From Gammaproteobacteria bacterium (GTDB lineage: Bacteria > Pseudomonadota > Gammaproteobacteria > SZUA-152), in the NCBI GenBank assembly GCA_021647505.1, contig JAKIUN010000001.1, positions 17,828 to 81,827 of the forward strand: DNA of 64,000 bases, in the 5' to 3' direction. This document shows, piece after piece, positions 1-64,000 of this stretch (positions are counted from its first letter, which is position 1; each line of letters begins with the position of its first letter). The position numbers and the translations under genes were made by a program. The notes below the pieces were generated by a model. That model saw only the letters and a program-made list of their open reading frames with translations. It was not told the DNA's origin and made no database searches.

Positions 1-902
1 GGTTGGCGGCACGACGTTCATAAGTTTGTCGGTGGATATACGCGGAGGATTTCTCATTGGGCTCCTTGCGATCCACATTTTGCTGCTTGCCGGCTGACAT
101 GCTGCGAGTAGTCCATGCATAGATCAGGGAATAGAGGATGAAACAGCCTCCGGGAATCAGGGCGGCCCAAAGGACGATGTTGCCGGTCTTCGGGTTCATG
201 TGGGCCGGCGTATACGCCATCAAGGGGTACAGGAGAATGAACAGGGCTAGCAACAAACCGAAATAGACACTCAGGCTCACCAGTGTGCCGCGCAGGATGA
301 CCGCCACCAGTGACAGGGCATTGATGCCGTCGCCGGGGGTGAGATACTTGGCCCCCTGGCGCAGGTAGCGCAGCAATTTGCCTTTGTAGATCTGGTCGAG
401 GCCGGGTGCCGCGCCTGCTGCCTGGGTGTCGTCCGTGTTGGCCTTACGGCGCAGCTCGGGGTTCGAGCCGCATATGGGGTAGGTACCGTAGGGGAAGGTC
501 TGGCGGTCGAGGCCGAAGCGCTTGATGCCGGTGGTGTCTGGGTCGTGTTCCTGTGACAGCAACCAGCTGACGGAGGCACCAATATAGCCACCGCCGGAGA
601 CAGTGGAGAGATAGTCGAAGTTTTTCAGCCAGCCGTTGTGGGCCAAGGCCTGCATCACACCCAGAGAGAAACTCGCGGAGCGGATGCCACCACCGGAGAG
701 GGCAAGGCCGGTGAGCCTAAGCTCGTCGCTACCGCTAGCTTCTTGTTCTGGCAGACCGCGGCGCCGGCGGATGTATTCGAGTTCTTTTTCGATGACTCCC
801 TGTGCGCCAAAGTATTGGATATCCTTGGCATCATATTCGATGTAGCTGTCGGTATCCCCGCCGCTGTTGTCGTTTTCTTTCCCTGAACTATTGTCGGCCA
901 TC
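1..902 (-). CDS. Patatin-like phospholipase family protein with C-terminal transmembrane segments (partial; N-terminus in window, continues beyond position 1)
   Basis: Hand translation of the minus strand from ATG 902..900 is open to position 1. It was not in the ORF track because there is no stop inside the window. Product begins MADNSSGKEN.. and has LALSGGGIRSASFSLGVMQAL (patatin GGGxR oxyanion motif), STVSGGGYIGA (nucleophile-elbow-like) and PGDGIN (DG dyad-like). Hydrophobic helices follow (LVAVILRGTLVSLSVYFGLLLALFILLYPL). Confidence 0.6.
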
Positions 903-1064
903 CCCTTTCTTCCTCTGTTTTCCCCAATTCATGGCGCGTACAGCCTAGCGATAAATATAGGACGAGGGAAGAAGAAGGAGCAAAGTAGCGGGTGCGGGAC
1001 GTGTATTTAGCGGGTAAATACCGGATAAAAATAGAGGGGCAGAAAAAAGGGGAAGGGGCAATGC

Positions 1065-1196
1065 CATTAAGTTAAGCCTGAGATCCTGCTTGTTGTAGGT
1101 TGGTGGTGAGCCTGCGAACCCCAACGAAGCCAACAATGTTGGGGTTCCTTCGTCACCGCCAACCTACAAAACAGTCGTGATTTTGTTAACTTAATG
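1065..1196. repeat. Long imperfect nested hairpin (~130 nt) in the intergenic region: outer arms cattaagttaa/ttaacttaatg, inner arms ggttgg(t/c)ggtga / gaaccccaac...gttggggttc
   Basis: Reverse-complement matches read directly; lies between the divergent patatin-like gene start and the lipoprotein gene. Confidence 0.5.
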
Positions 1197-1252
1197 ACAT
1201 TGGGGGAAGGGGCATTTTCCCGTCCCCCCTGTCGTTGATCTCATTGCTTCGT

Positions 1253-1714
1253 CTAATTGATGACCGAGGCGCTGGAGGCGAAGAGAATCATGTCAAAGGT
1301 GCGGTGCAGGCTCTTGCTATCGTAGTTGTGCATCACCGCAGCCTCGCCCCATTGCACCTTGTCGTTGGGTTGCGCGCGCATCATGGTGACGGCAACCCAC
1401 AACGGTTTGTCACTACCGACATCGACCTTCATGTAGGTGTAGCCGGAAGCATGCATCAGTTCCAGCACGGTACCCTGCCTGGGCATTTTCGCGGCTTCGG
1501 CCAGCGCCTGCTGTTGGGCGAGGCTCAGTGGCTGACCTGCGGGTGCGGCGGACTGCGGGGCGGGTGTCTGTTGGGCCGGCGCTTGTTGAGCCGGCGCCTG
1601 TTGGGCCGGCGCGGCGGCGGGATCCTCAGCCTCTGATTTGGCGTCGTCGGAATCGGAGCAGGCGGCCAGGGCCAGCAGAGCGGCGCTGAACGCCAGGGCG
1701 GAAATACGTTTCAT
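1253..1714 (-). CDS. Lipoprotein with APAQQ low-complexity repeats and a C-terminal small beta domain
   Basis: ORF 1253..1753; likely start MKRISALAFSAALLALAAC (signal peptide + lipobox LAAC) at ATG 1714; three QQAPA repeats. Confidence 0.55.
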   Translation of the reverse strand: MKRISALAFSAALLALAACSDSDDAKSEAEDPAAAPAQQAPAQQAPAQQTPAPQSAAPAGQPLSLAQQQALAEAAKMPRQGTVLELMHASGYTYMKVDVGSDKPLWVAVTMMRAQPNDKVQWGEAAVMHNYDSKSLHRTFDMILFASSASVIN

Positions 1715-1807
1715 TGGAATTGTCCCTTGAAAATTTGCCCAATACTCTAGCACAGACAGGGGATTTTCGGCTATCGGGGAGCAACCCGCAGGGCAAGGCC
1801 GTTTTCC

Positions 1808-2653
1808 CTAACCCAACAGGCGCAAAGACAGATCCACGGCCTGCACATCCTTGGTGATGGCGCCGACAGAGATATAGTCAACGCCAGTCCCGGCAATAGC
1901 ACGGAGGGTGTCGAGATTGACGTTGCCTGAGGCCTCCAGCCTGCTGCGCCCGGCGGTGAGCACCACCGCCTCACGCATCATGGCGAGATCCATGTTGTCG
2001 AGCATCACGGTATCAGCACCGGCGTCCAGCGCCTGTTGCAACTCCATGAGATTTTCCACTTCCACTTCCACCGGCTTGCCGGGGGCGATTTCCCGCGCCC
2101 GGCTCACAGCCTGTGCGATGCCACCCGCGGCGAGGATGTGGTTTTCCTTGATCAGGAAGGCATCGAACAGGCCCATGCGGTGATTCCGTGCACCGCCGCA
2201 AGCAGTAGCGTACTTTTGTGCCGAACGCAGGCCGGGCAGGGTCTTACGGGTGTCGAGCAGACGCGCGCCGGTGTTGACGATGGCGTCGACGTAGCGACGG
2301 GTCTGGGTGGCGGTAGCACTGAGGGTTTGCAGAAAATTGAGCGCAGCGCGCTCACCGCTGAGCAAGCTGCGGGCCGGGCCACGCAGTTGGCACAGGGTCT
2401 GGTTTGGGCGCAGGCGTTCGCCGTCGCGGGCCTGCCAAATCACTTGCACACGGCGGTCGAGCTGGCGGAATACCGCGTCGAACCAAGCCGTACCGCAAAG
2501 TACGGCGGCTTCGCGGACGATAACCCGACCATGGGCCTCTGCGTCCGCCGGAATCAAGCATGCGGTGATATCGCCACCGCCAATGTCTTCGGTCAGGGCG
2601 TGGCGCACTACGGCGTCGATGTCGGCAGGCAGGGTGGGAAGCGATGCTGGCAT
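1808..2653 (-). CDS. nadC: Nicotinate-nucleotide pyrophosphorylase (carboxylating), quinolinate phosphoribosyltransferase
   Basis: 281 aa; family-typical blocks ([56 protein letters not shown]). Confidence 0.85.
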
Positions 2654-3088
2654 GCGTTTTTGTGTCCGTTGATGACAGGATTACAGGCGGCGTCATTAGC
2701 TGCTGCGCGGCTGATACTAAAGATTTGCTCCCGGTCGGACAAGTGCGCCAATAAGACTTCGCATTAAACTTGACAGCGATATTTATCTGTAATTCAACCA
2801 GGCCGAATGGCTTTTAGATATGGACTCTACGGACGGAAAAAGATTAAATATTGTACAGATTCCGCCGATAGATAGGTGGGTAATACATACCAGCCCTAAT
2901 GCACAGACCCGGGCGTACGATTTTCCCGCATTCGGTTCCTCAGTTGCACTCACTATCATGCAAGACAAAAAATCAGAGCGGTATACATAACCACCAGCTT
3001 TTGCTAGTGGCTATGTAGTTTGTTGATGTATTCTTGCTGTGGAATTTTTAATTTAGCGTAAAAATTCTAAGCATGGCAAAGAAAAATG

Positions 3089-3472
3089 TTATCTCATTAA
3101 AGCCTTTTCAGGAGCGCGAGGTAATTGCTTATTTACAGAAGAACACTTCGTTATATTATTGCAGCTCTTTTCACTACCAAGAAGAAGCGTGCATTCTCCA
3201 GTAACATCATCTTCGCCCATGCAAAAGAAAACCTCTTCTGATGAAGGATTAATAGAAGAGACTGAGCCTTTTATGCACGGATTTAAATTTTCACAGCTTT
3301 CTTCTGTTCCAAGATACAGCGTGCATCGATCAAACTGGTTCATTCCAAAACACCAGACAGGTGAACTACCATTATGAATTTGAATAGATGAAGCCGCAGA
3401 TGCCACGTTAACTGCCAGCATTAAAAACACCACCAAGCCGAACTGAACTTTAAATTTATTAATTTTTTTCAT
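3089..3472 (-). CDS. Small secreted cysteine-rich protein with an internal duplication (hypothetical)
   Basis: ORF 3089..3637; plausible start MKKINKFKVQFGLVVFLMLAVNVASA (signal peptide) at ATG 3472; two similar C-x-LxLGxExSCxNxxxC modules; embedded in AT-rich DNA (2.7-4.0 kb). Confidence 0.45.
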   Translation of the reverse strand: MKKINKFKVQFGLVVFLMLAVNVASAASSIQIHNGSSPVWCFGMNQFDRCTLYLGTEESCENLNPCIKGSVSSINPSSEEVFFCMGEDDVTGECTLLLGSEKSCNNITKCSSVNKQLPRAPEKALMR

Positions 3473-4057
3473 CTTAATTACCCTATAATTAAAGTTAAAT
3501 TTATGCTTGACAACTGACAAAATATTTCGCCGCAGAAAAAATAATTGAACTGCATCAGCCATCAGCGCGTAAAGAATATAGCTAGAAATAAAACTATTCT
3601 GTGAATTTTTGGCAAAAATTTTATGCAGTATCCACATTCAATGTTATTGAATAAATAGTAACCACCTTCAAGAAGTCAGAGAACCCTCTTTTTTCTTGAA
3701 AAGCGAGAAGGGAGTGGCACACACCATGATTCATCGAACAAGCAACAACCTACATTTACAGCCTTCTATTCCGTACTATTTATAGGTCATGGTGCGGTAA
3801 ATCAGTTCATACACAAGCAACTGCTACGCAGGAACTGGCCAGCCCCAAAAAAACCGGAAGAAAATACTGGGAATTTGCAGTATATACGCGCAATGAAACA
3901 CCATGGTGGCCACACTTAAGGGCAGGTTATGCCCCTGTTGCACGATGTGCAGAACCACAATAATGCCGTGACTTGCGAGCATACAAGTGTTAGAGTTTTT
4001 GTGGATTTCTCAAGAAAAAATTAACTTTTATCAAGCTCGGATTTAAGGGGAAAAATT

Positions 4058-4486
4058 ATGGCGCATTTATTAAAGACACTGTTGATTCTGCCACTTTTGC
4101 TGATTTCAAGTGCACAGGCTGACGAGTCGCAACAAAGAGCGCCATCACCTGAGGGTGCCAGGCTGTATATCATTTCCCCGGCCGATGGTGAAACCGTCAG
4201 CAAAATGGTCACGGTAAAGTTTGGCTTGCAGGGCATGGGAGTGTCGCCTGCGGGCCTGGATAAGGCGGCAACCGGTCATCATCATTTGATCATTGACGGA
4301 GAAAAGCTGCCTGATTTGAACAAGCCTCTGGGTAATGAGGTAATCCATTTTGGTGGTGGCCAAACTGAAAAGACCATTGAGCTAACTGAAGGCAAGCATA
4401 CGCTGCAATTGATTTTGGGCGACTATCGTCATATCCCCCACAACCCGCCAGTGATATCAGAAAAAATAACCATTTTTGTTAAGTGA
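4058..4486 (+). CDS. DUF4399-family periplasmic protein
   Basis: 142 aa, signal peptide MAHLLKTLLILPLLLISSAQA, HHHLIIDG and HFGGGQTE motifs recalled for DUF4399. Confidence 0.6.
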   Translation: MAHLLKTLLILPLLLISSAQADESQQRAPSPEGARLYIISPADGETVSKMVTVKFGLQGMGVSPAGLDKAATGHHHLIIDGEKLPDLNKPLGNEVIHFGGGQTEKTIELTEGKHTLQLILGDYRHIPHNPPVISEKITIFVK

Positions 4487-4609
4487 TAAAAATGTATACC
4501 TAACAAAGCCGTGGATATAAAGCCAGGCTTAAAGAGTGGTTTTTTCTGGTGTGCTCACTCACGCTCTAGCAATTTACCTCGCTGTGGCTGAGCATGCCGC
4601 CAACGCCCC

Positions 4610-5155
4610 TCAATCAAAACCGATGACCACCCGGATCCGACCGTCTTCAACGCGCATGGATTTCATGTTGCTCATGGACAGCGAGTGATTGATATCTTGT
4701 TCTCGCACTTGGTGAATACGCACCAAGGGCAGCGTTTTTATCAATATATCGGACAGGCTGGCGCGAAATGTCTTTCGGGACTCGTCGGTGATATCTTTCA
4801 TGGTGAAGCCGCGAATTTTTGGGTTCGCCAAAAACAGTTCGCCGGTCGAGGGTTTGTAGTGCAAACCAACGTCGGCGACTACCCGCCCCCGCTTCCGGCC
4901 TTCGCCCGGAATGCTGGCGAGCAGCGGAATGTCCAACTGCAATTTGTCCGCATCTTGTCTCAGTATGACCATAGGCTCGGATAGCGTCAGCCGTGCCGCT
5001 GCGCGATATTCATGCAACGGAAAATACATAAGCAAGGCGCTTTGTATACGTGCGCTGTCGACAGTAAAGAAATAGGCGGCAAAGGCCTTTGCCGGAAGCA
5101 GCAATGCCAGGCAGATGAGCAAGCGGCAAATGAAGCGGAATTTCTCTAGTGTCAT
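4610..5155 (-). CDS. DUF1439-family lipoprotein (YceB-like)
   Basis: ORF 4610..5200; likely start MTLEKFRFICRLLICLALLLPAKAFA at ATG 5155. Confidence 0.55.
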   Translation of the reverse strand: MTLEKFRFICRLLICLALLLPAKAFAAYFFTVDSARIQSALLMYFPLHEYRAAARLTLSEPMVILRQDADKLQLDIPLLASIPGEGRKRGRVVADVGLHYKPSTGELFLANPKIRGFTMKDITDESRKTFRASLSDILIKTLPLVRIHQVREQDINHSLSMSNMKSMRVEDGRIRVVIGFD

Positions 5156-5196
5156 ATCATGGGAAACCGGAAATAGCCCCGAAGCATAACACCAAT

Positions 5197-7035
5197 TCAT
5201 GCCTGCGGATTGTCTGTCCAGCCGAGTTTTGACGCCAGTCCTGAGCTGCGCCGTATGCGCTCACGGCAGCCCTGTAGCAGGGCCGGCGCACTAGCGCTGA
5301 CGTGCAGTTGACGACGGGCGCGAGTGATGCCGGTATAGATGAGCTCGCGGCTGAGCAAGAGATTCGCCGCCTCAGAAGGCAGCACCAGAAGCACCCGCTC
5401 GAATTCCGAGCCTTGCGACTTGTGCACCGTCAGCCCCCAGGCGGAAACATACTTGGGCAGACTGCGCAGTGGTATGTCGCGCAACTGTCCGTCCGCGACG
5501 CGGAACCAGGCGCGCAGATCACCCCGGACATCCCGCCACAACAGACCGATATCACCGTTGTATAATCCCACTTCGTAATCATTCACGGTGACCATCACTG
5601 GCTTGCCGTGGCATTCCTCGCCTGCCTCGATCAGGCCCCGTGCATGCAGGCGTTCGCCGATGATGCGGTTCACTTCGTCAACACCGAACGGGCCATTGCG
5701 CAGGGCGCACAGCACGCGGATTTGCTCGAAGGCGTCCAGTGCTGCACCGATCTCATCACAGTGCAGATAGACGGCGTATTGCGTCACCGCCCACTCCAGG
5801 GCATCAGCGGAGATAGTCCGTTCATTATTTTCGTGCCAGAGCAACTGTCCTGATGGATCATCGCGCAACAAGGCCAGCGCTGCCCCGCCCTCCCCTGCGT
5901 TGACCCACTGCGCCAGCTGGCCGATGCCACTATCGGCGGCAAAGCGGTAACTGGTTCGCAGCAGGCCGATGGCATCGGCGATAGACGGTGCCGCGTCACT
6001 TACCGGCAGTGCCACCACGGGCGTGTCCGTGTGCAGGGCGAGGAATTGCACCTGGGCAGTGGAATAGCAGATGGGCTGACCGTGGCCGGTGATGTCGCCC
6101 AGTACATTACCTGCCTCCACTGAGGCCAGCTGGTCGCGGTCGCCGAGCAGGATGATGCGTGCATGATCCGGCAGTGCCGTCAGCAGCCGCGCCATCATGG
6201 GCAAGTCGATCATCGATGCCTCGTCCACCACCAGGCAATCCAGCACCAGCGGATTACGGCGATGGTGGGCAAAGTGACGGCCGTTGAAACCGAGCAGGCG
6301 GTGCAGAGTGGTGGCCTGGTCGGGGATGCGCGCGCGCAACTCATCGGCGATATTGATACCGGCCTTGCGCTGGCGTATGGCGTCCACCATACGTGCAGCG
6401 GCCTTGCCCGTCGGCGCGGCGAGGCGAACATGCATCTCCGGGTGCTGTTCCAGCAGCAGTGCCAGCACCTTGACGACGGTAGTGGTCTTGCCGGTGCCGG
6501 GGCCGCCGGAAATCACCGCGAAGCGCTGCGACACGGCCAGTGCTGAGGCGATCTTTTGCCAGTCCGGGCCGCTATCGCTGACAGGGAACAGGCGCGCCAG
6601 TCCACTGGCCAGGCGCACCTCATCCAACACTGGCGGCGACGCCAGGCGGGCAGAGATCGACGCCAGCACCTGCTGCTCAAACTGCCACAGGCGATGCAGG
6701 TAGAGCCGTTCACCCTCGAGAATCAATGGGGCAAACTCACCGGGCCGGCCCACCGCCGCATCGGCCGCCAGTTCACGCAGCCACTGTGTCAACTCGGGTG
6801 CGCGCGACGGCGTCATGGACGGATCCGCATCACCAGCGAACAGTGGTGCGCCGGCATAGCGACGCAGATCCACGCACACGTCGCCCTGCTGGTTACGCTC
6901 ACTTACCAGCACCGCGCTCAGCACCAGGGTATCGTCCTCGTTGCGCTGGTATTTGTCGGCCAGGAAACGAGCGAAAAAATAGGCCAGCGGGCTCAGACTA
7001 CCGGCCTGCATCACGGCATATAGGCGGCTATTCAA
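5197..7035 (-). CDS. recD: Exodeoxyribonuclease V alpha subunit
   Basis: 612 aa, Walker A ISGGPGTGKTTTV, helicase motifs; overlaps recB stop; third gene of recC-recB-recD. Confidence 0.9.
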   Translation of the reverse strand: MNSRLYAVMQAGSLSPLAYFFARFLADKYQRNEDDTLVLSAVLVSERNQQGDVCVDLRRYAGAPLFAGDADPSMTPSRAPELTQWLRELAADAAVGRPGEFAPLILEGERLYLHRLWQFEQQVLASISARLASPPVLDEVRLASGLARLFPVSDSGPDWQKIASALAVSQRFAVISGGPGTGKTTTVVKVLALLLEQHPEMHVRLAAPTGKAAARMVDAIRQRKAGINIADELRARIPDQATTLHRLLGFNGRHFAHHRRNPLVLDCLVVDEASMIDLPMMARLLTALPDHARIILLGDRDQLASVEAGNVLGDITGHGQPICYSTAQVQFLALHTDTPVVALPVSDAAPSIADAIGLLRTSYRFAADSGIGQLAQWVNAGEGGAALALLRDDPSGQLLWHENNERTISADALEWAVTQYAVYLHCDEIGAALDAFEQIRVLCALRNGPFGVDEVNRIIGERLHARGLIEAGEECHGKPVMVTVNDYEVGLYNGDIGLLWRDVRGDLRAWFRVADGQLRDIPLRSLPKYVSAWGLTVHKSQGSEFERVLLVLPSEAANLLLSRELIYTGITRARRQLHVSASAPALLQGCRERIRRSSGLASKLGWTDNPQA

Positions 7036-10000
7036 AGTTAGCCTCCGGTGCGAACAGCTGCCGATCCAGCCAGTCGATCAAGGCTTGGTCCGGCAGATCA
7101 AAATGGATACCGAAGCACGGCCCGCTGGCGGGCCGCATGCCGCGCAGGAACAGATAATAGACGCCACCGAAGTGCGTACCGTAATCGTAGTCGGCGAGAC
7201 GCTGGCGCAGATAGCGATGCAGGGCCAGGGCGTACAACAGGTATTGCAGATCATAGCGGCGATCCAGCACCGCCTGGCGCAGCTTGGCCGGCGTGTAATC
7301 GTCCAGTGCACCGCCGAGGAAATTGCTCTTGTAGTCGGCAATATAAAATCGGCCATCGTGCTCAAAGATGAGATCAATGATGCCGGTGATCATGCCACGG
7401 AAGTCGTCAATTTCGATAGGCGCAAGGGGCTGGTTCGCCACCGCTTGTAAGCGCGTATTGAGGGCCGCAATGTCAACCCCGCCGATGGCGAAATCGAATA
7501 CCAGTTCGTTGAGCCGCCGGCCGTTAGCGAGCTGCCGCAGACACAGGCCCCGGGTATCCAGCGGCGTATCGACAACATCGCGCATCCATTGTTGCAGGGT
7601 GTCGTGGTGGCGTTCGGGGTCGAGACCGAAACGCGGCGCCAGCTGTTTCGTCAGAGTCGCCACCTGCGTCTCCACATCGGCCTGAAAATCCAGCCGCTCC
7701 AGCAACAGATGCAGGAAGGAGCCCACGTGACTACCTGCGGGGAAATTCAATACCGGATCCTCGCCGCGCGGGCTGCCGCCACGGTGGATCTGATGGATGT
7801 CACGGGTCAGGGCGGTGAAGCTGGCCACGCGCCAGTCACTGGCAATGGCGCCCTCAAAGCTGGCCGGGGCCAGTGGCGGCGGCGGTGTCTGCGACAACAC
7901 TGCGCTGCCGTCCACCGAGGCCTGCGGCAGGTCGCACAGTTCTATGCAGGGTGTAATATCGGCCAGCCTTGTCAGGTCGGCATCCAGATCCGCGCCGGTG
8001 CCGAAGGCATCGGGCAGGCCGTGGGTCAGATCGTCGGGCGTTTGCGCGGGATGCAGCAGATAGCCCAGTGCCGTCGAGCCGGAGTCACATTTCCGGTTAC
8101 CCCCGGTGGCCACATGCCCCCAGGCCAGATAGACCTTGGCTTGGGCACGCGTCAGCGCCACATAGGCCAGGCGGATGTCCTCGGCGAGGCGCTCTTTTTC
8201 TGCCAGCCGTAGTTGTAGGGAATCTGCGTGCACTGCAGCATCGAGAAAGGCACGCTTCTGTTCGTCATGGAAAGCGACCAGCTCGCCCCGAAATTTCGGG
8301 GCACGACAGGCCCACAGGAAGGGCAGAAACACCAGCGGATACTCCAGTCCCTTGCTCTTGTGAATGGTGACGATGTTGACCAACGCCTCGTCACTCTCCA
8401 GGCGCAGCTCGGCCTCTTCGTCGGCGTTATCGCGCATCTGCTGCCGGTACCAGCTGAGCAGGGCATCCATGCCCGGATGGGTCTTGGAGGCCGCCTGCAA
8501 CAGTTCGCCCAGGTGCAGCAGGTTGGTGAGGCGGCGTTCGGCGTTGTCCAGTGCGGCGATGTTGCGGCCGATGTTCAAATGCTGCAACAAGGCCTGAAAC
8601 ATGCTCATGAAACCACGCTGCCGCCACAGGCGATTGAGTTCGCGCAGCTCGTCCACCCAAGTCAGCCAGCGCGCCTCGTCGAAGGCGGTCTGCGCCATGT
8701 CATTGTAGCTCAGGCCGAGCAGGTCGCTGGCCAGGGCATTGCGCGCATGGCTGCGGTCGTTGCACTGGATCACCGCCTGCAGTAACAGCTCAAGCCCCGT
8801 CGCCTCGGTGCTTTCAAAGACCTTGTCGCGGCCCACGCTGACGGCAGCGATGCCGTGCAGCTGCAGTGCCTTGCGCACATCGGTGGCTTCGTAATTGTTG
8901 CGCACCAGCACGGCAATATCACCCGGCCGCAGCGGGCGATCACCCAGCGTCACCTCACCGTGCGCGGCCAGACTCAGCAGGCGGGCGATCTCCGCCGCAG
9001 TGGTCGCCACCAGGTCGGACTGCGCCTGCGTCTTGCTCGGCGGCTTACCCTTTTCGTCAGGCGGGATGCGCCACAGAGTAAGCGGCGCGACGGCCTGCCC
9101 ACCCTCGGCCAGCAGTCGGTGCGAAGCACCCTTCTCTGCCTCGGTGGCCGCGCGTACCGGCTGGTAATCGATGGCCTCACTGTAGACGAAGGGATCGGCG
9201 CGGAAGGTGAATACGGCGTTCACCGCCTCGATGAGGCCTGGCACCGAACGCCAATTGGTGTCGAGGCTGTAACGGCTGTCGACGGCATCGGCCTTGGCGC
9301 GCATATAGGTGAAAATGTCGCCACCGCGAAAGCTGTAGATGGCCTGTTTGGGATCGCCAATCATGGTGAGCCCACAGTCTGGCTGATCGGAATAGAGGCG
9401 ACGAAAGATGCCGTACTGCAGGGCGTCCGTGTCCTGGAATTCATCGATCATGGCGGCGGGGAAGCGCTGGCGCAGACTCTCTGCCAGCGCCGGGCCCTGC
9501 GGGCCGTCGAGGGCCTCGTGCAGCAGGGTGAGCAGGTCGTTGAAGGCCATGCTCTGGTTCTGCTGTTTGGTCTGGCGCACCTGTTGTTTGGCGAAGGCCG
9601 TGGACTCGGCAAGGGCGGTGCTGCGCAGTTGCTCGCTGATCTTCTGCCGCTTGTCCAGCACCTGTTGGCAGGCAACAAAGAAGGGGGCTTGCAGCAACGG
9701 ATCCTTGCCAAGCTGCGAAGGTTTTGTATTTTTCTCCAGCGTGGCCGCTGCCAGCATCTTGAATTCATCGGGCAAGGTCTGCAACTCGTCGGAGGCGAAC
9801 CAGTCATCCAGGATTTCAAATTTGGCTGGCAGATTCTCCTCTTTGTAGAAACCTTTTTTCTCACGCTTCAGCGCCTTCGAGGTAAGCAGGATCTCTTGCA
9901 GCTCTGCACCACGCTGTTGCCATTCACTGGCAATGTTACGCATTTCATCTACCAGCGCACGCCATGCCGCAAAGCAGGCCGGCAGCCCACCATCGACCTG

Positions 10001-10618
10001 CGGCAGCAGGGTCTTTTCAAAGGCCTGCCGCAGCGGTTGTTGCAGCCTGATGAAAGCATCCAGGGTGCCCACGGCATCCGTGAGCAGGGTCACGTCCTGC
10101 GGATCGAGTTCGTAGGCGCTGCGCCGCCACCAGTCCTTGAGGGCCGTGATCCACAGCTCGCTGTCGTCGCTGCTCAGATTCACGTCGAAAGACTGGCCGC
10201 TGTTGAAGGCGTGATCGGTGAGGGCGCGCTGGCAGAAACCATGAATGGTGTAGATGGCCGCCTCGTCCATGCTGCGCACGGCCAGCTTGAGGCGCTCGAT
10301 GGCGGCCTGTTGCCCGCTCTCTTCGGCAAGCCGTTGCCGCAGTGCATCGAGGAATGGATCACCACCTGACGGCGGGTCTTGCAGCAACTGCAGGGTCTGA
10401 TACAGACGCGCGCGGATGCGCCCACGCAGCTCTTCGGTAGCGGCATTGGTGAAGGTGACGACGAGGATCTCGCCGACGCCGTAACCGGCCAGCACATGGC
10501 GCAGGTAAAGATTGCCGATGGTGTAGGTCTTGCCGGTGCCGGCGCTGGCCTCGATCAGCTTGATGCCGGTCAGCGGCAGGGCGAGGGTGGTCTGCGGATC
10601 GAGGACGATGGGGTTCAC
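7028..10618 (-). CDS. recB: Exodeoxyribonuclease V beta subunit
   Basis: 1196 aa, N-terminal UvrD-like helicase (LIEASAGTGKTYTI), C-terminal nuclease domain. Confidence 0.9.
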   Translation of the reverse strand: MNPIVLDPQTTLALPLTGIKLIEASAGTGKTYTIGNLYLRHVLAGYGVGEILVVTFTNAATEELRGRIRARLYQTLQLLQDPPSGGDPFLDALRQRLAEESGQQAAIERLKLAVRSMDEAAIYTIHGFCQRALTDHAFNSGQSFDVNLSSDDSELWITALKDWWRRSAYELDPQDVTLLTDAVGTLDAFIRLQQPLRQAFEKTLLPQVDGGLPACFAAWRALVDEMRNIASEWQQRGAELQEILLTSKALKREKKGFYKEENLPAKFEILDDWFASDELQTLPDEFKMLAAATLEKNTKPSQLGKDPLLQAPFFVACQQVLDKRQKISEQLRSTALAESTAFAKQQVRQTKQQNQSMAFNDLLTLLHEALDGPQGPALAESLRQRFPAAMIDEFQDTDALQYGIFRRLYSDQPDCGLTMIGDPKQAIYSFRGGDIFTYMRAKADAVDSRYSLDTNWRSVPGLIEAVNAVFTFRADPFVYSEAIDYQPVRAATEAEKGASHRLLAEGGQAVAPLTLWRIPPDEKGKPPSKTQAQSDLVATTAAEIARLLSLAAHGEVTLGDRPLRPGDIAVLVRNNYEATDVRKALQLHGIAAVSVGRDKVFESTEATGLELLLQAVIQCNDRSHARNALASDLLGLSYNDMAQTAFDEARWLTWVDELRELNRLWRQRGFMSMFQALLQHLNIGRNIAALDNAERRLTNLLHLGELLQAASKTHPGMDALLSWYRQQMRDNADEEAELRLESDEALVNIVTIHKSKGLEYPLVFLPFLWACRAPKFRGELVAFHDEQKRAFLDAAVHADSLQLRLAEKERLAEDIRLAYVALTRAQAKVYLAWGHVATGGNRKCDSGSTALGYLLHPAQTPDDLTHGLPDAFGTGADLDADLTRLADITPCIELCDLPQASVDGSAVLSQTPPPPLAPASFEGAIASDWRVASFTALTRDIHQIHRGGSPRGEDPVLNFPAGSHVGSFLHLLLERLDFQADVETQVATLTKQLAPRFGLDPERHHDTLQQWMRDVVDTPLDTRGLCLRQLANGRRLNELVFDFAIGGVDIAALNTRLQAVANQPLAPIEIDDFRGMITGIIDLIFEHDGRFYIADYKSNFLGGALDDYTPAKLRQAVLDRRYDLQYLLYALALHRYLRQRLADYDYGTHFGGVYYLFLRGMRPASGPCFGIHFDLPDQALIDWLDRQLFAPEANFE

Positions 10619-13600
10619 AGCGCCTCTCCGTGGTTCAGCGCCGTGGCGTACAGGGCCGTGGCCAGCTCGGTGAATTCTGTGCAGGCCAGTGGATTGGCAT
10701 TCAGGCCACGCAGGGCCAACTGGATATAGACATCATCCTGATCGCCGGGAATATTCTGAAAACGGTTGCCCGCCCATTTGCCCGCCGCTGCCTTCATGGC
10801 TTTTTCGGCGTCGTCCCGCTTCATCGCCCAGGCATGGCTGGCGTCGGGGAACACCGGCAGTGGCCGCTGCAGGCCCTGCCAATAGATGTCCACGTATTGC
10901 TGTAATTCGGCCCGTGCGGTCACTGCGGGCACGACGGCAAAACGCCAGGCCGCATCACGGCAGACCAGGGTGCTGCCCTCATCCGCTGTCAGTCGTTCAC
11001 TGGCGCACAGTGCCAGGTGATCCAGCCACAGGCCCAGCAGCGCCTTGCCCTTTAGCTTCGAGGCGCTGACGTGCAGTACGCCACAGCCCGGCAGGTAGCG
11101 TTCGATCTGCCCACCGAGGCGGAAGCCGTCGGCACAGGCGATGTCCACCGGCCGAGGACTGAACTCACCACCGACGAAGCCCTTCAGCGTCTCCATCAAG
11201 GGCGCTACTTCCTGTTGCTCGCGCACCAGGCTGATTTCGGAAAACACCCCGTGCGGCAACAGGCCTCGGGCACGCAGCTGTTCGGTGCGAGTCGCACGGC
11301 CCTGTAAAAAATCGTCGAGCAGGCGCGACTTGATCGCCCAGCGTTGCAGGCCATCGAGGGCAAACGGCTCTTCGTCCTCGTTCTGCGCCGTCTCCTGCAA
11401 ATAGATGCGCAGGCGTTGGTTGAAAAAATATTTCACCGGATGGGCAAGAAACCGGCGCAGGCTTTTCAGCTCGATGTCGTGCCGTTCGCCGTCCGCCAGT
11501 GGCAGCGATACGCCGGGCCAGTCCTGTGCTTCTGCGACCTCCGCATTACCTTGAATGGCCGTGGCCACTCGGCACCAGTAGCGGTCGTAGCTGGCGTCGT
11601 TTTGCGCATAATTGCGTGGGCTGAAGGGCTGCAGGGGGTGCAGTCGGGTGATGCGCTTGCTGATCGGCGCCTCGCCGGCAGCGAGCGGGTAACGACTATC
11701 CATGAAGTCGAGCAGCTCGTGCACCAGCACCGAGGGCTGACGCTCGCCGTTGTCTTTCATGTCACGACCGGTGTAGCTGATGTAGAGCATCTGCCGCGTG
11801 CAGAGCAGGGTTTCCAACAATAAATAGCGATCCTCATCGCCCTTGCGCGGATCACCCGGCCGCCACTGGTCAGCCATGCCATCGAACTCCAGGGCCTGCT
11901 CGCGGCGCGGGAAGGCCTGGTCATTCATGCCCAGCAGGCAGATGACGCGGAACGGCAGGCTGCGCATGGGGCGCATGCCGCAGAAGGTGACGCCGCCGGA
12001 GAAATAGCGGCCGTGCAGGGTCTGCTGGCCGAGAACCTTATCCAGCCAGTGGCGCAGCAACGGCGACGAGAGGATCTGTTCGTCCGCCTGCTGGTGCAGT
12101 TCGTCGAGGCTGTCGCGGATCTGTTGCAGCTTGCCGTCGTCGTCATGCTCGCTGAAGAAATCCTCCAGCAGGCGGTTGAGCAGCCGCTGCCAGTCACCGG
12201 CGCTGCGCTCGTGCGACAGCTCGCGGCGGTAGTCGCGCAGGCGCTCGAACAGTTGCCAGAAGCGTCCCAGGGCGATGGCCTTGTCACCCTCGGCGACGGC
12301 CAGCGGCGCGATGTCCTGCCAGTCGTCATCCACGCCCAGGGCATAGCCGGCGAACAGTCGCTGTCCCGCCTGCCGCCAAGTATTTTGTTCAAAGCCCGGC
12401 AGGCCCAGCTCGCGCTTGTGTTCGGCATCCAGGCCCCAACGCACTTCGGCCTCATCCAGCATTTCGCGAATCGCCTCGCAAGCGACGGCATCCAGGCCGA
12501 AGCGCGCACTCAGTTCCGGCACGTCCAGATATGACATCACCTCAGAGTGGCTGAAGCGGCTTTCCGGCAAGGTGAGTAACTGGAAAAAGATACGGATCAG
12601 GGGATGCTCATCGGCGATGCTGATATCCGACAAGTTCCACGGAATGAAGGGCCGCGCGCCCGATTCGTCCTTGCGGAACACAGCCTCGATGAAGGGGGCG
12701 TAGCGACTGATCTCTGGCACCATGATGAGAATATCTTCCGGCTTCAGGGTACTGTCGGCATCCAGCGCGCGCAGCAACTGGTCGTGCAGCACCTGGCATT
12801 CGCGCAGTGGGCTGTGGCAGATGTGCAACTGCACCGAACCGTCCGCCGTGGGTCTGGTCGGCGGCTGGTCGAGGTTGAAAATGTCCTGCTGGATGTGGTG
12901 TAGCAGGCTGTCGGCGGCAGGCGGGCGGTAATCCTCCCACTCGGCGGCCTGCAAGTCGTCGTGATTCAGCAGCAGATCCTGCAGGGCCTGGCCCTGGCGG
13001 CCCCAGGAGGCCAGCAGCTCGTTACCGGTATCGAAATAGACCGCCGTATCGGGTGACTGCATGCGCAGGCGTGAGAGGGCCTTTTTGCTTTTCAGATCCG
13101 CCCAGTACTGATCCGTGGGACTGTGCAGGTACAGGTCGATCTCGCCCGTCGATGGGTGTGCGGCAAGGGCGTGCAGCACATCCACGAACAGCGGCGGCAG
13201 GGTGGAGAGGGCGAACAGGCTGATGCGCTCAGGCAGCGGTATGCTCGTGCCCTTTTGCAGGCGTTGCAGCAGGCGATCCAGCACCGCCACCCGGTGGCTG
13301 TCGCCAAGATCCGCGATCAACTCGCGCCACAGCAGCGCCTGCCAGTCGTCGCCCTCGCCGCAGCTCCACTGGCGGATCAGCGCCGGGCGGTAAAACTGAT
13401 AGCGATCCAGCACGTCGGCGATGCGTGCCGACAGCTGCCAGCGTTTGAGGTCGTCGCTGTCGTCGCGCAGGTAGTGCTGTAGCGGCTGAAAGGCCGGGTG
13501 CGCCAGCAGTGTTGGCAGCAGGGCGAATATCTTCCAGCCCAGGCGCTGGCGTTCCAGTGGATCGGTGTCCGGGGTGTCATCCAGCACCTGACCGGTCAAT

Positions 13601-13836
13601 GCCCAGACCCACGAGGCCGGCAGGGGGTACGCCAGATTAGCGGCAACGCCGTGGGCCTGCGCCAATTGCAGGTTGATCCAGCGTGCCATGGCCGGGCTGG
13701 GCACGACGATGACCTCGGCATCAAACGGCGAGGCCAGCGGCCGCGCAGCCAGCCGCCGGGCCAGCTCAGCCAGCAGAGACTCGATGCGGTTTGAACTGAT
13801 GAGCTGTAGCGCCACGGAGTGCTGCCTGTTGGTCAC
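10615..13836 (-). CDS. recC: Exodeoxyribonuclease V gamma subunit
   Basis: 1073 aa, typical RecC N-terminus MTNRQHSVALQLISSNRIESLLAEL; 4-nt overlap with recB. Confidence 0.9.
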   Translation of the reverse strand: MTNRQHSVALQLISSNRIESLLAELARRLAARPLASPFDAEVIVVPSPAMARWINLQLAQAHGVAANLAYPLPASWVWALTGQVLDDTPDTDPLERQRLGWKIFALLPTLLAHPAFQPLQHYLRDDSDDLKRWQLSARIADVLDRYQFYRPALIRQWSCGEGDDWQALLWRELIADLGDSHRVAVLDRLLQRLQKGTSIPLPERISLFALSTLPPLFVDVLHALAAHPSTGEIDLYLHSPTDQYWADLKSKKALSRLRMQSPDTAVYFDTGNELLASWGRQGQALQDLLLNHDDLQAAEWEDYRPPAADSLLHHIQQDIFNLDQPPTRPTADGSVQLHICHSPLRECQVLHDQLLRALDADSTLKPEDILIMVPEISRYAPFIEAVFRKDESGARPFIPWNLSDISIADEHPLIRIFFQLLTLPESRFSHSEVMSYLDVPELSARFGLDAVACEAIREMLDEAEVRWGLDAEHKRELGLPGFEQNTWRQAGQRLFAGYALGVDDDWQDIAPLAVAEGDKAIALGRFWQLFERLRDYRRELSHERSAGDWQRLLNRLLEDFFSEHDDDGKLQQIRDSLDELHQQADEQILSSPLLRHWLDKVLGQQTLHGRYFSGGVTFCGMRPMRSLPFRVICLLGMNDQAFPRREQALEFDGMADQWRPGDPRKGDEDRYLLLETLLCTRQMLYISYTGRDMKDNGERQPSVLVHELLDFMDSRYPLAAGEAPISKRITRLHPLQPFSPRNYAQNDASYDRYWCRVATAIQGNAEVAEAQDWPGVSLPLADGERHDIELKSLRRFLAHPVKYFFNQRLRIYLQETAQNEDEEPFALDGLQRWAIKSRLLDDFLQGRATRTEQLRARGLLPHGVFSEISLVREQQEVAPLMETLKGFVGGEFSPRPVDIACADGFRLGGQIERYLPGCGVLHVSASKLKGKALLGLWLDHLALCASERLTADEGSTLVCRDAAWRFAVVPAVTARAELQQYVDIYWQGLQRPLPVFPDASHAWAMKRDDAEKAMKAAAGKWAGNRFQNIPGDQDDVYIQLALRGLNANPLACTEFTELATALYATALNHGEAL

Positions 13837-14124
13837 GGGAGTTCAGGAAACTGTCTGGAACCCGGCTACTACGGTCGGATCGCCATCGGCTCCGGGGGTG
13901 CGCATCTTAGCAAGAGTCCCTGCCCTGGGTCGCGGTTTGTATCCCGGATGCACATGACTCCAGTGACCGAGCAGGCCACGGAGTAGATCCCTGGATCGTG
14001 ACAGCCCGGCTGGGAAAACGGGTCGTGGCCCGGGAAACTGCCCCGATAGAGGTGTATTACCGGCATATTGGCCGCCGAATCTTGACTCCAAAGCCACATA
14101 TCTGTTTAATACGCCTTCCCTGAT

Positions 14125-14200
14125 GCCCGGGTAGCTCAGTCGGTAGAGCAGTGGACTGAAAATCCTCGTGTCGGCAGTTCGATTCTGTCCCCGGGCACCA
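14125..14200 (+). tRNA. tRNA-Phe (GAA)
   Basis: GCCCGGGTAGCTCAGTCGGTAGAGCAGTGGACTGAAAATCC...GGTTCGATTCTGTCCCCGGGCACCA; cloverleaf folds by hand; anticodon loop CTGAAAA; encoded CCA. Confidence 0.9.
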
Positions 14201-14554
14201 TTTTTTCTATTCTAAAACAGCCGTTTAACGTTTCAGCGTCTACCAAGCGGCAATCCAATCAGTTCCTATTGCTACTTCAGTGCTACGTTAAGCACACATC
14301 CTATACTCACTTCTCTTGCTTACAGCCCCTAAATAACATGCATGGGCCAAGGGCAGACAGTACCCATACAGTGCGGGGCCTCTACTGACGGTGTGCCCAT
14401 CGAAAAGATCAACAAGGTTCCGCACCGGCGGTAACAATGCGCTATTCATTGTTCCCACGCTCTGCGTGGGAACGATAAAACGGGCATATACTCCTTGGGC
14501 AAATATGCCCAAGTACCTTGCGGATGACAAAGCTATTCGCACCACTGCCAGCAA

Positions 14555-14590
14555 CAAAAAAGGCGTGACCGTCACCAGTCACGCCTTTTT
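14555..14590. terminator. Bidirectional rho-independent terminator (A6-stem-T5) downstream of prk
   Basis: aaaaaaggcgtgaccgtcaccagtcacgcctttttg. Confidence 0.7.
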
Positions 14591-14627
14591 GCCGGGCGCA
14601 TTCATCCGCGATGAGGCGTTGCCAAGC

Positions 14628-15515
14628 TCAGACGCTTCGCTTGTCCTCGGTCAACTGATGGATGCGCGGCGCCAAAATCAGCTCCATGGCGAAGCCCATC
14701 TTGCCGCCCGGCACCACGATGGTGTTGGGACGGGACATGAAGGAACCGTCGATCATGTTCAGGAGATAGGGAAAGTCCGCGCCATTGTGATTGCGGAAAC
14801 GGATCACGATGAAACTCTCGTCCGGGGTCGGGATGTCACGGGCAATAAAGGGGTTGGAGGTATCCACCGTGGGTACGCGCTGGAAGTTGATATCCGTGCG
14901 CGAGAACTGCGGGGTGATGTAGTGCACATAGTCGTCCATGCGGCGCAGGATGGTGTCGACGATGGCCTCGGCGGAATAGCCGCGCTGGGCGCTGTCGCGG
15001 TGGATCTTCTGAATCCACTCCAGGTTGACGATGGGCACCACGCCGACCAGCAGGTCAACAAACTTGGAAACGTCTACGTCACCGTCCACGGCGCCGCCGT
15101 GCAGACCTTCGTAGAACAGCACATCGGACTCATCCGTGATGTCTTCCCAGGGGGTGAACTGGCCGGGGCTCAGGTCGGTACCCAGACGGGCATTGTGCTC
15201 GGCGGCCTCGTCGTCACTGTGTAAGTAGTAACGGCGGCGGCACTTGCCGGTTTCGCCATAGGCCTTGAAGGTCTCGGCGATCAGGTCGAAGTGGTTGGAG
15301 TCGGGGCCAAAGTGGCTAAGCTGCTTACCCTTCTTGGCGAAGTCGGTAATCGCTTCTTTCATCGCGGCACGATCATAGCGATGGTAGCTGTCGCCTTCTA
15401 CCACCAGCGGATTGATCTGTTCGCGGCGGAAGATGTGCTCAAAGGCATTTTTGACCGTGGTCGTGCCGGCACCGGAAGAACCGGTAACGGCGATGACGGG
15501 ATGTTTTACCGACAT
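14628..15515 (-). CDS. prk: Phosphoribulokinase
   Basis: ORF 14628..15605; real start MSVKHPVIAVTGSSGAGTTTVKNAFEHIF at ATG 15515, preceded by aaggagag SD; canonical PRK N-terminus. Confidence 0.9.
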   Translation of the reverse strand: MSVKHPVIAVTGSSGAGTTTVKNAFEHIFRREQINPLVVEGDSYHRYDRAAMKEAITDFAKKGKQLSHFGPDSNHFDLIAETFKAYGETGKCRRRYYLHSDDEAAEHNARLGTDLSPGQFTPWEDITDESDVLFYEGLHGGAVDGDVDVSKFVDLLVGVVPIVNLEWIQKIHRDSAQRGYSAEAIVDTILRRMDDYVHYITPQFSRTDINFQRVPTVDTSNPFIARDIPTPDESFIVIRFRNHNGADFPYLLNMIDGSFMSRPNTIVVPGGKMGFAMELILAPRIHQLTEDKRSV

Positions 15516-15679
15516 TTTACTCTCCTTAAAGATACTGAATTCGTTGCCTGCGCCAAATTGCCTGCGCCTAAGGTGAAAAACCGTATTTGGCGGGCGCGGC
15601 GCCAAGCAGGGCGCGCAATAGAGCCGCCAATGATAGCGTTTTCAGGCTGCGCAGGGAAGTTAAGGACTGCCACCAACCC

Positions 15680-16771
15680 TCAGAACAGCTCGATAGTCTG
15701 CCGTTCCCCGGCCTCTTCCCGCAGCACCCGGCCCTCACGGAGACACTCATAGGCATTGACTTGGTTTCGGCCATGGTTCTTGCCGTAATACAAGGCTTTG
15801 TCGGCTCGGTCGATCAGCGCCGAGGGCAGCATCCGCGGTTCGATTTCCACCACGCCAATGGTCAGCGTGACCTGATTGATCTGTGGAAAATGATGTGCCG
15901 CCACCCGCGCACGAAAACGTTCCAGTACGGCCACGGCGGCCTCCAGATCCGCATCCGTCAGCACCGCGATAAACTCTTCGCCCCCATAGCGGAACAGCAT
16001 GTCATTGAAGCGGAATGATTCACGCATCAGCTCGGCCAGAATCAACAATACCTCATCACCGTACAAATGGCCCAGCGAGTCGTTGATACGCTTGAAGTGG
16101 TCGATATCGAAGATGGCGAAACAACCGAGGTTGGTTGCATCAATCGCACGGCGCCCGGGGGCTTCGCTCGGCGCCAGCGCCTTGGCCAGCCAGTTATCGA
16201 GAGCAGCGCGGTTAAATAGACCGGTCAGGCCATCGCGCTGCTGATGGTTGAGCAGGGTGTGCTGGTTGGCGTAGATGGCCACCAGTTTCTCGATGATAGT
16301 GCAGGCACCACCCGCAACGGTAGCCGATTCACAGCTTACCAATCCGGAGACCTGATCCTGCTCGATCACTGGATAGACCCGCTTACAGCCACCACCGGTC
16401 TGGCATTCTTCGGCCATTTCCTGGCTATCGATGCAGCGGCGCAGCAAAGGCCGGTTCTCCAGCGCCGTGAGGTAACTGCCGACCCTGTCGATATTCGTGC
16501 ATGCCACGACCTTGGCGGACAAATTGCCCAGATCACCCTGCAAGGCATAGACGCAGACACTGAAGCCCCGCTGCAGGGTGGAAACCGTGCGCACCATGGC
16601 CGCAGCCAGGGTGTCCAAATCGCGCTGCGCAGTCAGATCCACGGCGGCATCCAGCGGAGATAAATCATAAGACAAGGTCAAGTACTCGACTGGTTTTCCA
16701 TACGAAAAGTAGGATAGCACAGCGGTTTCCGGGCGTCCCATGGTTCTTGCCAAGCGGCCCTGGCGCGCCAT
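15680..16771 (-). CDS. Diguanylate cyclase (GAF-like N-terminal domain + GGDEF domain, GGEEF active site)
   Basis: 363 aa; RDGLTGLFNR, DIDHFKRINDSLGHLYGDEVL, YRYGGEEFIAVL; start codon uncertain (no clear SD at 16771 or 16741). Confidence 0.8.
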   Translation of the reverse strand: MARQGRLARTMGRPETAVLSYFSYGKPVEYLTLSYDLSPLDAAVDLTAQRDLDTLAAAMVRTVSTLQRGFSVCVYALQGDLGNLSAKVVACTNIDRVGSYLTALENRPLLRRCIDSQEMAEECQTGGGCKRVYPVIEQDQVSGLVSCESATVAGGACTIIEKLVAIYANQHTLLNHQQRDGLTGLFNRAALDNWLAKALAPSEAPGRRAIDATNLGCFAIFDIDHFKRINDSLGHLYGDEVLLILAELMRESFRFNDMLFRYGGEEFIAVLTDADLEAAVAVLERFRARVAAHHFPQINQVTLTIGVVEIEPRMLPSALIDRADKALYYGKNHGRNQVNAYECLREGRVLREEAGERQTIELF

Positions 16772-16792
16772 AGAATGGTCTGCAACAGACGT

Positions 16793-16867
16793 GCGGGCGT
16801 CGTATAACGGCTATTACCTCAGCTTCCCAAGCTGATGACGTGGGTTCGACTCCCATCGCCCGCTCCA
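16793..16867 (+). tRNA. tRNA-Gly (CCC)
   Basis: GCGGGCGTCGTATAACGGCTATTACCTCAGCTTCCCAAGCTGATGACGTGGGTTCGACTCCCATCGCCCGCTCCA; anticodon loop TTCCCAA; encoded CCA. Confidence 0.85.
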
Positions 16868-16934
16868 ATTCCCTGATCCCGCTGTGCCACCACCGCACAA
16901 GCACGCTGCGGATGAGCCCACCCCCGGGTGACAA

Positions 16935-17070
16935 TAATCCTAGATTAATCAGTTGACCGCTTCGAGGTAAGTCTAAGTGCATGGCAATAAACGAATTCAT
17001 CGAAAAACCAGACTTCACCTGCCGGGTGAGGATGCTACAACCTACCCGGCAGCTGATTAATCTAGGATAA
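16935..17070. mobile_element. MITE-like element (~136 bp) with 18-bp terminal inverted repeats taatcctagattaatcag / ctgattaatctaggataa and an internal hairpin (ctgccgggtgagg/cctacccggcag)
   Basis: TIRs match 17/18 as reverse complements; sits between tRNA-Gly and the DUF3108 gene; the annotated ATG of that gene (17070) is the last bases of the right TIR. Confidence 0.55.
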
Positions 17071-18416
17071 TGCACCGGCGTAACAACCTTCTGTCGATGG
17101 CTGTCATACTGGCCTTGGTCAGCGCTTTTTCCGCCACCATCAACGCCACAGAGATGGAACGCTGGCGACTGGCGGAAACGCGTGTCGACGGTGGCGAATA
17201 CCTTGTCTACCGGCTGTCTTACCGTGGTATCTTCACCGCTTTCGTGTGGAAGGAACTGGCGGATCTCGCCCTTATTGCCGGCCAGCGGCCGATAAATTTC
17301 GAACAGCAGCCCGGCTGCCACCTGCAACTGAAGCTCTCCACGGAAAACTACGCCGTGGCCGAAGTACTGCGCCCCACTCGCTACCAAAGACACAGCATCG
17401 TCGATCCCGGGCTGCAACGCGCCCTGCTGATTGAAGAGATCGAAGACAGCACGGAAGACGAACAAAATGCCACCTGGATAAACTGGACGGACAAGCGTAT
17501 CGAGCTGTTCCGCCAGCGCCGTCAGATCACCGACGATGCCGGCTTCTTTTTCGATGATGACGACCCCTATCCCGCCGACATGGAATGGGAAGAAGATGGC
17601 GCCAAGCCCCTGCCGGATTTCCTCAACACCTGGCCTCTCCTTGACGGAAAATACACGCCGTTGATCTATGATAAATCCATCGATATTTCTGATCTGGAGT
17701 CCCTGCTCGACCCCCTGTCTCTCATTTTCGCTGCCCGCTGGCAGACGGACGATGCCTCGCAATATCGGGTTTTCCCGGTCACCTATGAAGACGAAGTTCG
17801 CTATTACCGCACCCATACCCTAGGCCGGGAAGACGTAGACATCGCTGGCGCCCGGCTGCCGGCACACAAACTGGAAATCAAGCGTACCCGGCTTGAAGGC
17901 GCCGAGGACAAAGGGTTTCTCATCATGTGGCTGAGCGACGATGAGCGGCGTATTCCGCTGCAATTTGAGATACAGACCAAGGTGGGGAAGATAAAGATTC
18001 ACATCAGACCGGAATCGTTGCGCAACAATCGCAGCAACATCGAAGACTGCATCGCAACTGGCTCACCACAACTGGCATCGAAAAATGCGCTGTCAGGCGC
18101 ACAATACCAGCAAAACCTGGGGGGCTGGGTCGGCGGCGTGAGTGGTGGTCATGTGACCGCCAGCGCCGATCCTATAACTGAGCGCGCCGATCTTAACTCC
18201 TGGAGTATCGGCGGCGAATTGCGCCGTGGCCGCTTTGCCTTCGGCACGGCATATGTGTGGCGGGGTGACAGTAATCTGCGCACGAAAAATTATGACCAGG
18301 AAGAAACCAATATCGGCATTTCCTGGCGTGGCAAAAAGTGGCGTGCTGCCTTGTCCCGCTCACACACCACATCATCCTTACATAACTATAAATTGTTGGA
18401 GTCGGTACATCCATAA
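17070..18416 (+). CDS. DUF3108 domain-containing secreted protein
   Basis: 448 aa; signal peptide MHRRNNLLSMAVILALVSAFSATINA; DUF3108-like YLVYRLSYRGIFTAFVWKELADL; acidic linker; Gly/Trp-rich C-terminal region. Confidence 0.55.
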   Translation: MHRRNNLLSMAVILALVSAFSATINATEMERWRLAETRVDGGEYLVYRLSYRGIFTAFVWKELADLALIAGQRPINFEQQPGCHLQLKLSTENYAVAEVLRPTRYQRHSIVDPGLQRALLIEEIEDSTEDEQNATWINWTDKRIELFRQRRQITDDAGFFFDDDDPYPADMEWEEDGAKPLPDFLNTWPLLDGKYTPLIYDKSIDISDLESLLDPLSLIFAARWQTDDASQYRVFPVTYEDEVRYYRTHTLGREDVDIAGARLPAHKLEIKRTRLEGAEDKGFLIMWLSDDERRIPLQFEIQTKVGKIKIHIRPESLRNNRSNIEDCIATGSPQLASKNALSGAQYQQNLGGWVGGVSGGHVTASADPITERADLNSWSIGGELRRGRFAFGTAYVWRGDSNLRTKNYDQEETNIGISWRGKKWRAALSRSHTTSSLHNYKLLESVHP

Positions 18417-18606
18417 AACTCAAGCCCTGGGCCAACTGGCGCACCGACATTGTTCGTTATGACGAGATCACAGCCACCAATGGCTCACAGCAGGCCGCAG
18501 TGTTTCTCACTGAGCTGGAATTGAGGATCTAAATACCATATTCCATTTGTCATTCCGGCGTAAGCCGGAATCCAGAATGTGCGTGACATCAAACACTCTA
18601 ATCTTA

Positions 18607-18632
18607 CCCCCCCCCCCTCTCTCTCTCTCTTT
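18607..18632. repeat. Simple-sequence tract: poly-C (11) followed by (TC)6
   Basis: cccccccccctctctctctctct read directly; lies at the boundary of the ISAzo13-like remnant. Confidence 0.9.
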
Positions 18633-18643
18633 TCGCTACATTT

Positions 18644-19788
18644 TTATTGTCCATCAATAAACCACCCCGCAGCTTGCTGCGTAGGCTTTTTGTTCAAACG
18701 CCTAAGCGTTTGAACTGGTAGTACAATACCCCGCTTTCGCGTAGCGAAATAGCTTGCTGCGGGGTGGTTTATTGGCAATATTTGGTAGTTCCATTCGCCA
18801 TGAAACACATTACGTTTGATTTGCACTTCGGCAAGTAAATCGTCACTAATTTTTTTAGACTTTTCATATTCGCTTTTGTCCAACCAAGCGTGAACTTCCA
18901 AACCTTCTTTAGTTTTTGTTGAACCAATAAGGTTAACGACAATCTCGTGAGTTTCCAATGGAACGCCCTGCCAGTTACGCGTGATATGGCAAAATAAGCG
19001 GTGCTCTATTTTATTCCACTTGCTGGTTCCTGGTGGGTAGTGACATAACTCTATCTTTAAACCTGTTTTGTTGGAAAACAGTTGTAGCGCCCACCGCCAA
19101 AGTCGAGTTCGTGGACTATTGCTACCCCCGCAGTCTGCCGTTATCAATAGTCGTTTGGCCGCAGGGTATCGCTTCTTACCCATCTTTACCCACCACCGTT
19201 CAATTGCGGCTACTGCAAATTCTGCCGTGTCATGACTAACGCAACCGATACGCCTGCTTCATTTAAAGCCATATCGTAAACCCCGTAGGGAACGGCTTTG
19301 CCGAGTGCTTTATCTGGAAAATCATGGGTGCTAACTTTCCTGGGCTTGCCTTTTGGTTGGTAAGTTTTCCCTGCATTTTTCATATTGCCTAAGGGCTCTT
19401 TCTTTTTTGTATCGATAGAGACTGCGGGTTGCTGTGCTCGCAAAATGGCTTTAACTCGTTTGTTGATGTGTTCGAATTGTGCGTTACGATCAGGGTGTTG
19501 CTTCCCTTCGATTGTTTTTCGATTAGCTTGAAGACTATAGCCTTGCGAACGAAGCAATTGCCCGATCTTCGTACTGCTAACAAAGTACCCTTGCCGTTTC
19601 AATTCTCGCGAGGGTGTATGCGTGCTTTTACCGCACCAATCCAACACTGAATTCGGTAACTTATTGTTTTGCAGGCCCTTAGTCCGCGAAACAGCAAAAG
19701 AAAAGGCCGAAGTCGTTAATGAGCTACAGGGAGTACGAAAATCATTGTTACCCGGATATCGAGTCAAAATGCTTGACGGTAACTGCAT
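18644..19788 (-). pseudogene. ISAzo13-family (DDE_Tnp_ISAZ013) transposase, degraded: N-terminally truncated, internal frameshift/deletion between 19183 and 19210
   Basis: Two adjacent minus-strand ORFs in different frames. 19210..19788 carries ..GYSLQANRKTIEGKQHPDRNAQFEHIN..KVSTHDFPD..PYGVYD. 18644..19183 carries LLITADCGGSNS..CHYPPGTSKWNKIEHRLFCHITRNW..FHGEWNY, the hallmark C-terminal block. The 3' end runs through palindromes (gttcaaacgc ctaa gcgtttgaac; caataaaccaccccgcagc inverted repeat 18655/18757). Confidence 0.75.
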
Positions 19789-20749
19789 TGAAGCATCAGA
19801 ACACCGGCTGGATGTGTTAAGGGAGACCAGAGCGGGTGCGCTTCCCGGAAAGTCCCTTGTTGTTTATGACCCCGCGTTGGAAATGGCTATTGATGTTTTT
19901 CCTTGTGAGGATGGCCATGCGCAGGAACGTTCTCTGCTTGGGCAATTATTACCCACGATTGAACCCTCTGATGTGTGGATCATGGATCGAAATTTTTGTG
20001 TTCGCGCGTTTCTTCTGACCATTGATGACAACGATAGTTATTTCATCTGTAGAGAGCATAAAGGGCTTAAGTGGGAGGCATCTGGTCGAGAAATAAAAGT
20101 GGGGAAAACAGGCACTGGAACGCTATATGAGCACTGGGTCAGTATCATTGATGATTTTGGTAAGAGCAGACAATACCGCAGGATTCGACTGTGCCTGAAC
20201 TCAGAAACGCGTGACAGTGAAAAGGAAATTGTCATTCTGACCAATCTGACGAAAACCACGGCCAACGCCAAGCTTATCGCCGAGCTGTATCGCAAGCGAT
20301 GGCGCATAGAAACGCTGTTTCAAGAGCTGGAAGCACATTTACATTCAGAAGTGAATACATTGGGCTATCCGAAAGCAGCCCTATTTGGGTTTTGTGTTGC
20401 GCTGGTTGCTTACAATGTTCTTGCCGTTGTAAAAGCCACTCTACGAGTTCAACATGGGGAAGAGAAAATAGAAAAGGAAGTATCTGGATATTATTTGGCG
20501 GGAAACATTGCCCGCACTTATGATGGAATGATGGTTGCGTTACCGGATAAAGAGTGGATTATCTTTCAAGCGATGCCTCTATTTAGACTGGCTGAGGTTT
20601 TGCTTCAGCTTGGGTCAAATGTGACGTTGTCAAAATTCATGAAGTCGAGGCGAGGCCCAAAGAAACCTCTTGTCAAGCGCAATAAATATTCGAAGCATCC
20701 ACATGTTTCTACGGCAAAGTTGCTACGTGGGGAAAAACCAAATGAATAG
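19622..20749 (+). mobile_element. IS4-superfamily (DDE_Tnp_1, IS701/ISAs1-like) transposase gene, apparently inserted into and truncating the ISAzo13-like element
   Basis: 375 aa; DDE candidates WIMDRNF, ...LTNL, and YRKRWRIETLFQELE (Y-x2-R-x3-E signature). Its 5' end overlaps the antisense N-terminal non-homologous extension of the ISAzo13 ORF. Element ends not resolved. Confidence 0.65.
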
Positions 20750-20830
20750 TCACCTTGAAAGGGCTGGGGTTAGAGACCCCCGGTTACCCGATTAGCTGCT
20801 TTCACCTTTTGAATTCCGAAAAGATGAAAA

Positions 20831-21232
20831 TCAACCCTTGCTGACGGGCTCCGCCGTGGCCGGAGTCGTGGGTGTCGCATGCAGCGAAGCCAGCGGTGCA
20901 CGGCGCTCATCGGCAAAGTTTTCCAGGAAGGCCAGCGCACTGTTATAGACAATGGCGCCGGCATCGGCGGCCAGATCCAGGGCGCGATGGGCATCCGAAC
21001 GCAGGCGAGCCGGCAGGCCTTCAGTGCGGGCTTCTTGCAGCATTTTCTCAGAAAACACATTGTCGCGGATCTGCTCGGAGATACTGAGAGCCATCGCCAA
21101 TTCGCGTTCCAGCACATCCGCCGATGCCTCGCCCACGGCACGCGAGGCGCGAACCACGGCCCGAACCGAGCGGACAACGTCTTCCAGGCCGGTAGGTTGT
21201 TCATTGACGACAGACTCGGTGTGTGTGCTCAT
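20831..21232 (-). CDS. Hypothetical alpha-helical protein (phasin-like?)
   Basis: 133 aa, Ala/Arg/Glu-rich helical, Pro/Thr-rich tail; assignment weak. Confidence 0.3.
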   Translation of the reverse strand: MSTHTESVVNEQPTGLEDVVRSVRAVVRASRAVGEASADVLERELAMALSISEQIRDNVFSEKMLQEARTEGLPARLRSDAHRALDLAADAGAIVYNSALAFLENFADERRAPLASLHATPTTPATAEPVSKG

Positions 21233-21636
21233 ATTTATGCCCCCTGGCAGGTACTGGATACGGTTCAGGTTGATTCAATCAGATTATAGTACCGGAAATC
21301 AGTGTGGCAATGCCAAGCCGAACGACACCCAACCACCACCCGAGCCCAGTACTTGAACCCAGTGGCTGAACAGGCTGATCATTGCTAATATAATAGCTTG
21401 CATAACAGTAACAAATCTCAGTATGAGGCGGTCAACCGCAGATTCCAGGTTGACGCAGACGGCGCGGATAAACCTGACCACCGAGCAGCTCGCTAAATGG
21501 GGTGATATTACCATTCGGCTTCGGTAGGGTATTTGCAGCTTGCATCACCAATTTATCAGGTGCAGGCTCTGCACAAGATGTAGACGTTTGATCATGGACT
21601 GTGGGAAAAAATCATCCCGATCATAGGAGGTGGCCC

Positions 21637-22626
21637 ATGCGAATTTTACTGGTGAATCCGAGGGGCTACTGTGCCGGTGTCGAGATGGCGATCAAGAGCC
21701 TCGAACTGGCCCTGCAGCGCTTCGGTGCCCCGCTGTATGTCTATCACCAGATCGTCCATAACGCTTATCTGGTCGAGCATTTTTCTGCGCGCGGCGTTGT
21801 GTTCATCGATGACCTGCAGGATGTGCCGGTAGGCGCAACCCTCATGTACAGTGCTCACGGCGTGTCACCCGGCATACGACAGGAGGCACAAGCACGTGAA
21901 TTGAACGTTATCGATACCACCTGCCCACTGGTCACCAAGGTGCATGGTGAGGCGGTGCGCTATGCGCGCAGGGGCTATACCCTGGTGCTGGTAGGCCACC
22001 GCGGCCATGACGAGGTGGTCGGCATCATGGGTGAGGCGCCGGGCGCCATCCATCTGGTGCAGTCGGTGGAGGAGGTGGCGGCCCTTGATATCGGCAGACC
22101 CGAGCGTATCGCTTATCTGACCCAGACCACCCTCAGCGTGGCCGACAAACAGGACATCGAGGCGGCCCTGCTACGGCGTTTCCCTCACATCGAACAGCCC
22201 CGTACGGACGACATCTGCTACGCCACCCACAATCGCCAGCAGGCCGTGCGCAAGCTGGCCGCCAAGGCACAACTTGCGATTATCATCGGCAGTCAGAACA
22301 GCTCCAACTCGCGGCGTCTTGCCGATATCGCCCAATCACTGGGTACACCTGCGCGGATGATTGACGGCCCTGAAGAGCTCCAACAACATTGGTTCACGAC
22401 CGTTGGCACCGTATTACTGACCTCCGGCGCCAGTGTGCCGGAGAGCCTGGTTGATGAAACACTGGACTGGCTGAGACAGCACTTCGACGCCTCCATCGAA
22501 GAGCAGAGCGCCAAACAAGAAACCCAGCATTTCCATATGCCGCCACAGTTGCGACGCCTCCGGGAAAGAATCGGTATACCATCAACCGTGAACGTCCAGG
22601 ATCCGGAAAAGGCTACATTGCCATGA
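21637..22626 (+). CDS. ispH: 4-hydroxy-3-methylbut-2-enyl diphosphate reductase
   Basis: ORF from GTG 21601; proper start MRILLVNPRGYCAGVEMAI at ATG 21637 after ggaggtg SD; canonical IspH N-terminus. Confidence 0.9.
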   Translation: MRILLVNPRGYCAGVEMAIKSLELALQRFGAPLYVYHQIVHNAYLVEHFSARGVVFIDDLQDVPVGATLMYSAHGVSPGIRQEAQARELNVIDTTCPLVTKVHGEAVRYARRGYTLVLVGHRGHDEVVGIMGEAPGAIHLVQSVEEVAALDIGRPERIAYLTQTTLSVADKQDIEAALLRRFPHIEQPRTDDICYATHNRQQAVRKLAAKAQLAIIIGSQNSSNSRRLADIAQSLGTPARMIDGPEELQQHWFTTVGTVLLTSGASVPESLVDETLDWLRQHFDASIEEQSAKQETQHFHMPPQLRRLRERIGIPSTVNVQDPEKATLP

Positions 22627-22740
22627 ACCGGCAAACCTGTTGAGTCCTGAGATACCACCCGGGAAAGAATGCCGGCCCTTCCTTTACCCGCCCTCACCCC
22701 CTATCCTATGCCGCTTTCCCCGGCTTGAGGATCACTCCGC

Positions 22741-23631
22741 ATGGCTGTTCTGCTGCAAGCTACCCATCTGATCAAACGTTTCGGCGACGTCGTGGCCGTC
22801 AACGGCGTCAGCTTCGGTCTCGAAGCGGGCACCTGCTTTGGCCTACTGGGCCCCAACGGCGCAGGCAAGACTACTATCATCGAAATGCTCGAAGGCATCA
22901 CCCTCGCCGATAGTGGCGAAATCCTCTATCGCAACAAGCCTGCGGGTGCAGATTTCCGCAACGACGCCGGTATCATGTTTCAGTCCACCGCTCTGCAGGA
23001 TTACATGACAGTCCGCGAGGCATTACAGATGTTCGGCAGCTTCTACCCACGCACCACACCCATCGACGAACTCGTCGATACCTGCTCGCTGGGTGAATTT
23101 CTTGATCGCGACAGCCGCAAGCTATCCGGCGGACAGCGCCAGCGCCTGTTGCTGGCCATTGCCCTGATCAACAACCCACAGGTGGTGTTCCTCGACGAAC
23201 CCACCACCGGCCTCGACCCGCAGGCACGACACAATCTGTGGGCACTGGTGAAACGCATCCGTGCACAGGGAAAGACCATCCTGCTTACCACCCATTACAT
23301 GGAAGAGGCCTACGAACTGTGTGACGAAATCGCCATCATGGATCACGGTAAGATCATCACTCGCGGCTCACCCAAGACTCTGCTGGCCGAGCATTTTGAC
23401 GAGGTAATACTGCAACTTCCACGCACTGATATTCCCGGCGACCCAACCGAACTCCCCCTGCCGGTCACCCTGCACGAGGAAGAAGAGACGGTGGAAATCC
23501 TCAGCCGTGACATCAATGCCACCATTCGCACCCTGCTCGATAACGACATCTCCCTGGCCGGCTTGCAAATCCGTCCACGCACCCTCGAAGACCTGTTCCT
23601 GGCCCTCACCGGCAAGGGGCTACGCGCATGA
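22741..23631 (+). CDS. ABC transporter ATP-binding protein (ABC-2 / drug-exporter type)
   Basis: Walker A GPNGAGKTT, signature LSGGQRQR, Walker B VVFLDEPTTGLD. Confidence 0.85.
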   Translation: MAVLLQATHLIKRFGDVVAVNGVSFGLEAGTCFGLLGPNGAGKTTIIEMLEGITLADSGEILYRNKPAGADFRNDAGIMFQSTALQDYMTVREALQMFGSFYPRTTPIDELVDTCSLGEFLDRDSRKLSGGQRQRLLLAIALINNPQVVFLDEPTTGLDPQARHNLWALVKRIRAQGKTILLTTHYMEEAYELCDEIAIMDHGKIITRGSPKTLLAEHFDEVILQLPRTDIPGDPTELPLPVTLHEEEETVEILSRDINATIRTLLDNDISLAGLQIRPRTLEDLFLALTGKGLRA

Positions 23632-24677
23632 ACTGGCACCGTTTTCTGGCCGTGCTCAAGGCCCGCAATCGCGAATTCATCCGCGACCGTGCGGCACTGG
23701 GCTGGAACATCATCTTTCCGATATTCATCGTCGCCGGTTTCGCCTTCGCCTTTTCCGGCAAGCCCATGGATCTATACAAGGTCGGCGTCTATGGCACAGA
23801 CTCCGTGCAGAAACTGGCGGAGGCAGAAAAGACGCAGCCCTTCTTCCGCACTGACTACATCCGCTTCATCCCCGTCAGCGAACTGGCCCCCGCCCTCACC
23901 AAGGTGGAACGTCACCAGTTGGACATGCTGTTCGACCTCGACCAGCACTATTACTGGATCAACCGGGACTCACCCAAGGGCTACATGCTGGAGCGGATCC
24001 TGCACGGAGCAGACACACCGGCGGATACAGCAAACCACTCCACCGGCGACTTCCAACGGCAGACCGTCAGCGGCCGTGAAATCCGCTACGTGGACTGGCT
24101 GATCCCCGGTGTACTGGCCATGAATATGATGTTCTCTGCGCTCTTCGGCGTTGGTTACGTGATCGTGCGCTATCGTAAAAGCGGTGTACTCAAACGTCTG
24201 CAGGCCACGCCCGTGACCGCCTTTGAATTTCTCACCGCGCAGGTGGTGTCGCGTCTGTGGCTGATCCTCGCTATCACCAGCGGCGTCTACGCCGGCGCCA
24301 ACCTGTTCATCGACTTCAGTATGTTCGGCAGCTACGTCCTGCTCCTGCTGGTGTTTACCCTTGGCGCCATCAGTCTCATCAGCCTCGGCCTGCTGGTGGC
24401 CGCACGCATTGCCAGCGAAGAACTGGCCGGCGGCATTCTCAACGTACTGAGCTGGCCGATGATGTTTCTCTCCGGGGTGTGGTTTTCACTGGAGGGAGCC
24501 AATCCGCTGATTCAACAATTGGCATTATTGTTTCCATTAACGCACATCATCGATGCCTCACGCGCTATTATGATCGACGGCGCAGGACTGGCAGGAATCA
24601 GCACACAGCTACTGGTGCTAACCCTGATGAGCGGGGTTTTTCTGCTGCTGGGTGCAGCGCTGTTTCGTTGGAAATAG
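23628..24677 (+). CDS. ABC-2 family transporter permease
   Basis: 349 aa, six predicted TM helices, 4-nt overlap with upstream ATPase. Confidence 0.8.
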   Translation: MNWHRFLAVLKARNREFIRDRAALGWNIIFPIFIVAGFAFAFSGKPMDLYKVGVYGTDSVQKLAEAEKTQPFFRTDYIRFIPVSELAPALTKVERHQLDMLFDLDQHYYWINRDSPKGYMLERILHGADTPADTANHSTGDFQRQTVSGREIRYVDWLIPGVLAMNMMFSALFGVGYVIVRYRKSGVLKRLQATPVTAFEFLTAQVVSRLWLILAITSGVYAGANLFIDFSMFGSYVLLLLVFTLGAISLISLGLLVAARIASEELAGGILNVLSWPMMFLSGVWFSLEGANPLIQQLALLFPLTHIIDASRAIMIDGAGLAGISTQLLVLTLMSGVFLLLGAALFRWK

Positions 24678-24688
24678 AGATCACTGAC

Positions 24689-25651
24689 ATGAACAAAAAT
24701 GAACAACTACAGCAACAACTGAGCGAACTGCGGCACGAGAACCAGCAGCTGAAATATGCGCGCGAGAACGACCAGCAGAAAAAGCAGCGCGTACATCTCG
24801 AAGAACTAGTGGCCGACCGCACCCAGGAGTTGAGCAGCATCAATGAACAGTTGCGCAAGGAGATTACCGAACGCGAACAGGCCGAGGAGATCGCCCGCCA
24901 GCATCAGGAAAAACTGGCACACGTGGCTCGCATCAACACCGTGGGTGAAATGGCCTCCGGCCTGGCCCACGAAATCAACCAGCCACTGGCCGCCATTGCC
25001 ACTTACACCCAAGGCTGCCTGCATCGCCTGCGTAAGGCCGATGACGACCCGCAAAAGCTCGGCCCTATCCTGGAACAGATCATCGTCCAGGCGCAACGCG
25101 CCGCCACCATCGTTCAACATCTACGCAACTTCGTGACCAAGGGCAAACCACACCGCGAACTCACCGACATCACCCAGGTGGTACGCCGTGCCGTAAGCCT
25201 AGTACGTGGTGAAATTCTTAGCAACGAGATCAAACTGGATATCCTGCAAGACGCCACCTTACCGCCGGTCAATGCCGATGCTATCCAGGTGGAACAGGTC
25301 ATCCTTAACCTGCTGCGCAACGCCATCGATGCACTGAGTGAAGTAAAGGAAGGTGTAGAAGGCGACCGCAAAGAATTAAAGATCATGCTCGACTGCTGCG
25401 AAAATCAGGAGATCAGCATCACCATCAGTGACACCGGCCCTGGCTTCAGCGACGACACCCGGGATAAGCTCTCCTCGCCCTTCTTCAGCACCAAACCCGA
25501 AGGTATGGGACTGGGGCTGGCCATCAGCACCACTATCATTGAGGATCACGGCGGTCATCTCAGCCACGAAGTCAATGATGCCGGTGGCGCCACCTTCCGC
25601 TTCACTCTGCCTGCAAACGGTCGGCGCAGTGAGCGGCACGCACAGGCCTAA
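24689..25651 (+). CDS. Soluble sensor histidine kinase (coiled-coil N-terminus, HisKA + HATPase_c; no obvious sensor domain)
   Basis: Track ORF 24257..25651 is an out-of-frame extension over the permease; real start MNKNEQLQQQLSELRHENQQLKY at ATG 24689; H-box GLAHEINQPL; G-box DTGPGF; GLGLAIS. Confidence 0.8.
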   Translation: MNKNEQLQQQLSELRHENQQLKYARENDQQKKQRVHLEELVADRTQELSSINEQLRKEITEREQAEEIARQHQEKLAHVARINTVGEMASGLAHEINQPLAAIATYTQGCLHRLRKADDDPQKLGPILEQIIVQAQRAATIVQHLRNFVTKGKPHRELTDITQVVRRAVSLVRGEILSNEIKLDILQDATLPPVNADAIQVEQVILNLLRNAIDALSEVKEGVEGDRKELKIMLDCCENQEISITISDTGPGFSDDTRDKLSSPFFSTKPEGMGLGLAISTTIIEDHGGHLSHEVNDAGGATFRFTLPANGRRSERHAQA

Positions 25652-25700
25652 CCCTGGGGTAATTACTTATAAAAACAGGTAATTACCCCAGGGTTAGGCC
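25645..25700. repeat. Perfect 22-bp palindrome ggcctaaccctggggtaattac / gtaattaccccagggttaggcc with 12-nt loop, containing the HK stop codon; no U-tract
   Basis: read directly. Confidence 0.85.
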
Positions 25701-25795
25701 ATACTCACCCCAATACCCGCTGCTGTCGCGTGTCGCTATAGTGCGCAGCTTGGCAAGCCCACCTGAGCCAACCAAACGCTTGCCGGCCCACAAAT

Positions 25796-26152
25796 GTGGT
25801 CTCAACCATGGCTCACAACGCGCGTAAACAGACCTACAGGGAGTTTCTCGGAATTATGGAACGCCGCCACCAGACCCGCAGCCTTACCAATACCCCGACC
25901 CGTATCAGTTACGAACCGCTGGGCATTATTAGCGCCCATATTCGCAACTTCAGCCAGAATGGTCTCTTTGTCGAACTGGATCCGGCGAAATTAAAGCTCA
26001 ACCACACGGTTGAGATTATTGCCGAAAGCCTCAGCTACATGCGTGCCATAGCACCGGTAAAGGCCATCATCGTCCGCAGTACACCCAAAGGCATCGGCCT
26101 GAGTTTTCTTGAGCCCTGCCCGAGACTCATCGACACCTTAAGCTCGCTGTAA
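25796..26152 (+). CDS. PilZ domain protein (single domain)
   Basis: 118 aa; RRHQTR (RxxxR) and NFSQNGLFV (D/NxSxxG) motifs. Confidence 0.7.
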   Translation: MVSTMAHNARKQTYREFLGIMERRHQTRSLTNTPTRISYEPLGIISAHIRNFSQNGLFVELDPAKLKLNHTVEIIAESLSYMRAIAPVKAIIVRSTPKGIGLSFLEPCPRLIDTLSSL

Positions 26153-26245
26153 AGTACCCTTTAACAAGTAACGGGCATTACAAAACATTCCGCACCCATC
26201 CTAAATGCATGACGGACGCGATAAAACCGAATAAGAAAACAAATT

Positions 26246-26584
26246 ATGGACAATTCCATGGACAGTGACAATCGCTGGAGTGAACGTCAGGACATACAAC
26301 TGCACATCACCCTGCTATACGATGGGCAGGAAGTCCTCCAGGCCAATAGCAAAAACATCAGCATCGGCGGTATTTTTATCGATACCGCCTTGCCGGTTCT
26401 CGATATCGACAAAAGGCTGGATGTCTCGTTCAGCCTGCGCAGCACCAACGGAACCCAACAGCACCGCCTGCCGGCACGGGTGGTGCGCAACCACGACAAC
26501 GGTACTGCCCTCGCCTTCAGTGACTATAACACCGACACTCTCAACGCCCTGCGCGTACTGCTCTACGACGGCTTCGCTCGATAA
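26246..26584 (+). CDS. PilZ domain protein (single domain)
   Basis: 112 aa; RWSER (RxxxR) and NISIGGIFI motifs. Confidence 0.7.
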   Translation: MDNSMDSDNRWSERQDIQLHITLLYDGQEVLQANSKNISIGGIFIDTALPVLDIDKRLDVSFSLRSTNGTQQHRLPARVVRNHDNGTALAFSDYNTDTLNALRVLLYDGFAR

Positions 26585-26673
26585 ATCCCCGCCATTTTGG
26601 TATAAGATTGCCCGCCCCTGCGACAGGAAATCCTCCTGCCGTGGTAACCACTAATAATGCGGAATCACATCTC

Positions 26674-27162
26674 ATGACGTTTCGAGCCCCTTCCTTACCC
26701 ACCTATTTTATCGGCCTGGCCATCGCCTGCATCATCGGTGCCCTCGTCTGGCTTGTCCTCGGCAATACCGCCAGCACCCTGCTCCTGCTGATAGCCGGAC
26801 TCATCATTGGTCACTTTTTCGGCAGCTTTTTTCATGCGGGAGAACACGCCGAACGCCCCAGCATAAAGGCACCCGCGCGCCCGGCCGGCGACAGTGACTG
26901 CGAAATAAAATCCATCTATGTCGGCAACGTCGCCTTCAGCGCCCCACGTGAAGACCTGCAGGCACTGTTCGAGGCCCACGGCCAGGTCGTTTCCGTACGC
27001 CTGATGACGGATCGCATCACCCGCCGTCCCCGGGGTTACGGTTTTGTGGAAATGGAAAGCCAGGCAGCAGACGCCGCCATCGCCGCCCTGAATGGCATGG
27101 AATTTTTTGGTCGCAGCCTGCGCGTCAACGAGGCCAAGCAGCGTGCACCCCATCGGGATTGA
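26674..27162 (+). CDS. Membrane-anchored RNA-recognition-motif (RRM) protein
   Basis: Start MTFRAPSLPTYF at ATG 26674; two predicted TM helices (FIGLAIACIIGALVWLVL, LLLLIAGLIIGHFFGSFF); then a canonical RRM with RNP-2 IYVGNV and RNP-1 RGYGFVEM. Confidence 0.7.
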   Translation: MTFRAPSLPTYFIGLAIACIIGALVWLVLGNTASTLLLLIAGLIIGHFFGSFFHAGEHAERPSIKAPARPAGDSDCEIKSIYVGNVAFSAPREDLQALFEAHGQVVSVRLMTDRITRRPRGYGFVEMESQAADAAIAALNGMEFFGRSLRVNEAKQRAPHRD

Positions 27163-27241
27163 GATTGGGAAAGAAGGGGTTCCAGAACAGTGTAATTATC
27201 CGAAGTATGAGGCTCCATCAGAAAACATACTACACACTTGA

Positions 27242-27328
27242 CTGTAGGAGTGGCCCTCTCAGGCCGCGATGACGGACTTCCTGGCACCACGGGAACCATC
27301 ATCGCGGCCTGAGGAGCCGCTCCTACAG
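27242..27328. repeat. REP-like imperfect inverted repeat (31-bp arms ctgtaggag(t/c)ggc(c/t)c(t/c)tcaggccgcgatga) between convergent RRM and MCP genes
   Basis: Arms are reverse complements with 2 mismatches. A third half-site copy, aggagcggctcccaggccgcgatgg, lies at 31166-31190. Confidence 0.7.
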
Positions 27329-27344
27329 AACAATCTTTTAGACT

Positions 27345-29033
27345 TCAGGTCTTAAACCTGTCCGCCAGATTGCGCAATTGTGTGGCCAGCTGGGTCAGGT
27401 CTTCACTTGCCCGGGCGACCTGCTCGGAGCCGCCGACGGCGGCATCCGTGCACTGGCTGATCTGCTGGATATTCCGGTTCACCTCTTCGGCGACATGACT
27501 CTGTTCATCGGCGGCACTGGCGATCTGTGTGTTGAGGTTGCTGATCTCCTCGATGGCGGTATTGATGTTTTGCAGTGAGTCATTGACCCGGCTGGCGTTT
27601 TCCACCCCGGCCTGACTCTGCGCTTGATTTTCATCCATCACCTTGACCGCCTCCTGGGCACGCGACTGCAGGCGCTCGATCATGTTTTGAATCTCCTGCG
27701 TGGACTCCTGCGTGCGGCTTGCCAGGGTGCGGACTTCATCGGCCACCACGGCGAAACCGCGTCCCTGCTCACCGGCGCGGGCGGCCTCGATGGCGGCATT
27801 GAGGGCCAGCAGATTGGTCTGTTCAGCAATGCCTTTAATGACGTCCAGCACGCCGCCGATTTCATTGGATTCCGACTGTAACTGATGAATGACGGCGGAG
27901 GCCTTTTGGATGTCGTTGGCGAGGCTGTCCATGGCGTCGATGTTGCCATTGACGATGCTGCGCCCGTTGCTGGCCTCCTGGTTGGCCTTGTCGGCCGTTG
28001 TTGCCGCCTGTTTCGTATTGTGTGCAACCTCCTGTACCGCTGCGGCCATCTCGTTGATGGCGGTCGCCAGTTGGTCGGTCTGCATCTGCTGTTCGGTGAT
28101 CTCGGAGTTGGACTTCTCGGCGACCTGGGAGAGCTGCTGGGCAGAGTTCGTCAGGCTGTCCGTGGAGCCCTTGATATCACCCATCAGGTGTTGCAGCTTG
28201 CCGACAAAAAGATTGAACCAGTGGGCGACTTCACCCAGTTCATCCTTGCGGCTTTCATCGAGGCGCCGGGTTAGATCACCGTCACCCTCGGCGATCTCCT
28301 GCAGGGCCGCGCTCAATTGCTCGAGTTTTTTACCGATGGTCTTTTTGTAGATGAAATAGAGTAGGGCGAATATGAGCAAGGCCGTGGCGAGCAGGAAGCC
28401 GGTGATTTCGTTACTCAGCGTCGCGCCATTGGCGAGTGCCTGATCGATGGGCAGGGCGACTTCCAGTACGCCACGGACATCGTTGAGCTGCCAGTCATTC
28501 TTGGGCGTATCGGCCCTGGCATTGTGGCAGTCGACGCAGGCCTGGTTGACCATCCGGTCGGCGATGGCGACGCGTACCATGGTCTTGCCGTCGACTTCCT
28601 CGGTGCGGCTGAAAACCGTATCAGGGTTTTGGCTGAGGGTGCGCCAGGCTTCGCGGCCGAAGTCGTCCATCTGGCGGTTTTCGCGATTGGGGAACGGGAA
28701 GGCCGAGTAAAGATGGATGGAGATACCCTGTTCTTCAAGCAGACCGCTGAGGTCATGGATCATGGTCGCCGGCAGGGGGATGTTGTCGGGATTGCTTTGA
28801 TGGTCGATGGCCGGGGAAATGCCATCCTTGCCGGCGATCTTCTTGATCACGTTTTTCGTGTAATAGGCGCGCAGTGTCTTGAATTGCTGCACGGTGGTTT
28901 CGGCCTGGGAAATGGCTTCCTGCTCGGTATTTTTGCGTACCATATCGGGAATCAGCAGTGCCAGGGCAATGATGCAGATGGTAAAAACCAGGCTGATCGG
29001 TGTGAACAGCTGCCAGAACAAGGATTTCTTCAT
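27345..29033 (-). CDS. Methyl-accepting chemotaxis protein with periplasmic c-type haem (CxxCH) sensor domain (DUF3365/Tll0287-like)
   Basis: Start [27 protein letters not shown] at ATG 29033; periplasmic region contains [10 protein letters not shown]; second TM; HAMP; MCP signalling domain (..[12 protein letters not shown]..). Confidence 0.8.
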
Positions 29034-29291
29034 GGTATGAATCCCAGAATAAATTGATAGATGGATAACGGATATATAAGCAGGTATATATAAGTGAATA
29101 TATACAAGCAAAAAGAGTATCGGCAGCGTGGAGATGGGCTTTAGGAGACTTCAAGTGATCAATCTGAAACACCGGGGGGAGGGGGTAAATGGAAGTACTG
29201 TTAAGTCGGCCCGGTGCAGAATTTAGGTGTTAGTATTGCCCTTTGCCTGCAACTGCCTGCTGTCGGCACAGAATCCGCGACGAGGAACCCC

Positions 29292-31142
29292 ATGCCTGAA
29301 TACCGCTCCCGCACCTCCACCCACGGCCGCAATATGGCCGGCGCCCGCGCCCTGTGGCGCGCCACCGGCATGAAGGATGGTGACTTCGACAAACCCATCA
29401 TAGCCATTGCCAATTCCTTCACCCAGTTCGTGCCCGGTCATGTACATCTAAAGGATATGGGGCAACTGGTGGCGCGTGAGGTGGAAAAGGCCGGCGGCGT
29501 GGCCAAGGAATTCAACACCATTGCCATCGATGACGGCATCGCCATGGGGCATAGTGGCATGCTCTATTCGCTGCCCTCGCGCGAGATTATTGCCGACTCG
29601 GTGGAATACATGGTCAATGCCCACTGTGCCGATGCCCTGGTCTGCATTTCCAATTGCGACAAGATCACCCCCGGGATGCTCAATGCTGCGTTGCGTTTGA
29701 ATATCCCCGCCATCTTTGTCTCCGGCGGGCCGATGGAGGCGGGCAAGGCGGTGATCGATGGTCAGATGGTGCATCTGGATCTGGTGGATGCCATGGTCAG
29801 TGCCGCCGATGCCGCAGTGGATGACGATACGGTAATGCAGTTGGAGCGCTCCGCCTGTCCCACCTGTGGTTCCTGTTCGGGCATGTTCACCGCCAACTCC
29901 ATGAACTGCCTCACCGAGGCGCTGGGCCTGTCGTTGCCGGGTAATGGTTCTCTGCTTGCCACCCATGCCGACCGTCGCGAGTTGTTCCTCGAGGCCGGAC
30001 GACGCATCGTCGATATTACCCGCGCCTGGTACGAGTGCGACGACGCCTCGGTGCTGCCGCGCTCGGTGGCCAGCTTTGCAGCCTTCGAGAACGCCATGAT
30101 GCTGGATATCGCCATGGGTGGTTCCACCAATACCATTTTGCATCTGCTGGCGGCGGCGGAAGAGGGGCAGGTGACGTTCACCATGGACGACATCGACCGT
30201 CTCTCGCGGCGTGTGCCACAGTTGTGCAAGGTAGCGCCCTCGACGCAGAAATATCATATGGAAGACGTGCACCGTGCCGGTGGTGTGATGGGTATCCTCG
30301 GCGAGCTGGATCGTGCAGGTCTGCTCAACCGCGAGCTGCCCATGATTCATGCCCCGTCGGTGGCCGAGGCCCTGGCGCAATGGGATGTGATGCAGACCGG
30401 CGACGAGTCGGTGAAGACCTTCTTCCGTGCCGCCCCCGGCAATGTGCCTACTCAGCAGGCTTTTAGTCAGGAAAAGCGCTGGCCATCGTTGGACGACGAT
30501 CGCGCCGGGGGTTGTATCCGTGATCTGGCGCATGCCTATAGTCGCGAGGGTGGCCTCGCCGTGCTCTACGGCAATATCGCCGAGGACGGTTGTGTGGTGA
30601 AGACCGCCGGGGTGGACGAGTCCATCCTTACCTTCAGCGGCCCGGCGCGCATCTTTGAGAGCCAGGACGACGCCGTGTCGGCCATTCTTGACGACAGGAT
30701 CAAGGAAGGTGACGTGCTTGTCATTCGCTACGAGGGCCCGCGTGGGGGGCCCGGTATGCAGGAAATGCTGTATCCCACCAGCTATTTGAAATCGAAGGGG
30801 CTGGGTAAAGCCTGCGCCCTGATCACCGATGGCCGCTTTTCCGGCGGCACCTCCGGTCTGTCCATCGGACATGTCTCGCCGGAGGCCGCCGAGGGCGGCG
30901 CCATCGGTCTGGTGAGAGAGGGTGACAGCATTGAGATCGATATCCCCAATCGCCGTATTCGCCTGGCGATTCCCGATGAAGAGCTGGTAGCGCGGCGCGT
31001 GGCCATGGCAGCGAAGGGAAAGGCGGCGTGGAAGCCGGTGGATCGTGAGCGCCAGGTATCCGCCGCCCTGCGCGCCTATGCGGCGCTTGCCACCTCCGCC
31101 TCACGCGGTGCGGTGCGGGACGTGAGTCAGATCGAGAAATAG
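29292..31142 (+). CDS. ilvD: Dihydroxy-acid dehydratase
   Basis: Start [27 protein letters not shown] at ATG 29292; canonical IlvD. Confidence 0.9.
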
Positions 31143-31165
31143 GGAGGCTGGCGCCCATTGCTGCA

Positions 31166-31190
31166 AGGAGCGGCTCCCAGGCCGCGATGG
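31166..31190. repeat. Single half-site of the REP-like family seen at 27242-27328
   Basis: aggagcggctcccaggccgcgatgg vs aggag(t/c)ggc(c/t)c(t/c)tcaggccgcgatga. Confidence 0.55.
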
Positions 31191-31318
31191 ATGCCCCGAC
31201 TTTGTCATATCTCGTGACACCGCAGAGCGGTGTGACGAGCCTGAGAATATTGGCGTCTATTCGCGTCATTTGCAGATCGCTTTTCCGCTCCATTCGCAGG
31301 CATGGCCCACTCTATGCT

Positions 31319-31981
31319 CTACAATGAACTCCAGCTAGATTTCTTGCGTGGCCGCAGGCTGGGAGCGATTAGGCCGAGGATGATGCCGAGGATGATGACC
31401 CCGGCGCCAGTGAGAAACCACTCGCGCTCGGCGCTGTCGCGCAGCATCTGGTTTTCCTGCTGCACCAGTTCGTGTTCGTTTTCCAGATCCAGCAGTTCTT
31501 TCTTCAGCCGGGTGTTTTCATTTTTCAGTTGCAGGGGTTTGGCGGCGACACTGCGCAGCCGGTCGAGTTCTTCGTTGAGTTTTTCATCTTCCTTTTTCAG
31601 CTTGGCGTACTGCTCGCTGATGCCGCCCGCTTTACTGCTGGTGGCCGCCAGCTCTTCCTTTAGCCGGATACTTTCCGCTTCCAGCCCGGCAAGTTTTTTC
31701 TCTGTCGCCGCCAGGCGGTGTTTGGCAATGGGGGTCGAGATCATGTACTGGTTCAGCACCCAGCCCTCGGTGCCGTCTGTGAGGCGCACCCGGCTGTATT
31801 TTTCGCCTGTTTCCAAGACCTCCATTTTTGTGCCACTGGGCAGGGTGCGGAGTATCTGGTGCTGGTTGGACTGTCCTGAGCGCAGGGTGATGACGATCTG
31901 ATCGACGACATATTTTATTTCTGCAAAGACGCTGCCGCCCAACAGTAACAGGCAGAGGGCAAAGAGCAATTTTCTTGTCAT
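31319..31981 (-). CDS. SH3-domain protein with coiled-coil and C-terminal TM anchor (TIGR04211/YgiM-like)
   Basis: Start MTRKLLFALCLLLLGGSVFA at ATG 31981; SH3b-like N-terminus; long coiled-coil; C-terminal TM. Confidence 0.6.
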   Translation of the reverse strand: MTRKLLFALCLLLLGGSVFAEIKYVVDQIVITLRSGQSNQHQILRTLPSGTKMEVLETGEKYSRVRLTDGTEGWVLNQYMISTPIAKHRLAATEKKLAGLEAESIRLKEELAATSSKAGGISEQYAKLKKEDEKLNEELDRLRSVAAKPLQLKNENTRLKKELLDLENEHELVQQENQMLRDSAEREWFLTGAGVIILGIILGLIAPSLRPRKKSSWSSL

Positions 31982-32358
31982 GGTTTGGGATACCAACTTA
32001 CTTGCGTATATTTAAGGTTGCTGACACCGGTGTGGGCCGGCGTCATCATGATGGCGTTTGTGGCCTTGCTTGCATATTGGGTTGCGATTCGCGATGTTTG
32101 ATGCTACTAGAGAATGCAGGAGGCTGCGACGATAATACTCTATCGTCATGACGGACTCAAAAGTCCGGCCGGTGAAAAATCAGGCATAGTCCAAAATGAC
32201 TACCGGGTGTTACAGCTTTTCAGGCAGAATTGACCTGATTGGCAGGCTTGATGTACTTTTGCGTTTGGTCGGCAGGGGGCGCGGCGTTTCTGACGGCCGA
32301 GGTCGGGTCGGTGTCGCGGTAACGGAAAATTCCAACTCATAGTGAAGGGTATTGTTCC

Positions 32359-33027
32359 ATGACAAAAAGAAGCGGAAGAGGAATCGTTGTACTGCTCATT
32401 GTCTTGATGATGGGCGCGGGGGGAGTTTACGCGGCGGAGAAGAACATCGCCGGTAGTATGCGCGATGACGAAGGAGACCCCAAGGCCGGAAAGGAAAAGG
32501 CTGAGATGTGTGGCGGCTGCCACGGTGCCGATGGCATGAGCGTCGACCCTGCCTTCCCGCATATGGCAGGCCAGTATGCGGCTTACACGTATAAACAGGT
32601 GCGGGATTTCCAGCTGGGTAACCGCACCGCTGACGATACCATGGTCGCCATGGCCGGGATGGTGGCCGAGGGTCAGGATCTGAAGGATATCGCTGCTTAT
32701 TACGCCAGCCTGAAAATGATGAAGGGGACGCCGGGTGATGCCAAGCTGGCCAAAAAAGGCGAAAAGCTACACCTCAGTGGCAACAAGAAGCTGGGTGATT
32801 TTGCCGCCTGTATTCGTTGCCATGGCGAGAAGGGCAAGGGCCTGGACAAGAAAAATGCACTGTTCCCCGTGATTGGTGGGCAGACCAAGGACTACCTGGT
32901 CAAGCAGCTCCGTGACTTCAAGTCCGGCATCCGTGCCAATGACCCGGCTGGTATGATGGCTGTGGTGGCACAGGGTATGACAGATGAGGAAATTATCGCG
33001 GTATCGGAGTATCTGTCCGGCCTCTGA
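32359..33027 (+). CDS. Dihaem cytochrome c4
   Basis: Signal peptide; two CxxCH (CGGCHG, CIRCHG) each with downstream Met ligand region. Confidence 0.8.
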   Translation: MTKRSGRGIVVLLIVLMMGAGGVYAAEKNIAGSMRDDEGDPKAGKEKAEMCGGCHGADGMSVDPAFPHMAGQYAAYTYKQVRDFQLGNRTADDTMVAMAGMVAEGQDLKDIAAYYASLKMMKGTPGDAKLAKKGEKLHLSGNKKLGDFAACIRCHGEKGKGLDKKNALFPVIGGQTKDYLVKQLRDFKSGIRANDPAGMMAVVAQGMTDEEIIAVSEYLSGL

Positions 33028-33053
33028 GGCAAGCGGTAGTGACGAGTACTGAA

Positions 33054-33084
33054 CGCGCCCCGGTTATCCGGGGCGCGTTTTTTT
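33054..33084 (+). terminator. Rho-independent terminator after cytochrome c4
   Basis: gcgccccggttatccggggcgcgtttttttg. Confidence 0.75.
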
Positions 33085-33219
33085 GTGGCGGGTATTTTTA
33101 GCCTAAAAAGATTCAAAAACCTTTTATCGGGTTCTTAGTGCTACCGTGCGCACAGCGCACGCTACGGGCAGGTTGTAGTGTGCGCCATGCGCACAAGATG
33201 GACTGTTGCGGACGTGCAT

Positions 33220-34263
33220 TCAGCGCGGAAAGGCGACGAGGTGGTGGACGTCTGCGCGGATGGCAACCTGTTCGCCGATGGCGTGATCCAGGTGGCTAGG
33301 GAGCAGGGACAGCAGCTGGGTGCCGGTAGGCAGCTCCAAGGTATAGAGTGTCTCGGCTCCCTTGAAGGCCTTTTGTACGATGCGGGCCAACTGCTGGCCA
33401 CCGGGGTCGGGGACGATGTCATCGGGGCGCAGCAGCAGCTCCACGGGCGCGCCCGGCGGGCAGTCGTAGGCGCGATCGCCCTGTAGTACGCCGAGCTCGG
33501 TTTTCACGGTGTCGCGGTTCAGCATGGTGCCAGGGATAAACACGCCCTGGCCGATGAAGTCGGCGACGAAGCGATCTTGGGGTTCGTGGTAGAGATTGAA
33601 GGGAGTGTCCCACTGCAGGATGCGGCCCTGCGACATGACGCCGACCTGATCGCCGAGGGCGAAGGCCTCGTCCTGATGGTGAGTGACGAGAATGCCGGTG
33701 ATCCCCGCATTTTTGAGGATGTCGCGAACTTCCAGGCTGAGGCGTTCACGGGTGTCCACATCGAGATTGGAAAAGGGTTCGTCCATGAGGATGGCGCGCG
33801 GTTGACCGGCGAGGGCGCGGGCCAGGGCCACACGCTGTTGCTGGCCGCCGGACAGCTCGTGGGGATAACGTGCGACAAGATCCGACAGGCCAACCAGTTT
33901 GAGCATGCGGCTGATGGTTTCGCGCCGTTGGTGGCTCGACTGTTGGCGCAAGGCGAAGCCGACGTTGTCGCCGACGGTCATGTGTGGAAACAGGGCGTAG
34001 TCCTGAAAGACCATGCCCAGGCGGCGCTTTTCCGGGGCCAGGGTGAAGCCCGGGCGTGACAGGCTGACATCACCCATACGGATCTCGCCCTGGCTGATGG
34101 GTTCGAAGCCGGCGATGGCGCGTAGCGCCGTGGTCTTGCCGCAGCCGCTGGGGCCGAGCAGGCAGACCAGGCTGCCTTCGTTGACATGCAGGGACAGGCC
34201 GCTGACCACGATCTGTTCGCGGTAGCGGCACTCGATATTCTTGATTTGCAGTAAGGGTTGCAT
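33220..34263 (-). CDS. ABC transporter ATP-binding protein with C-terminal TOBE domain (Fe3+/polyamine/sulfate importer ATPase type), no cognate permease/SBP in window
   Basis: GPSGCGKTT, LSGGQQQRVALARA, ILMDEPFSNLD; downstream of argF on the same strand. Confidence 0.8.
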   Translation of the reverse strand: MQPLLQIKNIECRYREQIVVSGLSLHVNEGSLVCLLGPSGCGKTTALRAIAGFEPISQGEIRMGDVSLSRPGFTLAPEKRRLGMVFQDYALFPHMTVGDNVGFALRQQSSHQRRETISRMLKLVGLSDLVARYPHELSGGQQQRVALARALAGQPRAILMDEPFSNLDVDTRERLSLEVRDILKNAGITGILVTHHQDEAFALGDQVGVMSQGRILQWDTPFNLYHEPQDRFVADFIGQGVFIPGTMLNRDTVKTELGVLQGDRAYDCPPGAPVELLLRPDDIVPDPGGQQLARIVQKAFKGAETLYTLELPTGTQLLSLLPSHLDHAIGEQVAIRADVHHLVAFPR

Positions 34264-34308
34264 CGAGCGAATGATAACAGAGGCACGCTTGCCTGAGTCG
34301 GCTGCTCG

Positions 34309-35211
34309 TCAGCTGAGGAGGAATTCCAGCAGGGCCTTTTGTGAGTGCAGGCGGTTCTCGGCCTCGTCCCATACCACGCTCTGCGGGCCGTCGATGACCA
34401 CGGCCGACACTTCTTCGCCGCGATGGGCGGGCAGACAGTGCATGAACAGGGCGTCGGGCGCGGCCTGGGTCATCAGTTCGGCATCGACCTGATAGTCGGC
34501 GAAGGCCTTCTCACGCGCCGCCTGTTCCTCTTCCTGGCCCATACTTGACCAGACATCGGTGACCACCAGATCGGCACCGGCCACGGCCACGGCGGGGGTG
34601 GCGCAGAGGTGGGCGTGGTCTTCGCTGATCGCCAGTATCGCTGCGTCCGGCAGATAGCCCTCGGGGACGGCGATGCGCAGCTGGAAGTCGAACAGGCGCG
34701 CTGCGTTGATGTACGAATGGCACATGTTGTTACCGTCACCGATCCAGGCTGCGGTCTTGCCGGTCATGTCGCCGCGATGCTCGACCCAGGTCTGCATGTC
34801 GGCCAGTAGTTGGCAGGGATGGAACCGGTCGGTGAGGGCATTGATTACCGGCACACCGGAAAACTCGGCGAAGCGTTCGATCTTTTCGTGCTCGAAGGTG
34901 CGGATCATGATGGCATCCAGCATGCGGGACATGACGCGCGCCGAGTCCTCGATGGGTTCGCCGCGCCCCAGCTGGGTATCTCGTGGTGAGAGGAAGATGG
35001 CGTGGCCACCGAACTGTGCCATGCCGGCCTCGAAGGAGACGCGAGTGCGGGTAGAGGATTTCTCGAACACCATGCCCAACACCTTGTTCTTCAGCGGCTG
35101 ATAGATCTCGCCTCTGTGCTGCATTCGCTTGAGTTCGATGGCGCGCTGGATGAGGGCGCGCAGCTCGTCGCGGCTCAGGTCATTGAGGGTGAGGAAGTGT
35201 CGTACGGCCAC
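34309..35211 (-). CDS. argF: Ornithine carbamoyltransferase
   Basis: STRTR motif ([13 protein letters not shown]), HCLP ([11 protein letters not shown]). Confidence 0.9.
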
Positions 35212-35244
35212 GGTGGTGATCTCGGCAGGGTCGGGTGGAAACGT

Positions 35245-36414
35245 TCAGGCGAGGAAGCGGCGAATCAGGGCGGACAGGGTGTCCACCAGCAGCGTGGCTT
35301 CGTCGTCGCTCAGGATCAACGGCGGCAGCAGCCGCACCACCTGGCTGGCGATCACGTTGATCAACAGGCCTTCGTTCAGCGCCTGTTGCACCAGTTCGGC
35401 ACAGGGCCGATCCAGCTCGATGGCCAGCAGCAGGCCCTGGCCACGGATTTCGCGGATGCCTGCGACGCCGTCAAGGGCGGCGCGTAAGTCATCCAGCAGT
35501 TGCTCACCCAGGGCCTTGGCGCGCGCGGCAAGCTTATGTTCGTCCATGGTGTCGATGACTGCCAGCGCGGCGGCGCATACCAGTGGATTACCGCCGAAGG
35601 TGGAGCCGTGGTTGCCGGGCTGGAACAGTTCGGCGGCCTTGCCCTGTGCCAGGCAGGCGCCGATGGGTACGCCGTTGCCCAGCGCCTTGGCGCAGGTGAG
35701 CACATCGGGCCGCGCGCCGCTGTGCTGCCAGGCGAACCATTCACCGCTGCGGCACAGGCCGGTCTGGATCTCGTCCAGCATCATCAGCCAGCCGTTGTCG
35801 TCGCATAGCCGGCGGATGCCGGGCAGATAGTCGCCGCTGGGGATGCGAATGCCGTTTTCACCTTGTACCGGTTCCACCAGTACGGCGACGATGTCCTTAT
35901 TTTTGCTGAGTGCAGCGATGGCCTCAAGGTCGCCGTAGGGCACACGCAGAAAGCCGCTTACCAGCGGCTCGAAACCGGCCTGCACCTTGCGGTTGCCGGT
36001 AGCGCTCAGGGTGGCCAGGGTGCGGCCGTGGAAGCTGCCCTCCATGACCACGATAGCGGGGCGTTCGATGCCAAGGCCATGGCCGTGCAGGCGCGCCAGC
36101 TTGATAGCGGCCTCGTTGGCCTCAGCGCCGGAGTTGCCGAAGAACACTCGATCCATGCCGGCCACGGCGGTGAGCCGGTCGCCCAGGGCCTGCTGGCGCT
36201 GGATACCGTACAGATTGGAGGTGTGCACCAGTTGGCCGGCCTGTTCGCAGAGGGCGTGGGTGACGGCCGGGTGGGCATGGCCCAGACTACAGACGGCGAT
36301 ACCGCTGATGGCATCCAGGTAGCGTTTGCCATCCGTGTCCCATAACCAGGCGCCGTCGCCTTTCTCGAAGCTGATAGGGAGCCGTGCGTAGGTGGTCATC
36401 AATGTGTGAGTCAT
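35245..36414 (-). CDS. argD: Acetylornithine aminotransferase
   Basis: Start MTHTLMTTYARLPISFEKGDGAWLWD at ATG 36414; class-III PLP aminotransferase motifs. Confidence 0.85.
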   Translation of the reverse strand: MTHTLMTTYARLPISFEKGDGAWLWDTDGKRYLDAISGIAVCSLGHAHPAVTHALCEQAGQLVHTSNLYGIQRQQALGDRLTAVAGMDRVFFGNSGAEANEAAIKLARLHGHGLGIERPAIVVMEGSFHGRTLATLSATGNRKVQAGFEPLVSGFLRVPYGDLEAIAALSKNKDIVAVLVEPVQGENGIRIPSGDYLPGIRRLCDDNGWLMMLDEIQTGLCRSGEWFAWQHSGARPDVLTCAKALGNGVPIGACLAQGKAAELFQPGNHGSTFGGNPLVCAAALAVIDTMDEHKLAARAKALGEQLLDDLRAALDGVAGIREIRGQGLLLAIELDRPCAELVQQALNEGLLINVIASQVVRLLPPLILSDDEATLLVDTLSALIRRFLA

Positions 36415-36689
36415 GCTTTGATTTATCGTTGTCGACAGACAGGTTGTTAAAAAAGCCAAAAAACAAAAAGAAAAAGGCAGTCCCGATAGAGACTGCCGCC
36501 TTGTAGATCGGCTGATTCTATCGACTTATTAATTCCGAGGCAATAGCGGGCCTTTAGGTACTTTTTGAAGGATTATAGGTGTTGCGGGGTGCTTTCGGCG
36601 TCGCTGGGGTTGTCGTTGCCGAGTAGAATTTTGACCAGGTTTCAGCGCGATCGCCCGTGAGTTGATGCAAATGCAACCCAGGCAGATCC

Positions 36690-36790
36690 ATAATAATAGG
36701 GACAGAGAGAGAGGGGCACCAGCTACCCTGGGTACTTCCGTTATTCCAGCACCTACTCAACGGCCTTCCCCTTCTGTCCCCAATTATTCG
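36690..36790 (+). repeat. Repeat family B, copy 1 (shortened)
   Basis: taatagggacagagagagaggggcaccagctaccctgggtacttccgttattccagcacctactcaacggccttccccttctgtcc aligns with copies at 40176-40326 and 40896-41056. Confidence 0.8.
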
Positions 36791-36794
36791 CAAA

Positions 36795-37118
36795 TCAGCC
36801 GCGCCGCTTTTTGGTGTCGACTGAATTTGCCTTGTTAGCTGATTTATCTACAAGCTGACCATCTATGAATTTATGCAGAATGCTGGAAACAAGTGTTTGA
36901 TACGGCATACCTTCCATTAAGGCCTTTGCTTGCAGTGATCGAAGATCACGAGAAGACAAACGAATATTAATACGCGCATCTTTTTTGAATGTTGCCTTAG
37001 CAGCTTCCATATGCTGTTTAATCTGTCGTTTTGAATTTTTAGACTTCTTCATTTTTCCCGCTTCAAAAGCCTCTAGAATTTCTTCTTCTTCAGTGTCTAA
37101 TTTACTCATTTGCATCAC
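36795..37118 (-). CDS. brnA: BrnA-family antitoxin (ribbon-helix-helix)
   Basis: 107 aa; ..ARINIRLSSRDLRSLQAKALMEGMPYQTLVSSILHKFIDG.. matches the recalled BrnA C-terminal block; overlaps brnT by 17 nt, downstream of toxin as in brnTA operons. Confidence 0.75.
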   Translation of the reverse strand: MMQMSKLDTEEEEILEAFEAGKMKKSKNSKRQIKQHMEAAKATFKKDARINIRLSSRDLRSLQAKALMEGMPYQTLVSSILHKFIDGQLVDKSANKANSVDTKKRRG

Positions 37119-37383
37119 CTATGTACTGCTTAGTTGCTTTGCGACTTGGGATAATTGTTTTGAGAAATATTTCATCCTTTTCTTCAATATAGGGAACTAA
37201 ATATGCGTAATCTTCTATCACTACAACTGATATCTTTTGATTTGGGTAAAGCACCTTATTCGGGTGATCGTAGATATCAACTTCATTACCTAGTTGTATA
37301 TTAAGGACTATTTTTTCAAATGAGACATTCCTTTCTCTCTTGAGTGTTTCATTTTTCTCGGGGTTCCAAGCATATATTTTCAT
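37102..37383 (-). CDS. brnT: BrnT-family (DUF497) ribonuclease toxin
   Basis: 93 aa; W-NPEKNETLKRERNVSFEKI.. and ..IIPSRKATKQ recalled BrnT hallmarks. Confidence 0.75.
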   Translation of the reverse strand: MKIYAWNPEKNETLKRERNVSFEKIVLNIQLGNEVDIYDHPNKVLYPNQKISVVVIEDYAYLVPYIEEKDEIFLKTIIPSRKATKQYIGDANE

Positions 37384-37448
37384 TTACAGACCATAGCTTA
37401 AAGTGTGCATTTTGTCATCAAAAAGCTAACATATCACTCAAGTTTTGG

Positions 37449-37600
37449 AGGGACAATAGGGGGTAGGCCGGAATGGCACTTCCTTAAGGGCGTATTTCCA
37501 ATAAAAACAATGCCCTATGCCTGTCTCTACGTTAATGCTGATGGTTAGGGAAAGGCCCTTTCAACTGTATGTATAGCACTTTCAAGGTAACTACTCAGCC
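37449..37600 (+). repeat. Repeat family A, copy 1 (left TIR present, right end missing)
   Basis: gggacaataggg + ggtaggccggaatggcacttccttaagg...ttcaactgtatgtatagcactttcaagg; ~80% identical to 39943-40075. Confidence 0.8.
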
Positions 37601-37663
37601 CTCAGCCCCAAATTCAGATAAGCCATTGAATAACCGTCCGATTTTGGTATAAGCTTTGTTGCC

Positions 37664-37933
37664 ATGCAAACACCTCTCGACAAAAAAGCCCTCAGCGTAT
37701 TAGAAAAAAATGACTTGATTGCACTGCTGATGCAGCAAAACGAAATCCTCATGGTGCAGTGCGCTCGTATCGCTGGTCTGGAAAAGGAGATCGAGGAATT
37801 AAAGGGCAAACTGGCCAAGAACAGCCGTAATAGCAGTAAGCCGCCCTCCAGTGACGGTTATGACAAACCCAAGCCAAAAAGCCAGCGCAAGATCAGGGGG
37901 CTTGCGACCAGAACGGCGGTGGCCGGTGAATGA
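37664..37933 (+). pseudogene. IS66-family transposase (TnpC) N-terminal fragment
   Basis: 89 aa; coiled-coil then NSRNSSKPPSSDGYDKPKPKS block recalled from IS66 TnpC; terminates prematurely; no tnpA/tnpB nearby. Confidence 0.7.
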
Positions 37934-38351
37934 CTTTCCGGTCAGAAGCCGGGAGAGAAGGTGCCCTGTGTAGAAAGTCCAACCGCAAAAAAGGGCTGCA
38001 CGGGCGTCCACAGAAATGACAGCGGATACCTTCAGCCTCAGTGGTAGCAACGGATGCCGGGGCTTCTGACCGAGGGGGTAGTGGATCATTGAGGGGTGAT
38101 TCAGGAGAACCCTGATGCGTCACTTTCTTGCGGCGTGATCGGTAATGGTGTTGACGCTCAGCATGCTTGAAACGGCCGTTGCGAGTGTTCTGATAGCGTC
38201 TTCCGGCTGCATTTAGTGATGCTTTACGGGCTAAGTCTGCACAGGATTTACCGCAGTAGATATTGCCCCGGTCGCAGTGGCCGCAGATGATGACTTGGCA
38301 GTGACAACGGGCACAGTTGTAGAGACGGGCAGTGTTCTCCATCGGTGGCAA
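37893..38351 (-). CDS. Hypothetical Cys/His-rich zinc-ribbon-like protein (possibly IS-associated); coding status uncertain
   Basis: 152 aa; NCARCHCQVIICGHCDRGNIYCGKSC then basic R/K-rich stretch; overlaps 3' end of IS66 fragment on the opposite strand. Confidence 0.3.
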   Translation of the reverse strand: MPPMENTARLYNCARCHCQVIICGHCDRGNIYCGKSCADLARKASLNAAGRRYQNTRNGRFKHAERQHHYRSRRKKVTHQGSPESPLNDPLPPRSEAPASVATTEAEGIRCHFCGRPCSPFLRLDFLHRAPSLPASDRKVIHRPPPFWSQAP

Positions 38352-38779
38352 CTGCCGATGAGAACTGGCATGGATGGAAAATGGGGGTCATACTATCCAT
38401 GCTCGTGCTTTTGCACGGTCTTGGGGTGTGGTACCGGGGGACTGTTGAGGTCAAGATCCGGTGCCACACCTGTCTCAACGGCTCTCTCCATTTTCCCGAT
38501 TTCTTTACTTGATGTCACTCGTTGTAGCTGGCTGTTTCTTCTGACTTGCTATCCGCAGCTCTTTTGTCCGGTTACCGCTGTTCGCCAACTATGCTCGGGT
38601 TTTGACCGCCATCTACACCTGCGCTTTTGTTCAATCAGAACGAACAAATACAGGCTAAATATGAGCGCCATACCAGGATGTTATTTCGTGCACGTTCCTA
38701 AGAAAGTGATTCATAGGGTAAGTGCTTGGTCATCAGAAAATAATCTTGTTCTTGGGCAAGTAATGGAGAGCCCTATTCG

Positions 38780-39595
38780 TTAGGCCATTAGGCCTTTTTC
38801 TTCCATGAAATCATCAGGTACATCTGATGTTTTCCATCCTGTTATCGCGAAGTAGTACAGTGGCTCGCCTTCAATTGATAGTCTATGTCGGTAGCGTTCG
38901 ATGTAGTAAATATCAAGATATTTAGAGAAAATTAATTCCCTGATCATTTTTGAAAACCCTGAGTCATCGCTTCTATCAAAGAAGGTATCCTTAATATTAA
39001 AGGCCACCCACGCTTCGCTCTTGATTATATTAAAGGCCTCTAAAAATGCCTTCGTCGGAATATCGCCGAAACCTAGTGCGGCAACCGTTACCATGCAATC
39101 ACATTGCCATGCTGCTATTTCTTCCTTTTTATCCTTGTCTAGGATGGTGAAATCTTCAACATAGTATGCATCATAGACTCCTGGCCTATCGCGAATTGCT
39201 GCATCATAAGCTTCGGGTATTATGTCTACACCTATTAAACGAGAAACTCCATGCTTTTTTAGCTCTTCTCCCATCATGCCATTGCCTGCACCTAAATCTA
39301 ATATACGAAGCTCAGTAAAGTTATTTTGATACTGTTTTACCGCTGATTCGAGAATTGATGCTACTTTACCTGGAGATGTACATTTAAGGCGATCATAAAA
39401 TATTTGTTCATACAGACCTGGTACTTGGTAAATTTCATCGTAGTCGTGGAACCTTATTTTTCTCTTACCACCTGAACCTTGAAGGTAGAAATAGGCTTCG
39501 TCTTGATTGATGCTGGTTAATTCATCTTTCGGAAATTGTATTTGGTGTCTTATCGTCATTACTTTCCCAGTTTTGTTTGGATATATATTGGCCAT
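38780..39595 (-). CDS. Class I SAM-dependent methyltransferase
   Basis: Start MANIYPNKTGKVMTIRHQ at ATG 39595; motif I LDLGAGNGMMGEEL; low-GC. Confidence 0.7.
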   Translation of the reverse strand: MANIYPNKTGKVMTIRHQIQFPKDELTSINQDEAYFYLQGSGGKRKIRFHDYDEIYQVPGLYEQIFYDRLKCTSPGKVASILESAVKQYQNNFTELRILDLGAGNGMMGEELKKHGVSRLIGVDIIPEAYDAAIRDRPGVYDAYYVEDFTILDKDKKEEIAAWQCDCMVTVAALGFGDIPTKAFLEAFNIIKSEAWVAFNIKDTFFDRSDDSGFSKMIRELIFSKYLDIYYIERYRHRLSIEGEPLYYFAITGWKTSDVPDDFMEEKGLMA

Positions 39596-39942
39596 CACGG
39601 TAGGAATGCCGGTCACCCTTCCCCCCCTCCGCTCCCGCACGGATCCTCTTTATTGCCCAATAAGTTTACGCTAATACATTAGTTGCGACTACTTTCCTTG
39701 GATACTCAAATATTAATATTGAGAATCATTCCTGCAAAATCTTGGTGCTTTACTATAGTCTGAAGTCAATTTTATCACCTCTTTGAGCAGCAGAGGGGGT
39801 AGTTCTCGTGCAAATCGATACCACACACAGCAAATAGGGATGTGTGTTACTGTGGAGAACACACATTGGGTTTTCTTCCGTTGTTGGTTTGGTCGCCTTC
39901 CAGTTTAACCAGATAGAGTTAAAATGAGCATAAATTTTAACC

Positions 39943-40175
39943 GAGAGGGCAGGCCAGAATGGCACTTCCTCAGGGGTATATTTATAATAAGAACAATGTC
40001 TTATGCTTGAGTCTGAGTTAATGCTGCTGGCAAGGAAAAAGCCATTTCAACTGTATTTATAGCGTTTTCAAGATCAGTGATAGCAGCAGAAGATAAGAGT
40101 CTTAGCGCAAAATAAATGCAGACAGACTTGATTTATAAAGAAAATATCCTTAAGGAAGTGCCATTCGGGGCAGGC
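39943..40175. mobile_element. Repeat family A, copy 2: complete MITE-like unit with ~25-bp terminal inverted repeats (ggccagaatggcacttcctcagggg / ccccgaatggcacttccttaagg)
   Basis: Left TIR 39958-39985; right TIR inverted at 40148-40172; internal sequence ~80% identical to copy 1. Confidence 0.65.
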
Positions 40176-40326
40176 CGCGACAATAGGGTAGAGGGTAGAG
40201 TAGAGAGCAGGCGCCGGCTACCCCGGGAGTCTGTAGATGCTACTTCCGTTATTCCAGTGCCTACTCAACGGCCTTCCCCTTCTGTCCTCAGGGTCAGCTC
40301 CGCCAATTCGTTTACGAGGCTACATT
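40176..40326 (+). repeat. Repeat family B, copy 2 (full length), ending exactly at the SET-gene start codon
   Basis: cgacaatagggtagagggtagagtagagagcaggcgccggctacc...cttccgttattccagtgcctactcaacggccttccccttctgtcctcagggtcagctccgccaattcgtttacgaggctacatt|ATG. Confidence 0.85.
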
Positions 40327-40815
40327 ATGAAAGATGGGTTTGAGTTAAGGAATTCTTCTGGAAAGGGAGAAGGCATTTTCGCCACCAAATCATTTACGGT
40401 TGGTGACACAGTAATGATTGGCGTTATTAAAGAAGTGCTGAATGGGAATCATTCTCATGCTTCACAGGTGGGCGAAAATAAGTTTGTGCTTCACGATGGA
40501 TTAGTAACTAAGGTTAATCATTCCTGTGACCCAAATTGTGGTGTTAGAGAAAATGAAACTGGCGCACATAATTTTGTTGCAATAAAGGAGATTAGTGTTA
40601 ATGAAGAAATAACTTTTGATTATGCTATGCGAAACTATATTATCGACTACTTCCCGCAGAAGTGTATGTGTGGCTCTGAGGGATGTCGCGGTAGGATTAC
40701 AGGATGGAAAGATTTGCCAGATAAAAAGAAGAAAGCCTATGAAGGCTTTGAAGCTCCTTATCTGCTTGAGTTGGATGCTAAGAGTTCTTGCGCGAAAGTG
40801 GTAGGTTATACATAG
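40327..40815 (+). CDS. SET-domain protein (putative protein-lysine methyltransferase) with Cys-rich post-SET region
   Basis: Start MKDGFELRNSSGKGEGIFATKSF at ATG 40327; SET signature NHSCDPN, EITFDY, C-terminal CMCGSEGCRG. Confidence 0.75.
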   Translation: MKDGFELRNSSGKGEGIFATKSFTVGDTVMIGVIKEVLNGNHSHASQVGENKFVLHDGLVTKVNHSCDPNCGVRENETGAHNFVAIKEISVNEEITFDYAMRNYIIDYFPQKCMCGSEGCRGRITGWKDLPDKKKKAYEGFEAPYLLELDAKSSCAKVVGYT

Positions 40816-40895
40816 TGAAAAAACCTAACGAATAAAGTTTCGTGTTGAGTTAAGTTCAGAAATTTGTGGTCAGAATGGATGCTGTGAAATTAGTT

Positions 40896-41056
40896 GGGAC
40901 AATAGGGAACAGGCCACGACAATAGGCTAGAGTAGAGAGCAGGCACCGGCTACCTTAGGCGTCTGTAGATGCTACTTTCGTTATTCCAGCACCTACCTCA
41001 ACGGCCTTCCCCTTCTGTCCGCAGGGTCAGCTCCTCCAATTTGTTTGCGAGGCTAC
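40896..41056 (+). repeat. Repeat family B, copy 3 (no ORF follows; ends ...gaggctacatatagg)
   Basis: gggacaatagggaacaggccacgacaataggctagagtagagagcaggcaccggctacc...ttattccagcacctacctcaacggccttccccttctgtccgcagggtcagctcctccaatttgtttgcgaggctacat. Confidence 0.85.
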
Positions 41057-41300
41057 ATATAGGTTCACTTACTTGCCGGAAGAAAGCTCATGACCCTGTG
41101 TTACCACAGCGCCGCTTCCTCATACTACCGAGGCGTACGGACAATTCCTCGGACGGGACTTTAACCCGCTAGACTTACTGCTATTACTGCGAACGGACAG
41201 GCCACGGTTTTTAGAAAACCCAGGCTGTTAAATCGTGCTTTGTCCCCGATCGCCGGGTAGAACCATCTCCCAATATCGAGTTGTTTGATCTTTAGGCTGG

Positions 41301-41981
41301 TCATGGTGACGTTTTTAATTGCTCTTTGAGTTCGGCGACTTCCGCTTCCAGCCGACTGACCCTCTGTGCCAACTCGGACACACTGCCCCGCTCTGAAGTC
41401 GCGACGTCAATCGCAGACTGTGCTTGGCTTGCGTGTGCTTCAATGTCAATGGAACCGGAGAACATGTGCATGTACTCTGAGTCCTTGCGTCCGGGCGTGC
41501 GCGGGAGCTTCACTACCAACGGATTGCCTTCCCACTCGATCAGCCCGGCAAGGGTATCCACGACGGCAGAATTGTCGGTGAAGGCATGCAGGCGACCACT
41601 GCGCGATTTTAGCTCCCCAGGCGTTTGAGGGCCGCGCAGCAATAGCAAGCAGACAATAGCAAACTGAGATGGGTTAAACTGATATTCGCCAAAGTGTGTA
41701 CTGCAAAAGCGTTGTGTGAATTTCTCAACCCCACTCTTGAAATTCTCCTCAGCGCGTATGAGATGTTTGGCCTGCAAGTCGCGGGCGGTACGTTGGACTA
41801 TGCCTGGCTCCAGGGACATTAAAGGATCGCGGCTGGATTTCTGGTTGCAGGCGTTGGTAAGAGCATTAAGCGTCAATGGATATTGATCCGGCGTGACGAC
41901 AGATTTCTCCATCAGACAACCGATTACGCGGGCTTCGTTGGCGGAAAAATTCAACAGCACAGTTGGATCCTCATTAAACAT
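41301..41981 (-). CDS. yceH: YceH-family protein (DUF480/UPF0502)
   Basis: 226 aa; LNFSANEARVIGCLMEKSVVTPDQYPLTLNALTNACNQKSSRDPLMSL recalled as closely matching E. coli YceH. Confidence 0.8.
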   Translation of the reverse strand: MFNEDPTVLLNFSANEARVIGCLMEKSVVTPDQYPLTLNALTNACNQKSSRDPLMSLEPGIVQRTARDLQAKHLIRAEENFKSGVEKFTQRFCSTHFGEYQFNPSQFAIVCLLLLRGPQTPGELKSRSGRLHAFTDNSAVVDTLAGLIEWEGNPLVVKLPRTPGRKDSEYMHMFSGSIDIEAHASQAQSAIDVATSERGSVSELAQRVSRLEAEVAELKEQLKTSP

Positions 41982-41988
41982 ATTCCAA

Positions 41989-42258
41989 TTAACTCATAAC
42001 CCCTATGAATTTAGCCCCGCCATTTTTATTGCGGTTGCCATTTGGCCCGCGCCCTCCCGTATTTTGTCGTATAAGCCTAACCTTTTTAGCTATTAAGCCT
42101 TCCTTGGCAGGATGACACTCAAACTCGACGGTTGTTCCAGTCTTTAAATACTGGCAACGAACAAGGTCTGATTTACGAATCATTATGTCTGGACCAGAAC
42201 CATTATCGAGAAACCCATACTCTTTATCTTTGAGCCACTTTTTAACTACCGCTTGCAT
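41989..42258 (-). CDS. Cold-shock-domain protein with Gly/Arg/Asn-rich C-terminal tail
   Basis: 89 aa; KWLKDKEYGFLDNGSGPDIMIRKSDL; good SD ttgaggtgaaatATG. Confidence 0.6.
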   Translation of the reverse strand: MQAVVKKWLKDKEYGFLDNGSGPDIMIRKSDLVRCQYLKTGTTVEFECHPAKEGLIAKKVRLIRQNTGGRGPNGNRNKNGGAKFIGVMS

Positions 42259-42460
42259 ATTTCACCTCAATTTATAAACGCATATTCCACGTGGGCATGA
42301 AAAGCCTGCCCACCCTATCAGGTTTTTTGTGGGGAGCCATCAGAGTCTGAACTACTACGAATTATACGAATTCCTCTATTCGAAAGTGAGCAGGATTATT
42401 GGAAAAATGTTGGAAAAAGGTAAGACTTGGTGTGGTGGGCCTTTTGGTTTTTTTGGAGGA

Positions 42461-42649
42461 TTATGGGCATTGCAGGGCTTCGCCGAGGGTGGTGTCGGGG
42501 AGGATAATGACACCACGGCTGCAGTGCAGGGAACCGGGTTTGAGGCCGGCGCTGACCACCTTGAGGTCGGCGTGTACCAGTAGGTCGATGATGGTTACGG
42601 CCTCCAGTTCTTCACAGCCTTGGGCTAGGGGGACAAGAACGCGCGCCAT
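42461..42649 (-). pseudogene. DJ-1/PfpI (YajL/ThiJ-like) N-terminal fragment, truncated at the boundary of the low-GC insertion
   Basis: 62 aa MARVLVPLAQGCEELEAVTIIDLLVHADLKVVSAGL.. then stop, followed immediately by AT-rich DNA. Confidence 0.65.
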
Positions 42650-43449
42650 GTGCGGAACCTCTGCATGTGTTTATCGAGAAGCTGCGAGACGGGCAGGATG
42701 TCGATGCCTTTAGCGGCCAGTAGCGGTAGTTCTTGCTCCAGTACCTCAAGGGTCTCGGGATAGGGGTGGCCGATGGCCAGGGCGATGCCGTGTTCACGGG
42801 CTAGACGCACGGTGCGACGCAGTTCGGCGCGGATTTTTGCGGGGTCGCGGTCGCTGTCGAGGAACACGTCGCGGCGGATGTTGGGCACCCAGTTTTCATT
42901 GGCGGCCTGTATCGCCACGCTGGTCTTGGTGGTGTAACTATCGACGAAGTAGAGCGCGTCGTGCTCACCCAGTTCCTGCATCAGCCAGTGCATGTGGCCG
43001 GGGTGTTGGGTGAGCAGGCTGCCCATGTGGTTGTTGATGCCGGCGAGGTGGGGCACAGCGGCGATGTCGTCACGCAGTTGGTGCAGGAACTGTTGCCGGG
43101 TCATGTCCAGGGTCAGGCCGCCGGGGCCGAGACGCTTGCGCTCCAAGGCCTCCATGGGCAGGTGCATCATGACCTCCTTGTTGAGGCTGTTGGCGAGGTT
43201 GGCCAGTTCGCGGGCGTGGGGGGTGTGCGGCAGGAAGGCGTAGGTGATGGCCCAGGGCAGGCGGATGGCGCGCAGGTCGCGATCACGGAGGTTGCCGAGG
43301 TCATCGATGATGATACTGATGGCCGGTCGATCCGGTTTGGCGATAGAGGGGAGAGGGTCTGCCGTTGCTGGCTGCCCAAACAGCATCCCCGTCAGCAGCA
43401 GAGCTGACAGGGATAGTGTCTTTATCAGGTTGAGTGGACGGGTTTTCAT
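42625..43449 (-). CDS. yibQ: Divergent polysaccharide deacetylase family protein (YibQ-like)
   Basis: 274 aa, signal peptide, PAISIIIDDLG..; downstream of ctpA/envC/gpmI as in enterobacterial synteny. Confidence 0.75.
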   Translation of the reverse strand: MKTRPLNLIKTLSLSALLLTGMLFGQPATADPLPSIAKPDRPAISIIIDDLGNLRDRDLRAIRLPWAITYAFLPHTPHARELANLANSLNKEVMMHLPMEALERKRLGPGGLTLDMTRQQFLHQLRDDIAAVPHLAGINNHMGSLLTQHPGHMHWLMQELGEHDALYFVDSYTTKTSVAIQAANENWVPNIRRDVFLDSDRDPAKIRAELRRTVRLAREHGIALAIGHPYPETLEVLEQELPLLAAKGIDILPVSQLLDKHMQRFRTWRAFLSP

Positions 43450-43487
43450 TTCTCTGGGTTGATCGATCCGCGCCTCTTGACGGAGTG

Positions 43488-44819
43488 CTAGCGGCTTTGC
43501 AGGATCTGTATCCCTTTGAGGATGTTCAGGGCCTCGTAAAGTTGGTAGTCCGTCTGTGCCAGAGGCAGCTCGGGTGCCTTGTTGTCGGTCTTGGCGTCAG
43601 GTTTTTCCTTGTCCGTATTCTTGCCTTCACCATTTTCCAGATGGCCGGCGAGATCGGCCTCTTTCAGGCGGCTATCCTCGGCGTGCTCCAGGGTGGTGAT
43701 CTTGACCGGCTCGAGGACGATGTCCGGTTTGATACCCTCGGCCTGGATGGAGCGACCGGATGGTGTGTAATAACGGGCCGTAGTGAGTTTCAGGGCGGTG
43801 TTGTTGTTGAGCGGCAGGATGGTTTGTACCGAGCCCTTGCCGAAGGTAGGAGTACCGACGATGATGGCGCGCCTGTGATCCTGCAGGGCGCCGGCGACGA
43901 TCTCGGAGGCCGAGGCGGAACCGCCATTGACCAGCACTACCAGTGGCGCACCATCGAGCAGGGTGCGCGATGTGGCGTTGAATTTCAGCTCCGAATCGCG
44001 GATGCGGCCCTTGGTGTAGACGATCAGGCCGTTGTCGATGAAAGCATCGGTGACGTCCACTGCGGCATTCAGTACGCCGCCCGGATTGTTACGCAGATCT
44101 AGCACCACGCCCTTCAGTGAACCGCCGTTTTCTTCCTTCAGTTTGTCGATGGCATCGGCCAGGTTTGCACCCGTGTGTGACTGGAACTGGGAGATGCGGA
44201 GGTAGCCGAAGCCGTCTTCGAGACTGCGTTGGCGCACGCTCTTTACTTTGATGATGGCGCGGGTGATGGTGATTTTGAGGGGCCTTTCCTCGCCTTCGCG
44301 GATGATGGTGAGGATAATGTCGGTACCCACCTTGCCGCGCATGATTTTGACCGCGTCGCGCAGGGTCATGCCCTTGACGGGTTTTTCATTGAGACGAATA
44401 ACCAAATCACCGGCCTCCACGCCGGCACGCTGGGCCGGGGTGTCGTCGATGGGGGAGATGACCTTGACGAAGCCATCTTCCATGCCGACTTCGATGCCGA
44501 GCCCGCCAAATTCGCCGCTGGTGCCCACCTGCAGATCTTTGAAGCTGTCGGGGTCGAGATAGCTGGAATGGGGGTCGAGGCCGGAGAGCATGCCGCGGAT
44601 GGCGTTCTCCAGCAGTTCCTTGTCGCTGACGGGTTCCACATAGTCTTTTTTGATGCGAGCGAAGATCTCGGTGAAGGTGCGCAGCTCATCGAGTGGCAAC
44701 GATGCTGTGTCGTTCTGTTCCTTCTCTTTTTCGGCAAGCACACCCTGGCCAATGGCCAGCATGATGCCAAGAGTGAGGCCGATGATGAGCACCAACAGGG
44801 TGCGCGTGTTTGCTTTCAT
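43488..44819 (-). CDS. ctpA: Carboxy-terminal processing protease (S41 family)
   Basis: 443 aa; PDZ + S41 catalytic region (..GGSASASEIVAGALQD..TFGKGSVQT). Confidence 0.85.
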   Translation of the reverse strand: MKANTRTLLVLIIGLTLGIMLAIGQGVLAEKEKEQNDTASLPLDELRTFTEIFARIKKDYVEPVSDKELLENAIRGMLSGLDPHSSYLDPDSFKDLQVGTSGEFGGLGIEVGMEDGFVKVISPIDDTPAQRAGVEAGDLVIRLNEKPVKGMTLRDAVKIMRGKVGTDIILTIIREGEERPLKITITRAIIKVKSVRQRSLEDGFGYLRISQFQSHTGANLADAIDKLKEENGGSLKGVVLDLRNNPGGVLNAAVDVTDAFIDNGLIVYTKGRIRDSELKFNATSRTLLDGAPLVVLVNGGSASASEIVAGALQDHRRAIIVGTPTFGKGSVQTILPLNNNTALKLTTARYYTPSGRSIQAEGIKPDIVLEPVKITTLEHAEDSRLKEADLAGHLENGEGKNTDKEKPDAKTDNKAPELPLAQTDYQLYEALNILKGIQILQSR

Positions 44820-45016
44820 GTGTAACTCCGTGGAGGTGCCGCGATGGCTTGCGATTCAGTGGGCGCTTCTAAGGGTCGATTGTGGCCTTGCTCTGTGGGG
44901 CTTCACAATCGATCATACCGGCGTGCCTGAATACTTACAGCGCAAGATTCCGCCGATTATGCCGGACTCGCGGTGAACTTGCACACCCTACCCTCGCGAC
45001 CGGCTGGGATGCTTGC

Positions 45017-46219
45017 TCAGCGACTTGCTACTTTTTTCGGCTTGCCACGGCACCACTTTAGCGGGTTGATGGGTTTGCCGTTGTGACGGATCTCGAAATA
45101 CAGCGCGTATTTTTCGTTGCCACCGCTGTTGCCGACTGCGGCGATCGCCTCACCCGCCTCGACCCAGTCACCCACTTCCTTATACAAGCTCTGGTTACCG
45201 CCATAGAGACTCATATAACCGTCACCGTGATCAATGATGGTGAGCAGGCCAAAGCCGCGCAGCCAGTCGGAAAAGGCCACCTGGCCGTGGGAGATAGCGT
45301 GCACCCCGGTGCCCTCTCGGGTGCTGATGCGGACGCCCTGCCAGCGTAGCTTGCCAACCTTACGCCGGCTGCCGAAGCTTGCCGTGATGCGCCCCGCCGT
45401 GGGCCAGATCAGTTTGCCGCGCAGTTGACGGAAGGGCTTGCCCTCGCTCAATTCCATGGGAGCCTTCGGCGGACGCTCGGCGATGCGCTTGAGCACACGT
45501 TGCAGGCTTTTTTCATCTTCCAGCAGTTGTGACAGGCGCTGATCCTTACCCCGCATGTCCTTTTTTAGCTGGCTCAGCAGTTGTGAGCGCTCACTGCGGC
45601 CCTGTTCCATCTGTTGCCTCTCATTGACCCTTTCCGTGCGGTTTTGTTCGAGCTGATGGGTCTGCTGCTGAATTTTCTTTTCCAGCGTGGTGAGCTCTGT
45701 AAGGTGGGTATTGATGGTCTGCATCTCCTTCAGACGGGCACGATTGTAATAGTCGTAATAGGTGAGGATGCGTGCCACGGCGGCGGGATCTTGCTGACTG
45801 AGAAGGATCTTCAGGTATTCCTGTTGGCCGCTGGTATAGGCGGCGCGTAGCTGCCGGGCGAGGGCGAGGTGCTGCTGGCGAAGGTTACCGTGCAGGCCTT
45901 TCTGTTTTTTCTGCAGCGTCTTTAGTTCATGGTTCTGTCGATGGATTTGTTGGTCGAGTTCGCGCAGCAGGGCGGCGGTCTTGCCGATGCGTTTTTCCAT
46001 ATTGCGCAGACGGGATTGCAGGGATTGCCGGCGCTGGCGGTCGCTATCCAGCTCGCTGCGCAGGTCGTGGATTTGCTGGCGCAGTTGCTGCAGGCGATCG
46101 GCGTTGTCGGCCAGGCCGTCCATTGGCAGGGTGCCGAAAAAGAGGCTGAACAGAAAGAGTAGTGGCAGGGGCACGGCGTGGCGGACATCAGTCATGGAGT
46201 GCTGCGGATGGTACCGCAA
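45017..46219 (-). CDS. envC: Murein hydrolase activator EnvC-like (coiled-coil + LytM/M23 domain)
   Basis: 400 aa; long Q/R-rich coiled-coil, C-terminal M23 domain; true start may be MTDVRH.. (46195). Confidence 0.75.
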   Translation of the reverse strand: MRYHPQHSMTDVRHAVPLPLLFLFSLFFGTLPMDGLADNADRLQQLRQQIHDLRSELDSDRQRRQSLQSRLRNMEKRIGKTAALLRELDQQIHRQNHELKTLQKKQKGLHGNLRQQHLALARQLRAAYTSGQQEYLKILLSQQDPAAVARILTYYDYYNRARLKEMQTINTHLTELTTLEKKIQQQTHQLEQNRTERVNERQQMEQGRSERSQLLSQLKKDMRGKDQRLSQLLEDEKSLQRVLKRIAERPPKAPMELSEGKPFRQLRGKLIWPTAGRITASFGSRRKVGKLRWQGVRISTREGTGVHAISHGQVAFSDWLRGFGLLTIIDHGDGYMSLYGGNQSLYKEVGDWVEAGEAIAAVGNSGGNEKYALYFEIRHNGKPINPLKWCRGKPKKVASR

Positions 46220-46267
46220 GAGAGGCTGAGACGAGAAGCCTGCGGGGCTGGACGGCCCCGCAGTAGG

Positions 46268-47842
46268 TCAGTCTTCTTCGTTGCCGGCATTTTGCTCGGC
46301 ATCGAGCATCACCAGCGAGTGGCCGCCCATCTCCGGCGGGATTTCCAGGCCCATCAGATGTAGCAGGGTGGGTCCGACATCGCACAGGGAGCCATGCCCC
46401 TCGAGCCGTGCCGGGCGACCGAGGTAGATCAGCGGCACCGGGTTGCTGGTGTGGGCGGTGTGTGGCTGGCCGGTTTCTGCGTCGGCCATGCGTTCGGCGT
46501 TGCCGTGGTCGGCGGTGATCAATGCTTCACCGCCGACCTTCCGCAGGGCCTCGACGACCCGGCCCAGGCAGCTGTCCAGGGCCTCGATGGCCTCCACCGT
46601 CGCATCGAACTTACCGGTGTGGCCGACCATGTCGGGGTTGGCGTAGTTGCAGATGATGGTGTCGTACTTGCCGCTTTCGATGGCGGCGATCAGCTTGTCG
46701 GTGAGTTCGGGTGCACTCATCTCCGGTTGTTCGTCATAGGTGGCGACGTTCGGCGAGGGGACGAGGATACGGTCTTCGCCCTCGAAGGGCTCTTCACGGC
46801 CACCGTTGAAGAAGAAGGTGACGTGGGCGTATTTCTCCGTTTCGGCGATGCGCAGTTGGCGCAGACCCTGTTCGGCGATATATTCGCCGAAGACGTTTTT
46901 CAAGCGTTCAGGCGGGAAGGCCACGGGTACGTCGAAGTCGGCGCTGTATTCGGTGAGGCTGATAAAGGCGCCCAGCCTTGGTTTGGCGGAGCGTTCGAAA
47001 CAGTTAAAGTCCGTTTCGATGAAGGGGCGGGTGATCTGACGCGCGCGGTCGGAACGGTAGTTCATGAATACCATCACATCACCATCCTCAATGGTGACGG
47101 GGCTTTCGCCTGCGGGCACGATGGCCGTGGCGAGAACGAATTCATCGTTTTCACCACGCGCATAGGCGGCCTGTAAGGCGCTCAGTGCATCCTGGGCCTG
47201 GTGCTCGGACTGACCCTGGGTGATGAGATCGTAGGCCGCCTGAATGCGTGGCCAGCGATGGTCGCGATCCATGGCGTAATAACGCCCGATGATGGAGGCG
47301 AAGCGACCGCTGCCCAGTTCCTCGAACACTTTCTGCATGTTGGTGAGGTAGGTTTCGGCGCTCTTCGGTGGTGTGTCCCGGCCGTCAAGAAAGGCGTGCA
47401 GGTAGACGCGTTTCGCGCCGCGCTCCACCGCCAGGCGGATCATGGCCTGGATGTGTTCTTCGTGGCTGTGTACACCACCGTCCGACAACAGGCCGAGGAT
47501 GTGCAGGGCCTTGTCAGTCTCGATGGCCTGGTCGACGGCATTGGTCAGGGTCAGATTGGTGAAGAATGAACCGGTGCGGATGGCGCGGCTGACGCGGGTG
47601 AATTCCTGATACACCACACGCCCGGCGCCGAGATTCAGGTGGCCGACCTCGGAATTACCCATCTGCCCGCTGGGCAGGCCGACTTCCGCCCCGGAGCCCT
47701 TGATGAGGATGTGTGGATGCTGTGCCCAGAGCTTGTCCCACTGCGGTTTGCGTGCGCTGTAGATGGCGTTGGCTTCAGGGTCTTCGCTATAGCCCCAGCC
47801 GTCGAGAATGATCGCGATAATCGGGGAGGGAGGTGTAGGCAT
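46268..47842 (-). CDS. gpmI: 2,3-bisphosphoglycerate-independent phosphoglycerate mutase
   Basis: 524 aa; [34 protein letters not shown]. Confidence 0.9.
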
Positions 47843-48413
47843 GGATTCGTATCATCTTCTTTAGCTTGCGCGCGGCTCGCGCAGGAGCGCGGAATTTTAA
47901 ACGATTTCCGCCGTGCCTGGAAAGCATGAAGAGTGATCCTGCGGGTGGATCAGATGATAAAAAACCTTTTGATTCTTCGCCCAAATGTTTTATGAGGCTC
48001 TGCGCAACCTTTCTTGCTTATTGATTTTAAACGAAATATTCTCTTGGTGGCCTGTCGTTTTCGAGAGCGCCTGTCTCGCGAGCGGGGCGAATGTATGGGT
48101 GTAGTACAAGGCTTCTGTATCTTGTTCACGCCCCTCACCTATGCCCGTGTAGGCGATATCTTGATTCGTAGGGCGAATGAAAACTTTGAGCGTAACCCTT
48201 TGCCTTGCGCGATTTTTATGCAAATGTATGAAATAGTCGGATTAGTGTTTCGGATTATTCTGAATTAACATAGTCATATATTACTGTATTTTACTTTGGT
48301 AATATTTCTGCGGGGCGGTGTATGTCCGCTAGCGTTAGTAATTCGGGCATCCTTGTGCTTCGTCAATATCGCCGTGACGGAGACGAGTGACGGCCAAATC
48401 AGGGTGTTGTGCT

Positions 48414-48725
48414 ATGAGTGACTCGGAACATTTAATTACTCGCGATGAAGATATAGAGCGCGCCTCGCGTTCTATCAAGGCCATGTCGCATCCCTTGCGG
48501 CTGAAGATTCTCTGTGCCCTGGGCGGCAAGGAGGTTAGTGTGCAGGACATCGTCGGCATGGTGGGCACCTCGCAGAGCAATATATCCCAACATCTGGCCA
48601 TTCTGCGCGACAAGGGTATTCTGGTGTCGCGCAAGGACGCCAACCGTGTCTATTACCGTATCGGTGATGCGCGAACCCTGCGCCTCATCAGTATGATGCG
48701 CGAGGTTTTTTGTTCCGCCGATTAG
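48414..48725 (+). CDS. ArsR/SmtB-family transcriptional regulator
   Basis: Start MSDSEHLI at ATG 48414; HTH ..VSVQDIVGMVGTSQSNISQHLAILRDKGILVSRKDANRVYY. Confidence 0.8.
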   Translation: MSDSEHLITRDEDIERASRSIKAMSHPLRLKILCALGGKEVSVQDIVGMVGTSQSNISQHLAILRDKGILVSRKDANRVYYRIGDARTLRLISMMREVFCSAD

Positions 48726-48728
48726 GAT

Positions 48729-48984
48729 CTGTTGACGCTCTATTTTCATCACTGTTGCGTCTGAAAAAGCGCCAATCAAGGCGCGAGGAGAGAAGTTTGG
48801 TGACTGCAAATAAACGACGAGCAACGCCGAGTGGCGCTTTTTCAGACGCAACCCGCAGGGCTGGGCCGCTTTTTCCGCCCTGCGGCGTTGTCAGTCGCTT
48901 GTGTAGAACAACTACACAGCACTCCTTCCGCCTTGCAGGACAAAAAAAGCGGCTCCAGCAGTGGGGAAAATAGAGCGTCAACAG
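48729..48984. repeat. Densely nested palindromic element (~255 bp): outer 19-bp perfect IR ctgttgacgctctattttc/gaaaatagagcgtcaacag; inner 20-bp perfect IR gttgcgtctgaaaaagcgcc/ggcgctttttcagacgcaac; further hairpins ccgcagggc..gccctgcgg and tgtgtag..ctacaca
   Basis: All arms verified as exact reverse complements; lies between arsR and the rhodanese-grx gene; the overlapping 87-aa ORFs on both strands are mirror artefacts of the palindrome. Confidence 0.8.
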
Positions 48985-49122
48985 ACCCTAATGCCAACTG
49001 GCCCCTGGTACTTCGGCAAGGCAACAACTCTTTAACCCGCGATACCACGCTGATGGCTTGAGTTTCCCGCCTTTCCGCTATATCGTCCGCCCACTTTCCA
49101 CTCAAACGATCCCAAAAAAACT

Positions 49123-50010
49123 ATGCAGCAACTCAGCGCGTTCTTTGTCACCAACTGGCCCCTGCTTCTGGCCCTGATCATCATTCTTTTTATGCTGGTT
49201 CGTTCCTACGTCGGTCCCGGCGCTTCCAAGCCCGTGAGTCCCATGGAACTCCTGCAGCTGATCAATCACCAGAATGCCCTGGTGCTGGATGTGCGTACGG
49301 ACAAGGAACACCGGGACGGTCATATCATCAACTCCATGCATATTCCAGTGAGCAGACTCACCGACCAGTTGTCGCAGCTGGCGGCGTACAAGCACTCCTC
49401 CGTCGTGGTCGTATGCCGCAATGGCGCCCGTTCCGCACAGGCCGCAGGTACCCTGAGAAAGGCGGGCTTTGAGCAGGTGCACAACCTCGCCGGTGGCATC
49501 ACGGCCTGGCAGAACGCCAACATGCCGCTGACTACGGAGAAAGGGAAGCCACCGAAGCCGGCTGTTGACGCAGATGAACCTACGGACAAGACAGAGGAAA
49601 AGAAGACGGTCAAGAAAGAGGCCAAGGCCAAGAAAAAGGCCAGGGAGAGAAAAGAGAGAGAAGAAACCAAGGCCATTGGTCAGGATGCGCCGGCCGATGA
49701 ACAGACGCCGCCGGAAGAGACAGAACAGACGGAAGAAACCACCCACAGTCCGGAGATCACCATTTACACTGCGGCGCACTGTCCTTTCTGCGTACGCGCC
49801 ATCCAGCTCTTGAAAGATAAGGGCGTCGCCTACATTGAAATAGACGTGGGTGGCGAGCCCGAGCTACGCGAGGAAATGACGCAGAAAGCCGGCGCGGATT
49901 CTGTGCCGCAGATCTTTGTCGATGGCAAGCACATCGGCGACTGCGAGGGTATCCATGCCCTGGATGCACAGGGCAAGCTGGATGAGTTATTGGGTAATGG
50001 TCAATCGTGA
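49123..50010 (+). CDS. Fusion protein: N-terminal TM + rhodanese domain (YibN-like), K/E-rich charged linker, C-terminal glutaredoxin (GrxC-like)
   Basis: 295 aa single frame; rhodanese catalytic loop VVVVCRNGARSAQAAG; linker KTEEKKTVKKEAKAKKKARERKEREE; Grx ITIYTAAHCPFCVRAIQLL. Confidence 0.75.
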   Translation: MQQLSAFFVTNWPLLLALIIILFMLVRSYVGPGASKPVSPMELLQLINHQNALVLDVRTDKEHRDGHIINSMHIPVSRLTDQLSQLAAYKHSSVVVVCRNGARSAQAAGTLRKAGFEQVHNLAGGITAWQNANMPLTTEKGKPPKPAVDADEPTDKTEEKKTVKKEAKAKKKARERKEREETKAIGQDAPADEQTPPEETEQTEETTHSPEITIYTAAHCPFCVRAIQLLKDKGVAYIEIDVGGEPELREEMTQKAGADSVPQIFVDGKHIGDCEGIHALDAQGKLDELLGNGQS

Positions 50011-50125
50011 GCAACGCGATCACGGTAGACGCTTGTGGCCCAGATGGCGGTGGTTATTGCACTGGAGCTGGACAGAGGTGACGGCAGGCTCTATGTAATT
50101 TTATTCGCAACCTCGGAGGAAATCT

Positions 50126-50560
50126 ATGGCCGATTCCCTGCATATTGTGTGTCCCCACTGTGATGGCATCAACCGCGTGCCGCAGGCAAAGCTGAGCGCC
50201 GATCCCAAGTGCGGTGTTTGCCACAAGCCCCTCTTCAGCGGTGAGCCACTGGCCCTGAATAGCGCCCGTTTTCAGCGACATCTGGGCAAGGGTGATCTGC
50301 CCCTGCTGGTGGATTTTTGGGCGGCCTGGTGCGGGCCGTGCAAGACGATGGCGCCAGTATTTGCGCAGGCTGCGGGGCAGCTCGAACCACAGGTGCGCTT
50401 GATAAAAATCAACAGCGAAGAAGAGCAGCCGCTCTCTTCCCAGCTGGGTATTCGCAGTATTCCTACCCTCATTCTCTACAAAAAAGGTCAGGAGGTGGCG
50501 CGTATGTCTGGCGCCCTGGATCTGGGCAATCTGCTGGCCTGGACACGCCAATACCTCTAG
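50126..50560 (+). CDS. trxC: Thioredoxin 2 (N-terminal zinc-finger + WCGPC)
   Basis: CPHC...CGVC then FWAAWCGPCK. Confidence 0.85.
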   Translation: MADSLHIVCPHCDGINRVPQAKLSADPKCGVCHKPLFSGEPLALNSARFQRHLGKGDLPLLVDFWAAWCGPCKTMAPVFAQAAGQLEPQVRLIKINSEEEQPLSSQLGIRSIPTLILYKKGQEVARMSGALDLGNLLAWTRQYL

Positions 50561-50682
50561 AGGTGCGGGTGCGGCGGGTGCAGAGTGTCGGGTTTACCTG
50601 TTTCAATTTCGTGGATGAGCCAGTAGACTTCCCGCACGTTTGAAACGGCCCCGAGCCGGGCCCCGCACACGGAATTATCGCC

Positions 50683-51183
50683 ATGTCAGAACCAGAGCAA
50701 GAAGCTATCGCACAGAGCGACCAGCCGCAACAGCAGTTCGCCCTGCAAAAGATCTATCTCAAGGACATCTCCTTTGAAACCCCAAACTCTCCGGCCATTT
50801 TCACTGAAAAATGGGAGCCCTCGGTCAACGTCGAGTTGCAGTCATCGGGCAAGCCCCTGGACGAGAACATCCACGACGTGGTGCTGACGGTCACGGTCAC
50901 CGCCAAACTGGGTGAGAAGACCGCCTACCTGGTGGAAGTGCAGCAGGCCGGCGTATTCACCGTGGCCGGTTTTGGCGACGAAGAGCGTACCCACATGCTG
51001 GGTAGTTACTGCCCCAACATCCTTTTCCCCTATGCGCGTGAAGCCATTTCCGACTTGGTTGCCAAGGGCGGCTTCCCGCAGATGCTGCTGGGGCCGGTGA
51101 ATTTCGACGCCATGTACACGGAGCACCTGCAACGCCAGCAGGCGAAACCGACCCAGAGTGACGGCGAAGTCGCCGTTCACTAG
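50683..51183 (+). CDS. secB: Protein-export chaperone SecB
   Basis: 166 aa; FALQKIYLKDISFETPNSP; acidic C-terminus. Confidence 0.85.
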   Translation: MSEPEQEAIAQSDQPQQQFALQKIYLKDISFETPNSPAIFTEKWEPSVNVELQSSGKPLDENIHDVVLTVTVTAKLGEKTAYLVEVQQAGVFTVAGFGDEERTHMLGSYCPNILFPYAREAISDLVAKGGFPQMLLGPVNFDAMYTEHLQRQQAKPTQSDGEVAVH

Positions 51184-51186
51184 GCC

Positions 51187-52200
51187 TTGGCTGATCTCAG
51201 CGCAATACCCGTTACCGTTCTCGGTGCCGGCTCCTGGGGCACCGCCCTGGCCATCCAGCTGGCCCACGGCGGGCGTCCGGCCACCCTCTGGGGGCACGAC
51301 CCCCGGCACATGGCCAGCCTGCAGATGGAGCATGTCAACACACGCTACCTGCCGGGCGTGTTGTTGCCAGACAGTCTACAACTCAGTGATGACCTGGCCG
51401 GCGCCGTGCAGGGCGTGTGTGAGATCCTCGTCGTCGTACCCAGCCATGCCTTCCGTGCCGTTCTCAACGCCATGCAGCCACACCTGAGCAGCGCTGTCCG
51501 CGTGATGTGGGCCACCAAGGGGCTGGAGTCCGGTTCCGGAAAGCTGCTGCATCGGGTGGTGGAAGAGGTGCTGGACGAGGCGCAGACCATGGCCGTGGTG
51601 TCCGGCCCCACCTTCGCTCGCGAGGTGGCCGTGGGTCTGCCAACGGCGCTGACCGTAGCCTCGAAAGATGCGGATTACGCCCGCTTCGTCGCCGAACGGT
51701 TACGAAGTGACACCTTTCGGGCCTATACCAGCCCGGACGTCGTCGGTGTGGAAGTGGGGGGTGCGGTGAAAAACGTACTTGCCATCGCCGCCGGTATCTC
51801 CGATGGTCTGGGCTTTGGCGCCAATGCCCGCAGCGCCCTGGTCACACGCGGTCTGGCCGAAATCATGCGTCTTGGCAATGCCCTCGGAGGTCAGCACGAG
51901 ACCTTTATGGGCCTGGCCGGGCTGGGTGATCTGGTGCTGACCTGCACCGACGACCAGTCGCGCAACCGTCGCCTGGGTCTGGCGCTGGGTCGCGGCAACA
52001 CCCTGGAGGCCGCGCTGGCCGATATCGATCAGGTGGTGGAAGGTGTACAGACCGCGCGCGAAGTGCACGACCTGGCCCTGAGTCAGGGCGTCGAGATGCC
52101 CATTACCGAACAAGTGTATGCCGTGCTGTACGAGGCGCGCGCGCCGAAAGAGGCGGTGCATGCCCTGCTGACGCGGGAGCAGAAAGCAGAGGGGGGGTAG
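51187..52200 (+). CDS. gpsA: NAD(P)H-dependent glycerol-3-phosphate dehydrogenase
   Basis: VLGAGSWGTALAIQLA Rossmann; follows secB as in E. coli. Confidence 0.9.
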   Translation: MADLSAIPVTVLGAGSWGTALAIQLAHGGRPATLWGHDPRHMASLQMEHVNTRYLPGVLLPDSLQLSDDLAGAVQGVCEILVVVPSHAFRAVLNAMQPHLSSAVRVMWATKGLESGSGKLLHRVVEEVLDEAQTMAVVSGPTFAREVAVGLPTALTVASKDADYARFVAERLRSDTFRAYTSPDVVGVEVGGAVKNVLAIAAGISDGLGFGANARSALVTRGLAEIMRLGNALGGQHETFMGLAGLGDLVLTCTDDQSRNRRLGLALGRGNTLEAALADIDQVVEGVQTAREVHDLALSQGVEMPITEQVYAVLYEARAPKEAVHALLTREQKAEGG

Positions 52201-52246
52201 GGCTAGAGGGATCCAGTGTTTAGTGCTTAGTTGTCGGGAAAGCTCA

Positions 52247-52720
52247 CTAAAGACTGCCGGCGCAGCCGGCAAAGCCGGCCTGCCGCCATGCCTCGAAGAC
52301 GATAATCGCCACCGCGTTGGACAGATTCAGGCTGCGATTGCCCGGCCGCATGGGAATGCGCAGCAGCTGATCCGCAGGCAGGGCGTCCAGCACTGCACCC
52401 GGCAGGCCGCGTGTCTCCGGGCCGAACAGCAGCGCATCATCCGGCCCATAGGCCACCTCACTGTAGTTTTGCCGGCCACGGGTGGAACAGGCCAGAATCC
52501 GCGCCGGTTGCACCGTTTCGGTAAACACCGCTAGCGAATCGTGCAGCAGCACATCAGCGAACTCATGATAATCCAGCCCCGCGCGACGCAGCTGCTTGTC
52601 AGACATCTCGAAGCCCAGGGGGCGAATCAAATGCAGTTTTGCACCACAATTGGCGCATAAGCGGATAATATTGCCCGTGTTGGGCGGGATTTCCGGCTGA
52701 AACAAAACCACGTGAAACAT
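52247..52720 (-). CDS. trmL: tRNA (cytidine/uridine-2'-O)-methyltransferase TrmL (SpoU class)
   Basis: 157 aa; MFHVVLFQPEIPPNTGNIIRLCANCG. Confidence 0.85.
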   Translation of the reverse strand: MFHVVLFQPEIPPNTGNIIRLCANCGAKLHLIRPLGFEMSDKQLRRAGLDYHEFADVLLHDSLAVFTETVQPARILACSTRGRQNYSEVAYGPDDALLFGPETRGLPGAVLDALPADQLLRIPMRPGNRSLNLSNAVAIIVFEAWRQAGFAGCAGSL

Positions 52721-52752
52721 AGACTTTCAATATTCAGGTAGGTGAAAAAGAG

Positions 52753-53700
52753 ATGGTGCACAAAGTGCAAAAAGACATGCTGGTGAGCGAATTCTGCGGC
52801 ATGCGTTTCGATACACCGCTGGTGCTGTTGTCCGGTTGTGTCGGCTTCGGCGAAGAATACACGCGGGTCAAGGGCTTTACCAACCGTGACGCCGGTGCCG
52901 TGTGCCTCAAGGGCACCACCTTAGAGCCGCGCCTCGGCAACCCGCCGCACCGCGTCTGCGAAACCCCGCAGGGCATGATCAACGCCATCGGCCTGCAAAA
53001 CCCGGGTGCGCGCCATGTGGTGGATGAAATCCTCCCCACGCTGGACTTCGATGAGACGCGCTTCATTGCCAACATCTCCGGTTCCTCCATCGAGGAATAC
53101 GCCGAGGTGGCGCGCATCTTCGACGACTCGCCCATCGACGCCCTGGAAGTCAATATTTCTTGCCCCAACGTCAAGGAGGGCGGCATGGCCTTCGGCAACG
53201 ACCCGGATATGTCTGCCCGCGTGGTCGAGGCGGTACGCAAACAGACCGAAAAACCACTGATTACCAAGCTCTCGCCCAACCAGACCGACATCCAGGAAAA
53301 TGCCCGCCGCTGCATCGAGGCCGGCACCGACGCCTTCGCCGTCATCAACACCCTGATGGGCATGGCCATCGACATCGAGGCCCGCGCACCCATCATCGGC
53401 AACAACCAGGGCGGCCTCTCCGGCCCCGCCATCAAGCCCGTCGCCGTATTGAAGACACACCAGGTCTATCAGGTGTGTCGCGACCACGGCATTCCCATCA
53501 TCGGCCAGGGTGGTATCACCACCGCCGACGACGCCCTTGAATTCCTCATCGCCGGGGCCTCGGCGGTGGGCGTGGGCACAGCGCTGTTTTATGATCCGCT
53601 GGTGTGCAAGAAGATCAACGATGGCATCGTCGCCTATCTGGAACGCCATGAACTCACCGAGGTGTCACAGTTGGTGGGGACGCTGGTGCTGAACGGTTGA
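52753..53700 (+). CDS. Dihydroorotate dehydrogenase family protein (class-1-like TIM barrel)
   Basis: 315 aa; LLSGCVGFGEEY, NISCPN, GQGGITTADDALEFLIAGASAVGVGTA. Confidence 0.65.
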   Translation: MVHKVQKDMLVSEFCGMRFDTPLVLLSGCVGFGEEYTRVKGFTNRDAGAVCLKGTTLEPRLGNPPHRVCETPQGMINAIGLQNPGARHVVDEILPTLDFDETRFIANISGSSIEEYAEVARIFDDSPIDALEVNISCPNVKEGGMAFGNDPDMSARVVEAVRKQTEKPLITKLSPNQTDIQENARRCIEAGTDAFAVINTLMGMAIDIEARAPIIGNNQGGLSGPAIKPVAVLKTHQVYQVCRDHGIPIIGQGGITTADDALEFLIAGASAVGVGTALFYDPLVCKKINDGIVAYLERHELTEVSQLVGTLVLNG

Positions 53701-53712
53701 GGCGACGTTCCG

Positions 53713-54168
53713 GTGCCTTCCAAAATCTTTATTCCCCCGGTTCAACTGCTGATTACGGCGATGTTGATGCTGCTGATTCAGTCATCCGTACCGTTTGGAC
53801 AAATCGGTGGTGCGTGGGTCTTGCCCTTATCAGCCGTGCTGGGCATCGCCGGCACGGGCATCATTCTGATGAGCGGTGTGCTTTTTCTCCGGGCTAAAAC
53901 CACCGTGCATCCGACGCATCCGGAGAAGACTTCAGCATTGGTCATCAGCGGAGTTTATCAAATATCAAGAAATCCTATGTATCTGGGTTTGCTGCTGATC
54001 CTGCTCGCATGGGGCGTCTTCCTGGGGAGCCTGCCCGCGTTCGTGCCGATCCTGCTGTTCATCGGCACCATCACAAAATATCAAATCGTTTTTGAAGAGC
54101 AGGCGCTGGAGAATAACTTTGGCGACAGTTACCGGCGGTACAAGTCGAAGGTTCGGCGGTGGATTTAA
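53713..54168 (+). CDS. Isoprenylcysteine carboxyl methyltransferase (ICMT/PEMT) family membrane protein
   Basis: 151 aa, 4 TM, RNPMYLG motif. Confidence 0.65.
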   Translation: MPSKIFIPPVQLLITAMLMLLIQSSVPFGQIGGAWVLPLSAVLGIAGTGIILMSGVLFLRAKTTVHPTHPEKTSALVISGVYQISRNPMYLGLLLILLAWGVFLGSLPAFVPILLFIGTITKYQIVFEEQALENNFGDSYRRYKSKVRRWI

Positions 54169-54196
54169 CGGGCTGTTAGTTTCAGGAAGGATTGAA

Positions 54197-54814
54197 ATGC
54201 GTACTAAGGGAAAAATTACATCGTGGAATGACGATAAAGAATATGGCTTTATTTCGCCTCTTTCCGGAGGAAAGCAACTATTTGTTCATATTAATGCTTT
54301 CAGTAATCGAAACCGCCGGCCAGAGATTGGTCAGGTCGTCACATACGGAATTTCTTCCGATAAGCAGGGGCGCCCGTGTGCCATAACAGCGACTTTAGCT
54401 GGCGATAGGATTCAACAGAATACAAAGAAAAATAGTAGTGGTATTTCAGTTGTTCTAGCCATAACATTTATCAGTATCGTGGCAATTTTCGTTTTAGTAG
54501 ATAAATTGCCTCCCGTTATTTTTGCTGCTTACTTCGTGCTCAGTATGCTCACGTACATTGTTTATGCCGTAGATAAGTCAGCAGCAAAAAATGAGACATG
54601 GAGGACACCGGAAAGCACCTTGCATCTTTTTGCGTTGGCTGGAGGATGGCCAGGCGCACTAGTGGCCCAACAGAGATTGCGCCATAAGTCCAAGAAGGAA
54701 GCTTTTCGTTTTGTTTTTTGGCTGACGGTATTATTGAACTGCGGGGTATTCATTTGGCTGTTTAGCGCCACTGGGTCGGCACTACTGCATGCACTAATTC
54801 AAAGCGCAGTTTAA
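54197..54814 (+). CDS. Cold-shock domain fused to DUF1294 membrane domain
   Basis: Start MRTKGKITSWNDDKEYGFISP at ATG 54197 after aggaagg SD; C-terminal TM helices. Confidence 0.65.
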   Translation: MRTKGKITSWNDDKEYGFISPLSGGKQLFVHINAFSNRNRRPEIGQVVTYGISSDKQGRPCAITATLAGDRIQQNTKKNSSGISVVLAITFISIVAIFVLVDKLPPVIFAAYFVLSMLTYIVYAVDKSAAKNETWRTPESTLHLFALAGGWPGALVAQQRLRHKSKKEAFRFVFWLTVLLNCGVFIWLFSATGSALLHALIQSAV

Positions 54815-55041
54815 GGGCTAATCAGGTAAAGGGAATAGCTTGCCCTCCACGCGTAGGGAGTAATAACTAAAGCACACCGCACCGGATGACTATCATCATG
54901 GCACCACCGGTCTCTCTCTTCCAGAGACGAGCCTTGCTTTACTTAGAGGTGAAAAGAATTTTTTATCGCGCCTGTTAGCTGCAATGCCAAGTTAGCTATC
55001 TTTGTGTTGCAGGAAACATTTTTAAATCAGAGGTTATAAAA

Positions 55042-56241
55042 ATGACAAAAAAATATTTAGAAATGCCTGACGAGAAGGGATACTTCGGTGAGTATGGTGG
55101 ACAGATCATTCCACCCCCGTTGATTGATGTCATGAATGAGATCAATGACGCCTATGACAAGGTCACGCAGACCGAGTCCTTTCAACAGGAGTTGCAACAG
55201 CTTTATGCGGATTATGTAGGTCGTCCCAGCCCCATCTATTTTGCCGAGCGATTAACCAATAAGGTGGGCGGTGCGCGTATCTTTTTCAAGCGCGAGGATT
55301 TGAATCACACTGGTGCGCATAAAATCAACCATTGCCTTGGCGAGGCTCTGCTGGCAAGACACATGGGAAAAACCAAGGTGCTGGCGGAGACGGGGGCGGG
55401 TCAGCACGGTGTGGCCCTGGCCACGGCCTGTGCACTGATGGGTATCGATTGTGAAATCCACATGGGTGAAATCGATATCGAGAAAGAACACCCCAATGTC
55501 ACCAAGATGAAGATTCTTGGCTGCAAGCTCGTCCCCGTATCGCGCGGCACCCGAACACTCAAGGATGCGGTGGACAGTGCCTTTGAGGAATATTTGAAAG
55601 ATCCGGTCAACTATTTCTACGCTATTGGTTCGGTGGTTGGCCCCCACCCATTCCCCAAGATCGTGCGTGATTTCCAATGCGTCGTCGGCAAGGAGGCCAG
55701 GGAGCAGTTTCTGGCGAAAGAGAATAAATTGCCTGATGTGTTGATTGCCTGTATTGGCGGCGGCTCCAATGCCATCGGTTTGTTTACCGCATTTCTGGAC
55801 GATGAATCCGTCAAGATGATTGGCATCGAGCCGGCGGGGAAGGGGCTTGGTACGGGTGAGCATGCGGCTACCCTGACGCTGGGAACCAAAGGGGCTCTTC
55901 ACGGCTATGAGTGTTACAACATTCAAGACGATGAGGGCAATCCTTTGCCTGTTTACTCCATCGCTTCGGGTCTGGATTACCCCGGCGTTGGGCCACAGCA
56001 TTGTTATCTGAAGGATATCAAGCGTGTTGTCTATGAATCCATTGATGACGAGGAGTGCCTGGATGCCTTTATGCAGCTTTCCCGTCTGGAAGGTATTATT
56101 CCCGCATTAGAGAGCGCGCATGCCATTGCCCATGCAATGAAAATTGCAAAAGATATGTCCAGCGATGAAACAATACTCGTTAATCTTTCGGGTCGTGGCG
56201 ACAAAGATGCAGATTTTGTGGCAGAGCATTTGTCGCTTTGA
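55042..56241 (+). CDS. trpB: Tryptophan synthase beta subunit (orphan; no trpA in window)
   Basis: 399 aa; [17 protein letters not shown] (PLP lysine), GGGSNAIG; lower GC than neighbours. Confidence 0.8.
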
Positions 56242-56263
56242 TCTGATATTTGATCAATCTTCA

Positions 56264-56284
56264 TAGGGTGGGCAGTGCCCACCC
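56264..56284 (+). terminator. Hairpin agggtgggcagtgcccaccct after trpB (member of a repeated palindrome, also at 63838)
   Basis: 19-bp palindrome GGTGGGCAGTGCCCACC; no strong U-tract. Confidence 0.55.
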
Positions 56285-56422
56285 TTGCCGACTGTAGCCA
56301 CCCTCTTTTCTCACTAACTATTTAAAGCCCGCCAACTTAAGACTCCCTCCTACCCTGCCGCTAATCCTGTGCGGTATGAATATTGCTCTGCCTCAACAAG
56401 TTAGCATATTGCTGCCGGTTTT

Positions 56423-57109
56423 TTGACTCTGGTCGAGGGCTTGGCGGCTCCACTGTGGAATATTGAAACGACAAATAGCGTGATCAATCAGCAAGTCAAT
56501 CTGTTCCAGCCCATGTTCCGCAAGGAGCGAAAGCTGTTGTCTTTTCGCGTGCTGTTGCAGGCCTGCGTGGTGGTATTTGTGTTGCTGATGCTGATGACTG
56601 GCTACGGCGTGCGTCAGAGCGCGCAGATGCAGGCAGATCTGGCTCAGTTGCAGGGGCAGCTGGATCGGCGCGTGGCGCAGGTCGAAGAATTGGCGATACG
56701 CCTGGCGCAACGCAAGACCGATACCAGCGCCGCCCAGGAGCTGGCGCGGCTGGAGCAGGAGGCGACGGCGCGTCGGCGGGTGGTGGATGCCCTGACCCGA
56801 GTGCGCGATACCTACACTCGCGGTGTCTCCGGCTATATGGAAAGCTTTGCGCGGCAGGCGCCGAAGGGCATTTGGTTGACCGGTTTCGTGGTACAGGCCG
56901 GTGGTGAGGGACTGGTGATCCGTGGCCGTGCATTACAGCCGGCGCTGGTGCCGTCCTTTTTACAGCGCCTGACGGAAGAAACCACGCTGGCCGGTACCCG
57001 TTTTGGCTTGCTGCAGATCGAACGCGAAGGTGCCGCCAGCCGACAGGTGGACTTCACCCTCTATACCGGCAGTGAGCCACCACCAGAGCCCGTAGAGGAT
57101 CGCCCATGA
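56423..57109 (+). CDS. mshI: MSHA pilus biogenesis protein MshI (PilN-like; start uncertain, possibly MFRKERKLL at 56513)
   Basis: TM LLQACVVVFVLLMLM then coiled-coil; first gene of the msh block. Confidence 0.55.
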   Translation: MTLVEGLAAPLWNIETTNSVINQQVNLFQPMFRKERKLLSFRVLLQACVVVFVLLMLMTGYGVRQSAQMQADLAQLQGQLDRRVAQVEELAIRLAQRKTDTSAAQELARLEQEATARRRVVDALTRVRDTYTRGVSGYMESFARQAPKGIWLTGFVVQAGGEGLVIRGRALQPALVPSFLQRLTEETTLAGTRFGLLQIEREGAASRQVDFTLYTGSEPPPEPVEDRP

Positions 57110-57786
57110 AGGCGTGTCTCCAGCAGTTGGCGGAACGCTTCGATGCCTTCAGCCTGCGTGAACGGGCGCTGGTCTCGCTGGCGGTGCTGGTGGTGATGTA
57201 CATGCTTTGGGATGCGGTGTTGATGAGTCCGGAACACCTGCACCAGAAGCAGTTGGTGATTGAAATGTACCAGCTCAACGAACGCATGGTGACGGTGGAC
57301 ACACAGTTGCAGACACTGACGGTCAGTCTTGGCGAAAGCGAAGTGCGCCGCCAGCGCCAGCGCATTGCCGAGTTGCGTGAGGCCCTGCGCGGACTGGCCA
57401 ACCAACAGGCGGCGCTGACGGTGGAATTTATCCGTCCGCAACAAATGGCCGGAGTGTTGCGCGACATGCTCGGCGTTGACGGCAAACTGACCCTGTTGAA
57501 GCTGGAGAGTCTTGGTGTGCAAGCGCTGTTTCCGTCTCCTGAAAATGGGCAGGAGCAAGCGGCTACAGCGGAAAAATATGAGCAGCCAGGCATCTACAAG
57601 CACGGTATGCGGGTGAGTTTCGAGGGTGACTATTTCGCCACGCTGCACTATCTAAAGGCGCTGGAAGGCATGCCCTGGCGTTTTTACTGGGACGAACTGG
57701 ATTACCGCGTGGCGGATTATCCGCGCGCCCGGGTGAGTATCACTATTCACACTCTGAGTCTTGAGGAGGGATGGATTGGTGTCTGA
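57106..57786 (+). CDS. mshJ: MSHA biogenesis protein MshJ (PilO-like)
   Basis: 226 aa, N-terminal TM, translationally coupled. Confidence 0.55.
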   Translation: MKACLQQLAERFDAFSLRERALVSLAVLVVMYMLWDAVLMSPEHLHQKQLVIEMYQLNERMVTVDTQLQTLTVSLGESEVRRQRQRIAELREALRGLANQQAALTVEFIRPQQMAGVLRDMLGVDGKLTLLKLESLGVQALFPSPENGQEQAATAEKYEQPGIYKHGMRVSFEGDYFATLHYLKALEGMPWRFYWDELDYRVADYPRARVSITIHTLSLEEGWIGV

Positions 57787-58165
57787 TGCGAACGGCACGA
57801 CTCCAAGCATTCACGCCGGGCGAATTGTGGCGCTGGTGTTGGCCGGCATACTGATGCCGGGCGTGGCGTCAGCGGTGCCGTTGGATGACCCTACCCGCCC
57901 GCCGACGGCACAGTCTGCCAAGGCCCACAAGGCTATGCGCAAGCCGATACGCTGGACGCTTAATTCGACCCTGGTATCGGCGCAGCGCCGTACGGCGGTA
58001 ATCAATGACCGGGTGGTTGGTGTGGGCGAAAAAATTAATGGCGCACGGGTGGTGGAGATCCTGCCGATGGCGGTGCGCCTGTATCACAACGGCCGCGAGT
58101 TCACCCTGACATTACTGACAAAAAACATCAAACGGCCATCCCGGAGCGGGAGCGGAAAACTATGA
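57761..58165 (+). CDS. mshK: MSHA biogenesis protein MshK
   Basis: 134 aa, signal peptide, position between mshJ and secretin. Confidence 0.5.
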   Translation: MRRDGLVSDANGTTPSIHAGRIVALVLAGILMPGVASAVPLDDPTRPPTAQSAKAHKAMRKPIRWTLNSTLVSAQRRTAVINDRVVGVGEKINGARVVEILPMAVRLYHNGREFTLTLLTKNIKRPSRSGSGKL

Positions 58166-59952
58166 AACAGAAGCAACGAGCCATCTTGAATCGTGTCGGT
58201 GTACTGGTCAGTGTGCTGGCGCTGGGTGCCTGTGCGAATAATCCGCCGCGCACTGGGGCCGTGGGTGAAGGAATCGGTCAATCGCTGGCCGAGAGTCAGG
58301 CACAGAATGCCGCCCTGGAGACCGTCCGGGTGCAGCCACCGGCGGCCGTTTCCGCTGCCCTGCTGCCGCCGTTGAATGTGCAATTGTCCGGACTGGGGCT
58401 GGGACAGGAGCCGGTGCAGCGTCGCTTTGATATCACCGTTGACCATGTGTTGGCGCGCACCTTCTTTATGAGCCTGGTGAAGGACACGCCCTACAACATG
58501 GTTACGCCACCGGATATGGAGGGGCGCATCAGTTTGAGCCTGAAGAATGTCACCCTCGACGAGGTGATGGCGACGGTGCGTGAGGTATATGGCTACGAGT
58601 ACCGCCGCAGCGCCGGCGGTTATGAGATCCTCACCAAGGCACTGCGCTCGCAAATTTTCAAGGTGGACTACCTCAACGTGCAGCGCAAGGGGCGGTCGCG
58701 GGTGCGGGTTAGCTCCGGGCAGGTGAGTGCATCGAGTAATCGCAATAGGGGCAGCGGTACGGGGAGCAGCAGTGCCAATAACAATAGTGGTAATACCGGT
58801 CGACGCCAGATAGAAGCCGTGTCCGGCAGTGAGATGGATACCCGCACCCAGTCGGATTTCTGGGCCGAACTGCGAGATGCGCTGGAGGCTATCGTCGGTT
58901 CGGAGGGTGGTCGCAAGATTGTTCTCAACGCCCACTCCGGCATCATCGTGGTGCGCGCCCAGCCCGGGGAATTACGCGCCGTCGAGCAGTATCTGCAAGA
59001 CACCCAGGCGGTGGTGCAGCGGCAGGTGATCCTGGAGGCGAAGATCCTTGAAGTGGAACTGAAGGATGGTTTCCAATCCGGCATCAACTGGGCGGCCATG
59101 GGTAGCAATGGTACGGACGGTATTGCCGGCGGGCAGTTTGGCGGTGGGCGTATATTTTCGGATGGCAGCAGTAATCTTGCCAGCCTCTCCAATGTGTTGA
59201 ATCCCGCGAATCCAGATGCCATTGGTGCTGCTGTGGCCTCGGCCTTCGGTGGCGTGTTCGGCATGCGCCTGGCCACCGGCAACTTCACCGCCTTTATCGA
59301 ATTTCTTGAATCTCAGGGCGACGTGCACGTGTTGTCCAGCCCGCGGGTCTCCACCGTCAATAATCAAAAGGCAGTGATCAAGGTGGGCACGGACGAATTT
59401 TTCGTCACCGATGTCAATACCAACAATCAGGTCTACGCGGGCAGCTCGACCAGTAACCAGAGTTTCAGTGTGGAATTCACGCCTTTCTTTTCCGGCGTGG
59501 CGCTGGACGTGACGCCGCAGATCGACGCCGACGGCTTTGTTACCCTGCACATCCATCCCTCGGTGAGCGATGTGCGGGAAAAGATCAAGCAGATCGATTT
59601 CTCCGACACAGAATCCCTGCGTGTGCCCATGGCGGTATCGACGATCCGCGAATCCGACAGCATCGTGCGTGCGCGCAGCGGGCAGGTGATAGTGATCGGT
59701 GGGCTGATGCAGAACATCTCGCGCGACAGCACGGCCAGTGTGCCGTTGCTGGGTGATCTGCCGCTGGTGGGTAGCCTGTTTCGTCATAAGAAGAAGAGCT
59801 TCGTCAAGAGTGAGCTGGTGATCCTGCTGCGTCCGGTGGTGGTGGACAACGACCAGGTATGGGACGACGAACTGCAACGCATCGGCGAACGCTTTGGTGG
59901 GCTGGATGCATTGACCCAGCTCAATGTGCAGTCGGGCGACAGCGGACACTGA
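58162..59952 (+). CDS. mshL: MSHA secretin MshL (GspD/PilQ family)
   Basis: 596 aa; lipobox LALGAC; secretin C-domain (VIKVGTDEFFVTDV.., IVIGGLMQN..LLGDLPLVGSLF). Confidence 0.8.
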   Translation: MKQKQRAILNRVGVLVSVLALGACANNPPRTGAVGEGIGQSLAESQAQNAALETVRVQPPAAVSAALLPPLNVQLSGLGLGQEPVQRRFDITVDHVLARTFFMSLVKDTPYNMVTPPDMEGRISLSLKNVTLDEVMATVREVYGYEYRRSAGGYEILTKALRSQIFKVDYLNVQRKGRSRVRVSSGQVSASSNRNRGSGTGSSSANNNSGNTGRRQIEAVSGSEMDTRTQSDFWAELRDALEAIVGSEGGRKIVLNAHSGIIVVRAQPGELRAVEQYLQDTQAVVQRQVILEAKILEVELKDGFQSGINWAAMGSNGTDGIAGGQFGGGRIFSDGSSNLASLSNVLNPANPDAIGAAVASAFGGVFGMRLATGNFTAFIEFLESQGDVHVLSSPRVSTVNNQKAVIKVGTDEFFVTDVNTNNQVYAGSSTSNQSFSVEFTPFFSGVALDVTPQIDADGFVTLHIHPSVSDVREKIKQIDFSDTESLRVPMAVSTIRESDSIVRARSGQVIVIGGLMQNISRDSTASVPLLGDLPLVGSLFRHKKKSFVKSELVILLRPVVVDNDQVWDDELQRIGERFGGLDALTQLNVQSGDSGH

Positions 59953-59968
59953 CAGGGGGCGCACCGTC

Positions 59969-60859
59969 ATGTACCTCGAACACTTCGGCTTGCGGGAAAT
60001 GCCCTTCTCGCTGACCCCGGACACGGAGTTTTTCTACCGCTACGGTGCTTGGCAGGAGGCCTTCGAGGTGCTCATGGTGGCCCTGCGTGGTGGTGAGGGT
60101 TTCATCAAGATCAGCGGCGAGGTGGGTACTGGCAAGACCCTGCTGTGCCGTAAGTCGCTGGCGAGCCTGGATGAGGACGAATTCGTTACCGCCTGGCTGC
60201 CCAATCCCTGCCTGACGCCTGCCGCTCTGCGTATGGCGTTGGCCGATGAGTTGGGTATCCGCTATCCGCGTAACCAGGGTCAGCATCGTCTGCTGACCTT
60301 GATCAACGAGACCCTTATCGAGATTAACGCCAGCGGCCGTCGCGTGGTGGTGTTGCTCGACGAGGCCCAGGCCCTGCCCGACGATACCCTCGAAGCCCTA
60401 CGTTTGCTGACCAATCTGGAAACGGAAAAACGTAAACTGCTGCAAGTGGTGCTGTTCGGCCAGCCGGAACTGGATGAGCGATTGGCTCAACCCGGTCTGC
60501 GTCAACTGCGCCAGCGTATCGGTTTTTCGCATCGCTTGCGGGCCATCGACCACAAGGGCCTGCCGGGTTACCTCAATCACCGCCTGCGGGTGGCTGGTTA
60601 TCACGGCACAGCCCTGTTCAGCGCAGAGGCGCAGGCGGCACTGTTTAAGGCCAGTCGGGGCATTCCGCGTCTGATTAACATCCTTGCCCACAAGTCACTG
60701 ATGGCCGCCTTCGGGCGTGGCCTGTCCGTGGTGAACCGGGACTGCGTGGTGTTGGCCTGTGCCGATACCGAGGGTGTCGTGACAGCCCCGCGTGGCCTGC
60801 TGGCCCGCCTGCGCTCACGCCGGGGTGCGGCGTTGGCGGCCGGGGTGGGTGCGGCATGA
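59969..60859 (+). CDS. mshM: MshM (ExeA-like AAA ATPase)
   Basis: Start MYLEHFGLREMPFSLTPDT at ATG 59969; Walker A GEVGTGKTLLC. Confidence 0.8.
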   Translation: MYLEHFGLREMPFSLTPDTEFFYRYGAWQEAFEVLMVALRGGEGFIKISGEVGTGKTLLCRKSLASLDEDEFVTAWLPNPCLTPAALRMALADELGIRYPRNQGQHRLLTLINETLIEINASGRRVVVLLDEAQALPDDTLEALRLLTNLETEKRKLLQVVLFGQPELDERLAQPGLRQLRQRIGFSHRLRAIDHKGLPGYLNHRLRVAGYHGTALFSAEAQAALFKASRGIPRLINILAHKSLMAAFGRGLSVVNRDCVVLACADTEGVVTAPRGLLARLRSRRGAALAAGVGAA

Positions 60860-62085
60860 GTCTCATCAACCAGGTGCTGTGTGATCTCGAAAGCCGTCGC
60901 GCCGTCCCGGCAACGGCCGGTGGCGTTGCCCCGTTGGCGCTGGCGGCGCAACGTGCGGCAGGCATTGACGCCCCGGCCGTCCCGGTACAGGCGACAAATA
61001 ATGGCCAGTCAGGCAATGCCCAACGCTGGCTGATCGTGATCATCGTATTACTGATGCTGTTGCTGGGTTTGCTGCTGTGGTCGTCGCAGCCGCCCTGGCA
61101 GGGATCTGGGCTGGAACGCATGCCGCCGCTTGTAACGGCTGAGGTCGTCGAAGCCGTGGCCCGTGTGCCGGTGGTGTCGATGAATGTGGAGCCCGTAGCC
61201 GTCGTGGTCACGGAATCTGTTGAGCCCACCGAACCCGTTGAGTCCACTGAATCCTCTGCGCCCACCGTGGCTATGCCGCTTGCAGCGCATCCGGCCGTCG
61301 TGGAGAGCGTTGCCACCGGGCCGCTTCCCCGGCCGGCGCGTGCCGGGCTGCCGCCGAGTCAGCCTTCACTACCGTCAAAGCCCTCGCCGGCCAAAGAGAC
61401 GCTGCCTGCGCAGATACCCGCCGCTGACATGCAGATCAGCATGCGAATTCGCCCCCTGGACAACGAACAACGTGCCCAGCAGGCCCTGCGCCGTGGCGTG
61501 GGTCTACTGGGACAGGGTAGTCAGGCCGAGGCGGAGCAGGCCCTGCGCGAAGCCGTGCGCCTTGCCCCTCGGTCGCCGCGTGCCTACGAGACTCTGGCGG
61601 CGCTGTATTTCAACAGTGATCGCCTCACTGAGGCGCAGACCCTGTTGGCCGACGGCGTGCGTCTGTCACCTCGCGCGGTGGGACTGGCGCAGCTCTACGC
61701 CCGCCTGCTGGCGGAGCAGGGCGAGCTGGCCACGGCGCTGGCGGTGTTGCAGCGGGCGAGCCCGCCACTGACGGAGAATGCCGATTATCACGCCTTGTTG
61801 GCGGCCCTGTATCAGCGTGCCGGCCGGCACCAGCCGGCGGTCTGGGTCTACCGTCAGTTGCTGGCCCAGCGCGGTACGCAGGCGACGTGGTGGATGGGGC
61901 TGGGCATCTCGCTGGAGGCCTTGGATGATAGCGCATCAGCGCTGGAGGCCTACCTCAAGGCACACCAGCTGGGTGCTGGGTTGAGCCCACAGGTGCTGGA
62001 CTATCTGGGCAGCCGTATTCGCGTGTTGGCGTCCCGTGTGGCGGTGGCGAAGACGGCTGTCGAAATGGCGAAGAGCGAGGAATAA
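60856..62085 (+). CDS. mshN: MshN (TPR-repeat protein)
   Basis: 409 aa, N-terminal TM, Pro/Val-rich spacer, TPR-like C-terminus. Confidence 0.6.
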   Translation: MSLINQVLCDLESRRAVPATAGGVAPLALAAQRAAGIDAPAVPVQATNNGQSGNAQRWLIVIIVLLMLLLGLLLWSSQPPWQGSGLERMPPLVTAEVVEAVARVPVVSMNVEPVAVVVTESVEPTEPVESTESSAPTVAMPLAAHPAVVESVATGPLPRPARAGLPPSQPSLPSKPSPAKETLPAQIPAADMQISMRIRPLDNEQRAQQALRRGVGLLGQGSQAEAEQALREAVRLAPRSPRAYETLAALYFNSDRLTEAQTLLADGVRLSPRAVGLAQLYARLLAEQGELATALAVLQRASPPLTENADYHALLAALYQRAGRHQPAVWVYRQLLAQRGTQATWWMGLGISLEALDDSASALEAYLKAHQLGAGLSPQVLDYLGSRIRVLASRVAVAKTAVEMAKSEE

Positions 62086-62088
62086 AGC

Positions 62089-63789
62089 GTGGCGCAGCTA
62101 AAACGCATTCGACTCGGTGACCTGCTGGTCGAACACAAGCTGATCTCCGAGGCCCAGCTCGACGAGGCCCTCATGGCGCAGAAAAAGACCGGCCGCAAGC
62201 TGGGCCGAGTGTTGATCGAGAACGGCTATGTCAAGGAAGATGAGCTGCTCAACCTGCTGTCGCGCCAGCTCAGCCTGCCCTATGTGGATCTGGCCAACTA
62301 TCAATACAAGCCCGGGGTGGTGAAGCTGATCGCGGAGACCACCGCGCGCCGTTACCGCGCTCTGGCCCTGGAAGAGACCCCGGACGGCCTGCTGGTGGGC
62401 ATGGCCGACCCCACCAATATTTTTGCCTACGATGATCTGGTGCGCATCCTCAAGCGCCCCATCAAGCTGGCAGTGGTGAAAGAGAGCGACCTGCTGCACG
62501 GCATCGAGCAGGTCTATCAGCACGGCGCCGAGATCCAGACCCTGGCCAGTGAGATCGATGATGACCTGGCGGAAAATGTCTTCGATCTGGATGCCCTGAA
62601 TCAGGCTGTCAGTTCTTCCGATGCACCGGTGGTGCGGCTGATCGAGACGGTGTTCGAAGAAGCCGTGCGCGCCAAGGCCTCGGACATCCATATTGAGCCG
62701 GATGAAAAAGTACTGCGTATCCGCCGCCGTATCGACGGTGTGCTGCAGGAACAGGTGATGAACGAGCGGGCCATCGCCCCGGCGCTGGTGTCGCGCCTGA
62801 AGCTGATGGCCGGGCTGGATATCGCCGAGCGTCGCCTGCCGCAGGATGGACGTTTCAATATCAAACTGAAAGACAAGTCGGTGGACGTGCGCTTTTCCAC
62901 CCTACCCACCCAGTACGGTGAGGCGGTGGTGATGCGCCTGCTGGATCATTCGGAGGGTGTGAAGGGACTGGATGAGATCGGTCTGTCCGCAACCATCAAG
63001 GCCCAACTTGAAAAGGCGATTCGTCGGCCGCACGGTCTGCTGCTGGTCACCGGCCCCACTGGCAGCGGCAAGACCACCACCCTGTACGCAGCGCTGAACA
63101 AACTCAATGATGCGACACGCAAAATTATCACCGTGGAAGACCCGGTGGAGTACCGGTTGTCGCGAGTCAACCAAGTGCAGGTGAATCCGAAGATCGGCCT
63201 CGATTTTGCGCGTGTGCTGCGTACTATCCTGCGCCAGGATCCGGATATCATCCTGGTTGGTGAAATTCGTGATCACGAGACCGCCGAGATCGCCCTGCGT
63301 GCGTCCATCACCGGTCACCTGGTGCTGTCGACTCTGCACACCAATGACGCCATCAGCACCGTGATGCGCCTGGTCGACATGGGAGTGGAGGATTTTCTCA
63401 TCGCCTCGGCGGTGCACGCGATCCTTGCCCAGCGGCTGGTGCGGCGCATCTGTGAAAAATGTCACACAGATTACACACCCGATGCCGGGCAACTGGCCTG
63501 GCTGGCGGGTGTGGTGGGTGAGGCGGCGACGCAGATGTCGTTCCGGCACGGCGCCGGTTGCCCGGCCTGCAGCCGCACCGGTTACAAGGGCCGCGTGCCA
63601 GTGCATGAAATGCTGGAGATCAACGAAGACTTGGCCGACGCGCTGCGCAACAAGGACTATGCGGAGTTCAAGCGTCTGGCATTGTTACAAGAAGGCTATT
63701 TACCGTTAGTGAAAAATGCTCTGGCGCTGGCCCAGCAGGGCGTGACCAGCCTGGATGAAGTAATTCGTGTCGGCGGGTGGGTGGAGTGA
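62089..63789 (+). CDS. mshE: MSHA biogenesis ATPase MshE (GspE family) with N-terminal c-di-GMP-binding MshEN domain
   Basis: LGDLLVEHKLISEAQLDEALMAQKKTGRKLGRVLIENGYVKEDELLNLL (MshEN-like); Walker A GPTGSGKTTT; tetracysteine CEKC..CPAC. Confidence 0.85.
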   Translation: MAQLKRIRLGDLLVEHKLISEAQLDEALMAQKKTGRKLGRVLIENGYVKEDELLNLLSRQLSLPYVDLANYQYKPGVVKLIAETTARRYRALALEETPDGLLVGMADPTNIFAYDDLVRILKRPIKLAVVKESDLLHGIEQVYQHGAEIQTLASEIDDDLAENVFDLDALNQAVSSSDAPVVRLIETVFEEAVRAKASDIHIEPDEKVLRIRRRIDGVLQEQVMNERAIAPALVSRLKLMAGLDIAERRLPQDGRFNIKLKDKSVDVRFSTLPTQYGEAVVMRLLDHSEGVKGLDEIGLSATIKAQLEKAIRRPHGLLLVTGPTGSGKTTTLYAALNKLNDATRKIITVEDPVEYRLSRVNQVQVNPKIGLDFARVLRTILRQDPDIILVGEIRDHETAEIALRASITGHLVLSTLHTNDAISTVMRLVDMGVEDFLIASAVHAILAQRLVRRICEKCHTDYTPDAGQLAWLAGVVGEAATQMSFRHGAGCPACSRTGYKGRVPVHEMLEINEDLADALRNKDYAEFKRLALLQEGYLPLVKNALALAQQGVTSLDEVIRVGGWVE

Positions 63790-63837
63790 GGCCGTTGGTC
63801 AGTGAAAAACGATGTAGCCAATGCGTCAGGTTCTGCT

Positions 63838-63857
63838 GGTGGGCAGTGCCCACCCTA
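63838..63857 (+). repeat. Second copy of palindrome GGTGGGCAGTGCCCACC downstream of mshE; followed by a second hairpin (aggacatggag.../...ctccatgttcc, 63883-63935)
   Basis: read directly. Confidence 0.7.
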
Positions 63858-64000
63858 CAAGGGATAAAAAATATTTCACCGCAGAGGACATGGAGGCACA
63901 CAGAGAATATAAATTTTAATGGTTTCTCCATGTTCCTTCGTGCCTTCTTTGGCAAAAAACCAAAAACCGTTTTGCGATGGATACTTGTTGGCGGAAAAAA

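Follow-up and report, generated by a model that had tools for sequence, protein, structure and literature searches.

An AT-rich islet with mobile-element remnants replaces the middle of a DJ-1/PfpI gene in a gammaproteobacterium

The AT-rich segment and the DJ-1/PfpI locus

Between argD (Aminotran_3, Pfam E 1e-114) and yibQ, the 64-kb stretch of gammaproteobacterial DNA analyzed here, hereafter called the window, contains a block of small genes and repeated modules (table 1) that is clearly distinct in composition from its surroundings. GC content is 0.62-0.68 at positions 34000-36400, falls to 0.34-0.56 at about 36450-42470 and rises again to 0.58-0.65 beyond; with limits set by homology, the AT-rich segment covers positions 36,669 (±10) to 42,471, that is 5.8 kb, and has a GC of 0.451 between flanks of 0.605 and 0.585. 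The top three tetranucleotide outliers of the 64 kb are the 3-kb windows of this island. Both profiles thus set apart the low-GC insertion proposed in an earlier interpretation made from the letters only (hereafter the sequence-only reading), while its limits, 36450-42460, hold for the low-GC block and not for the exact ends. Every ORF listed in that reading is present. No direct repeats flank the island.

Beside yibQ lies a truncated DJ-1 ORF of 62 codons (42461-42649), said previously to stop exactly where the AT-rich DNA starts; the ORF is as described but homology already ends at codon 60, the final two codons and the stop being contributed by the insert. The remnant of this gene had been recognized at the right edge alone, a view that has to be amended because its decayed 3′ part also survives on the argD side, followed by the native terminator hairpin (a terminator-like site at 36476-36497). 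What is left of DJ-1 amounts to the 5′ 60 codons plus ~95 nt of the 3′ end, with ~260 bp replaced.

Related genomes show the undisturbed arrangement. In L004, which is 88% identical, the order is yibQ, a DJ-1 ORF of 183 aa (taken from the ORF listing without translation) and argD, with a GC of 0.60-0.68 throughout the locus and no GC drop; the window is collinear with it at 42472-43456 and 34000-36639, and 307 bp of L004 are absent between these blocks. The three genes are also contiguous in L010, which has the same blastn layout, and an intact 183-aa orthologue is present in L009, the full sequence of which includes the AICAAP motif region missing from the window copy. Only the last ~75 nt of DJ-1 are left in L006, L007 and L008. 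The junction is identical in the independent assemblies L001, L002 and L003 (contigs L002 and L003 end inside the REP-like palindrome of table 1) and therefore is not an assembly artefact. Consequently, the insertion or replacement event suggested by the truncated gene is confirmed: foreign AT-rich DNA has taken the place of the middle of DJ-1. The csp-like and YceH genes sit within the inserted segment, and a right boundary to the left of yceH, as had been considered, is not supported; L004 and L006-L008 lack both genes at this locus, and no match to either was found in L010.

Table 1. Features of the AT-rich segment and its junctions (window positions)
Feature	Position	Strand	Details
DJ-1/PfpI, decayed 3′ remnant	36574..36668	-	Last ~30 codons, small deletions; blastn to L004 11286-11352, pairwise alignment
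Left junction zone	36661..36700	-	Alignment and sequence reading
Repeat B1, 5′-truncated mini group II intron	36701..36782	-	Domain I 3′ part and domain VI tail
BrnA/CopG-like antitoxin	36795-37118	-	PF12441 E 7.4e-5, below Pfam gathering; NCBIfam BrnA E 7e-4
BrnT-like toxin	37102-37383	-	PF04365 E 1.6e-5, below Pfam gathering
9-mer GGGTAGGCC	37461..37469	.	Putative left target-site duplication copy of the IS66-derived unit; compare empty site 40898-40926
IS66-family left end	37470..37890	+	Repeat A1 37458-37586; ~76 tnpC codons, ORF 37664-37933
IS21-family 5′ remnant	37888..38617	-	First gene, Cys-rich ORF of 149/152 aa, 37893-38351; istA and istB missing
Class-I SAM methyltransferase	38780..39559	-	Pfam Methyltransf_11/23
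MITE, 212 bp (39956-40167), with flanking 9-mers	39947..40176	+	Repeat A2, ~60 bp, right inverted repeat
Repeat B2, 5′-truncated mini-intron	40195..40325	-	Domain I 3′ half and domain VI tail; RF02005 24 bits, E 6e-4
SET-domain methyltransferase, intact	40327..40815	+	PF00856 E 8e-11
attC-like remnant of SET cassette	40823..40899	+	ACCTAAC ... GTTGGGA, 77 nt; only outer boxes pair
3′ flank of B3, CCTATTGTC-GTGGCCTGTTCC-CTATTGTC	40898..40926	-	Unoccupied copy of the IS66-like element/MITE site next to B2
Repeat B3, mini group II intron, complete (279 nt)	40927..41205	-	RF02003 49.5 bits (gathering 49) at 41039-41171
5′ flank of long B copies, 45 nt	41206..41250	-	Hairpin GGGTTTT-CT-AAAAACC 41206-41221 directly before the intron
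DUF480/YceH, intact	41301-41981	-	Pfam E 9e-56
csp-like CSD gene, intact	41989-42258	-	Pfam
REP-like palindrome of host lineage	42278..42343	.	Same at window 9093-9105, L006, L010
AT-rich filler	42344..42471	.	Reaches right junction 42471/42472; L030 sequence differs here
DJ-1 5′ remnant	42472..42649	-	60 codons homologous; PF01965 positions 2-57 of 165, E 4e-9; alignment to L004

The modules between the genes

Besides one Walker-motif match, the two modules A and B account for all direct repeats of 40 nt or longer in the window. Repeat B, present in three minus-strand copies within 4.5 kb, is an internally deleted group II intron of IIC-like type, in which domain I runs straight into the tip of domain VI (the last ~17-19 nt) and domains II-V as well as the reverse transcriptase (RT) ORF are absent. 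Alignment with L032 and L033 indicates that B3 starts with GUGGC..., contains the whole of domain I and continues with the end of domain VI; the full intron L033, which encodes an RT/maturase (TIGR04416, 396 bits), has a domain I with 80-82% identity to the B core and terminates with ...CCTGCTCTCTACTCTAC. The exact run to the 3′ end of this full intron is 19 nt in B2 and 16 nt in B3. Among solved structures, the RT of L033 is closest to those of group IIC (6ar1, 195 bits, and 7uim, 190, vs. 159 for IIB and 130 for IIA). The diverged B1 has a 13-nt internal deletion in domain I and abuts the brnA stop codon, just as B2 abuts the start codon of SET. No match to domain V-VI (RF00029) was found at E<=1 in 36300-42700; without domain V and RT, repeat B therefore cannot splice or move alone. 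The deletion junction is common to B2, B3 and both copies of L030, a related strain considered below, and a separate derivative combining domain I and domain VI is found at a different locus, L032. The shared junction could in principle reflect mobilization in trans or selection on the RNA.

The 45-nt flank preceding B3 forms, together with 40896-40926, an imperfect palindrome of ~80 nt. This flank is 87% identical between B3 and the long L030 copy, the intron itself 85%, and sharing it at intron-like divergence is thus as expected for DNA duplication. Copy counts refer to the 64-kb window and a few contigs, the public scan having used one exact 21-mer; this B core was present on five contigs of the metagenome scan, three of which represent the present locus. 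Within the window and the public scans, the modules do not behave as ubiquitous REP elements.

Repeat B resembles group IIC and IIC-attC introns (PMC3001079, citing Robart et al. 2007; Leon & Roy 2009) in that its full-length relative L033 combines a small domain I with an RT lacking an endonuclease domain, and in having a copy directly after a hairpin/palindrome and antisense to the cassette gene SET. It differs from them in that the window contains no functional copy and attC boxes are missing from the host palindrome. Fragmented bacterial group II introns retained as remnants, such as the RmInt1-related FRE652 of Sinorhizobium (PMC4181065), are likewise inactive intergenic pieces that persist and supply sequence for rearrangements and for differences among strains. 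However, RmInt1-type decay has been described as loss of the 3′ terminus (PMC4181065), whereas repeat B has lost the middle (domains II-V and ORF) and kept both termini, with one deletion derivative found three times within 4.5 kb.

Repeat A comprises two direct copies (129 nt each, 80% identical to one another) and an inverted arm; it corresponds to the left end shared by an IS66-family element and its 212-bp MITE. A tnpC fragment (DUF6444, E 3e-13) follows 78 nt downstream of A1, the left end has 46-bp matches of 87-89% to annotated IS66 transposase genes, and its terminal inverted repeat of 22 nt is 95% complementary with 40148-40169. The MITE is flanked by the 9-mers GGGCAGGCC at 39947-39955 and 40168-40176; such 9-mers border both the MITE and the whole IS66 unit, with an empty site at B3, and GACAATAG at 37452-37459 constitutes the distal stretch of the 3′ flank of the intron. 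There are three copies of the 9-mer GGG(C/T)AGGCC, which one simple insertion does not explain. The left junction may be read in similar terms, with a decayed 19-mer (36661-36679) similar to the end of the IS66 element and MITE, a 12-mer equivalent to the target (36680-36691) and a possible 3′ exon CCTATTATT (36692-36700). The TnpC N-terminal domain beside the left end, the terminal inverted repeats and the short target duplication are all features of the IS66 family and its MITEs, and the 212-bp form is internally deleted with both ends kept, as in IS66 MITE derivatives. Target duplications of the family usually measure 8 bp; here the duplication is of 9 bp, with one mismatch and three copies, and the transposase is reduced to ~76 codons.

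The IS66 remnant is cut off at the start of another one. The Cys-rich ORF, for which neither Pfam nor NCBIfam has a model, and the preceding 270 bp have 73-78% DNA identity to the left part of elements in L034, L036, L037 and L038, in which the ORF is followed by IstA (NF033546, 249 bits) and IstB (NF038214, 215 bits). It thus represents the first gene of an IS21-family element that has been truncated, belonging to a subgroup that differs from other members in this extra conserved gene of 149 aa; compared with IS21 elements, the window copy has its istA and istB deleted. The sequence-only reading had noted the Cys-rich ORF and the IS66 TnpC fragment correctly, missing the IS21 membership of the former and the nature of the modules as group II intron remnants, IS66 ends and MITE.

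Cargo genes and the cassette pool

The overlapping BrnT-like and BrnA-like ORFs (36795..37383) are both intact; the toxin-antitoxin pair previously recognized is thus present as ORFs, with Pfam scores below gathering for both. The supposed methyltransferase pair consists instead of two genes on opposite strands, separated by the MITE and an intron remnant. The SAM methyltransferase has the family length of 259 aa (the open frame reaches a GTG at 39640) and 6976 homologues across taxa, mostly of 259 aa and 80-93% identical; DNA homology is limited to 39579-38780, and a GCCTAAC box overlaps the stop codon. SET shows 83-88% DNA identity across phyla, confined to 40316-40828, and elsewhere is an integron-type gene cassette, whose limits and adjoining canonical attC sites can be seen in L045, L046 and L047. 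The window has lost the 5′ boundary box of SET (G|TTAGGT), which is still present in L030. These similarities suggest that at least SET comes from the integron gene cassette pool; the methyltransferase family probably circulates as integron cassettes too.

Origin and remodelling of the islet

We favour as likely the view of a horizontally acquired, now immobile mosaic islet that has been remade by recombination among element remnants. A different interpretation would see in the island a present or recent cassette array without integrase, of the kind called CALIN or SALIN (attC sites or cassettes lacking an integron integrase; PMC7923331), in which an IntI acting in trans could still excise and reorder genes and the modules would be atypical attC sites broken by group IIC-attC introns. 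SET and probably the methyltransferase, stranded far from an integrase together with a toxin-antitoxin pair, fit such a description: the SET cassette boundaries are G|TTAGGT and ACCTAAC, L045 has one attC site of 73 nt (z -5.7) and another of 88 nt, the 64 kb contain just two exact copies of the 11-mer CCTAACGAATA, one at the 3′ end of SET and one at that of the methyltransferase, and the 77-nt attC-like stretch follows SET, to which the intron remnants are antisense (cf. PMC3001079). Moreover, chromosomal arrays typically hold toxin-antitoxin genes, and L034 has an IS21-like element in an array rich in such genes with a group II RT. Nevertheless, we judge this interpretation unlikely. A strict scan gave no R″/R′ pair with paired stem, and a relaxed scan, which does pick up the control attC sites of L045, L046 and L050, gave no convincing candidate in the island; the fold of the SET attC-like stretch is not better than those of its shuffles (z -0.4 here and -1.4 for L030), the methyltransferase candidates likewise, and the ~80-nt palindrome has no conserved boxes. 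Genes lie in both orientations, and the repeats between them are intron and IS remnants. In agreement with the earlier statements that the modules are not attC sites and that no integrase is present, neither an intact attC nor an integrase was found in the window, and the tyrosine-recombinase box II motif is missing from every frame of the 64 kb.

If the mini-introns were instead non-autonomous retroelements, mobilized in trans by a full-length relative such as L033, recombination between post-hairpin copies could join and shuffle genes without integrase, a natural instance of the route of cassette formation proposed for IIC-attC introns. B3 does have both intron ends, the junction-retaining copies share one deletion junction, L032 is an independent derivative, and the minus strand runs from yceH through hairpin and intron to the attC-like stretch of SET, read as its bottom strand, the geometry required by the model (PMC3001079 discussion). 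Yet domain V, required for reverse splicing, is absent, the 45-nt flank of the long copies has diverged as much as the intron, the long/short differences between window and L030 are plain deletions at orthologous sites and the 21-mer core was present on only five contigs of the metagenome scan, three being this locus, all of which makes this possibility very improbable. It is harder still to believe that the segment is ancestral and was lost in relatives, or that a metagenomic bin was mis-assembled: the sequence does come from a MAG and L006, L007 and L008 show that deletions happen at the DJ-1 spot, but a split gene cannot regenerate the intact DJ-1 of L004 and L009, GC and tetranucleotides deviate strongly, and the same junctions recur in assemblies of different samples, from both NCBI and Logan.

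For the mosaic islet, the replacement, what each remnant is and how the strains differ can be read directly, whereas we infer the order of events. The islet took the place of ~260 bp in the middle of DJ-1/PfpI, at the locus flanked by yibQ and argD, probably in an ancestor shared by this strain and L030, and its cargo consists of small intact genes (BrnT/BrnA-like, SAM methyltransferase, SET, YceH and CSD protein) separated by the wrecks of three mobile elements. The intron lies directly behind the small hairpin inside the ~80-nt palindrome, into which the IS66-family element and its MITE would also have inserted with 9-bp duplication; an IS21-family element may then have entered, or adjoined, the IS66 transposase gene, both becoming truncated. 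The B copies probably arose by duplication or gene conversion of the composite module and not by retro-mobility. In L030, with flanks 96% identical, the island is shorter and rearranged: 37587-39946 is missing, only the MITE occupies the orthologous site, the long and short B forms are swapped and the right junction differs. Present-day change would proceed through recombination, homologous or illegitimate, between copies of A and B, while the toxin-antitoxin pair may aid retention. The islet represents an ordinary, common kind of genomic scar, with the repeated mini-intron as its modest curiosity.

An island within the DJ-1 gene

The base composition of the window changes abruptly beside argD, from a GC of 0.62-0.68 before position 36400 to 0.34-0.56 across ~36450-42470, with recovery thereafter. 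Within limits set by homology (island in the table), GC is 0.451 vs 0.605 and 0.585 in the flanks, and the three most deviant 3-kb tetranucleotide windows of the 64 kb lie inside; the low-GC stretch noted by the sequence-only reading is confirmed by GC and tetranucleotide profiling. Pfam matches agree with the genes listed by that reading for argD, the N-terminal fragment of IS66 TnpC (DUF6444), the SAM methyltransferase, SET, DUF480/YceH and CSD. Matches to BrnT (25.6 bits, cut-off 34.5) and BrnA (23.9 bits, cut-off 28) fall below the curated cut-offs; these BrnT-like and BrnA/CopG-like genes are small and overlapping, arranged as in a type II toxin-antitoxin pair. All cargo ORFs are intact and all mobile-element genes in the island are destroyed. 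A scan of the island for promoters and terminators gave counts at chance level.

The sequence-only reading had also proposed an insertion or replacement truncating DJ-1, and the relatives bear this out. Scanning species-representative genomes for YibQ gave 24 loci. In L004, an 88% identical relative, yibQ, a 183-aa DJ-1 ORF, argD and argF follow in order at a GC of 0.60-0.68 throughout, and blastn gives L010 the same yibQ-DJ-1-argD layout, in both cases with no island; L009 also has an intact DJ-1 of 183 aa, including the AICAAP region missing from the window. Window segments 43456-42472 and 36639-34000 are collinear with L004; in the interval, 5.8 kb take the place of 307 bp of L004. Base-level alignment sets the right junction at 42471/42472 and identifies a decayed 3' end of DJ-1 kept beside argD; the DJ-1/PfpI fragment, of 62 codons, covers only positions 2-57 of the 165 in the Pfam profile. 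We reject mis-assembly because the junction is reproduced in three independent assemblies (contigs L001, L002 and L003).

In L006, L007 and L008, yibQ and argD are separated by 39 bp and DJ-1 is gone except for its last ~75 nt; the spot is therefore unstable in this lineage. The deletion end (L006 10829-10900, also in L007 and L008) lies within ~25 nt of the left junction of the island, a possible shared fragile point. Decayed sequence resembling an IS66 or MITE end abuts the same junction, hinting that an IS-mediated deletion may have made it. The claim that an integrase is missing stands as well, no tyrosine-recombinase box II motif being present in any frame of the 64-kb window. No direct repeats flank the island at its junctions, and tRNAs, the targets considered for a genomic island, lie 20 kb away. 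Other low-GC patches (0.38-0.51) occur at 3001-5000, 18001-21000, 48001-49000 and 54001-56000 of the window, those at 18-21 kb and 2-5 kb being tetranucleotide outliers too; given these patches, the source genome may hold several small foreign islets.

Features of the island and its edges (window coordinates)
Feature	Coordinates	Strand	Remarks
Island	36669-42471		homology-set limits
Decayed DJ-1 3' end	36574 to ~36668		two small deletions
IS66/MITE-end-like sequence	36661-36679		decayed
B1	36782-36701	minus	5' part lost, abuts gene directly
A1	37458-37586		78 nt upstream of truncated IS66-type tnpC
Variant 9-mer GGGTAGGCC	37461-37469		precedes A1
Segment differing from L030	37587-39946
IS21-like homology	38617-37888		stops just past Cys-rich ORF
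11-mer CCTAACGAATA	38774-38784	minus	3' end of a methyltransferase gene
11-mer CCTAACGAATA	40824-40834	plus	3' end of a methyltransferase gene
9-mer GGGCAGGCC	39947-39955 and 40168-40176		both sides of MITE
MITE	39956-40167		212 bp, A2 plus inverted arm
Terminal inverted repeat	40148-40169		95% complementary to first 22 nt of A1
B2	40325-40195	minus	5' part lost, abuts gene directly
Weaker domain I match	40217-40325		RF02005
Outer-box pairing after SET	40823-40899		fold z -0.4
B3 3' flank	40898-40926		read as empty target site
B3	41205-40927	minus	279 nt, both ends kept
Domain I match in B3 region	41039-41171	minus	RF02003, 49.5 bits (cut-off 49)
REP-like palindrome	42278-42343		island right edge

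Remnants of a group II intron and of insertion sequences

Repeats A and B, noted from the sequence beforehand, are real: the window has no other direct repeats of 40 nt or more, one nucleotide-binding motif excepted. The possibility that they are REPs or other ubiquitous repeats scattered over the genome is rejected, since within the 64 kb both are confined to the island, and the REP-like palindrome at its right edge (...AGGGTGGGCAGGCTTTTCATGCCCACGTGG), which belongs to the host lineage, is a different sequence from either. This palindrome recurs at window 9093-9105, L006 16322-16388 and L010 5296-5328; the Logan contigs L002 and L003 end within it, which suggests many genomic copies.

Rfam recognizes group II intron domain I in B3 and, more weakly, around B2. 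One exact 21-mer of the B core was then found in five metagenome contigs, three of which represent the same locus (L029, L030 and L031) and the others L032 and L033, and in none of the viral contigs; distant blastn of B3 against plasmids matched nothing. L033 carries the full-length intron, with a 472-aa RT/maturase (RVT_1 + GIIM; TIGR04416, 396 bits) and a domain V-VI match; its 3' exon (L033 1-45) consists of tandem CCCATGGTGTGTGAC repeats. In the alignment of all copies, B tracks domain I to its end and then jumps to ...GCCTGCTCTCTACTCTAC, the extreme 3' end of L033, with which B2 shares 19 and B3 16 consecutive identical bases. B is therefore an intron with an internal deletion, domain I being joined to the tip of domain VI. 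Domain VI in the island is reduced to these last 16-19 nt, no RT/maturase ORF is found in the island, and there is no domain V (RF00029 has no match at E<=1 in 36300-42700), so that none of the B copies can splice. In another sample, a member of this intron family (L032 2040-2320; RF02005, 65 bits) was independently reduced to domain I plus domain VI, at a different junction, and adjoins a bacterial RNase P RNA gene.

Searched against the PDB, the RT of L033 is closest to group IIC enzymes, and a small hairpin immediately precedes B3, the 5' end of which (GUGGC) is placed to ±5 nt. Since IIC introns sit immediately after hairpins (PMC3001079), we infer that the repeat B family is IIC-like. B3 and the long copy of L030, a 96% identical strain with a shorter island, have in common 45 nt of upstream and ~30 nt of downstream flank, which together form an ~80-nt imperfect palindrome. 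The flanks are about as diverged as the intron (87% vs 85% identity), which fits a composite module copied by duplication or by gene conversion better than independent retro-insertions.

Repeat A derives from IS66. Of TnpC only the N-terminal ~76 codons remain (DUF6444), the DDE domain being absent, and tblastn of the fragment against plasmids matched nothing. Taking out the element and one 9-mer leaves sequence that runs collinear with the B3 3' flank, which is why that flank is read as an empty target site; an earlier interpretation, in which GACAATAG was duplicated over 8 bp and B3 bore a 12-nt 'footprint', gave way on the same ground to a target duplication of the 9-mer.

The Cys-rich ORF matches no Pfam or NCBIfam family, and its identity comes from genomic context. 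It has 532 homologues of ~149 aa, mostly on short contigs; in all but one of the longer contexts examined, an IS21-family transposase and its helper ATPase come next, the exception being contig L037, where a family is assigned to the transposase-like gene but not to the gene behind it. In contig L038 the two score 249 bits (NF033546) and 215 bits (NF038214). IstA and IstB are present in L034, L036 and L038 and both are missing from the window, where DNA homology to these elements shows that the left ~730 bp of such an IS21-family element remain, directly abutting the truncated IS66 gene. The elements of L034 (6001-8961), L036 and L038 (5687-8761) have four genes, in the order conserved 149-aa Cys-rich ORF, IstA, IstB and a 67-71-aa ORF. 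L034 1-12450 looks like a chromosomal cassette array, rich in toxin-antitoxin genes (DUF4160/DUF2442, ParE/RelB, HepT/MNT), with a group II intron RT and the IS21-like element.

SET, the methyltransferase and the search for attC

SET has >1400 homologues in very different bacteria, with 72-86% protein identity among the 120 listed. L041-L044, a Desulfolithobacter chromosome among them, have copies whose DNA is 83-88% identical to it, and homology ends within ~12 nt of the gene; this identity across phyla, ending at cassette boundaries, indicates recent and wide horizontal spread. The cassette is found at the same DNA identity across distant phyla in L043 (4990-5483; Desulfolithobacter dissulfuricans AP024233), L041, L044 and L045. 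Upstream it is bounded by G|TTAGGTTTTT and downstream by ACCTAAC; tested as a cassette, it shows homology between hosts that runs up to G|TTRRRY and takes in an attC with RYYYAAC as its start, and in the window the 5' box is deleted. Two canonical attC sites flank SET in L045, and the same features are seen in L046 and L047. Such boundaries and flanking sites mark SET as an integron-type gene cassette. The methyltransferase behaves similarly: the family length is 259 aa, members from different taxa are 80-93% identical, and homology does not extend beyond the gene. L050 has a 120-nt ACCTAAA...GTTAGGT stretch. The 11-mer CCTAACGAATA occurs exactly twice in the 64 kb, and the same two sites are returned when one mismatch is allowed; at that setting two or more matches, wherever placed, turned up in 8 of 100 shuffles.

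The sequence-only reading considered the repeat modules cassette-like and unlike attC, and the scans agree on the latter point. A strict R''/R' scan of 36400-42500 found no attC, while a relaxed scan that recovers the control sites of L045, L046 and L050 found in the island only an outer-box pairing after SET; the candidate stretches after SET and after the methyltransferase fold no better than shuffles. The ~80-nt palindrome around the intron was considered as an attC and rejected, for it lacks the conserved boxes and its fold z-scores are only -1.6 and -2.7. A hairpin after SET in L044 was left uncounted, since the T-run behind it may make it a terminator.

Ongoing change and interpretation of the locus

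The island of L030 has a different right junction, and the long and short forms of B are exchanged with respect to the window by simple deletions. L030 has an extra 290 bp, containing a second REP, which the window appears to have lost between two AATATGCG repeats; at L030 5734-6195 the DJ-1 remnant is 43 nt shorter and ~100 nt of filler differ. At the position orthologous to the MITE, L030 has the MITE only, and the segment by which it differs from the window could reflect either a deletion in L030 by recombination of A1 with A2 or a gain in the window lineage.

The most economical reading is that the island is an immobile mosaic, whose repeats are substrates for deletion and recombination; intron remnants are known to persist and to promote rearrangement (PMC4181065). 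A more elaborate possibility, which we consider improbable, is that group IIC introns, which sit beside palindromes, antisense to cassettes (PMC3001079), shuffled genes here without an integrase and that the locus preserves intermediates of the process. Intron copies placed after hairpins, at a gene end and at an attC-like site, would recombine together and join unrelated genes to recombination sites; the introns would then decay into domain I plus domain VI 'mini-introns', persisting as portable homology. Compared with intron remnants, IIC introns, cassettes without integrase (for which PMC7923331 uses a term), IS66 MITEs and IS21 elements, every component of the locus is of a type already known. 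Only one feature is unusual, an intron that has lost its middle and kept both termini, present in three copies and with an independent counterpart in L032. We give little credence to the locus being a record of introns joining genes to recombination sites.

Several annotations are to be corrected accordingly: DJ-1 should be listed as a pseudogene, the Cys-rich ORF as a gene of an insertion sequence, the 'repeats' as remnants of an intron and of IS elements, and yceH and csp at this locus as imported copies. The island is a compact example of how small foreign genes survive whole while the elements that carried or surrounded them decay, and of how a locus is still being remodelled, between 96% identical strains, by the intron and IS pieces left in it. 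As a suggestion only, a repeated mini-intron and integron-type cassettes stranded next to IIC-like intron remnants bear on how cassettes assemble; if the intron-mediated joining were true, the locus would be evidence from nature for the part that IIC-attC introns are proposed to play in the making of integron cassettes.

Follow-up and report, generated by a model that had tools for sequence, protein, structure and literature searches.

A stand-alone SET-domain methyltransferase gene with features of an integron-type cassette, lying in mobile-element debris beside an apparently unrelated methyltransferase gene

The 64-kb stretch of DNA analysed here (the window) carries a gene whose 162-aa product is a genuine stand-alone SET-domain protein, a predicted methyltransferase. 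The gene moves between distant bacteria, probably as an integron-type cassette with a single gene. The SET gene is, in our reading, a fairly ordinary mobile gene, and the class-I SAM-dependent methyltransferase (MTase) gene next to it is there by accident. We assign a probability of about 70% to this joint core, namely the SET identity, the mobility of the gene and the lack of a link to the MTase. The main present yield is the correction of an over-reading: the pairing of MTase and SET and the "leader" of the SET gene, both proposed in a first-pass annotation of this DNA, are by-products of nested mobile-element debris. Table 1 reports the features of the region.

Table 1. Features of the SET island, with positions in the window
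Feature	Position	Strand	Details
Repeat B copy 1; third, more diverged intron fragment	36690..36785	-	50-nt core 94% identical to copies 2 and 3
BrnA/CopG-like antitoxin	36795-37118	-	Pfam CopG_antitoxin 23.9 bits, below cut-off; NCBIfam BrnA weak
BrnT-like toxin	37102-37383	-	Pfam BrnT_toxin 25.6 bits, below cut-off
Strain-specific 2.4-kb segment	37587..39943	.	Transposase fragment, Cys-rich ORF and MTase
Truncated transposase N-terminus (DUF6444; IS66-type)	37664..37933	+	Pfam PF20042, E=3e-13
Cys-rich ORF, 152 aa	37893..38351	-	CxxCxC...CxxC...CxxxC
Class-I SAM-dependent methyltransferase	38780..39559	-	259 aa, contains ILDLGAGNGMMG
MITE, 44-nt terminal inverted repeats GGGCAGGCCAGAATGGCACTTCC...	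39947..40176	.	Inverted repeat I2; aligned with the L094 copy
Repeat B copy 2; 5'-truncated mini group II intron	40195..40325	-	Rfam RF02005 partial, E=7e-4
Native cassette leader remnant	40316..40326	+	GAGG ribosome-binding site and CTACATT; homology starts at 40316
SET-domain methyltransferase ORF	40327..40815	+	162 aa; ATG 40327, stop 40813-40815
attC-like remnant 3' of SET	40823..40855	+	R''-like core ACCTAAC 40823-40829 and short hairpin ending GTTAAGT 40849-40855
Repeat B copy 3; internally deleted mini group II intron	40927..41194	-	RF02003 at 41039-41171(-), 49.5 bits, gathering score 49
51-bp palindrome GGACAGGCCACGG...CGTGCTTTGTCC, loop GTTAAAT	41195..41245	.	Directly 5' of the bottom-strand intron

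A search against Pfam matched the product to PF00856 (SET) with 42.7 bits and E=8.4e-11, above the curated threshold of 22.4. The three motifs on which the first-pass annotation had based its assignment are all present (N64-H-S-C-D-P-N70, E94-I-T-F-D-Y99 and C113-M-C-G-S-E-G-C-R-G122), together with a GxG-type SAM-binding motif, G12-K-G-E-G16. In an alignment of 97 sequences of the SET family, reaching down to 30% identity, N64, H65 and D98 are invariant, and Y99 is conserved in at least 90%. The predicted post-SET zinc cysteines (C67, C113, C115 and C120) are likewise invariant in this set, as are H44 and Q47. The window ORF is intact and retains all the family-invariant residues. A 192-aa ORF starting at 40237 was rejected as the SET gene, because its upstream extension is absent in homologues.

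The AF2 model of the protein reached a pLDDT of 93.1 and a pTM of 0.86 with the 97-sequence alignment as input, which includes a clade at ~35% identity; the 41 close homologues alone gave a pLDDT of 57.7. At E<=1e-3, 340 SET structures of the PDB matched this model in Foldseek. All together, these data support the original assignment to the SET fold, with its catalytic motifs and the post-SET Cys cluster. Among the other searches with the protein, NCBIfam yielded no matching model, PADLOC no defence-system match and the phage search no homologue. The same annotation had called SET proteins uncommon in free-living bacteria, a statement that proved too strong, as relatives form more than 1,400 clusters at 90% identity and 4,881 clusters at 50% identity (E<=1e-3), and at least 582 matches were found among 185,579 species genomes. 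The hosts of the homologues are free-living bacteria of vent, sediment and soil.

The nearest characterised relative of the SET protein, judged by profile and by predicted fold, is BurB. This protein of Burkholderia thailandensis (PDB 9l4t/9l4v) is a SET-domain methyltransferase that S-methylates free L-methionine (PMC12542666) and, together with its Streptomyces homologue MSMT, represents the L-methionine S-methyltransferases of SET fold. Specifically, Foldseek placed BurB (9l4v) first, with E=1.7e-9, followed by ASH1L, NSD2, SETD2 and MLL, and BurB also ranked first when the SET family profile was run against the PDB (E=8.5e-11, residues 4-135 aligned); the BLASTP identity of the two proteins is 28%. 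Residues H44, Q47, H65 and Y99 align with H72, Q75, H93 and Y124 of BurB, and the cysteines C67/113/115/120 with C95/137/139/144, whereas the BurB SAM contacts R133 and H138 are not conserved, being F109 and M114 in the SET protein. Both proteins are stand-alone, of ~160-170 aa, with a SET core, a post-SET CxCxxxxC, an ITGxKxLP tail and the motifs H-x-x-Q, HSC-PN and DYA. Stand-alone enzymes of ~158 aa form the subfamily in which the SET protein falls, and BurB is its sole characterised member. The two differ in their setting, since the BurB gene lies in a biosynthetic cluster with burI/D/E, while the window-type SET gene is always solitary.

The NCBI name of the window protein (MCF6209128.1), SET domain-containing protein-lysine N-methyltransferase, implies a different enzyme, one acting on a conserved bacterial protein of nucleoid-associated or ribosomal type, or else a host-directed effector acting on eukaryotic histones, like Chlamydia NUE or Legionella RomA. 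We consider this a doubtful alternative. Besides the Pfam SET match, it can claim the motifs NHSCDPNC, EITFDY and CxCxxxxCRG, near-identical to those of ASH1L and SETD2, to which the C-terminal half of the protein is about equally similar (E~2.5e-9), and a Foldseek TM of ~0.62 to ASH1L, NSD2 and SETD2, close to the BurB score. The likeness extends to the SET2/ASH1/NSD and MLL histone methyltransferases as groups, with an almost identical NHSCDPNC, ExTFDY and post-SET CxCGxxxCRG, and with a TM of ~0.6 and an RMSD of ~3 A between eukaryotic SET domains and the model. Furthermore, bacterial SET proteins methylating histones or histone-like proteins are documented (PMC3980110). The matches to lysine methyltransferases (KMTs), however, lie mostly in the C-terminal half: histone KMTs align to the SET profile mostly from about residue 54-62 onward, with a few weaker full-length matches to MLL3/MLL4, and the N-terminal half is not recognisably similar to most of the eukaryotic enzymes, whose AWS/pre-SET and reader domains the SET protein also lacks. 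BurB, on the other hand, aligns over the full length and comes first by both profile and fold. Also, the family-invariant H44-x-x-Q47 aligns with BurB; at the position of this His, KMTs presumably carry an aromatic residue in the substrate-side motif. In relatives at 33-39% identity that keep the motif architecture of the SET protein, the SET part is joined to a Lys/Orn N-monooxygenase, GNAT or SDR domain. Such fusions with small-molecule enzymes, which again speak against a protein substrate, occur in these relatives and not in the cassette clade itself. The effector version in particular is unlikely, given the free-living hosts.

Since the SET gene always travels alone, in hosts of several phyla, its substrate must be ubiquitous. 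Judging by BurB and its substrate L-Met, the likeliest option is a small molecule of the free amino-acid type, although we hold it tentatively; a lysine on a conserved host protein comes second and is less probable, and something else comes third. As BurB holds Met via main-chain atoms (PMC12542666), the conservation of side chains cannot decide the Met specificity of the SET protein. In BurB the substrate channel is closed off by a C-terminal helix, and the SET model likewise has a C-terminal helix, at residues 144-160. The surroundings of the homologues were compared at 40 loci: an SDR gene lies within 5 kb of SET in five of them, and none has burI/D/E-like DMSP genes (SMM decarboxylase, aminotransferase, aldehyde dehydrogenase) beside SET, the Streptomyces locus L026 having Mrr and a deacetylase nearby instead.

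As to mechanism, the ORF would encode an intact, self-sufficient SAM-dependent methyltransferase of SET fold. SAM would be held by the G12-K-G-E-G16 loop, H44 and N64-H65, the methyl-transfer pore would be lined by Y99, and the Cys67/113/115/120 zinc cluster would shut the post-SET lid over the substrate. The fullest version of the BurB-like reading, in which the cassette clade encodes a SET methyltransferase of small molecules that circulates horizontally as a lone gene and perhaps makes S-methylmethionine or another methylated free amino acid, is unlikely as a whole. If the BurB-like reading held, thousands of database "SET protein-lysine methyltransferases" would be mis-named small-molecule enzymes, and a very compact, highly conserved SET enzyme would be spreading between phyla as a cassette. 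A small-molecule substrate would further mean that there is a BurB-like HxxQ subfamily of SET enzymes not acting on proteins, that recipients gain a sulfonium/compatible-solute (or SAM-sink) trait in one step, and that integron-type cassettes are a vehicle for organosulfur/amino-acid methylation among vent and sediment bacteria. With 158 aa, soluble-looking and easy to assay, the enzyme makes these ideas cheaply testable.

Evidence for the mobility of the SET gene came from its boundaries. Between the window SET and other genomes, DNA homology (83-88%) is confined to positions 40316 to 40821-40829 and ends at the edges of the ORF, and in eight independent contexts (L001, L005, L006, L007, L009, L094, L098 and L099) the homology starts exactly at the integron R' core GTTRRRY. 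At locus L007, of Chromatiaceae CTD079 (CP037918.1), SET is located inside a five-attC array, flanked by attC sites at 4911-4982 and 5495-5583 and followed by three more downstream; as in integron arrays, it has company there, the cassettes numbering at least five. The attC 3' of SET is canonical in L007 (the one at 5495-5583) and degenerate in L098 and L099, and L007, L098, L099 and L094 all have a core ACCTAAC/ACCTAAT or GCCTAAC downstream of the SET stop codon. In addition, dS of SET between hosts of different phyla is 0.17-0.98 (dN/dS 0.08-0.42), no conservation of neighbours emerged across 40 loci, plasmid-borne copies occur in Streptomyces, and several homologues are inserted singly between housekeeping genes. 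The horizontal acquisition and mobile context suggested in the first-pass annotation are supported. The likeness to integron cassettes and CALINs (attC clusters without an integrase) consists in a likewise promoterless single ORF, with a unit from G|TTRRRY to attC, and in the BrnTA-type toxin-antitoxin genes beside SET in the island.

The window copy differs from integron cassettes in that its R' core is deleted and canonical attC and IntI are missing. A strict scan found no canonical attC in the island, the attC-like remnant being 33 nt long and too short for one, and none of the window ORFs that were searched with Pfam is an integron integrase, nor does one lie within 5 kb of SET in L007. 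The window SET is therefore at best a degraded or orphan cassette. It should be added that the attC scan was home-made, not IntegronFinder, and that its match count over all loci equalled that of shuffled sequence, so that only two findings carry the cassette case, the array in L007 and the recurrence of the R' boundary.

At the 5' end of the window cassette, the first ~15 nt and the R' core are missing, and GTTTACG is found at 40310-40316, while the sister strain L094 keeps the intact leader form ...GTTAGGTttttaatGAGGCTACATtATG. The window leader owes its clipped form to a deletion between two GAGGCTACAT 10-mers. It offers a clean natural case in which deletion at a 10-bp microhomology has shortened a cassette leader and joined it to an antisense intron remnant.

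The element abutting the SET leader, repeat B, had been proposed as the leader driving the gene. Two stretches, 40171-40325 and 40910-41058, carry its sequence with 86% identity to each other, and its 50-nt core is found once more at 36733-36782. Copy 2 is antisense to SET, and its end CTGCTCTCTACTCTAC is also the 3' end of the full-length L097 intron, which has RF00029 and a 472-aa RVT_1+GIIM ORF. Copy 3 retains the 5' end GTTCGCAG..., domain I and the 3' end, and lacks domain V and the RT ORF; RF00029 had no match in the window at E<=1. Relatives of the window introns score higher, with 65 bits for RF02005 in L096 and 55 bits for RF02003 in L094, and blastn of the intron fragment against plasmids gave no match. 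The palindrome abuts the intron 5' end, GTTCG, at 41194, and the junction ...GTGGYCTGTCC|GTTCGCAG is also found in L095 and L096. These data show that repeat B is not a leader but corresponds, in antisense, to domain I of a group II intron joined to the 3' end of the intron.

Group II introns placed antisense to a cassette gene, 3' of a palindrome and between the cassette ORF and the next recombination site, have been described (PMC3001079), and the window remnants share this geometry with group IIC/IIC-attC introns such as S.ma.I2, their class C likeness being one of geometry. Unlike those introns, the window copies are internally deleted, without domain V and RT. The IIC-attC label was rejected for them, as the 5' exon resembles an IS/MITE-tip palindrome and not attC, and they also differ in that no Pout-like promoter was found. 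Specifically, a promoter scan detected no sigma-70-like site inside repeat B, and promoter-like matches around SET were no commoner than in shuffles, which does not support a leader or a Pout-type promoter. The only good -35/-10 match facing SET is at 39959-39988, in the MITE.

The lack of a convincing promoter is compatible with a further explanation, in which the window SET is a silent, decaying passenger, stranded without attC, integrase and promoter after intron and IS insertions and deletions, and of no use to its present host. The truncated 5' end of the cassette, the missing integrase and the surrounding elements, all of them fragments, fit this view, as does the dN/dS of 0.42 against L094, which is above most other pairs and, on few substitutions, indicates that selection on the window SET may be relaxed. 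We nevertheless consider a silent passenger quite unlikely, since the ORF is intact with every family-invariant residue kept, the GAGG ribosome-binding site is retained, and two diverged strains both still carry SET although deletions have struck its flanks independently.

The MTase gene was confirmed as divergent from SET at roughly the 0.7 kb first reported, the true starts being 768 nt apart (687 nt from GTG). The ORF list gave an MTase of 286 aa at 38780-39640(-); more than 100 homologues have 259 aa and start with MTIRHQ, which places the real start at 39559. The protein is above the Pfam curated cut-off only for Methyltransf_11 (24.1 bits vs 21.2), with Methyltransf_23 and _25 below theirs, and it showed a weak mad2 match in PADLOC and no match in the PDB sequence search. 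Its homologues number more than 7,000, with 79-93% identity and 259 aa.

The 2.4-kb segment that carries the MTase is bordered on either side by the 129-nt repeat A, at 37458-37586 and at 39944-40072; the first copy, A1, is the IS left end, upstream of the truncated transposase. The sister L094 (~96% identical, collinear at ~91-97%) has SET without window positions 37587-39943. None of the 84 other loci has an MTase homologue within 5 kb of SET, and MTase homologues are solitary in three unrelated contexts, with no SET in the MTase contexts examined. A second-cassette origin of the MTase was rejected, as its flanks at L086, L090 and L091 contain no attC. We propose that the MTase came separately, on the IS-associated segment, and has no functional link to SET. 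The opposite view, in which the two methyltransferases work together as a module of a mobile element and repeat B is the leader from which SET is transcribed, is very improbable. Adjacent and divergent, both genes have ~39% GC, at least two MAG assemblies contain the pair, and the outward promoters of group IIC-attC introns can drive downstream cassettes (PMC3001079); yet the pair recurs at none of the 84 SET loci or the MTase contexts, L094 carries SET without the segment, and repeat B, with no sigma-70-like site, met the SET start codon only via a secondary deletion. Neither the pairing nor the leader of the first-pass annotation is thus upheld.

The island has a GC content of 44% against a background of 58-61%, with SET at 39.7% and the MTase at 39.1%. 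SET now lies there without an integrase, with argD on one side of the island and a DUF480 gene on the other. The nested low-GC debris of mobile elements around it comprises the BrnTA-like genes, the IS fragment, the MITE and, in antisense, three remnants of group II introns. The BrnT-like and BrnA/CopG-like ORFs overlap (the pair spans 36795..37383, -), and the 152-aa Cys-rich ORF had no match in Pfam, NCBIfam or PADLOC. The terminal repeats of the MITE also flank SET in L009.

The 162-aa stand-alone ORF, assigned to the SET family by the first-pass annotation, scores 42.7 bits in Pfam (cut-off 22.4), and its signature motifs can be read from the sequence at residues 64-70 (NHSCDPN), 94-99 (EITFDY) and 113-122 (CMCGSEGCRG). 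An AlphaFold model built on a diverse alignment of 97 sequences reached a pLDDT of 93.1 and a pTM of 0.86. The PDB matches retrieved with Foldseek are SET enzymes, with BurB of Burkholderia thailandensis (9l4v) ranking first (E=1.7e-9), followed by the SET domains of ASH1L, NSD2, SETD2 and MLL. BurB was also the top match in a family-profile search (E=8.5e-11), through an alignment spanning residues 4-135; histone methyltransferases mostly align only from residue ~54-62 on, and nearly full-length alignments came from a few SET domains of the MLL3/MLL4 type, with weaker E-values. H44, Q47, N64, H65, C67, C71, D98, C113, C115, C120, R121 and G126 are invariant in the family down to 30% identity. 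In the alignment with BurB, H44, Q47, H65 and Y99 pair with H72, Q75, H93 and Y124, and the Cys cluster pairs with C95/137/139/144. As judged from sequence and predicted fold, the gene is genuine and intact and encodes a SET-domain methyltransferase, a new member of the BurB-like stand-alone subfamily.

BurB, a 172-aa SET enzyme, S-methylates free L-methionine and holds its substrate via main-chain atoms (PMC12542666). Since the SET gene travels alone and persists across many phyla, its substrate must be ubiquitous. We favour, with a probability of roughly 45%, a small molecule of the free amino-acid type. The sequence profile and the fold both point to BurB as the closest relative, and BurB also has the invariant HxxQ motif. 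In addition, relatives 33-39% identical and sharing the same motif architecture (HSxQ, DYA, CxCGSxxCRG, Y..F.A.YL; proteins P0466, P0430, P0460 and P0505) carry Lys/Orn N-monooxygenase, GNAT or SDR domains as fusion partners, and an SDR gene lies within 5 kb of SET in 5 of 40 loci (L024, L027, L029, L032, L036). Equivalence with BurB is, however, opposed by a pairwise identity of only 28%, by the lack of conservation at the BurB SAM contacts R133 and H138, and by the finding that no homologue has burI/D/E-like genes beside it. The C-terminal half of the protein is equally similar to lysine methyltransferases, and a protein lysine is an unlikely but credible substrate; something else altogether appears slightly less probable still. 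Unless the small-molecule reading holds, the interest of the gene is moderate to low. Giant proteins of 1,400-1,480 aa, such as P0363, carry 5-8 tandem SET-like stretches ~30% identical to SET.

A word-indexed search gave more than 1,400 clusters at 90% identity, mostly of ~158 aa and 72-86% identical, and an exhaustive search gave 4,881 clusters at 50% identity with E<=1e-3 (51 with E<=1e-30). At least 582 matches were found among 185,579 species genomes, in Gammaproteobacteria, Desulfobacterota, Nitrosomonadaceae, cyanobacteria, Actinomycetota and Erythrobacter; Streptomyces plasmids hold a few copies, and the phages searched held none. Compared with copies from other orders and phyla, the DNA is 83-88% identical, over positions 40316 through 40821-40829 only. 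Across hosts of different phyla, dS is only 0.17-0.98 and dN/dS 0.08-0.42, which points to horizontal transfer in recent times, with purifying selection acting on the gene, and bears out the acquisition proposed earlier.

In eight independent contexts (L001, L005, L006, L007, L009, L094, L098 and L099, all from other genomes) homology starts exactly at an integron R' core, with the pattern GTT(A/G)G(G/A)T-TTTTAATGAGG..ACATT-ATG, and the DNA 5' of the core is unrelated from one context to another. Chromatiaceae CTD079, a complete genome (L007, CP037918.1), has canonical attC sites on both sides of SET, followed by three more with further ORFs between them. In L098 and L099, SET is a lone insertion amid housekeeping genes, with GTTAGGT on its 5' side and a degenerate attC-like hairpin on its 3' side. 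IntI was found neither in the window nor within 5 kb of SET in L007, and our in-house scan found no canonical attC in the window's island. Since the global count of scan matches was no better than in shuffled sequence, the cassette interpretation draws its support from the L007 array and the recurrent R' boundary. These data, which uphold the mobile context, point to SET moving as an integron-type cassette. The sole attC-style scan match in the window is a perfect 54-nt palindrome at 25646-25699 with integron-core-like ends (GCCTAACCCTGGGG...CCCCAGGGTTAGGC); lacking extrahelical bases, it is probably a terminator or a REP-like element.

The divergent class-I methyltransferase gene (MTase) shares with SET an island (~36640-41300) of 44% GC, compared with 58-61% for the chromosome of this vent Gammaproteobacteria MAG, flanked by argD/argF on one side and a DUF480 gene on the other. 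Both proteins are already named at NCBI (SET, MCF6209128.1; methyltransferase, MCF6209127.1). The MTase exceeds the Pfam cut-off for Methyltransf_11 only (24.1 against 21.2 bits), scoring below those for Methyltransf_23 and Methyltransf_25. It ends at 38780 on the minus strand, and its start is placed at 39559 rather than at the GTG at 39640 because more than 100 homologues are 259 aa long.

The proposed pairing of the two genes did not survive comparison with other genomes. By tblastn with the island proteins, neither the MTase, the Cys-rich ORF nor the BrnT-/BrnA-like toxin-antitoxin genes (BrnTA) occur near any of 84 SET homologues, and all-against-all neighbour clustering of 40 loci found no conserved partner. 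The MTase belongs to a separate, large family (>7,000 matches, 79-93% identical) and is solitary in three unrelated contexts, where DNA homology is again limited to the ORF. The sister-strain locus L094, a vent-metagenome contig, runs collinear to the window at 91-97% identity (~96% in flanking housekeeping genes); it has BrnTA and SET, and lacks window segment 37587-39943. In the window this segment is bordered by two copies of the 129-nt repeat A (37458-37586 and 39944-40072, 80% identical), and L094 has one mosaic copy. The SET-MTase adjacency is therefore a strain-level accident, and the pairing an artefact of nested mobile-element debris. In this strain-specific segment, the transposase fragment and the Cys-rich ORF overlap at the end of the former; the Cys-rich ORF has no family match.

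Repeat B, taken at first pass for a leader driving expression, gave group II intron matches in Rfam, and relatives fetched with a 22-nt probe from the repeat gave stronger ones: L096 matches RF02005 at 65 bits, and L097, a full-length copy, includes domains V/VI (RF00029) and a 472-aa RVT_1+GIIM ORF. In the window, the copies start with the 5' end GTTCGCAG (41194), continue across domain I and then skip to the 3' end CTGCTCTCTACTCTAC, identical to the L097 terminus; domain V and RT are missing. All three copies are mini group II introns with an internal deletion that joins domain I to the 3' end. They lie antisense to SET, directly 3' of palindromes (e.g. 41195-41245), the arrangement that has been described for integron-borne class C introns (PMC3001079). 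The 5' exon is always ...GTGGYCTGTCC and the 3' exon CCTATTGTC; positions 40898-40917 (GTGGCCTGTTCC|CTATTGTC) look like an empty target. In sequence, the 5' exon resembles the outer end of the terminal repeat in the local IS/MITE (GTGGYCTGYCCCGAATGGCACTTMCTTAAGG, with flanking direct repeats CTATTGTC), which suggests that the intron homes to IS/MITE ends.

Upstream of SET, the 5' part of the intron and the palindrome survive in L094, as does the SET leader in intact form, with GAGGCTACAT in both intron and leader. The window keeps a single GAGGCTACAT, which indicates that a deletion between the two 10-mers removed ~290 bp. On the opposite side of SET, L094 has a deletion of its own, in which the equivalent of window 41028-41303 was removed at a GGT microhomology; the two deletions are reciprocal and independent. 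A promoter scan found no sigma-70-like site in repeat B, and the sole good match toward SET lies in the MITE (39959-39988), with match counts equal to those of shuffles. The "leader", too, is an artefact of nested mobile-element debris.

Coordinates of features in the window and in related loci
Feature	Position	Strand	Basis or remarks
recC-recB-recD operon	5197-13836	-	Pfam Exonuc_V_gamma, UvrD/PDDEXK, RecD_N
Split ISAzo13-type transposase, two ORFs	18644-19788	-	
IS4-type DDE transposase	19622-20749	+	
Repeat B copies	40927-41194, 40195-40325, 36690-36785	-	
Full-length relative, L097	37-1768	-	
group-II-D1D4-4	41039-41171	-	Rfam, 49.5 bits (gathering score 49)
D1D4-6, partial	40217-40325	-	Rfam
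Strain-specific segment	37587-39943		IS66-type transposase N-terminal fragment (DUF6444), Cys-rich ORF, MTase
Cys-rich ORF, 152 aa	37893-38351	-	CxxCxC...CxxC...CxxxC, 56% GC
SET ORF, 162 aa	40327-40815	+	ORF listing and sequence
IS/MITE family, window	39947-40176, 37458-37933		
IS/MITE family, L009	647-659, 1560-1572		
IS/MITE family, L096	1517-1529		
Deletion sites, window	40316-40325, 41049-41058		
Deletion site, L094	7985-8275		
attC, L007	4911-4982		GCCCAAC...GTTGGGT
attC, L007	5495-5583		GCCTAAC...GTTAGGT

In L009, two IS/MITE copies bracket an attC+SET cassette in the manner of a composite transposon. Elsewhere in the window, the recC-recB-recD operon is followed by tRNA-Phe and tRNA-Gly (14125-14200; 16793-16867), an ordinary chromosomal context, and a second low-GC patch at 18644-20749 carries transposase genes. 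A 37-nt inverted repeat at 48721-48992 (89% complementary, arms 198 nt apart), located in another low-GC dip, may be a further MITE.

Follow-up and report, generated by a model that had tools for sequence, protein, structure and literature searches.

Repeat B of a gammaproteobacterial island as the probable debris of a single, internally deleted group IIC-type intron

Three copies of repeat B in a low-GC island

In the 64-kb window (the whole stretch of DNA analysed), a small island lies between argD, an acetylornithine-aminotransferase-type gene, and yceH/DUF480 (Table 1). It carries a SET-domain gene, a brnT/brnA-like toxin–antitoxin pair (brnTA), two copies of a repeat A and three copies of the sequence examined here, repeat B. 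The SET gene sits as cargo between copies B3 and B2, antisense to both, and brnTA occupies the interval between B2 (across the IS) and B1. The B copies are confined to a low-GC patch, with a GC content of 0.41–0.54 versus ~0.6–0.65 in the adjacent core genes.

A sequence-only reading had described repeat B as a conserved 150-bp module present three times, and the three copies were confirmed at the places proposed, with no others within the window. Self-BLASTN of the island (36460–41300) against the window aligned 40171–40325 with 40910–41058 (86% over 156 nt, E = 6.5e-47) and matched 36733–36782 to both other copies (94% over 50 nt, E ~ 1e-15). A 24-mer, CTCAACGGCCTTCCCCTTCTGTCC, is identical in all three copies, where no match is expected by chance, and GACAATAGG occurs four times (37452, 40179, 40898 and 40918) against 0.33 expected. 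Beyond the window, an exact scan of genome_contigs with the 24-mer gave no match, nor did the B core 21-mer in viral contigs or 40880–41300 in a distant BLASTN search of plasmids. The description of the copy ends held in part. Copy 2 does run as ...CGAGGCTACATT|ATG into the SET gene, and copy 1 is indeed shortened, with two internal deletions and a start 14 nt past the brnA stop. The proposed end of copy 3 at 41056 was incorrect, as homology to a larger element extends to 41194.

Repeats A1 and A2 bracket a methyltransferase gene (38780–39640) and a Cys-rich ORF in the window. The latter (37893–38351, minus strand; 152 aa, with CxxC motifs) occupies a patch of higher GC directly behind the truncated fragment of the IS66 transposase and has no Pfam match. 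Farther away, the low-GC patch at 18644–20749 looks like a nest of IS elements: an ISAZ013-type transposase is split into two minus-strand ORF fragments (18644–19183 and 19210–19788), and a DDE_Tnp_1 transposase ORF on the plus strand (19622–20749) overlaps the upstream ISAZ013-type fragment.

Table 1. Repeat B copies, their flanking exons and neighbouring features, in window coordinates
Feature	Coordinates	Strand	Basis or details
B3, most complete relic, 268 nt	40927..41194	-	Rfam RF02003; BLASTN to full-length introns; identity to L008 tail
B2, 5′-truncated relic	40188..40325	-	Rfam RF02005; alignments to L007 and L003
B1, most degraded relic	36701..36782	-	Self-BLASTN; alignments; pair loss
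EBS1 loop GGACAG	41015..41020 (B3), 40282-40287 (B2), 36775-36780 (B1)	-	Covariation with 5′ exon
5′ exon/homing site	41195..41247	-	Inverted repeat GGGGACAAAGCACG (41247-41234)...CGTGGCCTGTCC (41206-41195), 27-nt loop
B3 3′ exon	40896..40926	-	CCTATTGTC + GTGGCCTGTTCC + CTATTGTCCC
B2 3′ exon CCTATTGTC	40179..40187	-	Continuation at 37450-37462, separated by IS66-family/MITE insertion
SET-domain gene, 162 aa	40327..40815	+	Pfam PF00856, E=8e-11; gene call in L001
SET RBS GAGG (40316-40319) and ATG (40327-40329)	40316..40329	+	Complement of intron positions ~137-147
Repeat A2, MITE, 220 nt	39949..40176		19-nt TIR GAATGGCACTTCCTTAAGG; 8-bp direct duplication GGCAGGCC
Repeat A1, IS66-family left end and N-terminal 89 transposase codons	37462..37933	+	Pfam DUF6444, E=3e-13
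brnT/brnA-like toxin-antitoxin pair	36795..37383	-	Pfam BrnT_toxin and CopG_antitoxin, both below curated cut-off

Identity and boundaries on the minus strand

Covariance models place repeat B on the minus strand. Rfam RF02003 (group-II-D1D4-4) matches 41171–41039 with 49.5 bits and E = 6e-8, just above its gathering score of 49; the match overlaps copy 3 and extends 5′ of it in the minus sense. At a relaxed threshold, RF02005 (group-II-D1D4-6, model positions 111–219) matches B2 at 40325–40217 (24.3 bits, E = 5e-4). The B core 21-mer retrieved six metagenome loci, including a bona fide intron (L008) that joins a D1D4-6 match to a 472-aa RVT_1+GIIM protein and an RF00029 (D5–D6) match at 57 bits. 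With the L008 protein as query, 80 genomic loci were retrieved, about 40 of which match window positions 41201–40946 (73–81% identity, E down to 1e-66; for B3 against their 5′ ends, 75–81% over ~250 nt); in these, the B-like stretch always lies ~400–500 nt upstream of the RT gene. Full-length relatives span 1907–1912 nt, from GTTCGCAG to CTCTACTCTAC, and the pentanucleotide AGGAA in domain I (columns 76–80) is near-invariant, occurring in 23 of 24 sequences (L034 reads AGAAA) and in B3.

Alignment to these introns gives the layout of B3. From its 5′ end GTTCGCAG (41194), domain I runs to ~40946 and is followed by the 3′ strand of D6, CCTGCTCTCTACTCTAG (40943–40927); the ~1.6 kb holding domains II–V and the reverse-transcriptase gene is missing. 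Homology to intact introns ends at ...GGGGTAGC, after which B continues (C/T)GG(C/T)GCC(T/A)GCTCTCTACTCTAC, and the B tail CCTGCTCTCTACTCTAC is identical to the last 17 nt of the L008 intron and also matches the family D6 3′ strand. The alignment break and the tail match together identify B as domain I joined directly to the terminal part of domain VI. All B copies have the junction GGGTAGC(C/T)GG(C/T)GCC(T/A)G, whose sequence would fit a deletion at a short GCAG(G) repeat with loss of the 4-nt D6 loop. The assignment of the 5′ part to D1 (versus D1–D3) is a provisional one, based on length, the Rfam D1–D4 models and comparison with the O. iheyensis intron. B2 covers intron positions ~137–262 and then passes over the common D1/D6 junction into the D6 tail. 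It contains a duplicated heptanucleotide, CTCTACC, and is 90.7% identical to L007 and 85% to L003; its 5′ end abuts the SET start codon. B1 is 5′-truncated at the EBS1 hairpin and lacks 13 nt internally, keeping the same D1/D6 junction, and is followed by CCTATTATT and ATGGATCTGCC (36681–36700), a diverged copy of the 3′ exon.

The exon-binding site fixes the 5′ boundary. The invariant 24-mer includes the hexanucleotide GGACAG, part of a 9-nt hairpin loop. A GGUCAG loop pairs with the 5′ exon CUGACC in at least 18 relatives, and a GGACAG loop pairs with CUGUCC in the window, L003, L006, L007 and L035. This compensatory change between loop and 5′ exon identifies the loop as EBS1, and the EBS1/IBS1 covariation places the 5′ splice site at CTGTCC|GTTCG (window 41195|41194), with IBS1 directly 5′ of the B3 intron. 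Within the family, the one-base switch from GGUCAG to GGACAG tracks a change of homing site. We had considered an intron 5′ end at GTGGCC (41205), with the upstream AGACCTGACC counted as intronic, and rejected it because the same covariation shows this segment to be 5′ exon. The inverted repeat of the homing site forms a hairpin; in L006 and L005, whose copies are better preserved, its z is −2.3 and −4.0, respectively.

On the 3′ side, the introns of L035 and L007, which share the EBS1 of the window, likewise have 3′ exons starting CCTATT. The B3 3′ exon contains a local tandem duplicate of the target sequence, which on the plus strand is the doubled GGGACAATAGG; a reading of GTGGCCTGTTCC after B3 as the footprint of an IS end with a CTATTGTC duplication was rejected, since the tandem target copy explains it better. 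A 5′ exon copy downstream of the intron is not a family-wide feature (2 of 18). Both landmarks noted at the start of each copy belong to the opposite strand: the GGGACAATAGG motif, doubled at copy 3 as reported, is the complement of the intron 3′ exon CCTATTGTCCC rather than the start of a module, and the tagag repeats are the complement of the intron 3′ end CTCTACTCTAC.

Repeat A accounts for a further outlying piece. The motif had been noted to precede A1 as well, which is true: the 3′ exon of B2 is split by repeat A. A2 is inserted in the second target unit of this exon and A1 is preceded by the other half, so that GGGACAATAGGG stands before A1 because repeat A inserted into the tandem second target copy. 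A1 and A2 share the TIR GAATGGCACTTCCTTAAGG. Direct repeats of GGCAGGCC lie at 39949–39956 and 40169–40176, and the 8-bp target duplication of repeat A reads, from the sequence, GGCCTGCC at 40169–40176 and GGCCTACC at 37462–37469. An 8-bp target duplication is a hallmark of IS66 elements. At the same site in L005 (8390–8640), a 225-nt MITE alone lies between the 8-bp duplications, a state consistent with recombination between A1 and A2.

We assign a probability of roughly 0.9 to the reading that repeat B comprises three DNA copies, all decaying, of one group II intron of IIC type that suffered an internal deletion and reads on the minus strand. Among the options raised from the plus strand, the end of an unrecognised mobile element came closest, in that B is the remnant of a mobile group II intron, albeit one read on the wrong strand. 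Repeat B is ordinary mobile-element debris, previously unannotated, and not a new leader RNA or recombination site; the 150-bp module that runs into a start codon should be annotated as a group II intron fragment.

What an active element would need is gone. RF00029 (D5–D6) has no match in the window at its gathering score, nor at E ≤ 10 in 36400–41400; the window contains no D5 motif and no intact copy of the B intron, whose donor goes unseen, and the island has no RT ORF. D6 is reduced to its 3′ strand. The B copies thus lack the D5, the D6 with branch A and the IEP of a functional group II intron, and with domains II–V and the RT gene lost, the remnant is incapable of splicing or moving. Mobilisation of B in trans, as a non-autonomous mini-intron served by a full-length relative, would explain why both intron termini and EBS1 were kept, and an independent derivative with both ends is present in L007. 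We consider this extremely unlikely: catalytic domain V is absent, which in practice excludes trans-mobilisation, 7–12 of 72 D1 pairs are broken, the copies have flanking DNA in common, and the known bacterial ORF-less introns keep the whole ribozyme (PMC4424553). Those introns resemble B in having no IEP gene and in occurring alongside related introns (PMC4424553) but retain six ribozyme domains and are splicing-competent, whereas B lacks domains II–V.

The assignment of the intron to class IIC is well supported, short of formal proof, by the IEP homologues, the AGGAA motif and several insertion sites at hairpins. The L008 IEP consists of RVT_1 and GIIM with no HNH/endonuclease domain, the proteins of relatives measure 440–470 aa, and the closest solved homologues are the GsI-IIC RT and the E.r. 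IIC RT (6ar1, 2.5e-56; 7uim, 9e-55); this evidence comes from the relatives only. A strong hairpin ends at the insertion site in 7–8 of 31 sites (z −2.3 to −9.2), among them this locus as it stands in L005 and L006, and the remaining sites have no strong hairpin within 64 nt. With the IIC introns B.h.I1 of Bacillus halodurans and that of O. iheyensis, the family shares a small ribozyme, an En-less RT/maturase (in relatives), the AGGAA motif noted in domain I of IIC introns (PMC1702495), at several sites the insertion 3′ of inverted repeats typical of the class (PMC1702495, PMC4424553), and EBS1–IBS1 pairing directly upstream of the intron 5′ end. It differs in starting with GUUCG and not GUGYG, in an IBS1–EBS1 pairing of apparently 6 bp versus 3–4 bp, and in its targets, which are T-run-free palindromes of the GGGGTCAGG...CCTGACC^CC type and not terminators. 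The copies in the window lack D2–D5 and the IEP and are hence relics.

The intact ~1.91-kb family (L009–L047) is widespread in Betaproteobacteria, Gammaproteobacteria, Nitrospirales, Desulfobacterota and other MAGs. Its insertion site reads ...AGACCTGACC^CC, which in several members (L027, L028, L037, L042 and L047) belongs to a long, perfect palindrome, as its 3′ arm; the palindromes start with GGGGTCAGG and resemble MITE or transposon inverted repeats. In one Nitrospirales genome (OY820905.2), two 99.7%-identical intron copies (L031 and L033) each adjoin a copy of a 1.5-kb repeated element with the end GAGACCTGACCCC, which suggests that this intron uses the ends of another mobile element as homing sites. 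The B intron subfamily has an independent derivative at L007 1362–2306 (minus strand), ~1.2 kb from an RNase P RNA gene. It shares EBS1, has the exons CGTGGTCTGTCC|...|CCTATT, and keeps ~290 nt of the 5′ end plus the D6 3′ strand; between them, in place of the interior, stand ~630 nt that encode most of a 198-aa ORF. Relics with both ends and no interior thus arose at least twice, in the window island and in L007.

Structural decay and the SET start codon

The sequence-only reading had also raised an ncRNA or riboregulator, and the fold of the copies speaks against it. The D1 fold of the intact family comprises 72 predicted pairs, 18 of them with compensatory changes. Four intact members that were checked have 0–2 of the 72 pairs broken, versus 12 in B3, whose breaks include a 16-nt internal deletion. 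The L005 copy of B2 has 7 of 72 broken; the window B2 has 30 pairs left, 4 of them broken; and in B1, 24 of the 28 remaining pairs have no partner. Helices conserved with covariation in intact relatives are therefore broken or missing in the B copies, and a conserved RNA function is unlikely for copies that lack D5 and an IEP and whose helices are eroding. Present-day B probably has no function, except for an incidental Shine–Dalgarno sequence of the SET gene.

That exception concerns the abutment of B2 and the SET start codon, where the module had been proposed to supply promoter, 5′UTR and SD. The SD part stands: the GAGG that precedes the ATG by 7 nt complements intron sequence, and the 11 nt GAGGCTACATT that contain it also adjoin the ATG in L005, forming the sole constant part of the junction. 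The promoter part is not supported, as the plus strand of B2 has no sigma-70-like site, the nearest lying in the MITE at 39959–39988. The abutment itself varies between strains. In L005, whose flanking genes are 96–97% identical, B2 lies ~290 nt from the SET ATG; read in the minus sense from the ATG, AATGTAGCCTC is followed by ~280 nt and then by ATGTAGCCTC again. These ~280 nt consist of the unit's 5′ flank and intron positions 1–136 and are absent from the window and from L006. The exact contact of B2 and ATG is thus the product of a strain-variable 280-nt indel bounded by the 10-nt repeat ATGTAGCCTC.

Could B nevertheless be, or have been exapted as, a plus-strand expression module for cargo genes? 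The analogy is with IIC-attC introns (S.ma.I2 and relatives), in which an outward promoter, P1out, occupies the complementary positions ~76–106 of domain I (PMC3001079). SET is divergent from B2 and begins just past the 5′ side of the relic, the geometry in which Pout drives cassettes (PMC3001079), and its intron-complement SD is kept in both strains. Against this, no sigma-70-like site precedes SET within B2; the P1out-equivalent region is deleted from the window B2, and in B3 it reads TTGCCG-17-CTGTGT, with a poor −10; B3 faces yceH antisense and B1 faces nothing; and in L005 a further 280 nt separate B2 from the ATG. We regard such a role as unlikely. Of the three copies, only one abuts a gene.

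The wider comparison with IIC-attC introns runs both ways. Copies of both lie between small cargo genes at hairpin sites, with a divergent gene just beyond the intron 5′ end (PMC3001079), and Nitrosomonas and Accumulibacter lineages are among the hosts both of these introns and of the relatives retrieved here. The B island differs in having no attC cores or integron integrase and no predicted Pout in B2, and its copies are all one dead deletion derivative, not active introns.

Spread of the unit and differences among strains

The copies share more than the intron. Because the deletion junction and flanking exon sequence are common to them, we take B to have spread as DNA and not by retrohoming. 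B3 (as seen in L006 and L002) and B2 (as seen in L005) share ~85 nt of 5′ flank, far exceeding the need of IIC targeting. In L089, a relative without the island and with a 92%-identical YceH, homology beyond yceH stops at ...CAGTCAAAAA, the exact start of this shared flank. A flank that starts at the island boundary indicates that the B unit was borne by the island and copied as DNA.

The competing account, in which the hairpin was present three times, each copy received its own full-length intron by retrohoming and the deletion then spread by gene conversion, has some attractions: a cognate IBS1 or 3′ exon occurs at each copy, IIC introns accumulate at repeated stem-loops (PMC4424553), and B2 and B3 are only ~86% identical. 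The hairpin, however, is absent as a dispersed repeat from the 64-kb window, where the pattern count is at chance level. The shared 5′ flank is longer than targeting calls for, the shared junction includes the secondary loss of the 4-nt D6 loop, and the combination with gene conversion requires more steps. We judge it very improbable. One hairpin-pattern match, at 60716, was set aside as a G+C-rich stretch otherwise dissimilar to B, and similarity to an empty hairpin site after brnA in L005 does not rise above shuffles.

The sequence-only reading had also suggested a site-specific recombination site. No attC-type cores occur in the island: RYYYAAC...GTTRRRY pairs number 0 on either strand of 36401–41400, where shuffles average 0.9. 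Within ~10 kb there is no recombinase; the gene table from 32.6 to 52.0 kb contains no integrase or recombinase, and the ORFs scanned in other low-GC patches are transposases or unrelated. One might still imagine the B unit as the junction of an integrase-less cassette array whose cargo was captured site-specifically or by an intron-mediated route. The copies stand, in a single orientation, at every boundary between small cargo segments (SET; brnTA); the ends of the unit are sharp, being shared after ...AAAAA in two contexts, and its start coincides with the island boundary; a long imperfect inverted repeat forms part of it; and strains differ in the presence of B1, which is missing from L005. 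The expected attC core pairs do not appear, however, and an integrase, found neither within ~10 kb nor among the ORFs scanned in other low-GC patches, would have to be distant (CALIN-type), which is conceivable. Moreover, the hairpin is fully explained as a IIC homing site, the conserved core is ribozyme sequence, and just two strain variants, with identical cargo, were seen. Capture of this kind is, in our estimate, very improbable. The narrower version, in which the ~385-bp unit serves as a junction module and SET and brnTA were gained or lost by recombination at the relics, appears very unlikely to us; if true, it would offer a case from nature, not involving integrons, in which group IIC introns seed a gene-cassette organisation.

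Under the preferred reading of repeat B as copied intron debris, we infer the following order of events. A ~1.9-kb intron with an RT/maturase gene would have reverse-spliced at the 3′ base of a DNA stem-loop, with EBS1 GGACAG pairing to exon CTGTCC and the 3′ exon starting CCTATTGTC. A ~1.6-kb deletion would then have fused the end of domain I to the D6 3′ strand, with loss of D2–D5 and the RT. The resulting dead unit measures ~385 bp: a hairpin-bearing 5′ flank of ~85 bp, a mini-intron of 268 bp and ~30 bp of 3′ exon. It would have been copied as DNA, so that its copies now separate the SET and brnTA cargo of the small island that follows yceH. The most likely copying mechanism is homologous recombination or integration of the Campbell type, with B as portable homology; the relics serve as scattered homology around these small cargo genes. 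Repeat A, an IS66-family element or MITE, would subsequently have entered the 3′ exon with an 8-bp duplication, and later deletions may have trimmed the copies, one of them bringing B2 against the SET ATG.

Inactive intron debris of this sort has a counterpart in the RmInt1-related remnant FRE652 of Sinorhizobium, an inactive fragment that survives between genes and is involved in rearrangements and in variation among strains (PMC4181065). Decay of the RmInt1 type is described as proceeding by loss of the 3′ terminus, whereas B keeps both termini, has lost its interior and is triplicated within 4.6 kb.

Further differences among strains cluster on the 3′ side of yceH. At window position 41255/41256, 53 nt (TATTTGATTCAATGAATGAC...CCCGTAAT) are missing that are present downstream of yceH in L002 (1055–1107) and L006; L089 shares the first ~42 of them and diverges after ...CAGTCAAAAA, and the deletion in the window removes the junction between the chromosome and the first B unit. 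In L005 (7280–7345), 276 nt have been deleted, which joins yceH at its last sense codon to the EBS1 hairpin of B3 and extends the YceH frame by about ten intron-derived codons. In another relative, L091 (6660–9400), with an 84%-identical YceH, the region beyond yceH likewise contains foreign genes, namely a MazE antitoxin and a DDE transposase of the IS66 family, together with a GAAAGACCCGACCCC motif that is unoccupied. The DNA 3′ of yceH may be a hot spot that takes up insertions repeatedly.
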